Below are positions 1 to 64,000 of a stretch of DNA of 64,000 nucleotides, piece by piece. The DNA lies in the IMG/VR virus record IMGVR_UViG_3300044296_000239, one strand, 5' to 3'. The DNA is from a virus (taxonomy: Duplodnaviria; Heunggongvirae; Uroviricota; Caudoviricetes). The notes under the pieces were generated by a model. It searched no databases. It was not told where the DNA came from and worked only from the letters and a program-made list of their open reading frames with translations. The position numbers were made by a program, and so were the translations under genes. Numbering within the stretch: position 1 is the stretch's first letter; every line of letters begins with the position of its first letter.

Positions 1-1716
1 AACCTTTAATTCAGTTGAAAATTTAGTACCTACACCAGTAACAGTAGTTGAAGATGCAGAGATTGTACCAGTCAATGTTGTATATTGACCCATATCAACA
101 ACATCAGCTGCAATATTATTCAATGTTGTACCTGAATCGAAGAATACAGATTTTAAGTTTCTCTCAAGTGAATAACCACTTGAAATAGTAACATCTGCTA
201 AGTATGCTTTATAAACAGCATTTGTACCAGGAGTACCAGAATCATATTCAATTGCTCTTAAGCGAGCAGTACCAATCTGATTACCTGTACCAGCACTTTG
301 CGCACCGGTAGACGGTAACATTTGATCATATAACTTGATAGTTGGATATGCAGTTAAATCTGGAACACCATACAAGTTTGTAAGGTAAATGTAATTACCA
401 TACTTAATATTTACAGAGTCAGATTCAATGCGATCATATTGACGAGCTTTATCGATAGGCAAGAATTCAGTTGCAATTTTTTCAATTTCAAAACCTTGAA
501 CATATGCTTTACCAGCATCAATACCCATAGCAAACATTGCTTCATCGCCGCCCTCTTCAGGACGCTTATACCCACGATTATATGGAGGACGATTTGTATA
601 ATTCCAATGTAAAACGCCATCAGACAATACTTGATATGGATTAGTAGAACTAAATGTTGTGCTAGGACTAATTGTACCAGAAGTACCATTTTCTGTACAA
701 ACAAAATAATTAGATCCGGACTTTACGATATCATTATATTTGTAAACAGTTGCAGCTGACCAAGTACCACGATCGTTGTTACGATGTTCTTTAAATGAGA
801 AATTAAATGGACGAACTGTATAGTTACCAGACTCATCAAATGTACGACGAGCTAATGTTTTAGCTAGTTCAGAATAAGTTGTTGTATCAACCTTTGATTG
901 TAAAACTCCACCTTCAACTTTAATTAATTCAATAAAATTTTGGTCAGTTGTGGAATCTAAATCTAGCTTAATAAATTCTAATAATAGTTGATAACGATGT
1001 GCGCCAGGTGCATTTTCGTTAGGAGAACCATTAGCATTATCAACTAATGTAACGTCAGTATTAGATGTTACAATATTTTCATGTGCTAAAAGACCAATTC
1101 TATATGATGGAGTATTAGAGTATTTGTCAAGAATAATCGTCGTTGTATCAACTTGTACAAATTCTGACTTAATAAAGTAAATACCAGCTTGAATATAGGC
1201 AAGAGAACCCATTCCAATCGGATCATTGGCAAGAGATTTAATTTGTACAGTATATGTTTCTGTGTTGATGATAGTTGTTAATAATTCACCTGGACTAAAT
1301 TCTTTTACTGTATTGTTGCTAGCAGATGATGAAACATAGCGAACAAATAATGTAATTGGATCAGTACCCTCAGAGTTACTATACGCAAGTACTTGTGCTT
1401 GAACTCCACTAGCACCAGTAAATACAGCATTTTCCAACTGTGAAAGGAATGTACTAACGTTAACTCCGTTAGTAGTTGATTCAATTTTTAAATAAACAGC
1501 CTTAATATCAACACCAGTTTGACCTGGAACTACCATTGAACCTTCTTTAAAAAGGTGTAATCCTAAGCGTTCAATTTGAGTTTGAAGATATGTTTGAAGT
1601 TGGTTTAATTCTCTAACTTGAAGAGAAACACCTGGACGAAATAACATGCGCAGATAGCGTTTATCTGCATCGTAATCATCATAATATGGTGCTTGTGAAA
1701 AAACTGTTAATGACAT
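1..1716 (-). CDS. virion structural protein of the baseplate/tail-fibre module; C-terminus lies beyond window start
   Basis: ATG at 1714-1716 (minus); translation MSLTVFSQAPYYDDYDADKRYLRML... stays open to position 1; contiguous with the baseplate gene string; missing from the ORF track only because it runs off the edge. Confidence 0.7.
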   Translation of the reverse strand, partial: MSLTVFSQAPYYDDYDADKRYLRMLFRPGVSLQVRELNQLQTYLQTQIERLGLHLFKEGSMVVPGQTGVDIKAVYLKIESTTNGVNVSTFLSQLENAVFTGASGVQAQVLAYSNSEGTDPITLFVRYVSSSASNNTVKEFSPGELLTTIINTETYTVQIKSLANDPIGMGSLAYIQAGIYFIKSEFVQVDTTTIILDKYSNTPSYRIGLLAHENIVTSNTDVTLVDNANGSPNENAPGAHRYQLLLEFIKLDLDSTTDQNFIELIKVEGGVLQSKVDTTTYSELAKTLARRTFDESGNYTVRPFNFSFKEHRNNDRGTWSAATVYKYNDIVKSGSNYFVCTENGTSGTISPSTTFSSTNPYQVLSDGVLHWNYTNRPPYNRGYKRPEEGGDEAMFAMGIDAGKAYVQGFEIEKIATEFLPIDKARQYDRIESDSVNIKYGNYIYLTNLYGVPDLTAYPTIKLYDQMLPSTGAQSAGTGNQIGTARLRAIEYDSGTPGTNAVYKAYLADVTISSGYSLERNLKSVFFDSGTTLNNIAADVVDMGQYTTLTGTISASSTTVTGVGTKFSTELKV

Positions 1717-1731
1717 ATTTTTGCCTTTTTA

Positions 1732-3054
1732 TTATAGCTCTAAAACTAATCTGATATCTTCTGTTTGATTAACATTTCGTGTTACTGGCGAAATGTTTTC
1801 AATGTATAATACTTCTCCAGATGATAGATTAATCTCTGGTTGTGTAATTGATGCAACTGTTGCTGTTACTGTACCAACATGTACTGTTTCGCCGACTTGG
1901 AAATTTGTAAATCCTGTACCGCTATTTTGATGAATGTACAATACATTACCGCTAACAGAATCGATCTTTGCATTTGCAGTAGATGTATTACCAATTAAAG
2001 TTGTGTAGTGTGCAAAAGTACCACCTGCAACATTATTTACAGTAATCTTTTTACAAGCTGAATATGTTGTGCCTGTAGCGATTGCACTAGTAGCAGTATC
2101 TATTGGATTACGCATGATACCAATTTGACGGAAACCAGAATCAACAATGAAATCACCATTTCCATCAGCGCCAGCAAGAGTTGATGTAATCATTGCAAAA
2201 TATCCACCAAGCTCTTTAACCGGATCACTACCATGACCGCCTGCTGGAGAAATTACTGCTCGAGCTGTTGCTGCAACTGTTGGACCACCACCTGTAAATG
2301 ATACATTTGCTTGTAAGTATCCAGTACCAGGAGTATTAACTAAAATTTCTGTGACAACGCCATTTGTCAATGTAACACCAGAAGCTTGAACAGTACATCC
2401 AGTTCCGTTTCCTGTAATTGTGACTGTAGGTTTAGATTGATAACCAGATCCTCCATCTACAATCTTAATTCTATGAATGCCGCCTGAAATAGCAGCTTGT
2501 TGTACTGACCACTGATAAGAGTTATCATTAGCAGCTAGCGTTTTTACTGGAATAAATGTAGATGTTGTAAATTTACCGATATCAGAACCAGTTAATGTAT
2601 ACATGTATTTCCACTGATAACCGTCAGATAATACACTACCAATTGAAGTAGACGCAGTAGTTGGTTTAATCACAGATGGACCTGAACCGGCTTTAATACA
2701 TTTCCATACTGTTAAATCATCATCAGTGAATGCATAAAAACGCTTTGTGGTCAATGCATCATCTTGGTCATCATATTCAGAGTATGTTTGTCCTGAAGTC
2801 CATGTATATCTTGGAATCACGTGACTAATATAGCCAGATGTAATTTTTTTAAGAGATAACATATTATAACGAGCATCATTTTCATTATTAGGAGAATCTG
2901 CAGGTGTTGGTGGTGTATTGTCATTTGACCAACTTTCAGTTCTGCCAATAAAAAGATAATAGCTCTCTGTACCTTGTGATCCATTACCACCAATCGCATT
3001 GATTAAGTTCTGTGCGGTCTGATAACGAAATTTTGTAGTGATAATTGCTGACAT
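1732..3054 (-). CDS. Gly/Thr-rich structural protein (tail fibre / baseplate-like)
   Basis: 440-aa ORF; G/T/S-rich beta-like repeats (TVTITGNGTGCTVQASGVTLTNG...); TATAAATA late-promoter motif about 25 nt upstream. Confidence 0.7.
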   Translation of the reverse strand: MSAIITTKFRYQTAQNLINAIGGNGSQGTESYYLFIGRTESWSNDNTPPTPADSPNNENDARYNMLSLKKITSGYISHVIPRYTWTSGQTYSEYDDQDDALTTKRFYAFTDDDLTVWKCIKAGSGPSVIKPTTASTSIGSVLSDGYQWKYMYTLTGSDIGKFTTSTFIPVKTLAANDNSYQWSVQQAAISGGIHRIKIVDGGSGYQSKPTVTITGNGTGCTVQASGVTLTNGVVTEILVNTPGTGYLQANVSFTGGGPTVAATARAVISPAGGHGSDPVKELGGYFAMITSTLAGADGNGDFIVDSGFRQIGIMRNPIDTATSAIATGTTYSACKKITVNNVAGGTFAHYTTLIGNTSTANAKIDSVSGNVLYIHQNSGTGFTNFQVGETVHVGTVTATVASITQPEINLSSGEVLYIENISPVTRNVNQTEDIRLVLEL

Positions 3055-3079
3055 AGTCTGTCCTTAGTTTAACCTTTAT

Positions 3080-3087
3080 TATTTATA
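3080..3087 (-). promoter_or_regulatory. T4-type late promoter TATAAATA
   Basis: rc of tatttata, about 25 nt upstream of the 1732..3054 start. Confidence 0.45.
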
Positions 3088-3096
3088 GACTTTCCA

Positions 3097-4032
3097 TTAG
3101 CTTACTGTAATGGAAGAATTAGGTAAAATATTAAATGGAGATCCACCAGCTGCTTGCGCTAGTGTGAAATTTCCATAAATTCTATTTGGTTGATTAATCA
3201 TAAATTTAATCTTATCTAGTAATGCAAATCCAGGACCAAATTTTGGTTTAAATAATGTGTTTACTATAGAGATGTATAGTGTATTCAAAAATGAAGTCGT
3301 TTCAACAACTGTAGTAGAAGCCTTTACAGCTGGAGCATATAACGCTATTGTATTGTTATATGAAGAAATTGTAGAACCTGGTTGTGCAAGCGGAGATTTT
3401 AATCTCTTTACTTCTGCTTGACTTCTAATTACTACTTGTCCAAATAATGCAAATCCTGTTGGATGTAGCATTTTTTTAACTGGACCTTCCCATTGTTCGA
3501 ATGGTTTACGTGTTTTAATTACATAAGAATAATCTTGATAGTAATTACTATCTTGAATATAATTATAATTAGATAAAAAGCCACCTTTATTTAAATAGCG
3601 ACTATTTGCTTCATTCCAATTTCCATCTGATAGTTTCATCAAATCTACGCGTGGGTAATAAATCTCTATTTCATCACCATACAATAAATTAAATAATGCT
3701 TCAAATGCTGGAATAGTTCCACGAGCTCTGTAAATATCATTTATTTGTTTATATAATTTACGCTTGTCAATGTCAGGCATATTTCCCGGAATTGCAACAG
3801 CATATTCCATTTCAAGATATTTAATATATCTGTCATCGACTAAATCAATATCTCTGTTTTCATTTAATTTGTTAATGATACCAATAGGAGAATCAACATT
3901 TAATTGATTCCACTCAAAATATGTCTTTAAAAATTCTGTAAAATTTACATTTTCTTTCAAATATTCTGGTAATATCGAATCTAATGCATAAAATTTATCA
4001 TCAGATAAAGGAATTCTTTGAAGATTTTGCAT
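3097..4032 (-). CDS. baseplate wedge-like protein (gp8-like by position and size; uncertain)
   Basis: 311-aa ORF, start abutting the stop of the gp6-like gene. Confidence 0.55.
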   Translation of the reverse strand: MQNLQRIPLSDDKFYALDSILPEYLKENVNFTEFLKTYFEWNQLNVDSPIGIINKLNENRDIDLVDDRYIKYLEMEYAVAIPGNMPDIDKRKLYKQINDIYRARGTIPAFEALFNLLYGDEIEIYYPRVDLMKLSDGNWNEANSRYLNKGGFLSNYNYIQDSNYYQDYSYVIKTRKPFEQWEGPVKKMLHPTGFALFGQVVIRSQAEVKRLKSPLAQPGSTISSYNNTIALYAPAVKASTTVVETTSFLNTLYISIVNTLFKPKFGPGFALLDKIKFMINQPNRIYGNFTLAQAAGGSPFNILPNSSITVS

Positions 4033-5963
4033 TATACAAACCTATTTGTTGTTGTGTAACCAATACCCGATTGAGAAGCTCCAGTTGCAATAGTATCAAT
4101 TGTAGGTGTAATGTTAACTAGTGACATATCAACTTCTAACAATTGTTCTCTCTTAGGAGCAATATCATCAGATGCTGGAATAGTACTAAATGAAATATAT
4201 GATAAATTGTTTAGTAATGAATCAACTAAAAGATCAATCAAGACTACTTTACCAGTATCAGCATTAATATAACCAACATCTGTGTTTACAACAACTTTAC
4301 TATTATCTGCAATAGTATACATTTGTAACACGTGTGTAGCGCCTTCACCCAAATGTGTATTAACTTCTCCAACTTTTAGCACACGATCTTCAATATACAC
4401 AGTTTGACCATTGTGGACAAATGCACTAGATTTGATGATTGGTTCATTAACATTAGCACGAGAACCAAAAATAGGCGCTGAAAATTTTAATTCATAACGT
4501 TTAAATGTACCTAGTGTTGGTACTAAACGCTTTTGCATATAAAGTCTAATAGTAGAACTTAAAATGCCAGTATCAGAATTATCAATTAAGCCTAATAGAC
4601 GTGAATGTCTAAATACGCCATCAAATTTTTTCAATTCATTATTATTAAAATTATTAATAGTATTATAAACAATAGTAGCTAATTGACTAGACGTTGAATC
4701 AGTAGCATTAGGATTATATTTAAAAAATACATCTAAATACAAATATGTGTATTCTGGATCTACGATTACTGGACTAATTGAAACTACATTCTTTGGTTTT
4801 AAAATGCTATCGATAATGTATGATTTTTCTACATCATCTAAAAAATCAGCATTTCTTGGCTTAACACAAATATATGCTTTGCCATATTGAGGAGGATCAT
4901 TTTCTTCTCCACCCCAAACCGTCACAGTTTCCACATCTCCATAATTATTTGATATCATAGCCTGATAGTCAGCTGATGTCACACATCTGTTTTGTGAAAG
5001 ATATGATAGCGGTGCATTAAATTTAATTGAAGAAATATCTTCATTTCCTGCTCCACCGATTGACTTATTTAACACAGATAACGTAATATCTGTGTTTCCT
5101 GAAATAGTATCAGCCAGTGAAAACACACTAGCGCCGTTTGCGGCAACACCATTTGTACTTAGCCATTCCAATGTTACAACATTTCCACCCACAAGTTGTT
5201 TACCAACGGTTCCATCACCAAAATAAACTTCATATTTTCCATCAAGACCTTCTTGTAAAAAATATGCTTGAGTGTCGCTTTTTACTGTTGTGAAATCAGT
5301 AGCAAGAGTATATACATCTGCTTTTGTTGATACGCTATTTTCTTTTACTTTTACAATTAGTGTAGAAATATCAGCGTTTATATCTGGGATTTCAAAATAG
5401 TGTCCGTTATCAAAAGAATCAACGGTATATTGTATATTTTTAATACTACCTTCACTAATTTTTACATTCTCAAATCTATAAACATTATAGTATGTGGTTG
5501 GCAATCCGGTTTGTTCATTTGTGATTGTAACATCTTGAGGAACTATTGTTTTACTATCTAAAACGACGAAATTATACTGATTATCGCCCACAGTTGACAC
5601 AAAGCGTGTTCCTCGTTCTAATGTTAGAGTAAGAGGAGATCCAGCTGGGGAATTTACATCAAAATTAACAATTGAATATGCCGCAGAAGCAGATCTTGGC
5701 ACATATGATAACATCTTTGCGAGTGAAACAACGTTGTTTCGACGTTCGGCGCTATCTAAAAATACTTCATTCATTGCCATATTAGCATTAATAGCATTAT
5801 AATGAGTATTATAAGCTAAAATATCTAAAAGCACAGACATTCCTGACCCATCAAAGTCATAGTCGGTGAATTTACCTTTATCTTGTTGTGCTTTTAAGTA
5901 AGATTTGAAGTTTTCCTTAATTTGGAAAAAATCTAACTCTGTTACTTTTAGGTTAGATGCCAT
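4032..5963 (-). CDS. baseplate wedge protein, gp6-like
   Basis: 643-aa ORF immediately downstream of the gp25 homologue; T4 gp6 is about 660 aa. Confidence 0.55.
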   Translation of the reverse strand: MASNLKVTELDFFQIKENFKSYLKAQQDKGKFTDYDFDGSGMSVLLDILAYNTHYNAINANMAMNEVFLDSAERRNNVVSLAKMLSYVPRSASAAYSIVNFDVNSPAGSPLTLTLERGTRFVSTVGDNQYNFVVLDSKTIVPQDVTITNEQTGLPTTYYNVYRFENVKISEGSIKNIQYTVDSFDNGHYFEIPDINADISTLIVKVKENSVSTKADVYTLATDFTTVKSDTQAYFLQEGLDGKYEVYFGDGTVGKQLVGGNVVTLEWLSTNGVAANGASVFSLADTISGNTDITLSVLNKSIGGAGNEDISSIKFNAPLSYLSQNRCVTSADYQAMISNNYGDVETVTVWGGEENDPPQYGKAYICVKPRNADFLDDVEKSYIIDSILKPKNVVSISPVIVDPEYTYLYLDVFFKYNPNATDSTSSQLATIVYNTINNFNNNELKKFDGVFRHSRLLGLIDNSDTGILSSTIRLYMQKRLVPTLGTFKRYELKFSAPIFGSRANVNEPIIKSSAFVHNGQTVYIEDRVLKVGEVNTHLGEGATHVLQMYTIADNSKVVVNTDVGYINADTGKVVLIDLLVDSLLNNLSYISFSTIPASDDIAPKREQLLEVDMSLVNITPTIDTIATGASQSGIGYTTTNRFV

Positions 5964-6394
5964 TATCGTAATCTCTCTAATATGATTGTTACTGTGCTAA
6001 CTTGTTCTGTAGCTATAACTTGAAATGTAAGTGATACATTATATGCATTATTGTCAATGTCATCACTAATGTCTATATTTTGTACAATAACTCGTGGTTC
6101 AAAGTTATCGATTGTGCGTTGTATAGCCATCTCTATGTCATGCATAGTGATTGGATCAGCTAATTCAAATAATAATCCTCTAATTCCAGAGCCAATTTCA
6201 GGTTGAAATGGTCTTTCCTGAAAGTTAGTTTGCATTAGATTTCTTACTGAGTTTTTAATAGCTTCAACATCTTTTAGTGGATTTATATCTCCGCTAATTG
6301 GATTAGGTTTAAAAAGCAAATCTAAGTCGCTATGAACTACAGAGCTTATAATAGACGCTGGGGATGAAGAATCTGATGGGTTTTGAGTACGCAT
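5963..6394 (-). CDS. 25: baseplate wedge protein gp25 (GPW/gp25 family)
   Basis: 143 aa; motifs IKNSVRNL...RPFQPEIGSGI...FEPRV match recalled T4 gp25 (IKNSLLGI...RPFDPEFGCDL...YEPRI). Confidence 0.8.
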   Translation of the reverse strand: MRTQNPSDSSSPASIISSVVHSDLDLLFKPNPISGDINPLKDVEAIKNSVRNLMQTNFQERPFQPEIGSGIRGLLFELADPITMHDIEMAIQRTIDNFEPRVIVQNIDISDDIDNNAYNVSLTFQVIATEQVSTVTIILERLR

Positions 6395-6405
6395 GATCCT
6401 ATTTA

Positions 6406-7737
6406 TTATCCATTGAAGGTATTATATGCTTTTTGAGCTAATTCTACGCGTTTATTATATCCAATTACAATTTTAGTTGCATCTTCATTACTCTTGATAG
6501 GTCTTCCAAGATTAACCAACGCTGCACATGCGCCCCAATCTTTCTTATCTGCATAAGAAGCAATATTGACAGTCTTATAATACCAGCATCCTGTTTCTAC
6601 AGCAATATTTTTATCAGTTACTACTTGATCTGGATTAGTAACTAATCTATCATCACCAAAAAATACCTTTGATGCGCGTGTATAGTTATCTTTACCCGTC
6701 AATTGTTTAAGACCTCTACCTCTATATTTGTAGCCTTCTCCTGTTTCTGGAGGTCCATTTAGCATACGATTACCGTAAATTACATTTGCAATCGCTTCCT
6801 TACCTTTAGCTACTAGAGCTTGAGCATCCTCCAAGGTTGGAAAGCGTTTTTTACCTGGATTTAATGAATTGTATAGGAAATTGGCTCCATAATTACAATT
6901 TTCTTCTAAAAGTTTCCAATTAGTTTCTACTGTAACATTTGCACAGAACGCAGCTACACGTTCTGGAGTGGTAATATTATACTTTGGTAGCATTTCACTT
7001 AAATAACTATGCCATTTTGCAGCTTCAGCACCACACGCAGCTTGTAATTTATCAGCTGTAAATGCAAAGGTAAAACCTCCAGCTGGAGGTGCCTTTGGCT
7101 TAGATTCTACAACTGGATCTTTTTGAGGTTGTTTTGGAGGATCCGGATTAACTGTAGGAGTTTGTGGAACAGGAACTACTACTTCCTGTTGTTTTTGTGG
7201 ATTTTGTGGATCTACGATTACTTGTGTTTCAGTAACTTCAGGAATTTCTAAATTTGGAACACCTTTACATATATCTCCAACAATAGATTCAATATTTAAT
7301 TGAGATAACTGTTGCTGTGCTTCTTGAAATGCTTTTCCAAGCTTATCATTTAATGCTGCTAGTCCAGCAAATATATCCTTATCACCATCTACTGTTAATC
7401 CAGCAGGTTTTGGTATTTTACCAATAACTTCGTCTAAATCTTGGCCAGCTTCTTTCATCGCTGCACCAAACTTTTGCTTTAGTTCGGCAACTTTAGCTTG
7501 ATATTCTTCTGGTGATAAATTTGGTAAATTAGCTAATTCTTGTTGTAAATTTGTTATTGGCACTTGAGGAATGTTTACTTCTGCAAGTTTACTTTTAATA
7601 GTTTCAGCTATATCTCCAAGATTTCCAATTGAATTGACGCCCGCAGCGATTTGTCCTTTCAATGAATCAATTGCGGCTTTAGCTTCATCGAGCGATGCAT
7701 TAATGCCGCAAACAGGACTTGATTTATTATCTGCCAT
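6406..7737 (-). CDS. baseplate-associated cell-wall hydrolase with C-terminal GH19 chitinase/lysozyme domain
   Basis: 443 aa; coiled N-terminal part, Pro-rich linker, then a GH19-like motif YKYRGRGLKQLTGKDNY with candidate catalytic Glu residues (VETNWKLLEENCNYG). Confidence 0.75.
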   Translation of the reverse strand: MADNKSSPVCGINASLDEAKAAIDSLKGQIAAGVNSIGNLGDIAETIKSKLAEVNIPQVPITNLQQELANLPNLSPEEYQAKVAELKQKFGAAMKEAGQDLDEVIGKIPKPAGLTVDGDKDIFAGLAALNDKLGKAFQEAQQQLSQLNIESIVGDICKGVPNLEIPEVTETQVIVDPQNPQKQQEVVVPVPQTPTVNPDPPKQPQKDPVVESKPKAPPAGGFTFAFTADKLQAACGAEAAKWHSYLSEMLPKYNITTPERVAAFCANVTVETNWKLLEENCNYGANFLYNSLNPGKKRFPTLEDAQALVAKGKEAIANVIYGNRMLNGPPETGEGYKYRGRGLKQLTGKDNYTRASKVFFGDDRLVTNPDQVVTDKNIAVETGCWYYKTVNIASYADKKDWGACAALVNLGRPIKSNEDATKIVIGYNKRVELAQKAYNTFNG

Positions 7738-7738
7738 A

Positions 7739-8989
7739 TTAATTTAACTCTACTTTATCTGCTAATACTTTGAACGTTGGTCCAGCATTAATATTAAGTG
7801 CTCCACTAACATTAATTGTCATACTAGACTTACAATTTAAAATCCAGTCCGATTGAGAACCAAAATCTAAACCATCCTTTGATAAAAACTGTTGTGTGGA
7901 ATTAGTAGACATCGATTGTGCACCATTTGAAAACATACTATATGTTGAAAGATACATCTGATCAGCTTTACCAACAACAGTCAATCCACTAGTACCACCA
8001 ACAGATTCAGTTTTATCAACGTCTACTAACAACGTTTGATTTTTACCAACTCTACTTAAGAAATCGCGTTTTACGTTACGGTTAAAGTTTCCAACTACTT
8101 CCATAAAATCATTGCCAACAATTTTTGTATGACGATTACCGTGTACCTTTAAATGATAATCACCTCTAACTTCAGTTATTAAATCGCCTTTAACTAATAA
8201 ATGAGCAGCACCTTCAACAGTTACGCTTCTAGATCCACGAACTAAAATGTTTTCGTCATGAACTACTATTTCAAAATTATTTCCAGAAACTTTGGTTACC
8301 TTATCTCCATCTGGAAATATTTCATGCCAAGTACCAGCTGGATGATACTCGACAATACGAGCACCGTTTGGTGTATCATCAATTTCATGTACTATGCCTT
8401 GCTCAGATTCATGTACATGAACATATGGATACATACCACCAGCACCATGTCTTGGTTCAGGTTCATTCCAAGTCTTGCGTACATCTTCAGTACCTTCAGA
8501 GGCTTTAGTATCAACGGTATCTAATGTTGGTTTAGATGATTTTTCAATTCCTGTTATTCTCTCATGATATCTAGAATAATAGGATTGATGCGCATTCCAT
8601 TTTTCTCTGGCCACATAACTAACATCAGTGTCATTGTGCCAACGAGGATATACTCCATAGAAATCTTTAAATGCTTTTTGTTCATCTTTCGGTTGAGTTG
8701 GATAACCATGAATAGATCCCATAACGATAGGATCTTGCATATTTTCACCATCTGCAAAAAAACCTACTACCCAAGATCCTTCAACTAAACCTGTTGGAGA
8801 AAAACCAACGCCTGAAATAGAAGCTGATGTACAAGGCATCATAGTATGAGCCCATGGTAAATTTCCAATATTAATTTTGGAAAGATCATCTGTATGTAGA
8901 CCAAATATACGAACTCGTACACGACCAAGCTTTTGAGGGTCATCTCTATCCTCAACTACGCCAGTCCACCAATGCATTAATTGTTTCAT
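7739..8989 (-). CDS. 5: baseplate central spike protein, gp5-like N-terminal OB-fold
   Basis: N-terminus WTGVVEDRDDPQKLGRVRVRIFGLHTDD is typical of the gp5/gpV/VgrG OB-fold; this homologue has no lysozyme domain. Confidence 0.75.
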   Translation of the reverse strand: MKQLMHWWTGVVEDRDDPQKLGRVRVRIFGLHTDDLSKINIGNLPWAHTMMPCTSASISGVGFSPTGLVEGSWVVGFFADGENMQDPIVMGSIHGYPTQPKDEQKAFKDFYGVYPRWHNDTDVSYVAREKWNAHQSYYSRYHERITGIEKSSKPTLDTVDTKASEGTEDVRKTWNEPEPRHGAGGMYPYVHVHESEQGIVHEIDDTPNGARIVEYHPAGTWHEIFPDGDKVTKVSGNNFEIVVHDENILVRGSRSVTVEGAAHLLVKGDLITEVRGDYHLKVHGNRHTKIVGNDFMEVVGNFNRNVKRDFLSRVGKNQTLLVDVDKTESVGGTSGLTVVGKADQMYLSTYSMFSNGAQSMSTNSTQQFLSKDGLDFGSQSDWILNCKSSMTINVSGALNINAGPTFKVLADKVELN

Positions 8990-10248
8990 TCGCTCTTTCT
9001 CACCTTCTTACCTAAAGAATCACGAACAACGTCTATAATATTCACATATTTTCCTGCAGACATCTTGTGATGAACGTTAAGAACTAAATATTTTCCACTC
9101 AAATATTCATTATCTTCTCTTGTATTACCATAACTAGATGGCCTATTTCTATCTACAATAAATTCAATAACTTTACCAGCACTTAAATCAGCTCTTCCAC
9201 GAACAGATAAGGTTAATTTATTAAGAGTTAATTGATAAACAAATGCATCTGTTTCTAGTTTTGTATATTCAGCAGCACTATTATAATTGCCTACTGGTTT
9301 ATCGCCAAAAGCTTTTGTGTTTTTATTAATAGTATAATGAACTGCATCATATTCTGTTATTTTTTTATCTTCAACTTTAAAATCCGGATTAACAAACGCT
9401 TGTTCGGCTAAATGAGTTTTTTTCTTAAAATCATTTTCATAATTATATTGTACAAATTTATATGATTTTGTTGCAATATCAACAACCCACATACCAGAAC
9501 CAAAAGCTCCTCTTAATGTATTTTTATATGTGTTAGCGTAATCTTTAAAGTCATATTCAAAAGCAACATTATATGTTGCAGATTGATTATCAGCATCATC
9601 TTCTGCAGTTGAACCACCCTTATGAACAAACTTATTATATGTTTTCTTTTTAAACATAGTTTCATATGATTCAAACATAAAACCATCTTGGAATGTTTCA
9701 TAAAAAGCAAATGGCATCTTCGAAGACGTCATAGCTCTTTTTGCTATCCAATCAATTGCATGAAATGGATTCCAATTTGGAATGACTAAACCATAATTTC
9801 CAATTGTTTTTTCTTTTACGTTTAATTTGCTTCTTAAATAGTCTTTTGTTATTTTTTCAATTGCTGTATCTAATGTACCATCATACGCACGAGACACTAG
9901 TAATAAACTATTCATCATTTGCTCTGGAGTAATTAATTTCATTACATAAAGTGCAGCCTGATTATTAGCTCTAACAAAGTTTGTTATAGAACCAACATAA
10001 AATACTCTTTGTATTAGATTGTTGCCTTCCATTATAGTTAAATCAACTTTTTCTTGGCCAATAATCGGTAATGATTCCATCAAATTGGAAGAATCAACAA
10101 TTGTTAAATCTGCTTTAATATATGGAGACAATAAAGATTCATAGATATCAACGCCTGATATCAAGTCTTTAAATTCATATGAATCACCATTAGATGAAAC
10201 AATCTTAGCACTTACTATCGAATAATCTAATTTACCTAATTGTGCCAT
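8986..10248 (-). CDS. baseplate hub protein (gp27-like by position; uncertain)
   Basis: 420-aa ORF whose stop overlaps the gp5-like start. Confidence 0.5.
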   Translation of the reverse strand: MAQLGKLDYSIVSAKIVSSNGDSYEFKDLISGVDIYESLLSPYIKADLTIVDSSNLMESLPIIGQEKVDLTIMEGNNLIQRVFYVGSITNFVRANNQAALYVMKLITPEQMMNSLLLVSRAYDGTLDTAIEKITKDYLRSKLNVKEKTIGNYGLVIPNWNPFHAIDWIAKRAMTSSKMPFAFYETFQDGFMFESYETMFKKKTYNKFVHKGGSTAEDDADNQSATYNVAFEYDFKDYANTYKNTLRGAFGSGMWVVDIATKSYKFVQYNYENDFKKKTHLAEQAFVNPDFKVEDKKITEYDAVHYTINKNTKAFGDKPVGNYNSAAEYTKLETDAFVYQLTLNKLTLSVRGRADLSAGKVIEFIVDRNRPSSYGNTREDNEYLSGKYLVLNVHHKMSAGKYVNIIDVVRDSLGKKVRKSE

Positions 10249-10251
10249 TTG

Positions 10252-10974
10252 TTACTCACGATTTGGATTAATTTGTTTAAAAAACTCATCTGCAATTCGC
10301 GTAATATATGCAGGACGAATAACGCGAATTTCAGCTTTTAAGTCGTTTAAATCTTTCTCATATTCTAGATAAGTAACTGGAATAGCAACAATGGCTGATT
10401 TATCAACAATTGCACCATCTCCATCTACATAATATTTAGTCGCATTATAATATTCTGTTTGACCAGTAATAGTCTTAACATCATTGCTAATATCACCACG
10501 AATAATTTCATTCTCTCTAAATTGACCAACAATATTAGTTACTCTAAACGTATTTGTATTAGCATCTTTACTTTCTAAAGTACCATAAGCACCAGAAATT
10601 AATCCTCTGACTATTTCGCCTTTTACAAATCCTTGAGATATATCTTGATTAGTAGTTAATACATATCCATCATATTTTTGGACTATCATATCTTCAAATT
10701 CTTGTCTAGATAGCGGCCAATCAGTATAATAGTTAACCAAATTCTCATTTACCATAAAAAATGTCCAAAAATAATCTGGAGAACCATAAAGTTTTAATGA
10801 TAATTGATCAGGACGCTGTCCATCTTTAATTGTGTACTTATGATATAATAAAATATCTTCTTTTATGCTTGATTTTATTCTAACAGTTCTAAAAATATCA
10901 GTTAGCTTCATCGTATGACCATCGTCATACATATCATAGTCTAAAATAGGAAAATTTTGAAAGTATACCGACAT
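10252..10974 (-). CDS. baseplate protein
   Basis: 240-aa ORF in the contiguous structural string. Confidence 0.55.
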   Translation of the reverse strand: MSVYFQNFPILDYDMYDDGHTMKLTDIFRTVRIKSSIKEDILLYHKYTIKDGQRPDQLSLKLYGSPDYFWTFFMVNENLVNYYTDWPLSRQEFEDMIVQKYDGYVLTTNQDISQGFVKGEIVRGLISGAYGTLESKDANTNTFRVTNIVGQFRENEIIRGDISNDVKTITGQTEYYNATKYYVDGDGAIVDKSAIVAIPVTYLEYEKDLNDLKAEIRVIRPAYITRIADEFFKQINPNRE

Positions 10975-10975
10975 A

Positions 10976-11884
10976 TTAATATCCTTCCATGATATGTTTA
11001 CGGTTAAGAGCTTTAGACTCTTGGAATTGAAGTGTTAAATCAACTTCTGATGGCATACCATCGGCATGGAATGTAGGGCTACTAGCATTATAAGTAACAG
11101 TAACTGAAGTCAAATATGAGTGCATAATTTGAGTCATGTTTTTATTCTTTTTACCATTTGTCAAATATGTGATTTCGAAAATATCAGGAAACTTAAACGT
11201 TGACATTTCAATAGATTGCTGACCTTTTACTTCTTTTTCGCTATTACCAGCTCCAAGTTCTGGATATGCTGCAATACGGAAAAATTGAACAATCTTAATT
11301 ATATCTCTCGCTTCTGCTCTAGAACGAGGAATCATTTTAAAATTAAATGAAAACTGTCTTAAAGATGGTGCACGAAACAACATTTGTGTATGTGGATTAA
11401 CAACTTCACCACTATTAATTAACATCTGTGACGCAGCACCACCAATCATACCCTTTTCTTGAGAAAAATCTGCTAATTTTGCTGCCGCTACACGATGTGC
11501 AATTGGTTTAGCATTTTCTTTGATTTTGTCAATAAATTCGCCAGTATTTGCTGAAGAACCTGCCGCATTTACCATCATGCCACCCATTCCAGTATCAGCA
11601 TTGTCATATGACAAATTATCATTTACTGAAACGCCAGCAGGCATGTATAATGTAACGCTACCTAACGGTGTTTCTGCAAGTTGAGGAACACGAAAATCTA
11701 AAACTCCACCCTTTTTTACACGGGCAAGAGCTGTAAATTTAATCACATTCTCGTATTTTGTTGTATCACCGGATGGGTAACGATAACTCACTTGTGAACC
11801 ATATGGATTTGTGAAAATATCAGCACCAAGGATGGTTGTGAGCGTATTTTTAATATCGCTAAATAGATTGTCGAATAGAGCCAT
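10976..11884 (-). CDS. baseplate/tail protein
   Basis: 302-aa ORF; TATAAATA motif (minus) at 11919-11926 about 35 nt upstream. Confidence 0.55.
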   Translation of the reverse strand: MALFDNLFSDIKNTLTTILGADIFTNPYGSQVSYRYPSGDTTKYENVIKFTALARVKKGGVLDFRVPQLAETPLGSVTLYMPAGVSVNDNLSYDNADTGMGGMMVNAAGSSANTGEFIDKIKENAKPIAHRVAAAKLADFSQEKGMIGGAASQMLINSGEVVNPHTQMLFRAPSLRQFSFNFKMIPRSRAEARDIIKIVQFFRIAAYPELGAGNSEKEVKGQQSIEMSTFKFPDIFEITYLTNGKKNKNMTQIMHSYLTSVTVTYNASSPTFHADGMPSEVDLTLQFQESKALNRKHIMEGY

Positions 11885-11918
11885 AGATAACCTTATTAGG
11901 TTGAAGGAATTTATTTAC

Positions 11919-11926
11919 TATTTATA
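11919..11926 (-). promoter_or_regulatory. T4-type late promoter TATAAATA
   Basis: rc of tatttata; about 35 nt upstream of the 10976..11884 start, in a divergent intergenic region. Confidence 0.45.
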
Positions 11927-12369
11927 TGTCAACATACAAAGGTTTTTATCGGGTGAAGAACCCAGCGAAATATGAAGGCGATTTTAAGAATGTCGTCTAT
12001 AGATCACATTGGGAGATGCAAGTCTTTAGATGGTGTGATTCTAATGATCAGGTGTTAAAATGGAGCTCTGAAGAGACAGTGGTGCCTTATTGGCTTCCTC
12101 TGGATAAAAAATATCATCGATATTTCGTGGATTTAAAGTTTACAACAGTAGAAGGCACATTTTTAATCGAAATCAAGCCAAAATCACAAACCTTACCTCC
12201 AAAAAAGCCATCTCGTCAGACAAAAAAGTATTTAGAAGAGTCTAGGACATATGTTAAGAACGTATGTAAGTGGAAAGCAGCTGAAAATTATGCTAAAGAT
12301 CGTAATTGGAAGTTTTTAATATGGACAGAAGATACAATTAAATCGATGGGCATCAGATTACTTACATAA
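11926..12369 (+). CDS. 4: head completion protein gp4-like
   Basis: 147 aa; KNPAKYEGD...VVYRSHWEMQVF...VLKWSSEE..PY...KKYHRYFVDLKF pattern resembles gp4-family head completion proteins. Confidence 0.55.
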   Translation: MSTYKGFYRVKNPAKYEGDFKNVVYRSHWEMQVFRWCDSNDQVLKWSSEETVVPYWLPLDKKYHRYFVDLKFTTVEGTFLIEIKPKSQTLPPKKPSRQTKKYLEESRTYVKNVCKWKAAENYAKDRNWKFLIWTEDTIKSMGIRLLT

Positions 12370-12377
12370 ATAGAGAT

Positions 12378-12980
12378 ATGGCACAACAAAAAAGCTTATT
12401 TGATAAACTTAGAACTGGTCTCAACGCTCCTGAAAGAACGAAAGAGTCCCAACAGTGGTTTATGAATAAATTGAAGGGTTTAAAGGGAAACATCAATGCG
12501 ATGCAGTTCCTAAAAGATCCTCATTTTATTAAAGCTACTAAATTTAGACCGGGTTTTATGTACCACTTTTTGTATGATGCAAAAGGTGCGCAAACTCTTG
12601 AGTATTGGGATAGATTTCCGCTAATGATTGCAATAGGTCCAGCTGAAGGTGGATTCTATGGATTGAATTTACACTATTTAAGTCCAATTTATCGTGCAAA
12701 GTTAATGGATAAATTAATGGAAACTACAAATAATGATAAATGGGATGAAACTACTAAGATGAAAGTTAATTATAGTCTATTAACTTCAGTTTCTAAGCTT
12801 CGTTATTTTGCACCGTGCTTTAAACACTACTTATTTTCACAAGTCGAATCTAGAATGATGTTAGTTCCATCATCTGAATGGGAAATTTCAATGTATTTAC
12901 CAACAGAAAAATTTGTTGGAGCTAATAAACGAGATGTTTGGAGAGATTCGAAAGCTGCAATCACAGGATATAGAGCATAA
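12378..12980 (+). CDS. hypothetical structural-module protein
   Basis: 200-aa ORF, plus strand, tightly spaced with its neighbours. Confidence 0.6.
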   Translation: MAQQKSLFDKLRTGLNAPERTKESQQWFMNKLKGLKGNINAMQFLKDPHFIKATKFRPGFMYHFLYDAKGAQTLEYWDRFPLMIAIGPAEGGFYGLNLHYLSPIYRAKLMDKLMETTNNDKWDETTKMKVNYSLLTSVSKLRYFAPCFKHYLFSQVESRMMLVPSSEWEISMYLPTEKFVGANKRDVWRDSKAAITGYRA

Positions 12981-13630
12981 TGGAAATCGATAAATTCAAG
13001 TCGACTATTAGTAAACGCGGTGGTTTAGCTCCGCAAAATCGTTTTGCTGTTTATATGGCAATCCCACTTATTAGCTTTGATCCGCAAGATCTTATTGCTA
13101 AATTGTTTAATCAAGGTGCAGATACTGGAGGAATGGGATTTGGTCTAAACGATCCGCGAGATGTATCAATATTGTGTGATTCTATTACCATGCCAGGTCG
13201 ACAAGTTGCAACAAATGAATTAGCAACTAATATGTTATCAGTAAAGATGCCATACACTTATATTAATGATGATGTGACTATATCATTTCATATTACAAAT
13301 GACCATTTTATGAAAAAATACTTTGAAAAATGGTTTAACAGTATCATTAATCGTCAGAATATGACGATTAAATATAAATCACAGTATGCAACTGATATTA
13401 TCATTCAACAATTAGATCAACGTGACATTCCTGTTTATACGTGCACGTTGAGAAACGCATTCCCAACCACAATAGCTAGCTATGAAGTGAGTAATATGGG
13501 TGAAAATCAAACCCAAAAGATGCAAATCACATTTGCATATGAGGATTGGTATCAAGAGGGTTTTGTCGAGTCTATCCTTTCCAAAGGCAAAGTGTTACTT
13601 GGATCGGTTGGCCAAACCCTTGGTCTTTAA
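12980..13630 (+). CDS. hypothetical structural-module protein
   Basis: 216-aa ORF; ATGA start/stop overlap with the upstream gene. Confidence 0.6.
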   Translation: MEIDKFKSTISKRGGLAPQNRFAVYMAIPLISFDPQDLIAKLFNQGADTGGMGFGLNDPRDVSILCDSITMPGRQVATNELATNMLSVKMPYTYINDDVTISFHITNDHFMKKYFEKWFNSIINRQNMTIKYKSQYATDIIIQQLDQRDIPVYTCTLRNAFPTTIASYEVSNMGENQTQKMQITFAYEDWYQEGFVESILSKGKVLLGSVGQTLGL

Positions 13631-13646
13631 TTATTAGGAGTTTATT

Positions 13647-14366
13647 ATGTCTGGATTACCTATCGTCCTTAATACGGCGAAGTATGAAGTAGAGTTACCA
13701 ATTAGCAAGAAGAGGATCGAGTATAGACCGTATCTTGTTAAAGAAGAAAAACAGTTGATGTTGGCTATGGAGTCGCAAGACCCTGCAACAATCATGAAAA
13801 CAGTACAAGATATCATTGAAGCTTGTACATTTAATAAAGTTAAAGCGAAGACGCTTCCGACTGCAGAATTAGAACTACTTTTCTTAAAGCTTCGTTCTAA
13901 ATCAGTTGGTGAAACGTCTAAAGTTGGTTATAAGTGCTCTAGTTGTGGCACAGTAAACCAACTAAGTGTTAATCTAGAGGAAGTTACCATTGACATGGGA
14001 GATGAATCTAGAACTAACAAAGTAATGATCACTGATAGTGTTGGTGTTATGTTGAAATACCCAACAACTGATGAAGTCATGAAGATCATGGCTAGTGGAG
14101 ATAAGACTGATATCAAGACTATCTTTGCGTTAGTAACATCATGCATTGAATCTATCTTTGATAAAGAAAACATTTATGAAACAAAGAATTTAGAGAAGAA
14201 AGAAATCGATGCATTTGTCGAGTCTTTAAACTCTAAGCAGTTTGAAAGCATCAAGGACTTCTTTGAAGGAATCCCTAAGCTTAGAAAAGATGTATCATTT
14301 GATTGCGAAAAATGTGGAACCCATAATCCATTAGTGTTAGAAGGTTTACAGAATTTTTTCGGATAG
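13647..14366 (+). CDS. zinc-binding protein (two CxxC pairs); possibly a baseplate hub assembly factor
   Basis: 239 aa; CSSCG...CEKCG motifs; RBS AGGAG upstream. Confidence 0.6.
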   Translation: MSGLPIVLNTAKYEVELPISKKRIEYRPYLVKEEKQLMLAMESQDPATIMKTVQDIIEACTFNKVKAKTLPTAELELLFLKLRSKSVGETSKVGYKCSSCGTVNQLSVNLEEVTIDMGDESRTNKVMITDSVGVMLKYPTTDEVMKIMASGDKTDIKTIFALVTSCIESIFDKENIYETKNLEKKEIDAFVESLNSKQFESIKDFFEGIPKLRKDVSFDCEKCGTHNPLVLEGLQNFFG

Positions 14367-14559
14367 CTCTCTCACACGATAGTCTTGAGAACCACTTCAA
14401 GACTAACTTTATCATGATGCAGCATCACAAGTATAGTCTTACTGAGCTTAATGAGATGTTGCCGTGGGAGAGAGAAGTCTACATTGCCATGTTAATTGAG
14501 TACATCAAAGAAGAAAACGAAAAAACTAAACAGCTTAATCAAAAGTATAAGGTTTAAGT

Positions 14560-16275
14560 ATGGGAAAAAAGAACAAGGGCGGAAAAGGATCCGGAGCTCA
14601 TAACCCTAAAACAGAGGGAGGGCCAGATTCTGTCCGTGGCAATATAGCTGCTCTCACGACAGAGATACAGAACACAAATAAGCTGTTAGAAGTATCTGTC
14701 GACTATGAACAGACATCATCATATGGTATCAAACTATTGACTAATGTGATCGGTGACATGGAGTCTAATGTCGCCAAGATCGTAGAGTTGATGACGGCTA
14801 ATCGCTTGAAGGAAAAAGAAGCGGACGCTGAACGTGCTAAGATGATGGAGGACATGTTCAAGCTAATGAAAGACAAGAAAGAGCCTAAGAAAGAAGAGAA
14901 GAAGGGTGACTTCTCCTGGCTTGGACTAGCAGCTTCATTGGTTGCAGGCTTGGTGATGGGCGGTGTAGCCTTTATCAAGAACTATATCAAGGGCTTAGAG
15001 GTATTTTGGACAGCTATGGCCAAAGCTTTTAAGGTCGACGGCATCATTACTGCTATCTTTACAAAGATTAAGAACGGGTTTACTTTCATACAAGAGCTAG
15101 TTACGGGCGGTTTCACTAAGGCTTGGGCTTGGTTGAAAGGCTTATTTGCCGAGATGAAGTGGTTAAAGTCCATTGAGGAGTTCTTTGTCGGCGTAGGGAA
15201 ATACTTGACTAAGATCTTTAACCTAGGCGAGATAGGCAAGGACTTTGAACAGTTATGGGCTTCCATCAAAGGTATATGGGAGATGATGGGCAAGCCACTG
15301 AAGTTCTTAGGCAAGATCTTTGGTGAAGGAGGAGGCGGACTATTGAGTTACTTTACTGACCTATTGTCATTCTTTAAGCCTCTCATGGGTTTCTTCAAAG
15401 GCTTAGGCGCGATCCTAGGTAAGTTAGCTCTCCCGTTACAAGTCATCATGTCTGTGTTTGATACTGTGTCTGGTGCACTAGATGGTTGGAACAAGACCGA
15501 AGGGACGTTCTTTGACAAGTTGACTGCAGCTATCAAAGGTGGTCTGACTGGGTTGGTCAACGGCTTGATCGGTGGGTTATTAGACCTATTGAAGGATGGC
15601 TTATCGTTCATATTAGACTTCTTTGGCATGAAGGATGCAGCAGCATGGTTAGACAGCTTCTCGTTCTCTGACATCTTCGCGAAGGGTATAGGTTCTCTCG
15701 TAGACGGCTTGATCGGTATGTTTAAGGACTTGATCTCCGGCCCAGTCAAGATGTTTGAGGCAGCGAAAGGCCTATGGGAAGGCAAGATCGATTGGACTAC
15801 CTTCTTAAAGCAGGCACTCGCCGGTTTAATCACTGCATTATTAGCTCCGGTTAACATGGTGTCCAAGTGGGCAGGGTTTGATTTAACTAAGAAGGCATTA
15901 GACTTATTAGGCTTGAATGATACTAATGCTAAGCCAGCGGCGGCCGCACCAGCAGCTGCAGCTGCGCCGACTCCTGCAGCAGAGACTCCCGCACCACCGA
16001 CTCCTGCATTAGTTGCTAAGGAAGCGCAAGCTCCAGCTCAGGCACAGGAGACGCTCCAGCAAGCTCAGGACCGTTTAGATAAGGCAGTCGCAGAGGGCCA
16101 GATGTCTAAGGCCGACGCGAATGTAGAGAAGATGAAGTTAGGTCTCCGTCCTAGCTTTGGTCGTGCTAACCAGAACTTTGGTAAGGATATGTCAGCTCCT
16201 GCTGTGCCTATCTCCTCACGTACTACGAACTATGACCCAGAGGACGCGATGGCAAGAGGCGCGGTGATGCCGTAA
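14560..16275 (+). CDS. tape-measure / tail-length determinator-like protein (gp29-like by size and composition; uncertain)
   Basis: 571 aa; Lys/Gly-rich N-terminus, many amphipathic Gly/Leu-rich helices, Ala/Pro-rich segment AKPAAAAPAAAAAPTPAAETPAPP; followed by a strong terminator. Confidence 0.45.
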   Translation: MGKKNKGGKGSGAHNPKTEGGPDSVRGNIAALTTEIQNTNKLLEVSVDYEQTSSYGIKLLTNVIGDMESNVAKIVELMTANRLKEKEADAERAKMMEDMFKLMKDKKEPKKEEKKGDFSWLGLAASLVAGLVMGGVAFIKNYIKGLEVFWTAMAKAFKVDGIITAIFTKIKNGFTFIQELVTGGFTKAWAWLKGLFAEMKWLKSIEEFFVGVGKYLTKIFNLGEIGKDFEQLWASIKGIWEMMGKPLKFLGKIFGEGGGGLLSYFTDLLSFFKPLMGFFKGLGAILGKLALPLQVIMSVFDTVSGALDGWNKTEGTFFDKLTAAIKGGLTGLVNGLIGGLLDLLKDGLSFILDFFGMKDAAAWLDSFSFSDIFAKGIGSLVDGLIGMFKDLISGPVKMFEAAKGLWEGKIDWTTFLKQALAGLITALLAPVNMVSKWAGFDLTKKALDLLGLNDTNAKPAAAAPAAAAAPTPAAETPAPPTPALVAKEAQAPAQAQETLQQAQDRLDKAVAEGQMSKADANVEKMKLGLRPSFGRANQNFGKDMSAPAVPISSRTTNYDPEDAMARGAVMP

Positions 16276-16378
16276 TGACATGGCAAGAGAAGAGACACTT
16301 AAGGATAACTATAGCTTGTAGTGTAGCGATCATCCTCGCGCTGACCCTACTATAACAGGCAGAGGGCCAAAAAATTCA

Positions 16379-16401
16379 GGGAGCTTGCGCTCCCTTTTTT
16401 T
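16379..16401 (+). terminator. rho-independent terminator, probably bidirectional
   Basis: GGGAGC-ttgc-GCTCCC followed by T7; near-identical to the element at 38579-38601. Confidence 0.7.
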
Positions 16402-16968
16402 ATTTCCCCAGGTAAAACATCCCTACCTTGACCATGGCTTCTGCGTGCTCCTTATTAACAGGCACTGGCACCGCGGCCCCATCTCTTATAGGATCCCCGT
16501 TAAATAGTGTATCCCCTAACAGGCGTGGGAAGCGGGCACCCCAATCTGCGATCCACTGCATGTCCTGTTCCTCTGCCCAAGGAGAATGCTCACTCATAGG
16601 AGGAGAACCAATATAATACTGCACACCATCCCACTCATCGACTACTCTGACTATACCAACTGTAGACCTACCTGAGAACCAAATAACTTGCATACACTGC
16701 CTTTATCAAAAGATATATCTGTATTATACCATAGAAATAGTCTGTTGTACATTGTAAAGTTATCTAAGACTATTGTAAAGCAAACAATGTACTATTGTAA
16801 AGTTAAACCCTGGGGATCGCTGTGGGCCCAGGGGGGATTTTTCCCTGGGAAGCGACTGAGAATCTTTGTGAGACAGACGTTGGCTTTAACTGAAAGGGTA
16901 ACCAATAGATGGTCTCCTATAAGTATGGAACCTTATTAAAGGGTTCCTTATAGGGTACTGCTACCCCC

Positions 16969-17187
16969 TTACAGAGACATCACGTGTTTGATTACTTCAT
17001 CAGCTTCTTTGAAACCTGAGGCCTCGACTGCTGCCTCAATCATCTCATCATATTGCTCTTGCATATCAGCCATCATGCGATCTATGATCTGTCTCTTACG
17101 GCTACCGAGACTATACGGTTGTGTCCATCGGGCACCGTTCTGATAGTAGTGTGGTCTCTTCTCATTCGGGTTCATACTCACCTCCAT
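16969..17187 (-). CDS. small hypothetical protein (GC-rich island)
   Basis: 72-aa ORF; GGAGG RBS; overlaps the stop of the upstream small ORF. Confidence 0.45.
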   Translation of the reverse strand: MEVSMNPNEKRPHYYQNGARWTQPYSLGSRKRQIIDRMMADMQEQYDEMIEAAVEASGFKEADEVIKHVMSL

Positions 17188-17189
17188 CC

Positions 17190-17334
17190 ACCAATTCGGT
17201 CAATTCATTATCATCTATCATGTCCGATACGTCATCCTCTGACATATGTTGTAGGCACAGTAGGCATATCTGCTCATAGGACAGTACTCCCTCATCCAGC
17301 AGCTCGATCAATCGGTTAGTCTTTGCCCTACTCA
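17190..17334 (-). CDS. small acidic hypothetical protein (47-57 aa)
   Basis: MSRAKTNRLIELLDEG...; ATGA overlap with the upstream ORF; below the ORF-track size cutoff. Confidence 0.4.
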
Positions 17335-17335
17335 T

Positions 17336-17476
17336 CTGTTCACCCCATCCTTAACACACCGGATAGCTAAGCCCGGGGAGAGTAAGCCTACTATGCAGAT
17401 GATTACTCCCAGCAGACACATATACATCCGTGCCTCGATCATGTCTGTCACTGCGTTGAATAAGTTCTTAAACATA
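17336..17476 (-). CDS. small membrane protein (about 47 aa)
   Basis: MFKNLFNAVTDMIEARMYMCLLGVIICIVGLL...; RBS GGAGAGG; ATGA-coupled to the downstream ORF. Confidence 0.4.
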
Positions 17477-17489
17477 AATCCTCTCCAGA

Positions 17490-18416
17490 TTAGTTAGTCA
17501 AAACATAAGTTGCCAAGTCTTTGTAGTCCTTGGGGTTAGCTGCACGGATCTTAGCTACAGAGATGAGCGTACGGAGACTGATCTCCTTAGCTTCGTCCTT
17601 AACTTCGCGAATAAGAGCCAAAGCGTCTTGCTTGATCTGAGAGTCATATTCAGGCATGAACTCTTCAGAGGCAGCGATGTGCTCCATACGATCGATCTTT
17701 TGATCGTCTGTCATGGACAAATCGATCATCATAGAACGTGAACGGATGGCTTGGTCGATCTTGTCTTGATCCAAGTTACTGATGAACACGATACGACCTT
17801 TGAACTCGAAGCTGCGTGGCAACTCATCGTCCTTGCCGAAGGACTCAGCGTTCCAAGAGATGATACGCTTAGAGTAGCTGTCCAAAGCGCCTTTCAACAA
17901 GTTAAGTGCTGTAGGGTCTTTGAGGATCGAGTCACAATCATCGAACACGATCGTCGCATTTTGGTTCTCGAACAAGGTACGATAGAGACCTTTAGGAGTG
18001 GAGTAACCTTTAACTGTGACAAATACTTTGTTCATGTGGATCGTAGCGCCAACAGGCAACTTTTGAACGACCTCGCTGAAGTCCTCGAGACCATTGGCCT
18101 TCAAGGTCTTCATTACGGTATAAGTCTTACCTAGACCGCCTTGACCGGTGATCACAGTGGAAGGCTGAACGCCCGTAGCGACCATGCCAACGATCTTCTC
18201 CACGAAACCAAAGCGTTGGTTGATGCCAAACTTCTCAGCGGATGCAGGCTTCTGCATCTCTTCGATCTGCTTGAAAGTGGCCTTCTCGCCAGTGATCTGC
18301 TTGTACATGTACTCGATGTACTGCTGTTTGGTAGTAGTGAACTTCTGACCATTGATCGAGCACTTGAACTTGCCTTGAGCCTTATCGAAGCTGATGATCA
18401 CTGAGACGTCTTTCAT
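17490..18416 (-). CDS. AAA+/P-loop ATPase
   Basis: Walker A GQGGLGKT, Walker B IVFDDCD; start trimmed to MKDVSVIIS, which has an AAGGAA RBS. Confidence 0.7.
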   Translation of the reverse strand: MKDVSVIISFDKAQGKFKCSINGQKFTTTKQQYIEYMYKQITGEKATFKQIEEMQKPASAEKFGINQRFGFVEKIVGMVATGVQPSTVITGQGGLGKTYTVMKTLKANGLEDFSEVVQKLPVGATIHMNKVFVTVKGYSTPKGLYRTLFENQNATIVFDDCDSILKDPTALNLLKGALDSYSKRIISWNAESFGKDDELPRSFEFKGRIVFISNLDQDKIDQAIRSRSMMIDLSMTDDQKIDRMEHIAASEEFMPEYDSQIKQDALALIREVKDEAKEISLRTLISVAKIRAANPKDYKDLATYVLTN

Positions 18417-18457
18417 ATATTTCCTTAAGTGTGTGTGTTTTTTCAATCTATGGGTAG

Positions 18458-18485
18458 ATAATACCACAGTGGGTGGGTTTGTACA
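18458..18485 (-). promoter_or_regulatory. sigma70-like early promoter (T4 early type)
   Basis: minus strand: -35 TGTACA, 17-bp spacer, extended -10 TGTGGTATTAT; upstream of the ATPase gene. Confidence 0.5.
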
Positions 18486-18633
18486 TAGGCCCTTGCGAAA
18501 TAAAAAAAAGCTAATGGCATCATAGGCTTACAGAGCTCCCATACTCTACCGTTTTAGTAGACTATTACTCCCGGGTACCATTTTCGCGTGCCTCAGTTGC
18601 TACCTACGAAGTTCCTATGATAATCATTATCAT

Positions 18634-18927
18634 TTACCATGATGCCTTGGGGCCTTCCTCTGCCTGTGGTGTGGATGGGTCGGTGGCCTTTTGTTTCTGT
18701 TCTTTGACTGGCGTCTCAATGGATACCTTTGTTTCTGTGTCTGTATGCTTGACCGAGAATAGGATTCCTGATATATCAAACAATGATGAGATGAACCATA
18801 TCGCTATGGCCAGATCGATCGCGTGTCTTGCGAACCAGTGGATTACGTTGTTCATGATACCTTTCCAAGTGCTACTAACACAGACGTCACTACACATAGT
18901 AAGACCAGTGTGGTGATAGCTACCCAA
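18634..18927 (-). CDS. hypothetical membrane protein (start uncertain)
   Basis: 97-aa ORF; hydrophobic segment; C-terminal tail DPSTPQAEEGPKASW. Confidence 0.35.
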   Translation of the reverse strand: MGSYHHTGLTMCSDVCVSSTWKGIMNNVIHWFARHAIDLAIAIWFISSLFDISGILFSVKHTDTETKVSIETPVKEQKQKATDPSTPQAEEGPKASW

Positions 18928-19602
18928 TCTATCTTAGGATTTGATGTATCACGATATCGATAGTAACAATCAAAGTCTGGATCATACTTAAACTTTCCAT
19001 GCGGTGTGTCTATATACTCATTATATGGATCTTTATTCATGTGTCCCCCTACGTGTAAGGTACTTATAGAAGAAGTTACTGATCGGTCCATATACGTGGG
19101 CAAAACCAATCCAAATACGAAGGTACGGCAAGATGAAGCCGATGCCTGTCCTCGAGGGTGATAACTCCACGTCAACGGAAAGGGATACATGACTCAGAGT
19201 CCATACATGAAAGATGAGCCAATGAAAGCTTGCATCCCATGAATTCCATTCATCTCGAGCTCGATACGTGAAGCGTGGCACGAGCGGACACAAGTCGTTA
19301 CACCACAGCTGATGCAATGGATAGTGTTCCCACCAATTGAGTTCACGATAACACTCATTCATCTTGTTCATCCTTATCTTGCGGTAACATGTCACGGAAT
19401 ACGGTGACAGCATTGATTAGTTGGTTGCAACCTTCCCGATCCATCGTGAACTCACTGTATCCCATATTGAAGCTAACTCGATTGGTGTCTGTATAACCAA
19501 GTCGATAGAACGTGTGTGCTGGCTTTTCCTTCTTTTCTGGTGGGCTCACCTCTGCCACAGCCACGTCCTCTACTTTTTTCTTTGCCTTCAAAAAGTCTAA
19601 TA

Positions 19603-20100
19603 TCATAGTAAGCCTTCCTCTGTCTGTGGTGGTGCCGATGGGGTGGCATCACTATAACGATACACATACTCGGTCTTTGGTGTGTAGGGAAAATCTACGT
19701 AGACACGAGACTCTCGACACGTGTAGTGCGACTTATATGGATCTTCCTTCGTGCCGCTCCATTCCCAAAATACCTTACCATTGATGTCATATGCTCGATC
19801 GCTGCCATAGTCCTTGAACACATGCGATGCTCTCATGTTTTGGTAGTTGTGTCCGGTATCACGCCACTCCCAATCCTCACCAGTCAATGGCGTGATGGGC
19901 TCGAAGGATGCGATCTTCTTAAACAATGATATCGCATACGGCGCGGTGCTACCGCTGTGTCCTTCCTCTGCAAACACCTCGATCATCTTCATCACGTGCT
20001 TACAGATCATCTCTTGCATCTCATCATTAAACTTGCCATGCTCATCGACCCAACCCGCGGCACGAAACTCTGTCAATGCATGTCTCTCAAAATTATTCAT
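19603..20100 (-). CDS. hypothetical protein
   Basis: 165-aa ORF; C-terminal Pro-rich acidic tail encoded by a repeat shared with the ORF ending at 18634. Confidence 0.55.
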   Translation of the reverse strand: MNNFERHALTEFRAAGWVDEHGKFNDEMQEMICKHVMKMIEVFAEEGHSGSTAPYAISLFKKIASFEPITPLTGEDWEWRDTGHNYQNMRASHVFKDYGSDRAYDINGKVFWEWSGTKEDPYKSHYTCRESRVYVDFPYTPKTEYVYRYSDATPSAPPQTEEGLL

Positions 20101-20181
20101 CGTCTCTATCCTTATACTGGTTTACTAAATCGATGAACCAATAGATGAACACCGCGACTACGATAGCACAAACGATATAGA

Positions 20182-20394
20182 CTACCACGTCTCTTCTCCC
20201 CATAGTTCATATGAGAATGTACCAGGCAAACAGTTAAATTTAACCGGCACGTGCAACGTACCTATTGATCCAATTCCTGAAGACGCATCTACTTCAATCT
20301 CTACCAATTCATCCTTATCATAATGCACTGAGTCTAACACAGCGATGATGCGCGTGATGTCTTCATATGTCAACCTAATTTTTGTGCTACTCAT
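20182..20394 (-). CDS. small hypothetical protein
   Basis: 70-aa ORF in the coupled string. Confidence 0.4.
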   Translation of the reverse strand: MSSTKIRLTYEDITRIIAVLDSVHYDKDELVEIEVDASSGIGSIGTLHVPVKFNCLPGTFSYELWGEETW

Positions 20395-20777
20395 ACGATC
20401 GTCCTTATTGTGTGTACTGCTACCTCTTTGATGGTGAACTTACCATCGCTCTCCTTTGCTTTCTTATAGAAGTTATTCAATACATCACTGCCATAACCGC
20501 TCGTGCCAGTGCGATTCTTGTAACACTTATAGATGGATCCACTAACGTTGTGGAATTCATAGTGATCGTCTTCCTCTACCACCTTACAGATGCCCGAGGA
20601 TAATTTCCATGACTCGCTACCTAAATAGCTGCCATACCAATTACCGAACACCTTACAGATCGGTCCATCTGCAGATGTGTCATCCATCTCGAGGATGATC
20701 CATCGATCAGGGCAATAATCATAACTCATTATCAAACACTCCTTGTTGTTGCAATCGTATATGTGATTCGATCTCAT
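20391..20777 (-). CDS. hypothetical Cys-rich protein
   Basis: 128-aa ORF (the true start may be the internal MSYDY). Confidence 0.45.
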   Translation of the reverse strand: MRSNHIYDCNNKECLIMSYDYCPDRWIILEMDDTSADGPICKVFGNWYGSYLGSESWKLSSGICKVVEEDDHYEFHNVSGSIYKCYKNRTGTSGYGSDVLNNFYKKAKESDGKFTIKEVAVHTIRTIV

Positions 20778-21057
20778 CCATATACAATTCCTCTGCTTCT
20801 TCCACAGTCACGTCATAATACTTCATCACAAACTCTGTAGCTCTTGAACGACGCATGCTTTCCTCTCGTACAGCAACAAATTTATCATGATCTTCCTTGT
20901 TGCCAATACGATATCCACCGTCACCCGCATGGATATCTGCACCGACCATTACTTGTTTCAATAGATCACGTGCGTTACGAAGCGATCGATGTTCCTCTGG
21001 ATGTTCGATCACAAACTCAACCCATTCGAGTGCTTCTTTAATCTTTTGTTCGTTCAT
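20719..21057 (-). CDS. hypothetical protein
   Basis: 112-aa ORF. Confidence 0.45.
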   Translation of the reverse strand: MNEQKIKEALEWVEFVIEHPEEHRSLRNARDLLKQVMVGADIHAGDGGYRIGNKEDHDKFVAVREESMRRSRATEFVMKYYDVTVEEAEELYMDEIESHIRLQQQGVFDNEL

Positions 21058-21199
21058 GTCAGTAAGTTATTAATTGTGTCGATGATCATCTGTACCTGTG
21101 CTGGATCCAATTTCATTCGCGAAGCAATCTCATATACATCGAGGTGACGCTCGAGAAACTCGCGCACTTGCAGTATTAGATCATGCTTATAGCTCATGA

Positions 21200-21529
21200 T
21201 TATTCCTTCCAAAATTCTCCGATATCAAACCATCTGTCTTCGATGATGTGGCCAATTGCTTTAATCGGGCCAGTGAATTCATTGTCCTTACGTATGCGTA
21301 CGAGCTTGCCTTTTAGATCTTCCCACTCTCGCACATCGACAGTCTCAAGGATCTTGCGAATGGCTTGAATTGATTTGCTATGACCAATCTTACCAGCTTT
21401 TCCATCGAGCGCATAACCACCGAACCCTTGACCGCATCCACCCATATCCATCATCAATGAGAATGTCATGATGCCGTGGTCCTCGATGCCTAACATTGTC
21501 GAACTAATCTTTGCATTCGTTACGTACAT
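21200..21529 (-). CDS. hypothetical protein
   Basis: start trimmed to MYVTNAK (RBS GGAG; stop/start overlap TGA/ATG with the upstream gene). Confidence 0.45.
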   Translation of the reverse strand: MYVTNAKISSTMLGIEDHGIMTFSLMMDMGGCGQGFGGYALDGKAGKIGHSKSIQAIRKILETVDVREWEDLKGKLVRIRKDNEFTGPIKAIGHIIEDRWFDIGEFWKE

Positions 21530-21530
21530 A

Positions 21531-21893
21531 TCAACTCCATGTCCTATGGACCTCTGCGATCCACTCTTTTCCATCATATTCATCGACTTCCCAATCCACG
21601 CCATCAGGTACATCAACGATCTTAAGATCTGAGAATCGACTATTTGCTGCTTCACCGAACTGCTCGATCACAGCAATCAAATCTTCATCAGCGCGATTAC
21701 GTCTAAATTCATAGTCACTGATGTAGTGATCATCCTCACCCTCATGGCCTTCGTGGTAATAATCATGACCGGTCAAATTGAAATACTTGCCTTTGACCTT
21801 CACATACTTGATGCCTTTGCGATCAAGCAAAGCATCGAATGCTTCCTCTGATAGACCGAATCCACCGTAGCATGTATTAATTGCAACTTTCAT
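21531..21893 (-). CDS. hypothetical protein
   Basis: 120-aa ORF MKVAINTCYGGFGLSEEAFD... Confidence 0.5.
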   Translation of the reverse strand: MKVAINTCYGGFGLSEEAFDALLDRKGIKYVKVKGKYFNLTGHDYYHEGHEGEDDHYISDYEFRRNRADEDLIAVIEQFGEAANSRFSDLKIVDVPDGVDWEVDEYDGKEWIAEVHRTWS

Positions 21894-22068
21894 TATCTAA
21901 ATCCTTCTGTACTTTTTTCAATGCTTTAATCAGATGTGGGATTATCTTCTGATCGAAGTTTACGACGTAGAGACCGTAGTCCATCATTCTCAAGCATAGA
22001 CGACCTTTCTCTGTATAAACTTCTAGTCTCGGATTCCCGACGTGATCCTTTATCATATGTCTGCTCAT
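21877..22068 (-). CDS. small hypothetical protein
   Basis: 63-aa ORF. Confidence 0.35.
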   Translation of the reverse strand: MSRHMIKDHVGNPRLEVYTEKGRLCLRMMDYGLYVVNFDQKIIPHLIKALKKVQKDLDNESCN

Positions 22069-22103
22069 ACAATCTCTTTTCTTTACATGATATACAAATG
22101 CAG

Positions 22104-22382
22104 TTATTCATTTTGATCTGGTAATGGTTGAATGGTTGGTTTAATATAATTTGGATCTGTCTGTTCAAATTCTTTAGGAATTTTCCAGTTATAACGAGAA
22201 CCTTCTTGCCAAGGATCATCAGATCCAGTGCATGCATTCTCATGTGATGTTGCTTTAGGACATCTACGATTACCACATAAAGGACATGTGATTATGCCTT
22301 TAAGTAAAACTGATGTGCCATTTTCATCAACATCATTCTTCACACATTCATAACAACCACATCCTTCTAGTTTCTCTGTCAT
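22104..22382 (-). CDS. zinc-ribbon protein
   Basis: 92 aa; CGCYEC...CPLCGNRRCP. Confidence 0.5.
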   Translation of the reverse strand: MTEKLEGCGCYECVKNDVDENGTSVLLKGIITCPLCGNRRCPKATSHENACTGSDDPWQEGSRYNWKIPKEFEQTDPNYIKPTIQPLPDQNE

Positions 22383-22600
22383 AAATTCTCTATCTTCTGT
22401 CTCAATGTTTGGATCTCATCCCTCAACTCTAGCTTTTCTTTCTTTAATACTCGAATGATATATTCTGGTTCCATATCAAGTGCAATTCGTTTATCAAGTT
22501 CGTCGTGTTTTTCTTGTAACACTTGGCACCGATGTTGCATCTTTTCTTTTGTTATCATTCTTCTTCTCCAAGTTAAAGGTAAATGTACTGCTTGGACCAA
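22379..22600 (-). CDS. DUF465/YdcH-like small coiled-coil protein
   Basis: EKHDELDKRIALDMEPEYIIRVLKKEKLELRDEIQTLRQKIENL pattern. Confidence 0.4.
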   Translation of the reverse strand: MVQAVHLPLTWRRRMITKEKMQHRCQVLQEKHDELDKRIALDMEPEYIIRVLKKEKLELRDEIQTLRQKIENL

Positions 22601-22797
22601 TATCTGAATGCTTGCACTTCACTAGAGTTTTACCACTCACAGGCAAATCTAAATGAACGATCACGTATGGTCCTTCTTCTAGAGATACGAGTGTGTCATT
22701 GCCAACAGTTCCAGAGATTGGAATTCCATCAACAATGCCACGTACACGATCACCAATATTATATATTGGCGTGTGCAGCGGATTCTTCTCATAATAT

Positions 22798-23094
22798 TCA
22801 GTTAGATTTCCCATCTTGATCTCCAAAAATGGTGCTCCATTGCATCAACTTATTACGCTTGCGCTTAGATGCGTCTAATACACCAACCATGTCAACGACA
22901 CCTCGTTCGATGAGTAAGTTAATCATGCATTGTAGATCACCGAGTTCTTCCTCGAGGTGATCTCTGTTTGACCGACCGTTATGTGTGGTATCCAATCCAA
23001 AGCGCATGACTTTAGAGATTGCTTGTACGACTTCTGCGCACTCTTCTTGAGTGATCGCATAGATCTCATTGATTTTATCGTCCATCGTCTGCAT
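22798..23094 (-). CDS. small MazG-like nucleotide pyrophosphohydrolase
   Basis: 98 aa; EECAEVVQAI...EEELGDLQCMINLLI matches the MazG EExxE/ExxD core. Confidence 0.55.
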   Translation of the reverse strand: MQTMDDKINEIYAITQEECAEVVQAISKVMRFGLDTTHNGRSNRDHLEEELGDLQCMINLLIERGVVDMVGVLDASKRKRNKLMQWSTIFGDQDGKSN

Positions 23095-23717
23095 CGATCA
23101 TTCCACTTCCATAACCACTATCAAATGTCACATCTTCATACAAATCCAAAAGGTCAGTATCGCTCAAATGATACAATTCTTCCTCTGTTATTTCGTATGA
23201 GTCATTTAACACGTCTTCATCAACTGCGAACAAGATACGTTCGATGATCATTTCACGAAGAGTCAATTCACGAATAGTCATTTCAATCCCTTTAGTCAAT
23301 TTGAATGTCTACGATTTTACCATTACGAACGACATAGTAAGCACTAATACGTCCATACGAAACACCAACACAATGATTGGCCTTATAAGTTGTGTAGTGT
23401 TGAATGCCTTCTTCGGCAAGCTTTTGCTTCACAACTTCCAAGTCTTGCTCATATGAGCTTTGCAAATAACCGTACATTTTAAACCTCAAACAAAATCAAA
23501 TGAATACTCGTTGTTGCCTTGTGGTGTCACAATGATACCACAGTTGAGGATCTTCAGCAATGCTGTTTCGATCTTAGTCATCTCACGAGGTACACCGAGC
23601 ACAAACAGTGTGCCATTACAAAAATATGCCATGGCATTTGGTGCAACTTTTTCAACTTTAGCCAACACAACTTTTTCCATTCCCATTTAAAACTCCTTTT
23701 GTTCGTTCGATGGAGTA

Positions 23718-23746
23718 ATTATACTGCAGTTTGCGTGGTTTGTACA
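23718..23746 (-). promoter_or_regulatory. sigma70-like early promoter
   Basis: minus: -35 TGTACA, spacer, -10 CAGTATAAT. Confidence 0.4.
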
Positions 23747-23772
23747 TGTAGAACTTTAATACTACAACCGAT

Positions 23773-24039
23773 TTAGTAGACTTCTCTTTCTTTGGATCGA
23801 TATTCTGACAATATCTTTTCGAATGTGGGATTTGGTGTACGCATACAAAGCCACATAGTTTCTAAGATTTCTTGTATGTCATAGCGTTCTTTCCATGTGC
23901 CCACAAAATATCCAGTTGGATCGACTGAACCTCTTACACTGATGGCATCATGCACAAATCTGTGATCGTTAGGATTCAATCCATACCTTCGTATGAACTG
24001 ATCGTATTGTGCTTTATTTCCTGCTATTACAAATTTCAT
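23773..24039 (-). CDS. hypothetical protein
   Basis: 88-aa ORF preceded by an early promoter. Confidence 0.5.
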   Translation of the reverse strand: MKFVIAGNKAQYDQFIRRYGLNPNDHRFVHDAISVRGSVDPTGYFVGTWKERYDIQEILETMWLCMRTPNPTFEKILSEYRSKEREVY

Positions 24040-24066
24040 ACGCGTAAAAAAACCGTGATATGTTCT

Positions 24067-24096
24067 ATTATACCACGGTTTTTCTTTGCTGTAAAC
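24067..24096 (-). promoter_or_regulatory. sigma70-like early promoter
   Basis: minus: GTTTACA-N17-CGTGGTATAAT. Confidence 0.5.
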
Positions 24097-24098
24097 AG

Positions 24099-24683
24099 TT
24101 ATTTAGTTTGCAGTGATGCCTTATCAGCGTCAGTGAAATTGATCGCTGTGCCCATCGTAGCATAACTTGCTGATGCTGTTGCAAGCATGTCCATACCACG
24201 AGCAAAATTCCCTGCTCCGTAATTGAGTGTCTTGCTTGATACAACACCAACAGAACCAGATACAGATTCAACTGAATCGAAGTTTGCGCCAAGGAATACA
24301 ACTTCCCAGTTTTTTTCTTCCCACGCTTTTACCTTTGCTTTGATAGCAGCCTGCGTGTATTCTTTCGATGCATTCTCGTAACCATCAGTCATCACGACCA
24401 ACATAGTCTTCTTAGCTTTGATGTCCTCTGCTAATGACATGATACGACCACATGAGTCATACAATGGTGTGCCTCCACGTGGTTCTGCTTCTTCACGTGT
24501 TACGTCTTTCCAGTCTTTTACTTTACAGTCGCGAATTGTCTCGTGTGATAGCGTGTCGAATACTGCAAGATAAATTTGATCTTTATCTTTTAGCTTCTTA
24601 ACGTATCCATTAATCGAGCCGAGTGCCTCAGTCCAGAGGCTTTGCATGGATCCTGAACGGTCCAATAGAATATAAACATTCAT
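24099..24683 (-). CDS. von Willebrand factor type A (vWA) domain protein
   Basis: 194 aa; MIDAS motif DRSGSM near the N-terminus; Rossmann-like alternation. Confidence 0.7.
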   Translation of the reverse strand: MNVYILLDRSGSMQSLWTEALGSINGYVKKLKDKDQIYLAVFDTLSHETIRDCKVKDWKDVTREEAEPRGGTPLYDSCGRIMSLAEDIKAKKTMLVVMTDGYENASKEYTQAAIKAKVKAWEEKNWEVVFLGANFDSVESVSGSVGVVSSKTLNYGAGNFARGMDMLATASASYATMGTAINFTDADKASLQTK

Positions 24684-24741
24684 AGTGTGTCTCCTAGTGT
24701 GTTGTGTTGAATGTAACAGGACGTATGTCCTATTCTATATA

Positions 24742-25452
24742 TCAATGAAAAGGGCATTTCCTTTGTTTTTGATATGTGTTTACGAACGAAGAACGATAAT
24801 GCGTCAAATAGATGTTATCATATTCTGCTCGATCGACAAGGTGACATTTTACCTTGATTTGTTTATCACTCAATGGGATGAGGTGAATCACAGGCTCTCC
24901 AGCAAGGAATGATATTGTGTTGTCAACTTTCTCTAGGAGTACAGATAAGTTAACGGTGTTTTGATCTTTGAAGTTTAGGATACCAGGTGTGGTACTCACA
25001 CGATTGATTTTTTCTAATGTGTTGTAATACGGAGTATTTAGATAGAAGTTAACTCCGCTCTTTTCTTTTAACATCCACGGTGTGGCTATCTTTAATGCAA
25101 CAAATAATCGTGTGATGTCGGGTTCCCCATGCGGAGTAATTTGTGGCATCATCGTTCCAGCTGCATACTCATGTACGAATCCGCCTTCACGAGTTGTCTG
25201 AATTTGCAAGTCTGACCACATTGGCATGATAATACCATTCGTGTAATGTGAGATTAGACCAGCACATGTCTTTGCCGTTCCAATTGGCACCAACATCCCA
25301 TTTTTAGAACGAGCTAATGCTTCTTTAGGCAATGCTTTCCACCACTGAGGAAAGAAATGTCGTGCCTCTTTGATAGGAAAAAATTGATGGATACCTGAGT
25401 GGTAAGTAAATGCATCAACTGTGATCGTTGATGGCTTCATAAAAAACATCAT
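24742..25452 (-). CDS. hypothetical protein, paralogue of 26545..27267 (possible DSBH-fold)
   Basis: 236 aa; shares VDAFT..SG....F....A...PQWWK.LPK and C-terminal G.P....PLS.K....HL.D with its paralogue. Confidence 0.55.
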   Translation of the reverse strand: MMFFMKPSTITVDAFTYHSGIHQFFPIKEARHFFPQWWKALPKEALARSKNGMLVPIGTAKTCAGLISHYTNGIIMPMWSDLQIQTTREGGFVHEYAAGTMMPQITPHGEPDITRLFVALKIATPWMLKEKSGVNFYLNTPYYNTLEKINRVSTTPGILNFKDQNTVNLSVLLEKVDNTISFLAGEPVIHLIPLSDKQIKVKCHLVDRAEYDNIYLTHYRSSFVNTYQKQRKCPFH

Positions 25453-25582
25453 TGCAACCCCTTATAATATCGATACAGCTTCACTTGCATTGCAAATCTA
25501 CGTGGCTCGTGTTCAAAGTTTGCTAGCTTATCTCCATAAAAATCCACTAACAAATTATAGAACGCGAGCGCTTCTTCATCGC

Positions 25583-25822
25583 TCATGAACCACCACCAAC
25601 AAATGCATGATGCATTAAGTAATCATACACTCTACCTGCTTCAGCGCCATCAAATAATTCTTGTGGTGTTTTATATTCGAATGCTTGGTTCTGCGTTACC
25701 CACCACATCTCAGCGAGTTCATCACTACCAACCAATGCACGAATTAATACATCGCAGCGATCTTTGATATCTTTTTTAGAGTGCATCATCATTGTAGTCA
25801 ATTCCATCAATTCTTTTTGCAA
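25583..25822 (-). CDS. small protein resembling the C-terminal domain of Xre/MbcA/ParS-type antitoxins (DUF2384-like); tentative
   Basis: WWVTQNQAFEYKTPQELFDGAEAGRVYDYLMHHAFVGG pattern; no HTH and no adjacent RES/ART toxin gene. Confidence 0.3.
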   Translation of the reverse strand: MQKELMELTTMMMHSKKDIKDRCDVLIRALVGSDELAEMWWVTQNQAFEYKTPQELFDGAEAGRVYDYLMHHAFVGGGS

Positions 25823-26228
25823 TAGTCTTGCTCATCATATCCTCACCAAGGGAATAATTTTCTCTATATGCCTTGACTAAACCCTTGCGAGATAGTCCTT
25901 CAACCGCTAAGATTGACATATACATCTTCAATCGTAACAATGAATCTTCTAGTGACTCAGCTGCTTCTAATCCTTCTGCTCGTGCAAGCATCTCAGAATG
26001 TAGAAGTAATTCATCGAAGTGATCATTGTCTTCATTATCAGCGATATGTAATAGTTTATCTAGTAACTTTGACGGCATCTCATTCATATAATCTCCCATT
26101 GAGATATATGGATTATGCTTCAAAGATCTCGCAAGATCACGTGTACACTCAAGCAATCCATCTGCACGAAGGATCTCGTCATAATTAATCATAAATGGGT
26201 AATCTACCATGATTCTACCTCTTGCCAA
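25776..26228 (-). CDS. hypothetical acidic protein
   Basis: 150-aa ORF. Confidence 0.5.
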   Translation of the reverse strand: MARGRIMVDYPFMINYDEILRADGLLECTRDLARSLKHNPYISMGDYMNEMPSKLLDKLLHIADNEDNDHFDELLLHSEMLARAEGLEAAESLEDSLLRLKMYMSILAVEGLSRKGLVKAYRENYSLGEDMMSKTIAKRIDGIDYNDDAL

Positions 26229-26545
26229 TCATCTTTATCTTTTAAATCTTCCCGATCACCATAATCGGGTACCACGTACCAATCATCATCTTGTAAAACA
26301 TATTCGCCATTCTCTCTGCGAATCTCGTTTTGTTTATGCTTCTCTATATCACGAGCAAATTTCTTTGTACTCGCTACACCTTCTGGTGTTTTCTTCCACT
26401 CCTTTGCATTATATGAATGCTTGAGTTTTGTTTTGTCACTGATTTGTCTATGCGAGTTAGAACAAGCCTGAGAGCAAAAAGGTCCACGCTTTCGGTGAAC
26501 TTCTTTGCATTCAGGACATGTCTTTTCTTTATAAACTCCGGGCAT
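26204..26545 (-). CDS. zinc-finger protein
   Basis: 113 aa; CPEC...CSQAC. Confidence 0.5.
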   Translation of the reverse strand: MPGVYKEKTCPECKEVHRKRGPFCSQACSNSHRQISDKTKLKHSYNAKEWKKTPEGVASTKKFARDIEKHKQNEIRRENGEYVLQDDDWYVVPDYGDREDLKDKDDWQEVESW

Positions 26546-27267
26546 TACTTAAATGGGCAACGTAATTTATTTTTTTTATAGAATCCACTAAACGATGAAA
26601 CATACATTGTTTTATCATGTATACGTTTCCATTCTCCTTCATCTATTAAATGTGTTTTTATATTTACATTTTTTTCTGAAAGCGGAGTAAACATTAGTAA
26701 TGGATCTCCACTAGACAAATGTATTTCATTGTTTTGTTTTAACGCTAAAAATACATTAACTACTGCATTTTGATGTTTAAAATTTAAAACACCGGGAGCA
26801 GTTCTGATAGAATTAATTAAATGAAGTCTATTCCAAAAAGGCTCTTGCAATTGAAATTTTACACCATACTTTTCAACGAATAACCATGGTGTTGGTAATT
26901 TTAATTGAATAAATTTGCCCAATTCTTCAACACCATGAGTCATATATTCTTTGTGTTCTTGAAGCGATGGAGTATCTTCAGTAGAAAACATATATCTCCA
27001 TGATCCATCACTATATGTTTTGATAACCAAATCTGCCCATAGTGGAACAATAAAAGAATTTTTATATTGCTCAATAAATCCATCACATTGTTTCATAGTA
27101 GCATACTCAACATGCATGTCATGTTGTTCTACTGTAGTAAATTTAGGTAAATATTTCCACCACTGAGGAATATAATCTACAGCTTTTGATGGTGAAAAAT
27201 GACGTTCTACACCGCTATTCAATGTAAACGCATCAATTGTAATAGGTTCAGATTTGAAAATAAACAT
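26545..27267 (-). CDS. hypothetical protein, paralogue of 24742..25452
   Basis: 240 aa; shared motifs listed above. Confidence 0.55.
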   Translation of the reverse strand: MFIFKSEPITIDAFTLNSGVERHFSPSKAVDYIPQWWKYLPKFTTVEQHDMHVEYATMKQCDGFIEQYKNSFIVPLWADLVIKTYSDGSWRYMFSTEDTPSLQEHKEYMTHGVEELGKFIQLKLPTPWLFVEKYGVKFQLQEPFWNRLHLINSIRTAPGVLNFKHQNAVVNVFLALKQNNEIHLSSGDPLLMFTPLSEKNVNIKTHLIDEGEWKRIHDKTMYVSSFSGFYKKNKLRCPFK

Positions 27268-27297
27268 ATTGTGAAAGAGGGCCGAAGCCCTCTATGA

Positions 27298-28194
27298 TCA
27301 TGATTCTTGTGCTAACTTGCTGAAGTAACTTAATGTAGAATCATCTTCGTCTTCAGCAGATACTGGTACCATTTTTGGTGCAGCTGTTCGTGCTGATGGT
27401 GCAGATGATGACTCATCTAAAGTAATTGATTCAGCCGTTGTACGTGGTGCAGATCCACCGAGTACACGCTCAAGCTTTGCCTTCAACTCATCATATGACT
27501 TGTATTTAGAAGGATCAGTAAACTCTTTCAATGAATAGCATTTGCCATAGATTGATTCAAGTTCATCTTCATCGCCGTTTGCAACAGCAGTAACTTTATC
27601 GAACTCTGATTTGTCATAGTTACGATAACCTTCAACATTACGAATCTTCAACTTGAAGTTTGCACCTTCCCATAGATCAAACGGATTTACCGGTTGCTCA
27701 TCTTGGAATTGTGGTTGCATAACATCCATCATTTTGTCATAAATTTTCTTACCATATTGGAATAAGAAAACTTTACCTTCATTTTCAGGATGTGCAGGAT
27801 CAGATACAACAAGGATGTTAGACACATAGTGAAGACGACGCTTCTGCTTGCGTGCAATATCTTTATCAGATTCTAGTCCGCTGTTCCACAACTTGGTGTT
27901 AACTTCACCAACTGGATCGTTTTGACCAATCGACGTGAGAGACTTCTCAATATACCAACCACCAGGACCTTGAAAGCCGTGATCCCAATAACGAGTCCAC
28001 GGATAATCATCGCCTTCGGGTGCAGGTAAGAAACGAATTACAGCAAAACCGTTACCAGCTTTGTCAACTTCAGGTTTCCAAAATCGATTGTCTTCGTATG
28101 ATTGTTGTTGTTGACCTCCACCTACTTTTTCCGCTGCTGCGACAAGTTTATTGATAGAGGATGCGCGTTGCGCCTTGAGATTTGCTAATGACAT
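27298..28194 (-). CDS. 32: ssDNA-binding protein gp32
   Basis: [34 protein letters not shown] and WEGANFKLK match T4 gp32 ([43 protein letters not shown]); start trimmed to MSLANLKAQ. Confidence 0.9.
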   Translation of the reverse strand: [298 protein letters not shown]

Positions 28195-28240
28195 ATTATT
28201 TTCCTTTATGTAGCAATATTTTACACTATATGGAATAACT

Positions 28241-28270
28241 ATTATACCACATCCACACTCGATTGTAAAC
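28241..28270 (-). promoter_or_regulatory. sigma70-like early promoter upstream of gene 32
   Basis: minus: GTTTACA-N17-TGTGGTATAAT. Confidence 0.55.
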
Positions 28271-28862
28271 AATCTTTGAGTGCTTCTTTGACTTTTTCGT
28301 TATTCACCGTTATAAATGGATTATACTTCTTGATCTTCTTCGAGAGTTCGGGCCACATGATGGGATCCGTAATCTGTTTGTCGAACTTCGGCATGAATCC
28401 AATATATCGATTCAATACAATAAAAACCTCTAATGGTATCTCGTCTTGAAGTAACATCTTGACGAGTTTAGGATGTTGTCCATCCTCTACCACAAATAGA
28501 CTCTTAAAGTCATTCGTCGATACAATCTTATCTATACAAGTTTTGAAGCGATATGTGAAGGATTCTTGCAAAGATTTAAAAGCTTTGTAAGTCTCATCCG
28601 CACGGTCTTCATTCAAATCACCAATCCACTTGGTGCCATGATGTGCAAAATTACATGCATAGAAAGTTTTAAGCTCATCGAGTCCATACTTCTTTACTAC
28701 CTTTGCAAAGAAAAATTTATCTCGACGAGCGAAAAATGATTTTGCGTTTACACTCGTCTTACCGTTATATTTAAAGTAATCATAAGTGTTTGATTCAAAG
28801 TGAAGCTTACAACCGATATAAATCTTGTATGCATCAAATGGATCAGTCGAACGTAAGCTCAT
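28242..28862 (-). CDS. 59: helicase loader gp59
   Basis: FFARRDKFFFAKVVKKY and KWIGDL match T4 gp59 (YQKRRDKYFFQKLSEKY, AWIGDI); immediately upstream of gene 32, as in T4. Confidence 0.75.
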   Translation of the reverse strand: MSLRSTDPFDAYKIYIGCKLHFESNTYDYFKYNGKTSVNAKSFFARRDKFFFAKVVKKYGLDELKTFYACNFAHHGTKWIGDLNEDRADETYKAFKSLQESFTYRFKTCIDKIVSTNDFKSLFVVEDGQHPKLVKMLLQDEIPLEVFIVLNRYIGFMPKFDKQITDPIMWPELSKKIKKYNPFITVNNEKVKEALKDCLQSSVDVV

Positions 28863-29079
28863 TCTTCTTTTTCAAATAACCTAAATTCATCCCTTCAGCT
28901 TCAAGCTTTGCTTTAATGGGATTACTCAATAACTTCACAATGTCCTCAGGATCGATCATACGCTCTTTGCAGATATCAATTACTGCATCGAGGTATGTTC
29001 CTCGATCCTTAGTCACTCGCTCTTGAATTAGATTCGAGAACGACTTCTTTGTGAACATTCCGTCTGGTTGTTCTGACAT
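28843..29079 (-). CDS. late-transcription coactivator gp33-like (tentative)
   Basis: 78 aa; the C-terminal pattern KERMIDPEDIVKLLSNPI...KKNELTFD loosely resembles gp33; consistent with T4 order 33-59-32. Confidence 0.4.
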   Translation of the reverse strand: MSEQPDGMFTKKSFSNLIQERVTKDRGTYLDAVIDICKERMIDPEDIVKLLSNPIKAKLEAEGMNLGYLKKKNELTFD

Positions 29080-29564
29080 TTTTCAATTGCCCTATAATAA
29101 ATGTGGCTACCAATAGTGGTTACCTTTTCAACGCCTCTCCAACCTGGATTGACATACGTTGCATGATAGAATGTTGATCCTTGTGTAACGTCTACTTGTC
29201 TGTAGTAGTACATCTTCAAAGCTTCTTGCACTGCTTCAAGAGATTCGTGCCATCTGCTTGCTTCTTTAGCGGGTAAATTACCCATCAACTTTCTATCACA
29301 TGTCCAAGAGAATTGACAAACTGTCTTCTCTGTTTCTGGATTTTTGTTTTTCTGATAAACTACTTCACATGCTTTTTTTGGAAAGCCGTTTGCGTTCATC
29401 CTATTTAATACTACATGCGTCACAGCAATCTGTGACATCTGCGAATCTCCATACGCTTCGTAGTATGCATTACGTGTTAGACAATATACATCTTGGTCAT
29501 TTAATGGTATCGGATTGATTAAAGCCGACAGCCACGCGGTGATCGCGACTAATATTTCTGTCAT
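29028..29564 (-). CDS. SleB/CwlJ-family cell-wall hydrolase (Hydrolase_2-like) with signal peptide
   Basis: 178 aa; N-terminal hydrophobic leader; NAYYEAYGDSQMSQIAVTHVVLNRM resembles the SleB core. Confidence 0.5.
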   Translation of the reverse strand: MTEILVAITAWLSALINPIPLNDQDVYCLTRNAYYEAYGDSQMSQIAVTHVVLNRMNANGFPKKACEVVYQKNKNPETEKTVCQFSWTCDRKLMGNLPAKEASRWHESLEAVQEALKMYYYRQVDVTQGSTFYHATYVNPGWRGVEKVTTIGSHIYYRAIEKCQNNQTECSQRSRSRI

Positions 29565-30739
29565 TTAGTTACCTTTAAAATAATCGTATCCTCGTTGATC
29601 CGTCCATTTGGTTCCTTTGGCTTCGTAGTTAATGAAGCAAATAATTTGGCTGCTTTCGTTTTTGAAGACGACAGCACCTCTGACAATGTATCTTCAGGCT
29701 TACGCAGTGTGCGAGTTTGGGATTCGGAAGTATTGAACTTAATAAGGGAAGTGCCCTTGATTTCAAACCCAAGACCTGACTCAGCGATAAATCGTGTAAG
29801 AGCTTTGTACTTAACGTTGTAAGTCCATAACTCTGTTGCACCAATTATCAGAGACGGATTGATCGAAACTAATTTATGCTCGGGCGACTCCTTTAAGTAT
29901 TTGAGTTTTGAGAGTTGTTTCTCAAGTGATACGGGTTTTTTAACACGGGCTTTACGTACAGTTTTGGTGTTAGTACCAAATCGCTGAGCGTCCGCAATAA
30001 TGCCCTCGAACCATGACGCAAACTCTTTCTTCCGTTTTGTCGTCAGGTGTGAATAACCCTCAACTAATTGAGGATCTATCTTATTTATAGCACCTTGGAT
30101 CTCCACAAGGTGTCTTTCCGCCCACGATGTGATAAACTTAGCTGCTTGGGCAGGTAAAATAGCAGCCTTCATTGCCTCATATACATCGATCTGCGGTGAA
30201 TTACCGAGAATCCATTCATCGAGCAAATCTTCAAGATCACCTAAAACTGTTTCACTCGTTTTATTTTTAATACGATCTTGGATCGAGACGATTGGCATTT
30301 TTGGTTTGTCATCGTCTTCTACTTGTTCTTTCGACTTGCGGAGACCATGCTCCAACATCTTTTCTAGATTTCGGCGTATGCGATCTAATTCACTATCAAC
30401 AAGAATAAAGCCACGGCTACGCATGCGAAGAAGAGCTCCAGATTGTAATTCAGAACTCCAATCAGGCGCAAGATCCAATAGTTGAAGCTTGTCTTTAGTG
30501 TATTTAAGTTCGTCTTTAGCATATTTAATTAAGTCCTTCTTAAAAACTTTTCCGCTATTATAATAGTTATAATAGTTCAATGCTTGCATTACTTTAATGC
30601 GTCGATCTTGCTCATCTTTAAATTCTACGCCAATGAAAGAAGGTTCCTCACCGGTATACTTCTCATCAGCCATTAACGGATTTGTGATACGTTTCTTTGG
30701 TGGTTTAAATGTCTTACCGTTAATTTTTACTGTCGCCAT
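29561..30739 (-). CDS. hypothetical basic protein
   Basis: 392-aa ORF preceded by an early promoter. Confidence 0.6.
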   Translation of the reverse strand: MATVKINGKTFKPPKKRITNPLMADEKYTGEEPSFIGVEFKDEQDRRIKVMQALNYYNYYNSGKVFKKDLIKYAKDELKYTKDKLQLLDLAPDWSSELQSGALLRMRSRGFILVDSELDRIRRNLEKMLEHGLRKSKEQVEDDDKPKMPIVSIQDRIKNKTSETVLGDLEDLLDEWILGNSPQIDVYEAMKAAILPAQAAKFITSWAERHLVEIQGAINKIDPQLVEGYSHLTTKRKKEFASWFEGIIADAQRFGTNTKTVRKARVKKPVSLEKQLSKLKYLKESPEHKLVSINPSLIIGATELWTYNVKYKALTRFIAESGLGFEIKGTSLIKFNTSESQTRTLRKPEDTLSEVLSSSKTKAAKLFASLTTKPKEPNGRINEDTIILKVTK

Positions 30740-30756
30740 AATTCCTCCATTGTAAT

Positions 30757-30785
30757 ATTATACCACAACGAGCTATTATTGTACA
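30757..30785 (-). promoter_or_regulatory. sigma70-like early promoter
   Basis: minus: GTGTACA-N17-TGTGGTATAAT. Confidence 0.5.
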
Positions 30786-31018
30786 CTCTTTACATCAGCG
30801 ATGGTGAATGATCTCCATCCTTGCTTCTCAGTGTCAAATACTGCGAGCACATTATCATTTACTTTGTGTGTGCTACCTTCTTTAGGCTTGTGTTCTTGCG
30901 GAATGATTGATTCACTTAACGTACACATCATAGTACGCTCTGTGCCGTCTTTCTTTGTAAACACTACTTGATGAATACCATTACGCAATGTATTTTTAAT
31001 ATTTTCTTTATCAAACAT
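30776..31018 (-). CDS. small hypothetical protein
   Basis: start trimmed to MFDKENIKN; the upstream extension in the ORF track is hydrophobic junk. Confidence 0.45.
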   Translation of the reverse strand: MFDKENIKNTLRNGIHQVVFTKKDGTERTMMCTLSESIIPQEHKPKEGSTHKVNDNVLAVFDTEKQGWRSFTIADVKSVQ

Positions 31019-31022
31019 ATTT

Positions 31023-31562
31023 TTACCAATCAGATGAAGGACCTGAATCTGAAGACGATGAACTCCACGAATCAGATGATGAAGAACTACTAGACCAAGA
31101 TGAAGATGTGTCCATTGAATCACTAATAGATTTACGACTATCACTGTCGTCTAATCCCCATGATGGTCTCGTATCAACTTTAGGTGATTCGATTACTGGT
31201 GATTCGCTATGATGATGACTATGCGTGAGAGAATCAATTAGCATACCTGTCAACATACCATTCACAAATCCGTCATCGCTTGATTGTTGTACACTTTGTG
31301 TTGGAGATGCGAAATGAGTTGGTGGTTTACTCTCAACTTCTTTACGATACTCTTCAACTTTCTTTTGTGTTACTGGTGAAGTTGCAGGCTTTTTCATTCG
31401 ATCACGTAAAGCACGATCACGATCTAAAGCAGCTTGCGCTGAAGCGATTGCACGTTCTGTCTCTTCTCGTTTTCTTTTAAGATGTGAGAAGAGTTTAACG
31501 AATAGGCTTGTGATGATAGCCGTAGCTATCAACCCTACTACTAATAGTAAGCAATCATCCAT
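31023..31562 (-). CDS. membrane-anchored protein with Ser-rich C-terminus (possible NfeD-like partner of the SPFH protein)
   Basis: 179 aa; N-terminal TM LLLVVGLIATAIITSLFV; charged coiled segment; C-terminal SSSSSSSDSWSSSSSDS. Confidence 0.5.
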   Translation of the reverse strand: MDDCLLLVVGLIATAIITSLFVKLFSHLKRKREETERAIASAQAALDRDRALRDRMKKPATSPVTQKKVEEYRKEVESKPPTHFASPTQSVQQSSDDGFVNGMLTGMLIDSLTHSHHHSESPVIESPKVDTRPSWGLDDSDSRKSISDSMDTSSSWSSSSSSSDSWSSSSSDSGPSSDW

Positions 31563-31564
31563 GA

Positions 31565-32368
31565 TTATTTGCTACCAACTGGAACGACTGGTTGTGCAGA
31601 TCCACCAATGATGAGTGTCTGACCTTTGAAGTTAGCGATAGCACCAGGCAATTCACGTAGATACTGTGCTTGTGCTTCAGCCGTCATCAATGGGATCATC
31701 GTTGGGTTTGCTTGCATAGACTCATTACGTTTTTTAGCGGTAGCAACTTTGATCTCTTCAGTCTTCAGTTCGTTCTTTGCTTTAACCAATTCATTTGCAG
31801 ATGCAACGATTGAGTCTGCTGGAAGAACATTACGCACGAGAACTTGAGAGATGGTGATTGTACCATCGAGCTTTTCATCAGCAAGTGTCTTAGTAATATA
31901 TTCTTTGATTTCTTGTTCCATCTGACCACGATTGTCAGCCATATTTAGAGCTTCATATTTACGTGCAGATTTGTAGATAGCATTACGAGCTGCATTAAAG
32001 ATGTAGTTGTACATCAAATAAGTGTCGCCATTGTGAACAGCATGGAATGATTTATTCTTACTGTTATAGATCTCTGCTACTTGAGATTGATTGATGTTAT
32101 AGATGACGATGGCATCAAAGTCCTTCATCGTTGAGTTATCAGCTGCAAGAGGAGTCAAGTCTTCAACTTTAACTGCAACCTCTTTTACTGGAAATGTCAT
32201 GACTGAACCGATGATCGTTTGATTAAACGAACCAGGCAAAAGTTCATCAGTCTTAACTTGTTTGTCGAAGCCAACACGCAAACCAACTTCACCGGTCTCA
32301 ATACGTGTACATGCAGGCAATGCTGCAACAGCCATGGCAATTGCCAAAAGTTTCATAGACGTCTTCAT
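31565..32368 (-). CDS. SPFH/band-7 (prohibitin/HflC-like) domain lipoprotein
   Basis: lipobox LPAC after the signal peptide MKTSMKLLAIAMAVAA; EVGLRVGF...DAIVIYNI...AIYKSARKYE is typical of SPFH; start trimmed to MKTSM (RBS AAGGA). Confidence 0.55.
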   Translation of the reverse strand: MKTSMKLLAIAMAVAALPACTRIETGEVGLRVGFDKQVKTDELLPGSFNQTIIGSVMTFPVKEVAVKVEDLTPLAADNSTMKDFDAIVIYNINQSQVAEIYNSKNKSFHAVHNGDTYLMYNYIFNAARNAIYKSARKYEALNMADNRGQMEQEIKEYITKTLADEKLDGTITISQVLVRNVLPADSIVASANELVKAKNELKTEEIKVATAKKRNESMQANPTMIPLMTAEAQAQYLRELPGAIANFKGQTLIIGGSAQPVVPVGSK

Positions 32369-32655
32369 ATAAATCCTTAAAATAAAATCACGATCAATGT
32401 CATTGTAGCCACTGCTAACAGCGTACACACAAGACTATACATTACCAACTTTGCTACTGACCACTTCTCACGTTTAGTGAGTTGTAGGAATGTTGGAATT
32501 CCAACATAGAATACAGCAAAGATGATCAAGAATACGAGCCAAAGTCGAATCATATAGTTCCTTAAAAAGTGCCGGTTACTCCGTCCGGCGACCTATGCAG
32601 CCAGATTCTCCCGAATGTGGTGGTCAGTCTAAGCTTCTTTTAGGAAAGGAGCTGC

Positions 32656-33153
32656 TTAGTCCATCGAATTGCGAAAATCACCAAGACCGAACTCGTTGCG
32701 TAGAGACACTACGTCATCATAGCCAACGGTATTATCGAAACCACCGGTACCGATATCTGAGTCTTCCTTAGCTGCACGTTTGGATGCAGTCACTTTGGTT
32801 GCGGTAACTTTTGCAACTTTAGCTTTAGGTGCAGACGATTTGACTGTCGACACTTTAGCCTTAACAGCTTTTACTTTTGTCTTAGGTGCGAGAGCTGCGT
32901 CAGCTTCTGGCGTACCTTTGATCAATGCACCTTTCGTAGGCATCTTGTAGACACCTTTCGACACTTGGTTAGTGAAAAAGTAGAACGGATACTCGTTACC
33001 ATTGCGTGGATTCAAACCCATCGCACGAATAACTTTGATTGCATCCTTCCACTGGAAAGTGCCACCACTCTTAACTTCAGGATGTGCTGCGTAGAATTTC
33101 TTCTCGAAATTAGTAACGAAGCTTGCATCATACACACGTGCTTTACGACCCAT
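32656..33153 (-). CDS. DNA-binding-like protein with histone-H1-like Lys/Ala-rich tail
   Basis: 165 aa; AKVAKVTATKVTASKRAAK repeats. Confidence 0.5.
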   Translation of the reverse strand: MGRKARVYDASFVTNFEKKFYAAHPEVKSGGTFQWKDAIKVIRAMGLNPRNGNEYPFYFFTNQVSKGVYKMPTKGALIKGTPEADAALAPKTKVKAVKAKVSTVKSSAPKAKVAKVTATKVTASKRAAKEDSDIGTGGFDNTVGYDDVVSLRNEFGLGDFRNSMD

Positions 33154-33298
33154 AATTTAACTCCTTTTCAGTTTCACGTTTAGTCGTTTGTCGGCAAAAA
33201 ACCAACTTCTTGCTCATGACTATACGCATACGATATTTCGGTGTGCGCAGATCCTTAGCGATAGGATTGCGTTTGCGAGTTACTTTTTGCTTAGTCAT
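33142..33298 (-). CDS. small highly basic protein (51 aa)
   Basis: MTKQKVTRKRNPIAKDLRTPKYRMRIV...; the stop overlaps the downstream start; preceded by an early promoter; below the ORF-track size cutoff. Confidence 0.35.
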
Positions 33299-33303
33299 GA
33301 TAT

Positions 33304-33333
33304 ATTATACCACAATTTTACATGCTTGTAAAC
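33304..33333 (-). promoter_or_regulatory. sigma70-like early promoter
   Basis: minus: GTTTACA-N17-TGTGGTATAAT. Confidence 0.5.
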
Positions 33334-33335
33334 TG

Positions 33336-33498
33336 GGGCCCCTTAAAGTTTATTGCTAATTTTTTGAACACCGAACAACATAGACAAAAGACCTAACATT
33401 GCGATGAACAGAAGTGCAGGTAATTGTGCATCAGTGGCATTATCCATGCCGCCAACTGCACCGAAGACCAACAAGAAACCAATCACTGTACGAATCAT
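33336..33498 (-). CDS. small membrane protein (about 54 aa)
   Basis: MIRTVIGFLLVFGAVGG...; RBS AGGAATAAAC; below the ORF-track size cutoff. Confidence 0.35.
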
Positions 33499-33529
33499 TT
33501 GTTTATTCCTTTTTTCAATTTATGGATCC

Positions 33530-33558
33530 ATTATACCCTATATCCTGCTGTTTGTACA
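33530..33558 (-). promoter_or_regulatory. sigma70-like early promoter
   Basis: minus: TGTACA-N17-AGGGTATAAT. Confidence 0.45.
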
Positions 33559-33654
33559 TAGGCCCCCCTAAAATATTTTTCGCAGAAAAAAAGCCAATGA
33601 AATCATTGGCTTGCACGGAGGGGCTTAGATCCTGGTGTATTCCACCAGGTGAAA

Positions 33655-33954
33655 TTATAACTTTTGTATACTATCTAGCTTAGCTCGGAATGCTTTTACC
33701 TTGCTAGTACGATCTGGCCAGTGAATGTATGCCTTCTCAGGATTTGCTTCTAAGTTTTTCAATAGTGGTTCAATTGACTTGCGTAGTAGCATGATCTTTT
33801 CTTTGAGCGCGTCTACTTCTTCGCTAGTAGCAACAAGCTTGTTGCTTGTCTCTTCGACTTGCGCGAGGGTTTGTTGTACTGACTCTAGTTCTTCTTCATC
33901 GACTGCGGTAAATCCGAAGTCAAAGTCAATCTCTTGTACTTGATTCTTATTCAT
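33655..33954 (-). CDS. hypothetical coiled-coil protein
   Basis: 99-aa ORF. Confidence 0.5.
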   Translation of the reverse strand: MNKNQVQEIDFDFGFTAVDEEELESVQQTLAQVEETSNKLVATSEEVDALKEKIMLLRKSIEPLLKNLEANPEKAYIHWPDRTSKVKAFRAKLDSIQKL

Positions 33955-34472
33955 AGTAATTCTTCCAATCGTGTGCCTTCTTTTGTATTATGAACGATGA
34001 TGTTGAATCCTCTGTATTTTTGCCATCTTTCACGCCAATGTATGTATAGATCAAATTGCGCTCTATTGCGTTCAATGATTTGATCTGTTCTAGTTTCTTG
34101 TGTATCTGCCCAAATCGAATCGAATCCCCACAGATGTATTTCATCATAGTCATGTTCTATTGCCCAATCAACTGCTACATGACCGGCGCTCATATACTTT
34201 TCAAGATACGGTACTTTGTGCCATATCTCAAATTCATGTGTTATCTCTTTTTCTTCAAGCGTTGGCATTGCATAAACAGAGGTGATGATAGGTTTATGTT
34301 GAAATAGAGATCTATTACCGCAATACTTTAAAAATGGTCTTTTATCTAATACAACAGATACATCCACTGGATGATCATGTATATTACAACCTATAACAAA
34401 ATTGTCTACGGGGGCATAAAGTGCCAAGCTTGGTCCGTTACCTAATACATCTGCGCGCATTATTTGATCCAA
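33951..34472 (-). CDS. hypothetical protein
   Basis: 173-aa ORF; the palindromic TATTTATAAATA late motif is upstream on its strand. Confidence 0.55.
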   Translation of the reverse strand: MDQIMRADVLGNGPSLALYAPVDNFVIGCNIHDHPVDVSVVLDKRPFLKYCGNRSLFQHKPIITSVYAMPTLEEKEITHEFEIWHKVPYLEKYMSAGHVAVDWAIEHDYDEIHLWGFDSIWADTQETRTDQIIERNRAQFDLYIHWRERWQKYRGFNIIVHNTKEGTRLEELL

Positions 34473-34495
34473 ATCAATGTTTACATGCTTTTATT

Positions 34496-34503
34496 TATAA
34501 ATA
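34496..34503 (+). promoter_or_regulatory. T4-type late promoter TATAAATA; the near-palindrome TATTTATAAATA can be read on both strands
   Basis: exact TATAAATA 54 nt upstream of the ATG at 34557; the same element in reverse could serve the divergent gene 33951..34472. Confidence 0.5.
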
Positions 34504-34508
34504 CATCC

Positions 34509-34531
34509 AGAGGCAAAAAATGCCTCTTTTT
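34509..34531 (+). terminator. leader stem-loop with U-tract (attenuator/terminator-like) between the late promoter and the operon start
   Basis: AGAGGCA-aaaaa-TGCCTCT followed by TTTTT. Confidence 0.4.
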
Positions 34532-34556
34532 ACACAACAACAACGGAATTTCAAAA

Positions 34557-35225
34557 ATGTACAAAAAGGTCGCCACAAGCGTGCTTTTTGTTATGTTTAC
34601 ATTAAACGCTTGGGCAGTAGATCCAATCGTAACTGACTCGACTTCAAATAGCACTGCATATTCAAAATCCGATACAACTACTAAAGTTATATCTCCACCT
34701 CCAACTGCTGTTGCACCAGCTGTAACAGTAATCAACAATGACGTTTGTGCCACAGCAGCTAGTGGTGCAGTTCAAACACAGATTCTTGGCATCTCTATGG
34801 GCGGTACAGTTAGAGATATGAATTGTGAAAGAATCAAACTATCAAAGAATCTATATGACATGGGCATGAAAGTTGCAGCTGTTGCAACGCTATGTCAAGA
34901 TGATCGTGTATTCCAAGCTATGTTAGATGCCGGTACACCATGCCCAGTTATGGGTAAAATTGGCGAATCCGCAAAAGAAGTTTGGATTCAACGCGGTCGT
35001 GTTAGCGAAAAAGATATCGTAAAACAAACTCCTGAAAAAGCAAAGGAAGAACCACTAAGAGAAACTGGTAAAGATGGAAAGGAGGCGCAGGAGACTTCAC
35101 AGTCAAATGCTGAAACGTTTCCAGTCGCAAGACAGTCAACTGTGGTGGCAAATCCCCTCTGTGCTGCTGATCCTAAAGTTGCTGCTGGTGATCCTGTAAG
35201 AAAAGCTGAACTCGGCTGTAACTAA
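34557..35225 (+). CDS. secreted protein (signal peptide), first gene of the late plus-strand operon
   Basis: start trimmed to MYKKVATSVLFVMFTLNAWA|VDP; Thr/Ser-rich region, 4 Cys. Confidence 0.6.
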   Translation: MYKKVATSVLFVMFTLNAWAVDPIVTDSTSNSTAYSKSDTTTKVISPPPTAVAPAVTVINNDVCATAASGAVQTQILGISMGGTVRDMNCERIKLSKNLYDMGMKVAAVATLCQDDRVFQAMLDAGTPCPVMGKIGESAKEVWIQRGRVSEKDIVKQTPEKAKEEPLRETGKDGKEAQETSQSNAETFPVARQSTVVANPLCAADPKVAAGDPVRKAELGCN

Positions 35226-35227
35226 TC

Positions 35228-37630
35228 ATGCGCAAGTTTCTAGTATTCATTTACTGGACTTTTGCTGTTGTTGCTGTGTGGAGTGGTGATATTGTTGCTC
35301 CACAAGCACAAGTTGGTTCAGTAATAAACACAGTCACTGATACTTCTACGACTGCTAACCTAATCACGTCACCATTATCGCCAACTGTTAATGCTACTAC
35401 ACCAGGTGGATTCACTGGTGGTAGTTCAGTTGGATACAATGCATCAACTAATGCGTATTATTTTGGCTATATGCAAAGAACTATTGCTACTTCTGTAGCA
35501 ATTAATAATGCATTACAGGGTAGCGGTGTACAGGTGAATGGTGTTAAGTATGGTATGACATATCTTAACGGTGCTGATTCATATGGCACATTAAGCATGG
35601 CAGTTAATGTTACTAGTAACACTGGCACAACTCTACAGTCATATAATCATTCATTTAATACTCAAAACTCTACTTGGCAGCAGTTTGACCAAACACAAAC
35701 GTTTACTAACCCATATGCTTTAGCAAATTTGGGCAATGTTAGCATGTCCATTACAGGCAAAGACTCTCGTTTTTGGGCAGGTTATTATGGTCCACAAGTG
35801 AAAGATCCATATCTTAAACTAACATACGGTTCTGATCCTAAGACATACTATAACATTTCTGATGATGGTTATGTTCCAGTTGCTTTACCATTTACGTTTC
35901 CATTTTATGGTAGAAACTTTACACAATCATATTTCTTTTCCAATGGTGTAGTTGGTTTCTTAGATCCTACCACTCATTGGAATAGTTTTTGTTGTGATGG
36001 TGTAAATTTAACTAACAATCCTGGATCTCCATGGCATTTCGCGATCTATGCTTTGCAGACAGACTTGATTGCAGCAAATGCAAATGCTAAGTTCTATACA
36101 CAAACTGATAGTAGCTCATACATGAAGTATGCATGGAGCAACATCAACGAATATGGTACACAAAACTTAAACACATTCAGTGCAACTATTAAGCCAACCG
36201 GTTATATTGGTATCCAACATGATGCTATCAACGTTCAGTATCATAACGTAACGACTGGCATCGCAGGTGATTTATCACAAGGTCAATATAGTCAATACTA
36301 TAATGGTCCAGGAAGATCATTTCCATATACAGCTGGTTCTGTGATCACTTTTACTGGAACAGAAACAAATCTATGTTTCTCTAATCCATTAAGTAACCCT
36401 TCGTGTCCAGGATATGCAGCTGCGTACTACTCACAGCAGTGTTCTATTAGTGCACTGTATGACTCATCATGTCCAGGATATGCAGCTGCATATTTAGATC
36501 AACAGTGTTCGGCTAATCCATTATATTCCACAACTTGTCCTGGGTATGAAAGAGCATATTTTAATCAACAATGCTCTTTAAATCCACTATACAACATCAA
36601 TTGCTCTGGATATGCTACTGCTTATCACAATCAACAGTGTTCATTAAATCCTCTTTATGCAACAGATTGTGTTGGTTATGCAGATGCTTATTATGTTCAA
36701 CAATGCACAGCAAATCCGCTATATGATAGCGGATGTACAGGTTATGCAGCTGCATTTAAAGCTCAACAATGTAGTTTAAATACATTATATGCAACAGACT
36801 GTCCAGGTTATGCTCAAGCATATTTCAATCAACAATGTTCTCTGAATGGACTCTATGATAGACTTTGTCCTAATTATTCTACTGCTTATGCTACCAAAAT
36901 GTTGCTCGAACAACAAAATACTGCTAGCATCGTTGCCACCGCTGGTGTTGTTGCTTCTACTGCACCTAGCACTAGCACAGGAACTGCCACCACATCAGTG
37001 AGTAGTGATGGTACTGTATCAACTACTACTACATCAGCAACTGGTAACACAACAGTTGATAAAGTAGTTGCTGCACCAACAAGTACAACAAACACAGCTG
37101 CAGCTCCTGCCGCTCCAGTTCAATTAGTACAATCAGCACCTCCTCCATCATCACCAGTTGCACCTCAACAACAGGCTTCACAACAAGAAAAGAAACCTGA
37201 AGGTGGTCAACAAAAACCTGAAGGTAGTAGTCAACAACAAGCTGGTGGACCACAACAACAAGGCGGAGGTCAACAAGGTGGTGAGAAAACACAACCGACT
37301 AATCGTCAAGCTTTAGCTGAACGTAGATTAGAAGCTGCGCGAGCAAAAGCAGTTGAAGAAGGTAAAAATATGGCAGGCGAAATTGGTAAAGCATCAGATC
37401 TTGAAGCACAAAAAGCAGTACAAGGCGTTGTCGTTGCTGCTATGAACTTCGTTCCAGGATTTGATCGTTATTCAACAGTGTTTGTACCAGATGTGATCGG
37501 CTATAAACCGTTTACTGTCTATAATAATCAAAAAACCGTAGATAATGCTAGATTGATGAGAGGATTATCTGGTGCCTCAGATAGATTACATGAGGAAATC
37601 GTAGCATCACAATATAACAAAGGAAATTAA
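35228..37630 (+). CDS. large secreted/exported protein with 7.5 Cys-containing 22-aa tandem repeats, Thr/Ser-rich and Gln/Pro-rich low-complexity regions
   Basis: 800 aa; N-terminal signal-like MRKFLVFIYWTFAVVAVWSG; repeats CPGYAxAYxxQQCSxNPLYxxx x7.5; C-terminal QQQASQQEKKPEGGQQKPEG. Confidence 0.75.
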   Translation: MRKFLVFIYWTFAVVAVWSGDIVAPQAQVGSVINTVTDTSTTANLITSPLSPTVNATTPGGFTGGSSVGYNASTNAYYFGYMQRTIATSVAINNALQGSGVQVNGVKYGMTYLNGADSYGTLSMAVNVTSNTGTTLQSYNHSFNTQNSTWQQFDQTQTFTNPYALANLGNVSMSITGKDSRFWAGYYGPQVKDPYLKLTYGSDPKTYYNISDDGYVPVALPFTFPFYGRNFTQSYFFSNGVVGFLDPTTHWNSFCCDGVNLTNNPGSPWHFAIYALQTDLIAANANAKFYTQTDSSSYMKYAWSNINEYGTQNLNTFSATIKPTGYIGIQHDAINVQYHNVTTGIAGDLSQGQYSQYYNGPGRSFPYTAGSVITFTGTETNLCFSNPLSNPSCPGYAAAYYSQQCSISALYDSSCPGYAAAYLDQQCSANPLYSTTCPGYERAYFNQQCSLNPLYNINCSGYATAYHNQQCSLNPLYATDCVGYADAYYVQQCTANPLYDSGCTGYAAAFKAQQCSLNTLYATDCPGYAQAYFNQQCSLNGLYDRLCPNYSTAYATKMLLEQQNTASIVATAGVVASTAPSTSTGTATTSVSSDGTVSTTTTSATGNTTVDKVVAAPTSTTNTAAAPAAPVQLVQSAPPPSSPVAPQQQASQQEKKPEGGQQKPEGSSQQQAGGPQQQGGGQQGGEKTQPTNRQALAERRLEAARAKAVEEGKNMAGEIGKASDLEAQKAVQGVVVAAMNFVPGFDRYSTVFVPDVIGYKPFTVYNNQKTVDNARLMRGLSGASDRLHEEIVASQYNKGN
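36404..36895 (+). repeat. in-frame 66-nt tandem repeat array (about 7.5 units) inside the 800-aa CDS
   Basis: units beginning tgtccaggatatgcagctgc... recur every 66 nt with diverged wobble positions; each unit encodes two Cys. Confidence 0.8.
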
Positions 37631-37631
37631 A

Positions 37632-37952
37632 ATGGCAACACAAGATACAAAGGGCGCATTCATAGAGAAGTTGTTATTTGCTCTATTACCGCTGATCATG
37701 GCAGGTGTAGGTTATTTACTAAATTCAGTAAGTCAACTTAATCACCAAGTAACAATTTTAGAAAGCAAAGTAAGTCTAGTAGTTACACAGGATAACAAAC
37801 AAGCATCTAACACTGGTAGTGAACTTGCTCGTGAAAAACTACGCCAAGACTTAACAGAAGCAATTCAAAAGAATCGTGATGCGATCCAGGCGAATAAAGA
37901 AATGATTGCTATTATCGAAGAAAAATTAAAACACATGAACAAAGGAAAGTAA
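37632..37952 (+). CDS. small membrane protein with coiled-coil
   Basis: 106 aa; TM LLFALLPLIMAGVGYLL; ATG overlaps the upstream stop. Confidence 0.6.
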   Translation: MATQDTKGAFIEKLLFALLPLIMAGVGYLLNSVSQLNHQVTILESKVSLVVTQDNKQASNTGSELAREKLRQDLTEAIQKNRDAIQANKEMIAIIEEKLKHMNKGK

Positions 37953-37953
37953 A

Positions 37954-38466
37954 ATGTCAGAAGAAATCAAAAGCGTCGATGCAAAGATTGACGAAGCAGA
38001 AGCCGCTGTAAAGAAGTATGCTAGTAAAGATACAGTAATCAGCATTGGTGGATATGAATTTACACCAGCTAAGTTGATGGTTGCGTTTACATTAGCATCA
38101 TCAATTCTTGGTGGTTTATATGGAACGTTTGAAGTCTACAAAGACTATCAAAGTATGAAGAAGCGTATCGCTGAGTATGTTGCGCCGGACCTTTCAGAAC
38201 TTCAAGCTAAGATGGATATCGTAGTTGAAAAGTCAGAGAAGTCTGTTCAATACACTCAAGATATTAAGAATGATCTTAAACAAGACATTCGTCGTTTAGA
38301 AGGTGTGGTTGATTCAGTTGAACGTAATTCAAAAGCAACTGAACGTGAGTTGAGTGTAGATATGAGAAACCTTCGTAAAGAAACTGAATTAGCTATTAAA
38401 GAAACTAATTCTAATGTTGATAAGAAGATTCAACGAGCATTAGATAACCCGTTAGCTAACAAATGA
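37954..38466 (+). CDS. membrane protein with coiled-coil
   Basis: 170 aa; TM LMVAFTLASSILGGLYG; coiled C-terminus. Confidence 0.6.
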   Translation: MSEEIKSVDAKIDEAEAAVKKYASKDTVISIGGYEFTPAKLMVAFTLASSILGGLYGTFEVYKDYQSMKKRIAEYVAPDLSELQAKMDIVVEKSEKSVQYTQDIKNDLKQDIRRLEGVVDSVERNSKATERELSVDMRNLRKETELAIKETNSNVDKKIQRALDNPLANK

Positions 38467-38578
38467 TTAATGTACTCATAGATTTATGGGTGAATCATGT
38501 ACTACATCTTTGGTTTATGCCATACTTTATAGCAGGTAAAACCACAGAGAATGAACTGCACGAATGTGCAAAAAGAAA

Positions 38579-38601
38579 GGGAGCGTAAGCTCCCTTTTTT
38601 T
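38579..38601 (+). terminator. rho-independent terminator (bidirectional)
   Basis: GGGAGC-gtaa-GCTCCC followed by T7; near-copy of the 16379-16401 element. Confidence 0.7.
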
Positions 38602-38782
38602 ATTTCTTCTTAGTATCTTCTACTTCAAGCTTTTTGTGTTTCTTGATCTCTTTGCATTGCTCAGTTACTTTTCCTGTCTTTGCATCCTTAACTTCTACAC
38701 AAGCCTTTTCTTTTTTGACCTCTCCTGCATACACATATTGTGTGCCTAAGGCGATACAAATTGCCAATAAAATTTGTTTCAT
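38600..38782 (-). CDS. small secreted Lys-rich protein
   Basis: 60 aa; signal peptide MKQILLAICIALGTQYVYA. Confidence 0.4.
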   Translation of the reverse strand: MKQILLAICIALGTQYVYAGEVKKEKACVEVKDAKTGKVTEQCKEIKKHKKLEVEDTKKK

Positions 38783-39001
38783 TTATTTTCCTTTCGATGA
38801 AAATTTTTCTGAAGCTGTAAATCCTAAACCAGCTACTACTATATACATCATTGAATCAAACAACGCTGGTGTAACTTTATGACCAAGAGTATCAGCCACA
38901 AATCCACCAGCACATAACAAGAATGACAAGAGAGTAATAACTCTTTTTGAAGAAACAGTCCCGTTATCTCCATCTTGTAACATACTTGATAACCAATTCA
39001 T
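38783..39001 (-). CDS. small two-TM protein, holin-like
   Basis: 72 aa; two hydrophobic helices, charged C-terminus; lies in the candidate lysis cassette. Confidence 0.4.
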   Translation of the reverse strand: MNWLSSMLQDGDNGTVSSKRVITLLSFLLCAGGFVADTLGHKVTPALFDSMMYIVVAGLGFTASEKFSSKGK

Positions 39002-39002
39002 T

Positions 39003-39527
39003 TTATAACTCTGGTTGTGGTGGTTGCACAGGCATTGGTTTACCCGTTGAACTCATTACAACTTGCGGTGTGAAGTTGGCAACTGGTGCTTGAATCACTA
39101 CAGGTTGTGGAGGAGGAGTTGGATTTAAGATAGCAGCTTGTGCCAATGTATTTTTCGCTGCAGCATCTGCATTTGCTTGTGCTTGCTTTTGCGCTTCTAA
39201 CATTGCCTTTTGATCTTCTGGTTTTTGACCAGCTAACATGATACCAGAGAGAGTACCAGTTAAGAACGTCGCGATAGGTACAATCAACTCAAAGAATTTT
39301 TGGTCGATAGGACTAATCGCATTCAGTGGTTGTGTAACGAAGATCAATGAATACAAGACAACGAATACGATTCCGAATAATGTAAGTGTTAGACAAATGC
39401 CGATGAAAAATTTTAATCGAGCCATCAGCTGCTCTTCTGTGTATATGAAATTATTTTCCACAGTTGGCTCCTTGATTAGTAGGTTGTACACTAATTGCTT
39501 TACTTTGTTGAGTAGTATCTTTATCAT
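39003..39527 (-). CDS. membrane protein with Ala/Gln-rich helix and Pro-rich C-terminus (i-spanin-like)
   Basis: 174 aa; TM FFIGICLTLTLFGIVFVVLYSLIFV; then AMLEAQKQAQANADAAAKN...PPPQPVVIQ. Confidence 0.45.
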   Translation of the reverse strand: MIKILLNKVKQLVYNLLIKEPTVENNFIYTEEQLMARLKFFIGICLTLTLFGIVFVVLYSLIFVTQPLNAISPIDQKFFELIVPIATFLTGTLSGIMLAGQKPEDQKAMLEAQKQAQANADAAAKNTLAQAAILNPTPPPQPVVIQAPVANFTPQVVMSSTGKPMPVQPPQPEL

Positions 39528-39738
39528 CTGGCATTCCTAATCTAGGGTCTCTTCCACCCTTAAAAACATGTTCTGGACAAGTTCTCGTCACGTCACATAG
39601 TGGTTTCTTACACATCTCTTTATCCCAATTGTGGGGATCTTGACATGGGTATCTAAATTTATCTTCGCTAAAAATTGCTAATCCTAATGGAAATAGTAAA
39701 AGCAATAATAGCCATCTTACTAGCTTTATATCACTCAT
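39451..39738 (-). CDS. small secreted Cys-rich protein (o-spanin-like position; no lipobox)
   Basis: 95 aa; signal peptide; 6 Cys; its 3' end overlaps the downstream gene in another frame. Confidence 0.4.
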   Translation of the reverse strand: MSDIKLVRWLLLLLLFPLGLAIFSEDKFRYPCQDPHNWDKEMCKKPLCDVTRTCPEHVFKGGRDPRLGMPDDKDTTQQSKAISVQPTNQGANCGK

Positions 39739-39739
39739 A

Positions 39740-40405
39740 TTATGCTCCCATTACATGCAGAGCGTGTTGATAGTGGGCAATTCGATCTTCTAGACCGATG
39801 AATCCGCCATTAATCGCTTTTGTTAATCCTTTGATATCACCTGCATCTGCAAATTTATTTAGGTTATTATTTTCCCAGAACCAACAAGCAGATTGTGCGG
39901 CACCTTCAAACGTTTGTAGGTATTCTGCGGCTTCTTCTACTGGAATATCTAATGACGCAGCAAACCAAGAATAGTTTGATTTACCAGTCAATTGGATTAG
40001 ACCTCGACCACAGTAACGATATCCGTCACCTGTTTCAGGTCCACCGTTACCCATACGGTTTGCATAAACTAAGTTAGCAATTGCTTCTTGTTTATTTGGC
40101 TTAGAAGCATATTCATTTGCCATCTCATCTGTCGGGAAATACTTCGGAAAGATTTTACGAAGTGTTACAGCTTTATAATTTAAGTTTTCCTTAAGAACCA
40201 TAAACCCACCGGATTCATGTGCGCATTGCGCAATAAATGCAGCAATTCGCTGTGGTGTGTTTATCTCATATTCTGGTAGCAATTGTGCTAGTGCACGGTG
40301 CCAATGGTCAACGTATGGATTCTTTGGGAGAAGCTGTTTTAATTGTTCTAATGATAATTCCATCTTCACTCCAATATATGTTGAATAATTCATGTCATAT
40401 GACAT
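39740..40405 (-). CDS. GH19 family endolysin
   Basis: 221 aa; YRYCGRGLIQLTGKSNYSWF GH19 core. Confidence 0.75.
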   Translation of the reverse strand: MSYDMNYSTYIGVKMELSLEQLKQLLPKNPYVDHWHRALAQLLPEYEINTPQRIAAFIAQCAHESGGFMVLKENLNYKAVTLRKIFPKYFPTDEMANEYASKPNKQEAIANLVYANRMGNGGPETGDGYRYCGRGLIQLTGKSNYSWFAASLDIPVEEAAEYLQTFEGAAQSACWFWENNNLNKFADAGDIKGLTKAINGGFIGLEDRIAHYQHALHVMGA

Positions 40406-40518
40406 GTTACTATTTATATGTTACATATATCGGGAGCGAAAAAAGGGGACAAACGTCCCCTTATATCTATCCCCTGGCCCTTATAGATCTATCTATAAAA
40501 AGCCATTTCTCTGCAGCG

Positions 40519-40773
40519 TTACTTACTGCGTGTATTGGTGGATGCTGTGGCATAAGTTGCACCGCTACCACTTACAAACTCATTGAGTAACTTTGCTTCA
40601 TTGACGATCGCTTCAGCAGTTGGGAATTTATAATTCTTTAAGAATTCCTTTTGTACTTCTGGATCATCAAATGCTCGAGTCTCCTCAAGCTTTGCAAAAT
40701 ACTCTGTTGAGAGTCTATCTTTAGCAAGCCCTAATAGTTCTTGTCTAATCTCGAAAGGTGTTTTATTAGTCAT
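40519..40773 (-). CDS. hypothetical protein
   Basis: 84-aa ORF. Confidence 0.45.
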   Translation of the reverse strand: MTNKTPFEIRQELLGLAKDRLSTEYFAKLEETRAFDDPEVQKEFLKNYKFPTAEAIVNEAKLLNEFVSGSGATYATASTNTRSK

Positions 40774-40836
40774 GTGTGTGTTTCCTTGTGTGTTAAAAAA
40801 AAATACCAGTGGCCGACTGGTGGCGGTTTTTACTGC

Positions 40837-41289
40837 TTAGAATGAAACTTTCAAACCAGCAGAAACTACATTACCATCAAAGTTATTTACGCGAGATTGA
40901 ATCGCGCTTTGATAGCGATAATCTGCAGTCAATGCGACTGATTTAGTTAATGAATAGCTTGCGCCTACACCAACTGAGCCTTGCCAACCACTAGCAGTAG
41001 ATGTTGGATCAACAAATGCAACACCAACTTTAGGAGTAATAGTAACTCCAGCAACTGTTGCTACATCATAACCAGCAACTAAGCTGTAACGATTAGTGTC
41101 ATTAGAGTTTTGTGTATAGCGTTCAAATCCGCCAGTAACAGAAGTCTTACCAAACTTTTCGCCGAGTGTTACACCAAAACCATTTTTATCTGGATTTTGT
41201 GAATAATCACGTTGAGCTGTAAGACCAACTTCTACTGCTTGTGCAGAACCTGCTACTAACAATGCTAAAATAGCTAATTTAACTTTCAT
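40837..41289 (-). CDS. outer-membrane beta-barrel protein (OmpX/Ail/Lom-like 8-strand type)
   Basis: 150 aa; signal MKVKLAILALLVAGSAQA; alternating hydrophobic beta-strands with Gly/Tyr girdles; C-terminal beta-signal ending in Phe (GLKVSF). Confidence 0.6.
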   Translation of the reverse strand: MKVKLAILALLVAGSAQAVEVGLTAQRDYSQNPDKNGFGVTLGEKFGKTSVTGGFERYTQNSNDTNRYSLVAGYDVATVAGVTITPKVGVAFVDPTSTASGWQGSVGVGASYSLTKSVALTADYRYQSAIQSRVNNFDGNVVSAGLKVSF

Positions 41290-41324
41290 TGAAATATTTC
41301 CTTTTCTAGTTTAAAGATCAAGAG

Positions 41325-41704
41325 TTGGTTTTTCTGTTACGAGGTAAACCAACTTAAACCCTAAGCAGCGTTTAGGCTGCTAATGCATAACTTTCGTCAT
41401 TTGCATTTACTTAGTTTGCTTCTTCGGCCAAGTTTCCTCAACCCTACGGGTTTCACATTCCCGTGTTGCCGTCTCTACTATCTACCTCTGTCGAAACCAT
41501 GGCATCCCCATCAAAAACATACTAAGGTGAAATGAACTTACTAAGTAGAGGTTCCGGCTTACCAATCCTGATCCCAACCTTTCGGTTTTGTAGAGATTTA
41601 AGTATGTTTTTGGTGGAGATGGGCGGAGTCGAACCGCCGTCCAGAAGTCCTTCGCTTTGAAGGGATTACAACAATTCCTCGTCCACTTTCTTCCAGCTAT
41701 TTTT
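41325..41704 (-). ncRNA. ssrA: circularly permuted (two-piece) tmRNA gene (ssrA); acceptor piece about 41611-41704, coding piece about 41325-41510
   Basis: coding piece: GGGGAUGCCAUGGUUUCGAC...GGGAAUGUGAAACCC (P2) ...GCA AAU GAC GAA AGU UAU GCA UUA GCA GCC UAA = ANDESYALAA*; upstream acceptor piece: T-arm GGCGG-UUCGACU-CCGCC then CAUCUCC-A-CCA, which pairs with GGGGAUG; candidate promoter TGGACA-N16-TATACT at 41711-41738. Confidence 0.7.
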
Positions 41705-41832
41705 GCCTTCAGTATAGTGTCCTATATATTTTTGTCCAGTCTCTTGATCTATTAATAACCATTTACCAGGACATTTTGTGCGAATAGTTAAAGTTTTAGC
41801 TTCATCTAATTCTTTAACACTTGTACCATCTT

Positions 41833-42435
41833 TTAATTTACGTTTTCTGTCCATGTTGCAACAATATATTTTTCATTAGAAATAGGAGGATTGCCGCGAT
41901 GAGTATGTGTATATCCAACAGGGAAAAGAACAATTCTTCCTTTTTTTGGTTTAATTCTTCTAGGATAATACAAAAATTCAGTTTCTCCACCCTCGTCAAC
42001 ATCATTAAGATAAATCAAAATGGCCAATATTCTATTACTATCTTCTTTTCCACTATTTTCATAATGCCATACATGATATCCACCACCTACCGATGTTCGT
42101 TGAAGTCTATGACCCCATAATCCATAGCCTCTAGACAATAAAACATCATATTTTTTATTATATTCATCAATACATTCACGAATGGCTTTATTCATGACAC
42201 CAGCTAAGAATGTATTAATGACTTTTACATCATCCAAATGTTCTTCATGTAAAAAATATGTTGTATCATCTTTGTGAACTTTTTCAATTCTTTCAGCTTC
42301 TTGTCTACTAAACGTACGTTTATTAGTTAATGCCCATTGATCCACATAATGGTAATGATTAATCAATTGTTCACAAATAGTTTCTGGCAAAATATCATCA
42401 AATACACCAATAAAATCTTGAATATCACTTTTCAT
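41833..42435 (-). CDS. 2OG-Fe(II) oxygenase, prolyl-4-hydroxylase-like
   Basis: 200 aa; GGETEF, HTHRG and C-terminal strand GRIVLFPVGYTHTH; paralogue of 48077..48622. Confidence 0.65.
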   Translation of the reverse strand: MKSDIQDFIGVFDDILPETICEQLINHYHYVDQWALTNKRTFSRQEAERIEKVHKDDTTYFLHEEHLDDVKVINTFLAGVMNKAIRECIDEYNKKYDVLLSRGYGLWGHRLQRTSVGGGYHVWHYENSGKEDSNRILAILIYLNDVDEGGETEFLYYPRRIKPKKGRIVLFPVGYTHTHRGNPPISNEKYIVATWTENVN

Positions 42436-43034
42436 TTTAATTTGTCTCTCATTTCTTCATATAATTCTGTTCGCTTAGCTGCATTGATAACTCCACCGGT
42501 GATTCGCTTAGTCATACCGATCATATCTTCAGCATCAGCATAAGCATTTAAATCTTTAATCATCCACACCCAACATGCTGAATGTACAGCGCCTTGTGGT
42601 GTGATGATATAATCTAATACATCTTCTATGCCAAAACCTGCATGTTCTGCAAATTTTCTATATGAATCTTTTCCAGTGATATGTAATAAGCCTCGTCCTT
42701 TATAGCGAGAACCATCACCAGATTCTTCACTACCATTTCCAAATCTATACGCATATATTCTATTTGCGATAGAATTTTCTTTATGCATATATGCTTCAGC
42801 AATCACTTGATTATTAAAGTGAGCAGGAAACAATATCATTAAATTGTTTCTGCTATAATTTAGATTTTCTTCAACGCACCTGAACTCTAACGACTCATAT
42901 GATGCTTGTGAAACAAATGCCGCCACACGCTTAAGCGTATTAATCTTATACTTATCAAAGAATAGCTTGAATGCCTCTATCCAAACTTTTTCTTCGATTA
43001 CTGATTCAAGCTTATCATAATATAATTGTAACAT
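42432..43034 (-). CDS. GH19 family lysozyme (third GH19 paralogue)
   Basis: 200 aa; SRYKGRGLLHITGKDSYRKF. Confidence 0.7.
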   Translation of the reverse strand: MLQLYYDKLESVIEEKVWIEAFKLFFDKYKINTLKRVAAFVSQASYESLEFRCVEENLNYSRNNLMILFPAHFNNQVIAEAYMHKENSIANRIYAYRFGNGSEESGDGSRYKGRGLLHITGKDSYRKFAEHAGFGIEDVLDYIITPQGAVHSACWVWMIKDLNAYADAEDMIGMTKRITGGVINAAKRTELYEEMRDKLK

Positions 43035-43037
43035 CTT

Positions 43038-43445
43038 TTAACTTAAAATAAATGCTGTTGCAAATGATGCTTTGCTTGCATTGCTTACGTTTGTAGTCTG
43101 TGCAGTATTTACTTGGTCGGTGTAACTCTTGATCTGTGCTTCAAACTCTGACATAAACCCTGCAGATAAACGAACCTCGATCTTTGTACCTTTAGGCCAA
43201 TCGAGTGCAGTAGATCCGTATTGTCCACGCACTAATGTAAACGTTTTAGTAGGTCTATCTATGTTTGTAATCTTTACTTGTTCGCTCAAACTGTTATCGT
43301 CATTGGCAAGTGTAGCTACAGCTGGATCAGTGATGCTAATTCCAGTTGGAAATGATGATACAGACTCAACAACAACATAAACGTTTGCCGCTGGTAATGC
43401 ATCAAATAATTGGGTGCCTACGTTATCTGCGTATTTTAATGCCAT
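43038..43445 (-). CDS. hypothetical protein (between the GH19 and PAAR genes)
   Basis: 135-aa ORF. Confidence 0.5.
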   Translation of the reverse strand: MALKYADNVGTQLFDALPAANVYVVVESVSSFPTGISITDPAVATLANDDNSLSEQVKITNIDRPTKTFTLVRGQYGSTALDWPKGTKIEVRLSAGFMSEFEAQIKSYTDQVNTAQTTNVSNASKASFATAFILS

Positions 43446-43446
43446 A

Positions 43447-43773
43447 TTAACCTAACTTCTCTATACCGAACTTTGAAATACCAAAACGAGTTGGACCAGG
43501 ATTTGGATAAAAACCAGTTAGCACATTAGAAGAACCTGTAATTGGATGACCACACGATGCTAAATCGCCCGTCCTACATATGGCTATACCACAAGCAAAC
43601 ACGTCAGCAGCGGCTTCTTCCATAACTGGTGCATCATGTGGTGATCTACCATGACCTGCAATAGCAGCGCCTTTTACAACAATTGGTGATCCATTTACAA
43701 ACACAGTAGGAGCTAGATTGCCGACTACTACTCCGCCCGCTTTGTCAACACCTACTCTAGAAATTCCTGGCAT
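43447..43773 (-). CDS. PAAR-repeat spike-tip protein (gp5.4-like)
   Basis: 108 aa; VFVNGSPIVVKGAAIAGHG...ICRTGDLASCGHPITGSSNVLTG matches the PAAR pattern. Confidence 0.55.
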   Translation of the reverse strand: MPGISRVGVDKAGGVVVGNLAPTVFVNGSPIVVKGAAIAGHGRSPHDAPVMEEAAADVFACGIAICRTGDLASCGHPITGSSNVLTGFYPNPGPTRFGISKFGIEKLG

Positions 43774-43802
43774 GAGATATCCTTATAATATCTCTATTTA
43801 TA

Positions 43803-44069
43803 TTATTTTTTAGCTGGTGAAACGGCTTGTGGAGCTGTAGAGTCCTTAAATTGACCAGACAAAGACATTGACATTACCATACTCTTACAGATCTCATTAT
43901 ATGGATCCATAGAACACATAGCATACAATGGATTTTGACCTTGTTGTAATGACATCTTAATAGTTTCAGTCTTCCATTGGGTGGATAAAATTCCCCATCC
44001 AATTGCACCACCTATAATTATAGTTACTGCAACAATCAAAAGATAGATTACGTTTTTATTATCTGACAT
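43803..44069 (-). CDS. small membrane protein
   Basis: 88 aa; TM LLIVAVTIIIGGAIGWGIL. Confidence 0.45.
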   Translation of the reverse strand: MSDNKNVIYLLIVAVTIIIGGAIGWGILSTQWKTETIKMSLQQGQNPLYAMCSMDPYNEICKSMVMSMSLSGQFKDSTAPQAVSPAKK

Positions 44070-44392
44070 TACATATCCTTTACTTTTTCAAGTTGTTCTG
44101 ATGAAACATTAAACAATTTACCAGGGAATCGTACCATGACCACATCATTTAACTCTTTCATATTTTTCCCTTGGCCTAAAAATTGATTGGTCTCTTTGTT
44201 ATACAGATAGATCATTCCATTCTCTACTTCTAAGCGAGAAGAGATGATCATATCTTTAAGACGTTTCAGTGAATCTCTGATCGCATTATCAATATCATTT
44301 TCAAGCTTGCGGATGCGAATTACATTAATGATGTACGTCAGCAACCCAAACAACGCACAGCCAAAAATGAAACCAATGATGAGATCATCCAT
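44069..44392 (-). CDS. small membrane protein
   Basis: 107 aa; N-terminal TM. Confidence 0.45.
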   Translation of the reverse strand: MDDLIIGFIFGCALFGLLTYIINVIRIRKLENDIDNAIRDSLKRLKDMIISSRLEVENGMIYLYNKETNQFLGQGKNMKELNDVVMVRFPGKLFNVSSEQLEKVKDM

Positions 44393-44575
44393 ATTATTTT
44401 GCCTTTTTAATTGCAGAAGAACCTATGATAGATGTTAACCAAAATGATGCTAGCCAAGTTTCAATACTAACAGGAATACTCAAGCTAAATAGAGTGTTTA
44501 AAGCCCAAATCGTTGCGATCGGTCCACCGATAATAATTCCCAAAACAATTGCAATAATAAATAAATATTTCATAA

Positions 44576-45334
44576 TTAATCCCATAATGTTCTAAAGTAT
44601 TTGCCAAATAAACGAAGACCGTTGTCAACTCGTTCCCACTCTTTTTGTAAACCATCATAATCACATTGGTAAGTATGATTAGGACCTTCTTTCATTTGAT
44701 ATAAGGTTGGTTTACCATTTTCATCCCATTTACATGGTTCATGATAATGATCCATTTCGCCACTGCGATATTTTTCTTCCCACGAATCATCGATGAGATG
44801 TTCAAACGCAAAGATCATTTCATCTAGTGCCCATTCATATCGGCTATGTACATCGTGTCCTTCTGGTACATTTTCTTCATAGAAGTCGAATGTCTTTTGA
44901 TCGTCATAGTCTTCTGTAGTAGTTGTACGCATATGTTCAGGTACATCTTCCATATCAATGAAGCCTGAACCATGCTTAGTTGCTTTAAGTTGCTTTAACA
45001 TCGGAAGAATGATAGGTGTCAATGTATGATCCATTGACCATGTGTCCCAATAATCGATCTTGATGTATTCTTTCTTAATCTTCTTCTCGTGTACCCATTC
45101 TAAGAACCTATAAAGAAGTGTCTTTGGGCGATCAGATCTTGACCAACAACGTTTCTTCTGTTCTTCAGTTTCTTTATGGAAACCATGTGCTAAGAACTCT
45201 CCGAAGTTATGAACCCAATCTGGTTTATCCTTAATACCCCATTCATCTTCAACTTCCTTTACCCAAAAGCAAAGTAGATCTGCTAGTTGATAAGGTCCAA
45301 ACCAATTGTTTGGTTTGCCAATATAGACTTTCAT
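44576..45334 (-). CDS. hypothetical protein
   Basis: 252-aa ORF. Confidence 0.55.
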   Translation of the reverse strand: MKVYIGKPNNWFGPYQLADLLCFWVKEVEDEWGIKDKPDWVHNFGEFLAHGFHKETEEQKKRCWSRSDRPKTLLYRFLEWVHEKKIKKEYIKIDYWDTWSMDHTLTPIILPMLKQLKATKHGSGFIDMEDVPEHMRTTTTEDYDDQKTFDFYEENVPEGHDVHSRYEWALDEMIFAFEHLIDDSWEEKYRSGEMDHYHEPCKWDENGKPTLYQMKEGPNHTYQCDYDGLQKEWERVDNGLRLFGKYFRTLWD

Positions 45335-45547
45335 TTCATTAGATCTTTCATTACTGCTTGAATTCTACTAAATGCTGCCCACTGATTACGTGTCATGTTT
45401 AATGTGTCATCATAACCAAGATACTGCAAATCGTTTTGTAAATCCTTCAGAAGCAAATAAACTTCTAAAGGATCCTTTGCTTTAAAATTTTCTACTGCTC
45501 GCTTGTGTGCTGCATCAGCAGCATCTTCGTACATCCTTTTGATACCA

Positions 45548-45994
45548 TCACTCATAATCTTTCCTTTGTGTTACGAATGCATCAATCTTCTGTTCATCTG
45601 ACCAAGACTTACAATAATGATTATCTATATCACAAAGTTCAATAAGTTCTTTATATGAAATATCGCGTTGGCTTATGATCTGTTCTCCAATGTGTTCCTG
45701 AGAGAACTCTTTAGCTTCATTCATCACAACAGTATCACCAGCCCAATCGTCAGTACCAACTGGTACTTCTACAACATAACGCATACGGAATGTAGACACA
45801 CATTCAACTAGTGTGTACTTAGTTTCTTTTTCTTTTTTAGTCATACACCAACTCCCATTTCCAAGATCATTCCATTCTACAGTATCGCCAATTTCTAAGC
45901 CAGTTCCCTCTAGGATCTCATCATTCAATGGAAGGATAAGATCACCAGTTTCAGGATCTTCTTCTAACTCAACTGTCCACGTTTTGTTCATCAT
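45548..45994 (-). CDS. hypothetical protein
   Basis: 148-aa ORF. Confidence 0.5.
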   Translation of the reverse strand: MMNKTWTVELEEDPETGDLILPLNDEILEGTGLEIGDTVEWNDLGNGSWCMTKKEKETKYTLVECVSTFRMRYVVEVPVGTDDWAGDTVVMNEAKEFSQEHIGEQIISQRDISYKELIELCDIDNHYCKSWSDEQKIDAFVTQRKDYE

Positions 45995-46349
45995 CTTCTC
46001 CTTTGATAGCGAGAGCTTTATTTAATGACTTTTGTGCAACGCGCAAGCCATATTCCATTTCATAGTTTCTTTGACGTTCAAGCTGTAATTCTTTATATGT
46101 ATCTTTAAACTGATCATGTAAATCCACTGTGCTTTTGAAAATACGTTCTACATAGTCAGTTAATTTGCATACAGTTACCCATGAACCATCAGCAAGCTTT
46201 GTATGACCATCACGAATACGAAACTCATCAGTCCATCGTTCATTCAACTTGAAGTCTGGCATAGGGATGAATACAAATAATTCTTGTTCTGATATCTTAT
46301 CTAAAGCAATTTTAAATTGCTCATCGATTGAGCTTCTACCGTAAAACAT
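45969..46349 (-). CDS. hypothetical protein
   Basis: 126-aa ORF. Confidence 0.5.
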   Translation of the reverse strand: MFYGRSSIDEQFKIALDKISEQELFVFIPMPDFKLNERWTDEFRIRDGHTKLADGSWVTVCKLTDYVERIFKSTVDLHDQFKDTYKELQLERQRNYEMEYGLRVAQKSLNKALAIKGEDDEQNVDS

Positions 46350-46879
46350 TATTCTTCATCCTCATCATCATATTTGTTCGTACGTCCATCCATTGCTGCA
46401 TGGATATCGCACAGCGTACGATGCCAACCATCAGTATATCTTTGTCCAGGTGCACCGCATACTTCACATGTACGATAACTCATGCTCTCAGCAAAGCTAA
46501 TATAATGATAATGTTCATCAATTGCACCTTGCACATAGAACCGTAGACCACCAAACTTCTCTTTAACTTGTGAAGCAATCGGTACATGACCACGTTCATG
46601 CTCCATCTTTTCTTTAGCTTCATCAATCATTTCTTGTGTAATAATCTTAGTACTACCATTCCATTGAGGTTGATTAAGCTTATCTTTAATAGCGTTATAA
46701 CGAGATTCTGCTTGACGATAATGACTAGTCAAATGTGCACAAAGCGTATCGATGATAGTATACCATCCATCACCACAACTAAATCCCCAACACATTGCTG
46801 TGTGTTGCATATCTCCATTACGATCTCTAAAGATTAATGGATACTTTGCGCAAAGCGCTTCATCTAGTTCTTTTCTCAT
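46349..46879 (-). CDS. hypothetical Cys/His-rich protein
   Basis: 176-aa ORF. Confidence 0.5.
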   Translation of the reverse strand: MRKELDEALCAKYPLIFRDRNGDMQHTAMCWGFSCGDGWYTIIDTLCAHLTSHYRQAESRYNAIKDKLNQPQWNGSTKIITQEMIDEAKEKMEHERGHVPIASQVKEKFGGLRFYVQGAIDEHYHYISFAESMSYRTCEVCGAPGQRYTDGWHRTLCDIHAAMDGRTNKYDDEDEE

Positions 46880-47073
46880 TGATTTAACACCCAGTCTTCT
46901 GCACTATTTTCAGCATCAAGTAAAGTTGAATAGCGATTATTAAAACCAGTCAATAAACCTTCATGAGTACGTTCTACGATGTACTCGCGTGTTTTAAGGT
47001 CTTGATAAACCGTAGCACGTCTACGGTTTTCCCCATAAAACTTTGAACATTCTCTTAAAGGTTTATCTGGCAT

Positions 47074-48006
47074 TTAGATCTCCACTACTTTCAATTTCCA
47101 TTCATCGGCTCGAGCTTCATAGTGAATATAACCTCGAGGATTACAAACAACTCTGCAGTTCTCACCAACCATATAATCAAAATCTTCATGTGTATGACCA
47201 TGAGTCCACAGTTTGATATTAGGACGATTCACAATGAATTCTTCTAAGTCACTATGGTAACCACCATTCATGATTGCATCATGTTTATAACGAGGATGAC
47301 ATGATTGATGACTTGGACTATGATGAGTACAGACTACATACTTCTTTGGATCTTCACCAAGATGTGCAGTGCACACTTGAAGGTATTGCACAAACTTATC
47401 AAACTCATCCGCGGCATCTTCAGGAGAAAAACGAGAAGGCTCTTCTTTCTTCTTCATACCAATCTGAATCATCTTGTTGTTTTCATCAAACTCATAACCT
47501 CGTCCATCTTCTTTTTCTTTGTAGATTGGAACATTACGGTACACTTGACGGTTGCTGTTTTTAATAATACGAAAATCATTCATCATATCTTTCATGTTGA
47601 ATAAAGTAAGCGGATCACGCTTATTCATATCAGTCCACATTGTACCGCCGATGAATGACACACCTTCGATCTCTCTATATTCATTATCCAACAAATATAC
47701 ATTATCAAGATGCTCGAGATTTCTCTTAAGATATGGTGCAGTAAATTTGAAGTCATAGTTGTAATGTTCATGATTACCAATCACGTACACAACATGTTTA
47801 AAATTCTTTGAACACATCTTGAAGAAGTCAACAAAACTAGCTGCTTTTCTTGAGTGCGGCATGTCGCCATAAGCTGCAGCAGTTGTATCAAAATCTTTTG
47901 CAGTACAGATGTCGCCGCTCAAAACAAGCACATCTGCACCTTCAGTATTTTCAAATTGTAGTGGTCCAAATTCTAAATGGATATCACTTGCAATTGCAAT
48001 TTTCAT
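47074..48006 (-). CDS. calcineurin-like metallophosphoesterase
   Basis: 310 aa; ASDIHLEF, GDI, GNHEHY, GHTHEDF motifs; preceded by an early promoter. Confidence 0.75.
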   Translation of the reverse strand: MKIAIASDIHLEFGPLQFENTEGADVLVLSGDICTAKDFDTTAAAYGDMPHSRKAASFVDFFKMCSKNFKHVVYVIGNHEHYNYDFKFTAPYLKRNLEHLDNVYLLDNEYREIEGVSFIGGTMWTDMNKRDPLTLFNMKDMMNDFRIIKNSNRQVYRNVPIYKEKEDGRGYEFDENNKMIQIGMKKKEEPSRFSPEDAADEFDKFVQYLQVCTAHLGEDPKKYVVCTHHSPSHQSCHPRYKHDAIMNGGYHSDLEEFIVNRPNIKLWTHGHTHEDFDYMVGENCRVVCNPRGYIHYEARADEWKLKVVEI

Positions 48007-48032
48007 AAGACACCTTTACATATTATGGGTAT

Positions 48033-48061
48033 ATTATACCACATTTTTTACATGCTGTACA
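48033..48061 (-). promoter_or_regulatory. sigma70-like early promoter
   Basis: minus: TGTACA-N17-TGTGGTATAAT. Confidence 0.5.
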
Positions 48062-48076
48062 TGTAGTGCTTAAATA

Positions 48077-48622
48077 TTACGTATAATGTAAGTATGTACC
48101 AGCAATGTATTTTGCATTAGAGACTGGTGGAAGACCAGCATGTGGGTGAGTCCACATTGGGGGAAACATTAGCAAACGTCCAGTTTTTGGCTGTACTCGC
48201 ATATCATGATCGATACCGATGAAGGCAGTTTCACCGCCTTCTGCTAAATTATTGAGATAGAAAAACATGACAAGGAATCGACGAGCAGATGCATGATCTC
48301 CTACGTCAACGTGTTCCCTAAACTCATCTTTACCACCGACTTCATACTTCTTCATGCGAACTTGTTCAAAGCCGATTTGTTTAGGGAAAAATTTAACGTT
48401 ATGTTGTTCGCAATACTTATCAACGAATGGCTGTACTCGCGAAAGGATATAATTTTGATCTTCAGCAAATAATGGAATTTGACCGAAATTTATTTCATTG
48501 AAGTTCTTGTATGAATCTTCTCTACGAATCCACGCAGTTTTATTGCGTTCAAATTTATCAATAAGACCTTTGCAAAAGTCTTCTTCTAAAACATTATCAA
48601 ATACAGAGATATAATTCTTCAT
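48077..48622 (-). CDS. 2OG-Fe(II) oxygenase (P4H-like), array member 1
   Basis: 181 aa; EHVDVGDH (HxD), GGETAF, HPHAG. Confidence 0.7.
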   Translation of the reverse strand: MKNYISVFDNVLEEDFCKGLIDKFERNKTAWIRREDSYKNFNEINFGQIPLFAEDQNYILSRVQPFVDKYCEQHNVKFFPKQIGFEQVRMKKYEVGGKDEFREHVDVGDHASARRFLVMFFYLNNLAEGGETAFIGIDHDMRVQPKTGRLLMFPPMWTHPHAGLPPVSNAKYIAGTYLHYT

Positions 48623-49272
48623 TATTCTACCACAAAATTAATATTAAGCAAATACCTAGTTTTAAAATTCATTGGATTACTAGGAGCGTGATAACGAAGT
48701 CCATCGAAACATACAATTCTTCCTTGTTGAGGAGTAACTCGTGCAGCTACTGTCGTATGAATATCAGAACCAGGTATATTGTGTTTTGGTTCGAATCGTT
48801 CATTCATAATGATAGTATCACCATCGCTGTCATTAATATAATAAATTAAAGTCTTGTGTTGGATCTCTGTATCTGTATGAATACCATTACAGTTATTTTC
48901 AGAAAACCCGTGTAACGGAATCTGTTTATTAATTTTCATCCGCAAGATTTTTTTTACATTTAATCCGGCTTTTTCAGCAAACAAATCTAGTATGAATAAA
49001 CCCATGTAATAAAAACATTCTGGTTGATGAATCACTTCTGGATCATCTGGAGATCTTGCACCACCAGTATAAGCTAATTTTACCAAGCATGGAGATTCTT
49101 TAATTTCTAAACCTTCGCATGAATAATTGCGTGCTTTCCAATAATCTCCAGCTGAGACTTCTTCATTAAAATCAAGCCAATGTAAATTTCTATCTGTTAC
49201 AGAGTCTAGAATTCTTCTTTGTAAATTTTTAGGAATAAGATCATCATATACGACAATATCATCATTATTCAT
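48622..49272 (-). CDS. 2OG-Fe(II) oxygenase-like paralogue (subfamily with NDSDGDT motif), array member 2
   Basis: 216 aa; HTDTE...H, YYINDSDGDTI, GRIVCFDGLRYH. Confidence 0.6.
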   Translation of the reverse strand: MNNDDIVVYDDLIPKNLQRRILDSVTDRNLHWLDFNEEVSAGDYWKARNYSCEGLEIKESPCLVKLAYTGGARSPDDPEVIHQPECFYYMGLFILDLFAEKAGLNVKKILRMKINKQIPLHGFSENNCNGIHTDTEIQHKTLIYYINDSDGDTIIMNERFEPKHNIPGSDIHTTVAARVTPQQGRIVCFDGLRYHAPSNPMNFKTRYLLNINFVVE

Positions 49273-49934
49273 TGTGTACCTCCTAAATTCATATTAAGTG
49301 TAAGTCTTCGTTTAGCTATTGTTGGAGTGCTGCTACTATGATAGCGCAACCCATTAAATTTAATACAACGCCCAGCTTTTGGCTCAATTCTAGCAGCTAT
49401 AGATAATTCTATTTCTTTATTATTATGAGATGGTTCAAACATTTCGTTATAAAGAATTGTATCTCCATCACTATCATTAATATAATATAATAAAACATCA
49501 TGTGGATATTCCGCATCAACGTGTGGAAAATTAATATTGTTTATTGGCGCATTATTAAGCTGATTAATTTTCATTCTATATAAACGATTAAAGTTCCAAT
49601 TAGTTTTTTGTGCAAACATTTCACATATAAACAATGAATGTTGTAAAGCCCAATATGGATCATACCACTCTTTATCATGAAAAACAGAATGTGTCAATCC
49701 TGGATTATCAATCCACTCAATTTCATCAGTTGACTTATATGTTCTAGGAATTTCAGAACGTGTAATATTTTCTAAATAAAACCAATTAAAATCTTTATCT
49801 AAAGCTTTTTGTGCATATCGTTCAACAAAACTCTTTGGCAAAAAATCATCTAATACAATTATATCATTTGGTAAATTCATAGTTTGCCGCAATTGATATG
49901 CGTTCTCCATGTGGATTTTTAAATGGCCAAACAA
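49269..49934 (-). CDS. 2OG-Fe(II) oxygenase-like paralogue, array member 3
   Basis: 221 aa; HVDAEYPH, YYINDSDGDTI, GRCIKFNGLRYH. Confidence 0.6.
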   Translation of the reverse strand: MFGHLKIHMENAYQLRQTMNLPNDIIVLDDFLPKSFVERYAQKALDKDFNWFYLENITRSEIPRTYKSTDEIEWIDNPGLTHSVFHDKEWYDPYWALQHSLFICEMFAQKTNWNFNRLYRMKINQLNNAPINNINFPHVDAEYPHDVLLYYINDSDGDTILYNEMFEPSHNNKEIELSIAARIEPKAGRCIKFNGLRYHSSSTPTIAKRRLTLNMNLGGTQ

Positions 49935-50514
49935 AGTGTTGACATTTTGGTGGAAAAATAAAAATATCTCCTACTTCTGGTCTATGGGCAAATTTATCAT
50001 TAGAAAAATCCATGTATTCACCATATTTCCATGCAACCATTCCACCATGACATGCAATGTCTTCTTCAGTTGGTGCTGGAATTTGAATATACATTACGAA
50101 TGACACATCCCCCGGGTGATGATGTAATGCATGCATATCTCCAGGTTTTTGTATATTTGCCCAAAGCGATGATTCTCCATCTTTATCTTTATAAGGACGC
50201 ATCGTTTCAACTTGTTGTATACATTTTTCAGATAATTCTTCTGACATACGTATTGATCCACGTAATTCTAAAAAATAATTTAGAATATGACGTTTAACTT
50301 CACTGTCAAATAACTTAAATTCTTCAGGAGTAAAATCCATCATTGGATTTGTACCATTAGTAAACTGTCCTGCTTTAGAACTTCTATTTAATGATGGATC
50401 TTGACGTACACGTTGAATAGCATTATAACACATCTCTAAAACATTAGCATCAATACTTGCTTTATAAATTGCTGGACCAAATGGATATATTACTGCGGGC
50501 ATGGTTCCTCCCAA
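49864..50514 (-). CDS. 2OG-Fe(II) oxygenase-like paralogue (HHH subfamily), array member 4
   Basis: 216 aa; LHHHPGD, GDIFIFPPKCQH. Confidence 0.55.
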   Translation of the reverse strand: MGGTMPAVIYPFGPAIYKASIDANVLEMCYNAIQRVRQDPSLNRSSKAGQFTNGTNPMMDFTPEEFKLFDSEVKRHILNYFLELRGSIRMSEELSEKCIQQVETMRPYKDKDGESSLWANIQKPGDMHALHHHPGDVSFVMYIQIPAPTEEDIACHGGMVAWKYGEYMDFSNDKFAHRPEVGDIFIFPPKCQHFVWPFKNPHGERISIAANYEFTK

Positions 50515-51143
50515 TCAATACAAAACGAAACAGTCATTCTTAGTTCATCAGTCTTATTGGTTTTGATTTCGTGATCTAAATAACCTGGCCAAATTAACAT
50601 ATCACCAGTTTCAGGCATAAATGAATAATAGTTATTTAAAAGCCAGCGCTGACTCATTTCTTGATTTTTATAATACGCAAATGCATTTGGATTAGTAAAT
50701 TCAATTGATCCACCGACCATAGATTTTGGTACGTTCACATAGTATGTTCCAGCTAATAAAAATCCTGCATGATGGTGTCTAGCTTGATATCCATGTTTAG
50801 GATTAATATTAAACCACATCTTTGAAATTTTTAAACGAAGATCAGATTGAACTTCATTGCATCGTAAATCGCATTTTAAAACGGATATACGATTAGCTAC
50901 ATATTCACTAGAATTTTGTAATATTTTATTGACTAAAGGATAAAATTCTGGTAGTGTATGCAATTCACTAGTAAAATCATTATAAAAATGAGTAGTAAAT
51001 CCAGTATTATAAAAATTACCATCATTAACAGGAGATTTTGAATACAAATTCAAAATCCATTCTTTTATTGTTGTATGTGTATCTTCTGACAGTTTATCTC
51101 TAGAATATAATATTTCTGTAGAAAATGGAGTGATAATTTTCAT
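50490..51143 (-). CDS. 2OG-Fe(II) oxygenase-like paralogue (HHH subfamily), array member 5
   Basis: 217 aa; ARHHHAGF, GDMLIWPGYLDH. Confidence 0.55.
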   Translation of the reverse strand: MKIITPFSTEILYSRDKLSEDTHTTIKEWILNLYSKSPVNDGNFYNTGFTTHFYNDFTSELHTLPEFYPLVNKILQNSSEYVANRISVLKCDLRCNEVQSDLRLKISKMWFNINPKHGYQARHHHAGFLLAGTYYVNVPKSMVGGSIEFTNPNAFAYYKNQEMSQRWLLNNYYSFMPETGDMLIWPGYLDHEIKTNKTDELRMTVSFCIDWEEPCPQ

Positions 51144-51745
51144 ACTTTAGAAGCACCCAGCAAATTATAATTAATAATACATCTAGAGCTTTTAGTCGGT
51201 TGTGTACTGCTGTGATACGTATGACCATCAAAAATAACAACTCTTCCTTGTTTGGGTTCAACTTTCATCTTTACTGTCAATTTATCTAAACTTATATCAT
51301 GTTCTTTAATGTCGCTTAAAGTTTCATTATATAATACAGTTGGTCCATCGCTATCATTTACATAATATAATACGACTAAATGTGGAATTTCATAATCAAT
51401 GTGCGGATGATTTAATAGTTTATTATTTGGATCAGTTGGAAAATGTAAAAATGATCTTGCTCGCATCAGTTCATCGAATACAATACCTTGTTTATCGCAT
51501 ACTTCCAATAAAAGAGGATAAATCATATGATGCCATGGACTAAGAGGATTTGGGCTCCTAACATTATCATAATACAAATGAGATAAACCAGGTTTTGGAA
51601 TAAAACCAATTGGCATTTTACCCATTGGATATGTAATATCAGGCTGATAATACCATTCAATCTTTGCACTTAAAAGACTATCACGAATGTGTTCTTGATA
51701 AAGTTTCGAAATTACGTTGTCTAACACAATTGGTTCATCAAACAT
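51140..51745 (-). CDS. 2OG-Fe(II) oxygenase-like paralogue, array member 6
   Basis: 201 aa; HIDYEIPH, YYVNDSDGPTV, GRVVIFDGHTYH. Confidence 0.6.
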   Translation of the reverse strand: MFDEPIVLDNVISKLYQEHIRDSLLSAKIEWYYQPDITYPMGKMPIGFIPKPGLSHLYYDNVRSPNPLSPWHHMIYPLLLEVCDKQGIVFDELMRARSFLHFPTDPNNKLLNHPHIDYEIPHLVVLYYVNDSDGPTVLYNETLSDIKEHDISLDKLTVKMKVEPKQGRVVIFDGHTYHSSTQPTKSSRCIINYNLLGASKV

Positions 51746-52337
51746 TTTGTATAAAGTTTCCTAATAAATTAAAATTTATGATTGCTCTTGGATTATAAAT
51801 TGGTTGTTCTGCAGTGTGATAATTATCGCCATTAAATATAACACATCTTCCTTTTTTTGGAGTGATTCGTATTAATTCTTTAAAATCTTTTGCTTCTAAA
51901 TTAAAATCTACTGCATCAGTGCGTTTGTGATCTACTAGTATCGTATCACCGTCAGAGTCGACTATGTAATATAATACAACTAAATGCGGAAATGGTTGAT
52001 CAACGTGTAGAGCATCTACATCTTTAGACCTAAAATGTTCAGAGAGAGGAAGTTGTAAAAATGATCTAGCTTTTATTACTAAATCGATTTTAAAATTGAT
52101 ATGCTTACACGCTTCATAAGCAATAGGACTTACCATATGAAAATACTGTTCATCGTGGTATTTTTGAAAATCTGTAAATAGATGAGAAAATGCTGGTGTC
52201 TTGCGATGATTTGCACCGTTAGCATACGTAATATCATTTACAAAAAACCAAGGAGCTTTTTGTACAAATTCTTCTATTAAGACATTTTGATATGAAATGT
52301 CTATAACATCGTCAATAATTATTGGAGTATCAATCAT
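51738..52337 (-). CDS. 2OG-Fe(II) oxygenase-like paralogue, array member 7
   Basis: 199 aa; HVDQPFPH, YYIVDSDGDTI, GRCVIFNGDNYH. Confidence 0.6.
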   Translation of the reverse strand: MIDTPIIIDDVIDISYQNVLIEEFVQKAPWFFVNDITYANGANHRKTPAFSHLFTDFQKYHDEQYFHMVSPIAYEACKHINFKIDLVIKARSFLQLPLSEHFRSKDVDALHVDQPFPHLVVLYYIVDSDGDTILVDHKRTDAVDFNLEAKDFKELIRITPKKGRCVIFNGDNYHTAEQPIYNPRAIINFNLLGNFIQNV

Positions 52338-52384
52338 AATCTATATATCTCAAAAATTAGGGCCTCTGAAGGCCCTAAATTGAT

Positions 52385-52942
52385 TTACATCAAAACCCGC
52401 GAATGTTTTGGTACACCGCTTAATAAGTATTCCATTTGATCAGCAAGAATATTTCTATTCATGAGAATCATGTGTTCGTAGTGGTTTGGTTCATATGGAA
52501 TGTATAGTAATTCCAACCTAGCTTCTTTAAGAGTTCTGTCACTCTTCACAGAGTTACATTTCTTACAAGCTGTTACTACGTTCATCCAAATATTCTCACC
52601 GCCACGTGACACAGGAGTGATATGATCACGGGAAAGATTATTAGAAGTGAAATGATTACCACAGTAGGCGCAGACATGTCGATCTCTCGCGAATAGTGTT
52701 TTGTTACTCAAAACAACACGTCCAAATTTAGCTGGGTTAAATCCTTCACCGCCTTTAATGGCAATGATAGATGGAGATTCTAAATATGATTCAGTTCCAT
52801 CATTTTGCAAACCACCGCGGAATTTAGCGACTGGCTCACCAAGTGTCCATGCCACTTGATTTTTCGCATGATACATAATTGCTTGTTCGAAATTTAACCA
52901 TTGACGTGGTATACCACCCACATCAAGCGCTAGCACATTCAT
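52385..52942 (-). CDS. HNH endonuclease
   Basis: 185 aa; CAYCG...DHITPVSRGGENIWMNVVTACKKCN (HNH with zinc-binding Cys pairs). Confidence 0.75.
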   Translation of the reverse strand: MNVLALDVGGIPRQWLNFEQAIMYHAKNQVAWTLGEPVAKFRGGLQNDGTESYLESPSIIAIKGGEGFNPAKFGRVVLSNKTLFARDRHVCAYCGNHFTSNNLSRDHITPVSRGGENIWMNVVTACKKCNSVKSDRTLKEARLELLYIPYEPNHYEHMILMNRNILADQMEYLLSGVPKHSRVLM

Positions 52943-52975
52943 GATTACCTCATTTGTTGTTTCTCTTTATTTATC

Positions 52976-53051
52976 TGGTACCCAGTGTTGGACTCGAACC
53001 AACATCGCTCTCCTTGTAAGGGAGACGTATCACCTCTCTACGCAACTGGGC
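52976..53051 (-). tRNA. tRNA-Val(UAC)
   Basis: manual fold: acceptor GCCCAGU/ACUGGGU, anticodon loop CUUACAA, T-loop UUCGAGU, CCA encoded. Confidence 0.7.
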
Positions 53052-53174
53052 ATAATTCTTTGGGGTGTCATACGAGTATCGATCTCGTACCACCAGTTTC
53101 ACAGACTAGTATGCAGGCCACTACACTAATGACACCATAGATCAAAATACACTCTTTGAATACACTTTGATTTA

Positions 53175-53249
53175 TGGTAGGGGCACAGAGAATCGAACTC
53201 TGATTTACTGGTTAAAAGCCAGTTACTTTAGCCGTTAAGTTATACCCCC
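53175..53249 (-). tRNA. tRNA-Lys(UUU)
   Basis: acceptor GGGGGUA/UGCCCCU, anticodon loop CUUUUAA, T-loop UUCGAUU, CCA encoded. Confidence 0.7.
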
Positions 53250-53277
53250 ATCATCTTTCGAGGTTTATGTTTTCGTT

Positions 53278-53469
53278 TCATCGTCTTTTCTTCCATTCAT
53301 AATCGATACCATCTGGACATACTCCGTTTTTCACAGAATCTATACCAAACTTACCGCATACTTCCATGTTGTTTCCTTTGATTGTTACAAATGTACCCAA
53401 TTCTTTTGCGTACTCTAATGCTTCATCAAGTGTTTTAAATTGTTTTTCGTTTATACTATACATTATCAT
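53278..53469 (-). CDS. small hypothetical protein inside the tRNA array
   Basis: 63-aa ORF between tRNA-Lys and tRNA-Gly. Confidence 0.4.
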   Translation of the reverse strand: MIMYSINEKQFKTLDEALEYAKELGTFVTIKGNNMEVCGKFGIDSVKNGVCPDGIDYEWKKRR

Positions 53470-53470
53470 T

Positions 53471-53543
53471 TGGAGCGGGAGACGGGATTCGAACCCGCTC
53501 CGTCAGCTTGGAAGGCTGAGTCCTCTCCCAGGAGAACTCCCGC
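53471..53543 (-). tRNA. tRNA-Gly(UCC)
   Basis: acceptor GCGGGAG/CUCCCGC, anticodon loop CUUCCAA, T-loop UUCGAAU, CCA encoded. Confidence 0.7.
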
Positions 53544-53807
53544 AAATTAGATGGAGATAAGAATTCAATTCAGACCGCGATAAGTCGCTCAGCAACCTGC
53601 AACTAGCAATACGCAACATGCAGGCCACAAAGTCTATATTCCCATTAGCAATAAGCAGCGACTTAATGTCAGTATAATGGGAGCAACTAACTATGGGTTG
53701 GCCGTTGTTAGTCGGATTAGCTTTCAAGGCTAACCAATTCCAGTAAAAGTGGAATTGTTTGTGCGCTTATCTAATGCAGATCCTCTTATCCTTCTTACCT
53801 CCGAAAA

Positions 53808-54392
53808 TTAAACTAAACCTTCCTCTTGAAGAGTCAATTTAGTTGGATCACTCAATTGAATGAGTGTGTTAACATTTAGCTGCAATAGCTTATCAGCTAG
53901 ACCTTGACGCTCACGCTTCAACATCTTTACCGTTGCCTTTGCAGCTACGATATCTGTCTCAGATACCACAGTAGTGTCAACGTTGTTGTAACGTTCACCA
54001 TATAGTGCACTACGCGCATCTACTGGAGTTTGCTTCATCTTAACGATGCGCGCATTGATCTCGCTAACGTCTTTACGAGGCTGTGTATTTACAACTACGT
54101 TATTGATTGCGATCTGTGCATCAATTAATTCAACATCAGCCAATACATCGCTAATGCCGCTTTCAACGTTTGCACGTCCCACTGCAGCTCGAATCTGGTA
54201 CAAAGCTTTATTCAAAGCTTCTTTACGCTCAAGCGCTTGTTTAAATTCTAATGCACCTTTACTCAAGGTACCTTCTACATCTGCAGTGAATTCATTCACT
54301 ACGATATCTGTTTTTGTGTTTACGCCGCCAATTGCACGACGAAGTTCACTTTGGATTGCATTTGCTTTACGAAGATTAATTTGCATATTCAT
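53808..54392 (-). CDS. hypothetical protein
   Basis: start trimmed to MNMQINLRK (RBS AAGGAAA); the ORF-track N-terminal extension would run through tRNA genes. Confidence 0.55.
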   Translation of the reverse strand: MNMQINLRKANAIQSELRRAIGGVNTKTDIVVNEFTADVEGTLSKGALEFKQALERKEALNKALYQIRAAVGRANVESGISDVLADVELIDAQIAINNVVVNTQPRKDVSEINARIVKMKQTPVDARSALYGERYNNVDTTVVSETDIVAAKATVKMLKRERQGLADKLLQLNVNTLIQLSDPTKLTLQEEGLV

Positions 54393-54413
54393 TTCCTTTG
54401 CATTGTATAGTAT

Positions 54414-54443
54414 ATTATACCATAATTTTAAATTGTTGTAAAC
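54414..54443 (-). promoter_or_regulatory. sigma70-like early promoter
   Basis: minus: GTTTACA-N17-TATGGTATAAT; directly downstream of a tRNA 3' end. Confidence 0.5.
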
Positions 54444-54538
54444 TGGTACTCCCGACCGGATTCGAACCGATATCATTCCCTCATCTAGAGACATCGCCAA
54501 GGTATAAGCTTGGAGTTTTACCATTAAACTACAGGAGC
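54444..54538 (-). tRNA. atypical long tRNA-like gene (95 nt; anticodon loop CUUAUAC gives UAU; about 25-nt variable region)
   Basis: acceptor GCUCCUG/CGGGAGU, D-arm GUUU-AAUGGUA-AAAC, T-arm AUCGG-UUCGAAU-CCGGU, CCA encoded; identity unresolved. Confidence 0.45.
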
Positions 54539-54545
54539 ATTGATC

Positions 54546-54621
54546 TGGCACCCCGTAAAGGAATCGAACCTCTACCTCAACGTTCGTAGCGTTGTATGAT
54601 CATCCATTTCACCAACGGGGC
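54546..54621 (-). tRNA. tRNA-Arg(ACG)
   Basis: acceptor GCCCCGU/ACGGGGU, anticodon loop CUACGAA, T-loop UUCGAUU, CCA encoded. Confidence 0.7.
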
Positions 54622-54626
54622 ATTGT

Positions 54627-54702
54627 TGGTCCCGACACTTGGTTACGCACCAAGCTCTCTGGCTTTTCAGACCAGCGCTTTCACTAGATTAGCTTTATCG
54701 GG
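54627..54702 (-). tRNA. tRNA-Phe(GAA)
   Basis: acceptor CCCGAUA/UGUCGGG, anticodon loop CUGAAAA, non-canonical T-loop UGCGUAA, CCA encoded. Confidence 0.6.
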
Positions 54703-54711
54703 AAAATTAAT

Positions 54712-54788
54712 TGGTGCCCTAGGAGAGACTCGAACTCTCAGAACCTGGTTTCTAAGACCAGTACGTATACCAATTCCGTCACCAGGGC
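54712..54788 (-). tRNA. class-I-architecture tRNA with Leu anticodon UAG (identity uncertain)
   Basis: acceptor GCCCUGG/CUAGGGC, anticodon arm CUGGU-CUUAGAA-ACCAG, short variable GUUCU, T-loop UUCGAGU, CCA encoded. Confidence 0.55.
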
Positions 54789-54795
54789 ATTGTTG

Positions 54796-55437
54796 TTATT
54801 TCGATTTCATCAACTCATTGACAAAATCTAATAGTAATTGTTGTTTGGGTTTATACTTACCCTTCATCCATGTATATGAATCATACCAAAATTGTTCTGC
54901 TTCAGGATGACAACCTATTAGACCAACATTGTCTTGTATAATTGCCATCGGATCACCGTTCATGTATCTTGCATATGTTCTAAAATTTTCTTCACTTCCT
55001 GTAACTGCAAATCCATCGTAAAAGAACATTCTTTCCCGTCTACCGTTCCAGTCAACTTCCAAATCTTTTGCGTGCGGTCTTCTTGTATCTGTTCCTGGGC
55101 GAGTGATATACTGAGTTGTATCACAAGCATTAAGTATGCCAAAATAATGAGACCCTGCCCAATAACCTCCCATGCATATACCAATGTAGGGTCGACCGGA
55201 CCTGACAAATTTCCGTATATGATCTCTATTATTGACAAACAAGTGACGGAAAGAATCGCTATCACCGAACCCGCCCCCAAAACATATTGCATCAACCGTT
55301 TCAAAGAATCCATTCTCTACTTCCTGCTTAGTGAATAGTTTAAAATCATAATGAGAAGATAACGCAGCCATTATACCATTATTTGACTGCGTTGAACAAT
55401 ATGGTTGTGCAACAAATAAACCTATTTTTGGTTTCAC
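54796..55437 (-). CDS. class-I glutamine amidotransferase-like / BPL_N-like protein
   Basis: 213 aa; GGGFGDSDSF and GICMGGYW (nucleophile-elbow-like Cys). Confidence 0.4.
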   Translation of the reverse strand: MKPKIGLFVAQPYCSTQSNNGIMAALSSHYDFKLFTKQEVENGFFETVDAICFGGGFGDSDSFRHLFVNNRDHIRKFVRSGRPYIGICMGGYWAGSHYFGILNACDTTQYITRPGTDTRRPHAKDLEVDWNGRRERMFFYDGFAVTGSEENFRTYARYMNGDPMAIIQDNVGLIGCHPEAEQFWYDSYTWMKGKYKPKQQLLLDFVNELMKSK

Positions 55438-55451
55438 ATTTTTCCAATATT

Positions 55452-55525
55452 TGGAGCGGGTAGCGAGACTCGAACTCGCAAATAAACCTTGGCAAGGTTT
55501 CAGGTTACCTTTACATCATACCCGC
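55452..55525 (-). tRNA. tRNA-Gly(GCC)
   Basis: acceptor GCGGGUA/UACCCGC, anticodon arm AAACC-UUGCCAA-GGUUU, T-loop UUCGAGU, CCA encoded. Confidence 0.65.
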
Positions 55526-55755
55526 ATGTTTTTTAGATTGAACCTTTGATTTTAATGTCTGGAATAATTGCAGTAATTTTTACTTCTTTTTTATCCTCGG
55601 ACTCTAAATCATAATACTCATCTTTATTTATTGCTTCATCAAATTTTTCAGCTTCAGTTTTCTTTTTCTTTCCAAAGATAGCATCCCAACGATTATCATA
55701 TTCTTCTTGAGAAACACTAAATGGTCTTGGTTTACTTCCTTTTCCACCATCACTC

Positions 55756-55923
55756 ATTTTTTACCTCTGCGCTTTTCAACTTGTTTTTGTTTAATACGTC
55801 CGTCTAAGGCTTGAACTGTGTTTAACAATTTTTGTTTCCATTCCTCTTCACTGAGTGAATGCCAACCGACACACTTAGACGTCAACGATCTACCGCATGT
55901 ACACTTTTTATCTTCAGTCATAA
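55756..55923 (-). CDS. small Cys-containing protein (about 55 aa)
   Basis: MTEDKKCTCGRSLTSKCVGW...; below the ORF-track cutoff. Confidence 0.3.
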
Positions 55924-56564
55924 TAATTCCATTTTATGGATCTTTTTGAGACCTTTGTTTTTAACATAACATTAAAACTTAGCGAAATACGTTCTCCTAT
56001 AAAATTTCCTGGTTGTGTTCCGTGTTGTAACCAACTTGGAAATATAAAAATTTTACCCTGAGTTGGTTTAAATTTATATATTTCAAAATTATTAAATCCA
56101 GGCTTATAGTCAAAAACATACGTATTTGATATTGGTCCTCGAGGATCAGTAAAAAACAAATCTCCTGAACCTTCTGGTGCATTTAAATAAAATACACCCG
56201 AAAACATACTGTTTGGATGATGATGTATTTCATGCTGACTTTTATCAACGTGTGAATTTCCCCACATACAATTAATATGAAGATCTTCGTGTAAAATACC
56301 CATATCATCAACTGCAGCTGCAACTCTACTTAAGAATATATCTCTTATAGGAAACCACTCTTCTCTTAAGTGTAAATCATCTGGACTTACCCAATTTCCC
56401 AATCCAGAATAAACTCCACTATCTTCATTTTCACGAATATCTATAAATTTTTGTGTATATTCATTTAATATTGTTGTATCAGCTAAATGATATTCCCAAA
56501 TTCTAGTTGGAAATAAAGTATGTCTAATTGATTCATCAAATTGTGGAATCATATAATCTCTCAT
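55914..56564 (-). CDS. 2OG-Fe(II) oxygenase-like paralogue (HHH subfamily)
   Basis: start trimmed to MRDYMIPQF; EIHHHPNS, GKIFIFPSWLQH; the untrimmed ORF would read through tRNA-Pro. Confidence 0.55.
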   Translation of the reverse strand: MRDYMIPQFDESIRHTLFPTRIWEYHLADTTILNEYTQKFIDIRENEDSGVYSGLGNWVSPDDLHLREEWFPIRDIFLSRVAAAVDDMGILHEDLHINCMWGNSHVDKSQHEIHHHPNSMFSGVFYLNAPEGSGDLFFTDPRGPISNTYVFDYKPGFNNFEIYKFKPTQGKIFIFPSWLQHGTQPGNFIGERISLSFNVMLKTKVSKRSIKWNYYD

Positions 56565-56566
56565 GT

Positions 56567-56644
56567 TGGTCGGAGATACAGGATTCGAACCTGTGACCCT
56601 CTGCTCCCAAAGCAGATGCGCTAGCCAGACTGCGCTAATCTCCG
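56567..56644 (-). tRNA. tRNA-Pro(UGG)
   Basis: acceptor CGGAGAU/AUCUCCG, anticodon loop UUUGGGA, T-loop UUCGAAU, CCA encoded. Confidence 0.7.
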
Positions 56645-56649
56645 ATAAG

Positions 56650-56723
56650 TGGTGCCCCATCACAGAATCGAACTGCAAGCCTCGGATTACAAAACCGATG
56701 TTTTACCATTAAACTAATAGGGC
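56650..56723 (-). tRNA. tRNA-Thr(UGU)
   Basis: acceptor GCCCUAU/AUGGGGC, anticodon loop UUUGUAA, T-loop UUCGAUU, CCA encoded. Confidence 0.6.
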
Positions 56724-56739
56724 AAATAACTATATATCT

Positions 56740-56814
56740 TGGTGGTAATGGTTGGATTCGAACCAACGTTAGCTTCCGTATGAAGGAAGTGCAAGGCCTC
56801 TTTGCTACATTACC
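56740..56814 (-). tRNA. tRNA-Met(CAU), elongator type (or Ile-lysidine)
   Basis: acceptor GGUAAUG/CAUUACC, anticodon arm CUUCC-UUCAUAC-GGAAG, T-loop UUCGAAU, CCA encoded. Confidence 0.65.
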
Positions 56815-56818
56815 AATA

Positions 56819-56906
56819 TGGTGGGTGTTGATGGTAACGCTCCACGAACTCAACTTCCCACCTCTTAGAGTAACGGATTTACAGTCCGCCGGCGGGGGCA
56901 ACACCC
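56819..56906 (-). tRNA. tRNA-Tyr(GUA) candidate, class II, atypical T-arm
   Basis: acceptor GGGUGUU/AACACCC plus A-CCA; anticodon arm GCGGA-CUGUAAA-UCCGU; long variable region; T-arm does not fold canonically by eye. Confidence 0.4.
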
Positions 56907-56912
56907 TTAATA

Positions 56913-56990
56913 TGGCTGTGCATCTAGGGATCGAACCTAGCTCATTCCTGATTAACAGTCAGGCGCATACACCTTGCTTGCTCATGCACA
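56913..56990 (-). tRNA. tRNA-Asn(GUU)
   Basis: acceptor UGUGCAU/AUGCACA, anticodon arm CCUGA-CUGUUAA-UCAGG, T-loop UUCGAUC, CCA encoded. Confidence 0.65.
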
Positions 56991-56997
56991 ATAAAAT

Positions 56998-57068
56998 TGG
57001 TTGCGGGGGAAAGATTCGAACTTTCTAGGAAAAGCTTATGAGACTCTCCTCTACCCTGACTCCCCGCG
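56998..57068 (-). tRNA. tRNA-Met(CAU), initiator-like (C1xA72 mismatch), short
   Basis: acceptor CGCGGGG/CCCCGCA, anticodon loop CUCAUAA, T-arm GAAAG-UUCGAAU-CUUUC, CCA encoded; D-arm unclear. Confidence 0.45.
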
Positions 57069-57072
57069 ATTT

Positions 57073-64000: not shown

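Follow-up and report, generated by a model that had tools for sequence, protein, structure and literature searches.

A beta-type permuted two-piece tmRNA gene in an uncultured T4-like phage and its relatives

Does the genome of an uncultured phage hold a complete gene for a circularly permuted, two-piece tmRNA, and what would such a gene do during infection? We analyze a 64,000-nucleotide stretch of viral DNA (IMG/VR record IMGVR_UViG_3300044296_000239; hereafter, the window) for which a preliminary description, made from the letters alone, had proposed a phage-encoded, permuted tmRNA with an ANDESYALAA tag. ARAGORN and Rfam agree on this core claim. ARAGORN calls a permuted tmRNA (“tmRNA*”) on the minus strand at 41281-41703 with exactly the predicted tag, and two Rfam covariance models match at full length and above their gathering thresholds: RF04321 (tmRNA_permuted; 131.7 bits versus a threshold of 47, E 1.5e-25, model positions 1-213 of 213) and RF01850 (beta_tmRNA; 122 bits versus 84, E 1.2e-36, model positions 1-331). 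RF01850 is the top model of its clan at the locus, with weaker matches from the same clan suppressed. These searches confirm a tmRNA match that is far beyond chance.

Read on the minus strand, the gene runs from the acceptor piece through a 101-nt spacer, a distance foreseen as about 100 nt, to the coding piece (Table 1). Every sequence element that had been listed is present on this strand when the region 41200-41850 is read, with two corrections to make. The GGGGAUG strand exists, but it lies one base away from 41504-41510, where it had been placed; and GGGAAUGUGAAACCC, which had been called the P2 helix, is the hairpin after P2 in the Rfam beta model. P2 itself is made of two helices between the pieces, formed by the outer-helix and inner-helix strands of Table 1. 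In the middle P2 segment one pair is non-canonical, and a local hairpin (CCUUC/GAAGG) takes the place of this segment. The tRNA-Ala-like domain is complete, with a 7-bp acceptor stem carrying the G3.U70 alanine determinant, a T-arm, a discriminator A, and an encoded CCA. In the coding piece, the stem around the tag end that had been written as GCAGC/GCUGC is seen in the sequence as AGCAGC/GCUGCU. The terminal 3' hairpin of RF01850 (a terminator, peripheral and outside the RNA core) is not matched at the locus, where the alignment shows a deletion flagged as non-canonical. The gene’s own 3' hairpin, after which there is no canonical U-run, likely protects the 3' end. Across the gene as a whole, the T-arm/acceptor (tRNA-like) domain is the best-conserved part.

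Table 1. Features of the permuted tmRNA gene and its flanks, in window coordinates
Feature	Position	Strand	Basis
62-aa ORF upstream of the tmRNA	41666..41854	-	phrog_4098 match, E 1.5e-12
Sigma-70-like site TGGACA-N16-TATACT, ~38 nt upstream of the first tmRNA helix	41711..41738	-	10/12 consensus match
Acceptor piece, ~63 nt	41611..41673	-	Rfam alignments, sequence, covariation of inter-piece helices and one T-stem pair
Outer-helix strand UGUUGU (acceptor piece)	41673-41668	-	Rfam alignment, covariation
Local hairpin CCUUC-AAAGC-GAAGG (acceptor piece)	41663-41649	-	Sequence
Inner-helix strand ACUUCUG (acceptor piece)	41648-41642	-	Rfam alignment, covariation
T-arm GGCGG-UUCGACU-CCGCC	41638-41622	-	Sequence
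3' acceptor strand CAUCUCC	41621-41615	-	Sequence
Discriminator A	41614	-	Sequence
Encoded CCA	41613-41611	-	Sequence
Intervening segment (spacer), 101 nt	41510..41610	-	Insertion in both Rfam models
Spacer closing stem, AAAACAUACU with AGUAUGUUUU	41610-41601 with 41523-41514	-	Partner-pairing test
Unpaired UGAU leader, immediately 5' of G1	41513-41510	-	Conservation
Coding piece, ~186 nt from 41509 through the 3' hairpin	41324..41509	-	RF01850 and RF04321 alignments, ARAGORN, covariation
5' acceptor strand GGGGAUG; G3 pairs with U (G3.U70)	41509-41503	-	Sequence, Rfam
D-loop-like CCAUGGUUUCGA	41502-41491	-	Rfam alignment
Inner-helix strand CAGAGGU (coding piece)	41490-41484	-	Rfam alignment, covariation
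Outer-helix strand GCAACA (coding piece)	41469-41464	-	Rfam alignment, covariation
Hairpin CGGGAAUGUGAAACCCG	41463-41447	-	Rfam alignments
Hairpin GGUUGAG-GAAA-CUUGGCC	41443-41426	-	Sequence
Tag frame GCA AAU GAC GAA AGU UAU GCA UUA GCA GCC UAA (ANDESYALAA*)	41372..41404	-	ARAGORN
Stop-codon hairpin AGCAGC/GCUGCU (41381-41376 with 41369-41364), UAA in loop	41364..41381	-	Sequence
3' hairpin GUUGGUU...AACCAAC, conserved loop CCUCGUAACAGAA	41324..41353	-	RF01850 hairpin, consensus loop CCUUGuuACcaAA
150-aa signal-peptide OMP beta-barrel gene, downstream of the tmRNA	41289-40837	-	PF13505, E 1.9e-7
First intrinsic-terminator-like site past the tmRNA	40821-40805	-	Terminator scan

The evolution of these pairings was examined in a non-redundant phage set of 64 homologs, kept at less than 85% identity and aligned with their spacers removed, after which the alignment was folded. 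Standard pairs occupy 93.4% of cells, versus 39-51% in controls in which the 3' partners were slid by 1-3 columns, and both sides have changed in 23 of the 45 pairs, versus 12-16 in the slid controls. Covariation is found in the outer inter-piece helix (UA/GC/GU/AU, GC/AU, and UA/CG), in the inner one (UA/CG/AU and GC/AU/CG), in one T-stem pair (CG in 47 homologs, GC in 17), in one acceptor pair (UA in 25, CG in 21, GC in 16) and, strongly, in the stem of the 3' hairpin; G3.U70 is invariant (64/64). The two-piece fold is kept in the phage homologs by compensatory substitutions.

The reading frame of the tag is conserved as well. It consists of ten codons, opening with the GCA resume codon and closing with the ALAA degron and a stop. 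Among 100 ten-residue tags from related contigs, A1, N2, A9, and A10 occur in all 100, F or Y stands at position 6 in 99 and L at position 8 in 86, and positions 4-5 vary freely. A working degron of the SspB/ClpX type, known from E. coli, would be expected to show this pattern. The most common tags of permuted genes in IMG/VR are ANDEKFALAA (23) and ANDERFALAA (10), followed by ANDESYALAA, which is found in identical form in 8. Because the helices covary and the degron residues are conserved, the gene is no decaying passenger, and the homologs point clearly to structural and coding selection on the beta-type permuted gene in its clade.

The spacer follows different rules. Its length ranges from 19 to 160 nt among homologs (median ~70), its sequence is unrelated in most relatives, close ones included (it is 92-93% identical in two of them, L202 and L183), and its overall fold is no better than that of shuffled sequences (z = -0.17). 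A search of the spacer and 3' region against Rfam gave no family match even at E <= 10, the glutamine riboswitch included. Two features at its ends are kept. Duplexes of the closing stem are far more stable with their own partner than with mismatched partners (mean -12.7 versus -6.0 kcal/mol, p = 5e-25), and the UGAU leader keeps each of its four positions in 60 or more of the 64 homologs. The closing stem is conserved through pairing rather than sequence. These features fit a precursor whose acceptor helix continues into a disposable hairpin, which tRNA-processing enzymes would then cut out; maturation by such cutting is the model stated for two-piece tmRNA in PMC11915505. Similarity to relatives also differs from module to module. 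In comparison with L202, identity is 62% and 53% for the P2 strands, 92% for the spacer, and 100% for the D-loop block; with L005 and L063, it is 94-96% for the P2 strands and 38-55% for the spacer. Such mosaicism suggests that viral beta-type permuted genes may recombine in modules.

What kind of genome carries this gene? The preliminary description had spoken of a T4-like phage, and the gene content bears this out. The window encodes gp5-, gp6-, and gp7-like proteins of the T4-type baseplate wedge and hub, as well as homologs of gp32, gp33, and gp59, together with an array of 25 tRNA genes 11 kb from the tmRNA gene and an array of 2OG-Fe(II) oxygenase paralogs. The closest record by tblastn is Methylophilales phage Melnitz (40% identity for gp6 and 55% for gp32), followed by Pelagibacter phages HTVC008M and Mosig and then by cyanomyophages; the closest cultured relatives, Melnitz and the pelagimyophages, are 40-55% identical at the amino-acid level. 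By megablast, the window has no match among 50,697 deposited phage records, and the window itself was not found in the phage database or the IMG/VR scans. The same phage is present in a 36-kb JGI contig (99.5% identity, with the same tmRNA call), located through an exact match to a neighboring protein, and it recurs in Logan contigs from several sequencing runs at 99.9% identity; the samples that contain it include JGI 3300051163 and SRR5675749/50. As copies this similar occur in independent assemblies, the phage is real, recurrent, uncultured, and T4-like, and its gene content supports placing the window in a putatively lytic myophage of this kind.

The gene is widespread among the relatives of this phage. 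Scanning IMG/VR with four gapped patterns, each requiring the permuted order, retrieved 172 viral stretches. In the viral loci pooled from all IMG/VR scans, ARAGORN recognizes 166 permuted tmRNAs, and of 176 viral loci, 139 encode one or more proteins that match the window’s at E <= 1e-8. Among 11 relatives tested for type, ten score 104-163 bits on RF01850, and Stenotrophomonas phage BUCTxx99 matches RF04321 only. The uncultured clade in which the beta-type permuted gene is widespread has no deposited genome. In Melnitz and most relatives, ssrA lies between the PD-(D/E)XK exonuclease gene and gp33-gp59-gp32. The corresponding anchors in the window (63469-63957 and 28242-29079) are 34 kb apart and enclose the tRNA array, the oxygenase paralog array, and the tmRNA gene, which sits ~12 kb into this expanded inter-anchor region. 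One viral locus, L186, remains collinear with the window over the stretch between ~52.3 and 40.5 kb, with ~59% protein identity, and its tmRNA occupies the corresponding slot, following a 2OG-Fe(II) oxygenase gene and the conserved 62-aa ORF. Shared gene order thus shows inheritance of the gene within a large T4-like clade, in a plastic region between the exonuclease and gp33-gp59-gp32 genes.

The exact 32-nt T-arm/acceptor sequence, present in 7 IMG/VR contigs (6 of them permuted), also occurs in 23 bacterial genomes, from Thiomicrospirales, Deinococcus, and Bacteroidales. A bacterial donor identified through this exact match was considered and rejected, as all 12 of the 12 loci scanned with ARAGORN carry one-piece genes. 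Found in unrelated bacteria with one-piece genes, the shared 32-mer is convergent or ultra-conserved and is uninformative. Permuted genes are easily missed: the Pseudomonas and Stenotrophomonas phage records that we examined lack an annotation for them, and in the near-identical metagenome contig the tmRNA falls in a gap between called protein genes.

How the gene would be transcribed is less clear-cut. A promoter, TGGACA-N16-TATACT, had been proposed upstream of the acceptor piece. The site does exist, but sites of this sigma-70-like kind are not above chance in the region (5 versus 7.3 +/- 3.2 in shuffles), and this one falls within the 62-aa ORF that precedes the gene and shows no obvious conservation in L186, so that we regard it as a possible, putative promoter. 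The 62-aa ORF has a homolog at the same position in L186 (58% identity), and it runs into the tmRNA: the 5' strand of the outer inter-piece helix shares sequence with the ORF’s last codons and its stop TAA (41668-41666). Processing of a read-through transcript is just as likely as a dedicated promoter. On the other side, the terminator scan found no terminator between the tmRNA and the OMP beta-barrel gene, leaving the coding piece without a defined 3' end, and the OMP gene is possibly co-transcribed with the tmRNA precursor. The OMP gene is missing from the corresponding slot in L186. It has 290 homologs, and since those examined sit in phage contexts or bulk metagenome assemblies, the adjacent gene gives no host signal.

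Our preferred reading, which we consider probable, is that the locus encodes a working beta-type ssrA RNA that would rescue stalled ribosomes and add the ANDESYALAA tag to their products during infection, with the help of host RNase P, AlaRS, SmpB, and EF-Tu. The individual steps are drawn from the established two-piece tmRNA model, as laid out in PMC11915505 and in the Caulobacter work cited therein. Transcription, starting at the weak sigma-70-like site or reading through from upstream genes, would yield a single precursor. Host RNase P would cleave 5' of G1, past the conserved UGAU leader, the 3' end would be trimmed to CCA, and the spacer would be discarded, giving a ~63-nt acceptor RNA paired with a ~190-nt coding RNA. 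Host AlaRS would then add alanine, and host SmpB and EF-Tu would bring the RNA to ribosomes stalled on broken mRNAs, where translation would resume on the tag frame and the nascent chain would gain ANDESYALAA, directing it to ClpXP-type proteases. An approximate SmpB probe had no match within the 64-kb window; function would depend on compatibility with host SmpB. The phage would probably benefit by keeping a pool of free ribosomes while host transcription is off and mRNAs are being degraded, which fits the tRNA array 11 kb away.

A working tmRNA might instead serve mainly to reprogram the cell, outcompeting the host tmRNA and tagging stalled, mostly host products, for instance as a way of recycling amino acids in the early phase of infection. 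The permuted type is carried by phages whose hosts use the one-piece form, and tag positions 4-5 differ between phage lineages while the ends stay fixed, a variation that could tune adaptor binding. Buchholz et al. raised the idea for Melnitz (PMC9004378). Yet the tag is a canonical AND..YALAA degron in which nothing would set phage-directed apart from host-directed tagging, and there is no regulatory element such as the glutamine riboswitch of Melnitz, and we think reprogramming as the main role quite unlikely. It is less probable still, to the point of being very unlikely, that the RNA acts as a decoy that binds host SmpB, AlaRS, or ribosomes and inhibits host trans-translation. There is a precedent, described in PMC11915505, in a tmRNA-like RNA of mycobacteriophage DS6A that lacks a CDS and inhibits endogenous tmRNA in E. 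coli, and strong conservation of the tRNA-like domain would suit such a role. A decoy, however, needs no tag frame, whereas the resume codon, frame, stop, and degron residues are conserved in more than 100 homologs, and covariation is seen in the helices that hold the coding piece in place.

That the gene is a functionless passenger, a host ssrA caught by imprecise excision or an attP-type remnant, is highly improbable. tmRNA genes are often integration sites, and ssrA fragments are found in prophages (PMC9004378); this gene, though, is complete rather than a 3' fragment, and the phage is T4-like, with no integrase among the subset of the window’s ORFs that was annotated. The syntenic slot has been kept at ~59% identity of the flanking proteins, with compensatory evolution and tag conservation, and the permuted form is present in none of the examined bacterial loci that share the exact 32-nt 3' domain. 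Finally, the top Rfam match being a beta-proteobacterial model is the single point in favor of the window being a bacterial chromosome and the gene the cell’s own ssrA, a notion close to untenable for a contig that carries T4-type baseplate genes, gp32/gp33/gp59, tRNA and 2OG-Fe(II) oxygenase arrays, and phage-only homologs.

With the working, ribosome-rescuing tmRNA as the preferred reading, what is new here is this phage, the beta type in its T4-like clade, the evidence that this clade lacks a deposited representative, the conserved precursor features, and the modular mosaicism. Novelty beyond this had been overstated in the preliminary description. Phage copies of two-piece tmRNA are already documented and are common in this phage group: they were catalogued in 2022 (PMC9004378), and the gene is common in IMG/VR relatives. 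A broader interpretation, which we put forward as speculation and consider doubtful, is that beta-type ssrA might be a long-standing, vertically inherited, and actively recombining part of a large, wholly uncultured T4-like clade with a precursor of its own (the UGAU leader and closing stem), that alpha and beta types may have replaced each other in situ at one locus (Melnitz versus the clade), and that the phages may bring a complete, host-independent form of tmRNA even into hosts with the one-piece form. If this were true, the phage RNA would replace host tmRNA after host shut-off instead of just supplementing it.

Among known systems, the bacterial beta-type two-piece tmRNA (RF01850; Betaproteobacteria/Burkholderiales) shares with the window gene the permuted order, the tRNA-like core, the inter-piece helices, the hairpin after P2, a tag of the AND...ALAA type, and a 3' hairpin with a CCUYGUAAC-AGAA-like loop. 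Unlike that type, the window gene sits in a lytic T4-like phage, lacks the terminal hairpin of the model, has a spacer of 101 nt versus ~19 nt in the consensus, and uses CCUUC/GAAGG in place of the middle P2 segment along with an extra GAAA-capped hairpin (41443-41426). It resembles the ssrA genes of Melnitz and Mosig (PMC9004378) in being a two-piece tmRNA of related marine T4-like myophages with the same anchor genes. The Melnitz gene, however, belongs to the alpha type (RF01849, 106.7 bits) and has a glutamine riboswitch after it (RF01739, 52.8 bits), whereas the window gene is beta-type, and neither RF01849 nor the glutamine (glnA) riboswitch RF01739 was found in the window even at E <= 10.

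A different kind of likeness links the gene to Pseudomonas phages SM1, UF_RH6, and PaMx31 (Samunavirus) and to Stenotrophomonas phage BUCTxx99, in which ARAGORN calls permuted tmRNAs and whose acceptor piece is ~80% identical, including the UGUAAUCCCUUCAAAG motif; the permuted tmRNA of UF_RH6 is beta-type, scoring 104 bits on RF01850. These four are unrelated siphophages of ~93-109 kb with longer tags (ANDTSFDVRLAA, ANDDVYVVALAA). Their hosts use one-piece tmRNA. These cases bear on the earlier suggestion that the gene constrains the host lineage, which does not hold: the beta-type permuted gene is also found in Pseudomonas aeruginosa and Stenotrophomonas phages, the shared 32-mer turns up in unrelated bacteria with one-piece genes, and Melnitz carries an alpha-type gene yet infects a Methylophilales host (PMC9004378). 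Since the form of the phage gene does not track that of the host, it is unfit for host prediction.

Experimental precedent comes from Caulobacter crescentus, in which a permuted precursor gives rise to two base-paired RNAs that tag proteins (Keiler, Shapiro & Williams 2000, as cited in PMC9004378 and PMC11915505); its two-piece tmRNA is alpha-type and chromosomal, unlike the beta-type phage gene of the window. Across phages more widely, Buchholz et al. 2022 (PMC9004378) found tmRNA in 402 of 18,146 genomes, 53 of them permuted by ARAGORN, and their Table S1 includes Pseudomonas phage SM1, Stenotrophomonas, Sphingobium, Streptomyces, and Caulobacter phages, and cyanophages; a 2025 tmRNA database counts 79 unique phage sequences (PMC11915505). 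Cluster C1 mycobacteriophages likewise have a phage tmRNA beside a big tRNA array (34 tRNAs and one tmRNA in phage Lethe; PMC13097058), although theirs is non-permuted, with actinobacterial hosts and tags. Set among these systems, the locus is a well-supported addition to a known pattern, that of large, tRNA-rich phages carrying a ribosome-rescue RNA.

A sign of exchange within the tmRNA gene comes from the spacer, the 101-nt segment between the acceptor and coding pieces that is presumed to be removed. We compared the spacer of the window (41510-41610) with those of two distantly related phages, L202 (12058-12156) and L183 (2835-2933). Together with the adjoining acceptor/D-loop block, it is 92-100% identical to theirs, whereas the flanking proteins share only ~34% identity, and the tag and the P2 strands (those of the helices joining the two pieces) of L202 and L183 are unlike the window's. 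Because the spacer is near-identical in these distant phages and of unrelated sequence in the window's close relatives, the comparison suggests modular recombination within the tmRNA gene.

Permuted tmRNA genes also occur, without annotation, in the deposited genomes of phages UF_RH6 and BUCTxx99; each end of the UF_RH6 gene is overlapped by a CDS annotated as hypothetical (orf85 and orf84). An IMG/VR contig, L007, carries a one-piece tmRNA with a 32-nt 3′ domain identical to the window's, located ~350 nt short of the end of its locus, and has two proteins in common with the window. L007 could come from a phage whose tmRNA gene is not permuted, or could represent a host junction.

Features in the window and tmRNA genes in other phage records
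Feature	Location	Strand	Remarks
Tail-associated lysozyme/endolysin-like protein	6406-7737
Flanking paralog	39740-40405		One side of tmRNA
OMP beta-barrel gene	40837-41289	minus	Signal peptide; "opacity protein-like"
Eighth array paralog	41833-42435	minus	Just upstream of tmRNA
Flanking paralog	42432-43034		Other side of tmRNA
PAAR protein	43447-43773
Seven tandem paralogous genes	48077-52337	minus	Each ~200 aa
HNH endonuclease gene	52385-52942		Between paralog array and tRNAs
Dense tRNA array	52976-58863	minus	24 tRNAs (ARAGORN)
tRNA called Ile(UAU)	54444-54538	minus	95 nt
Further tRNA	54630-54702		Rfam only, 48 bits; makes array 24 + 1
Permuted tmRNA	OQ383211.1 (L001, Pseudomonas phage UF_RH6), 1477-1897		Tag ANDTSFDVRLAA
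Permuted tmRNA	OR529408.1 (L002, Stenotrophomonas phage BUCTxx99), 1455-1780		Tag ANDDVYVVALAA
One-piece (standard) tmRNA	IMGVR_UViG_3300034341_000552 (L007), 10337-10646		Tag ANDETYALAA

Among the seven tandem paralogs, three exceed the Pfam cutoff for 2OG-Fe(II) oxygenase (PF13640/PF13759), two more match it only weakly, and the remaining two have no Pfam match. The array is also present in L186, a collinear relative with a tmRNA in the same slot. In the tRNA array, inspection by eye of the Rfam-only tRNA gives the anticodon as GAA (Phe) and shows that its T-loop, UGCGUAA, is non-canonical. The Ile(UAU) tRNA, whose gene encodes CCA, has ~22 additional nt separating the anticodon arm from the T-arm. 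Ile tRNAs do not usually have this architecture; the additional nucleotides could be a long variable arm, an intron or some other insert. Local G+C reaches 46% at 16001-20000, versus 32-40% elsewhere in the window, and this segment was possibly acquired recently.

A domain at the C-terminus of the lysozyme/endolysin-like protein recurs in both paralogs flanking the tmRNA, one of which has a weak GH19/chitinase-class match. The OMP beta-barrel gene immediately follows the tmRNA, with no terminator between the two, and is missing from the corresponding slot of L186. Its protein has 290 metagenomic homologs, and most of those examined lie in phage contexts. The gene is reminiscent of the outer-membrane and curli pore genes in the Methylophilales phage Melnitz and the pelagimyophages, the nearest cultured relatives.
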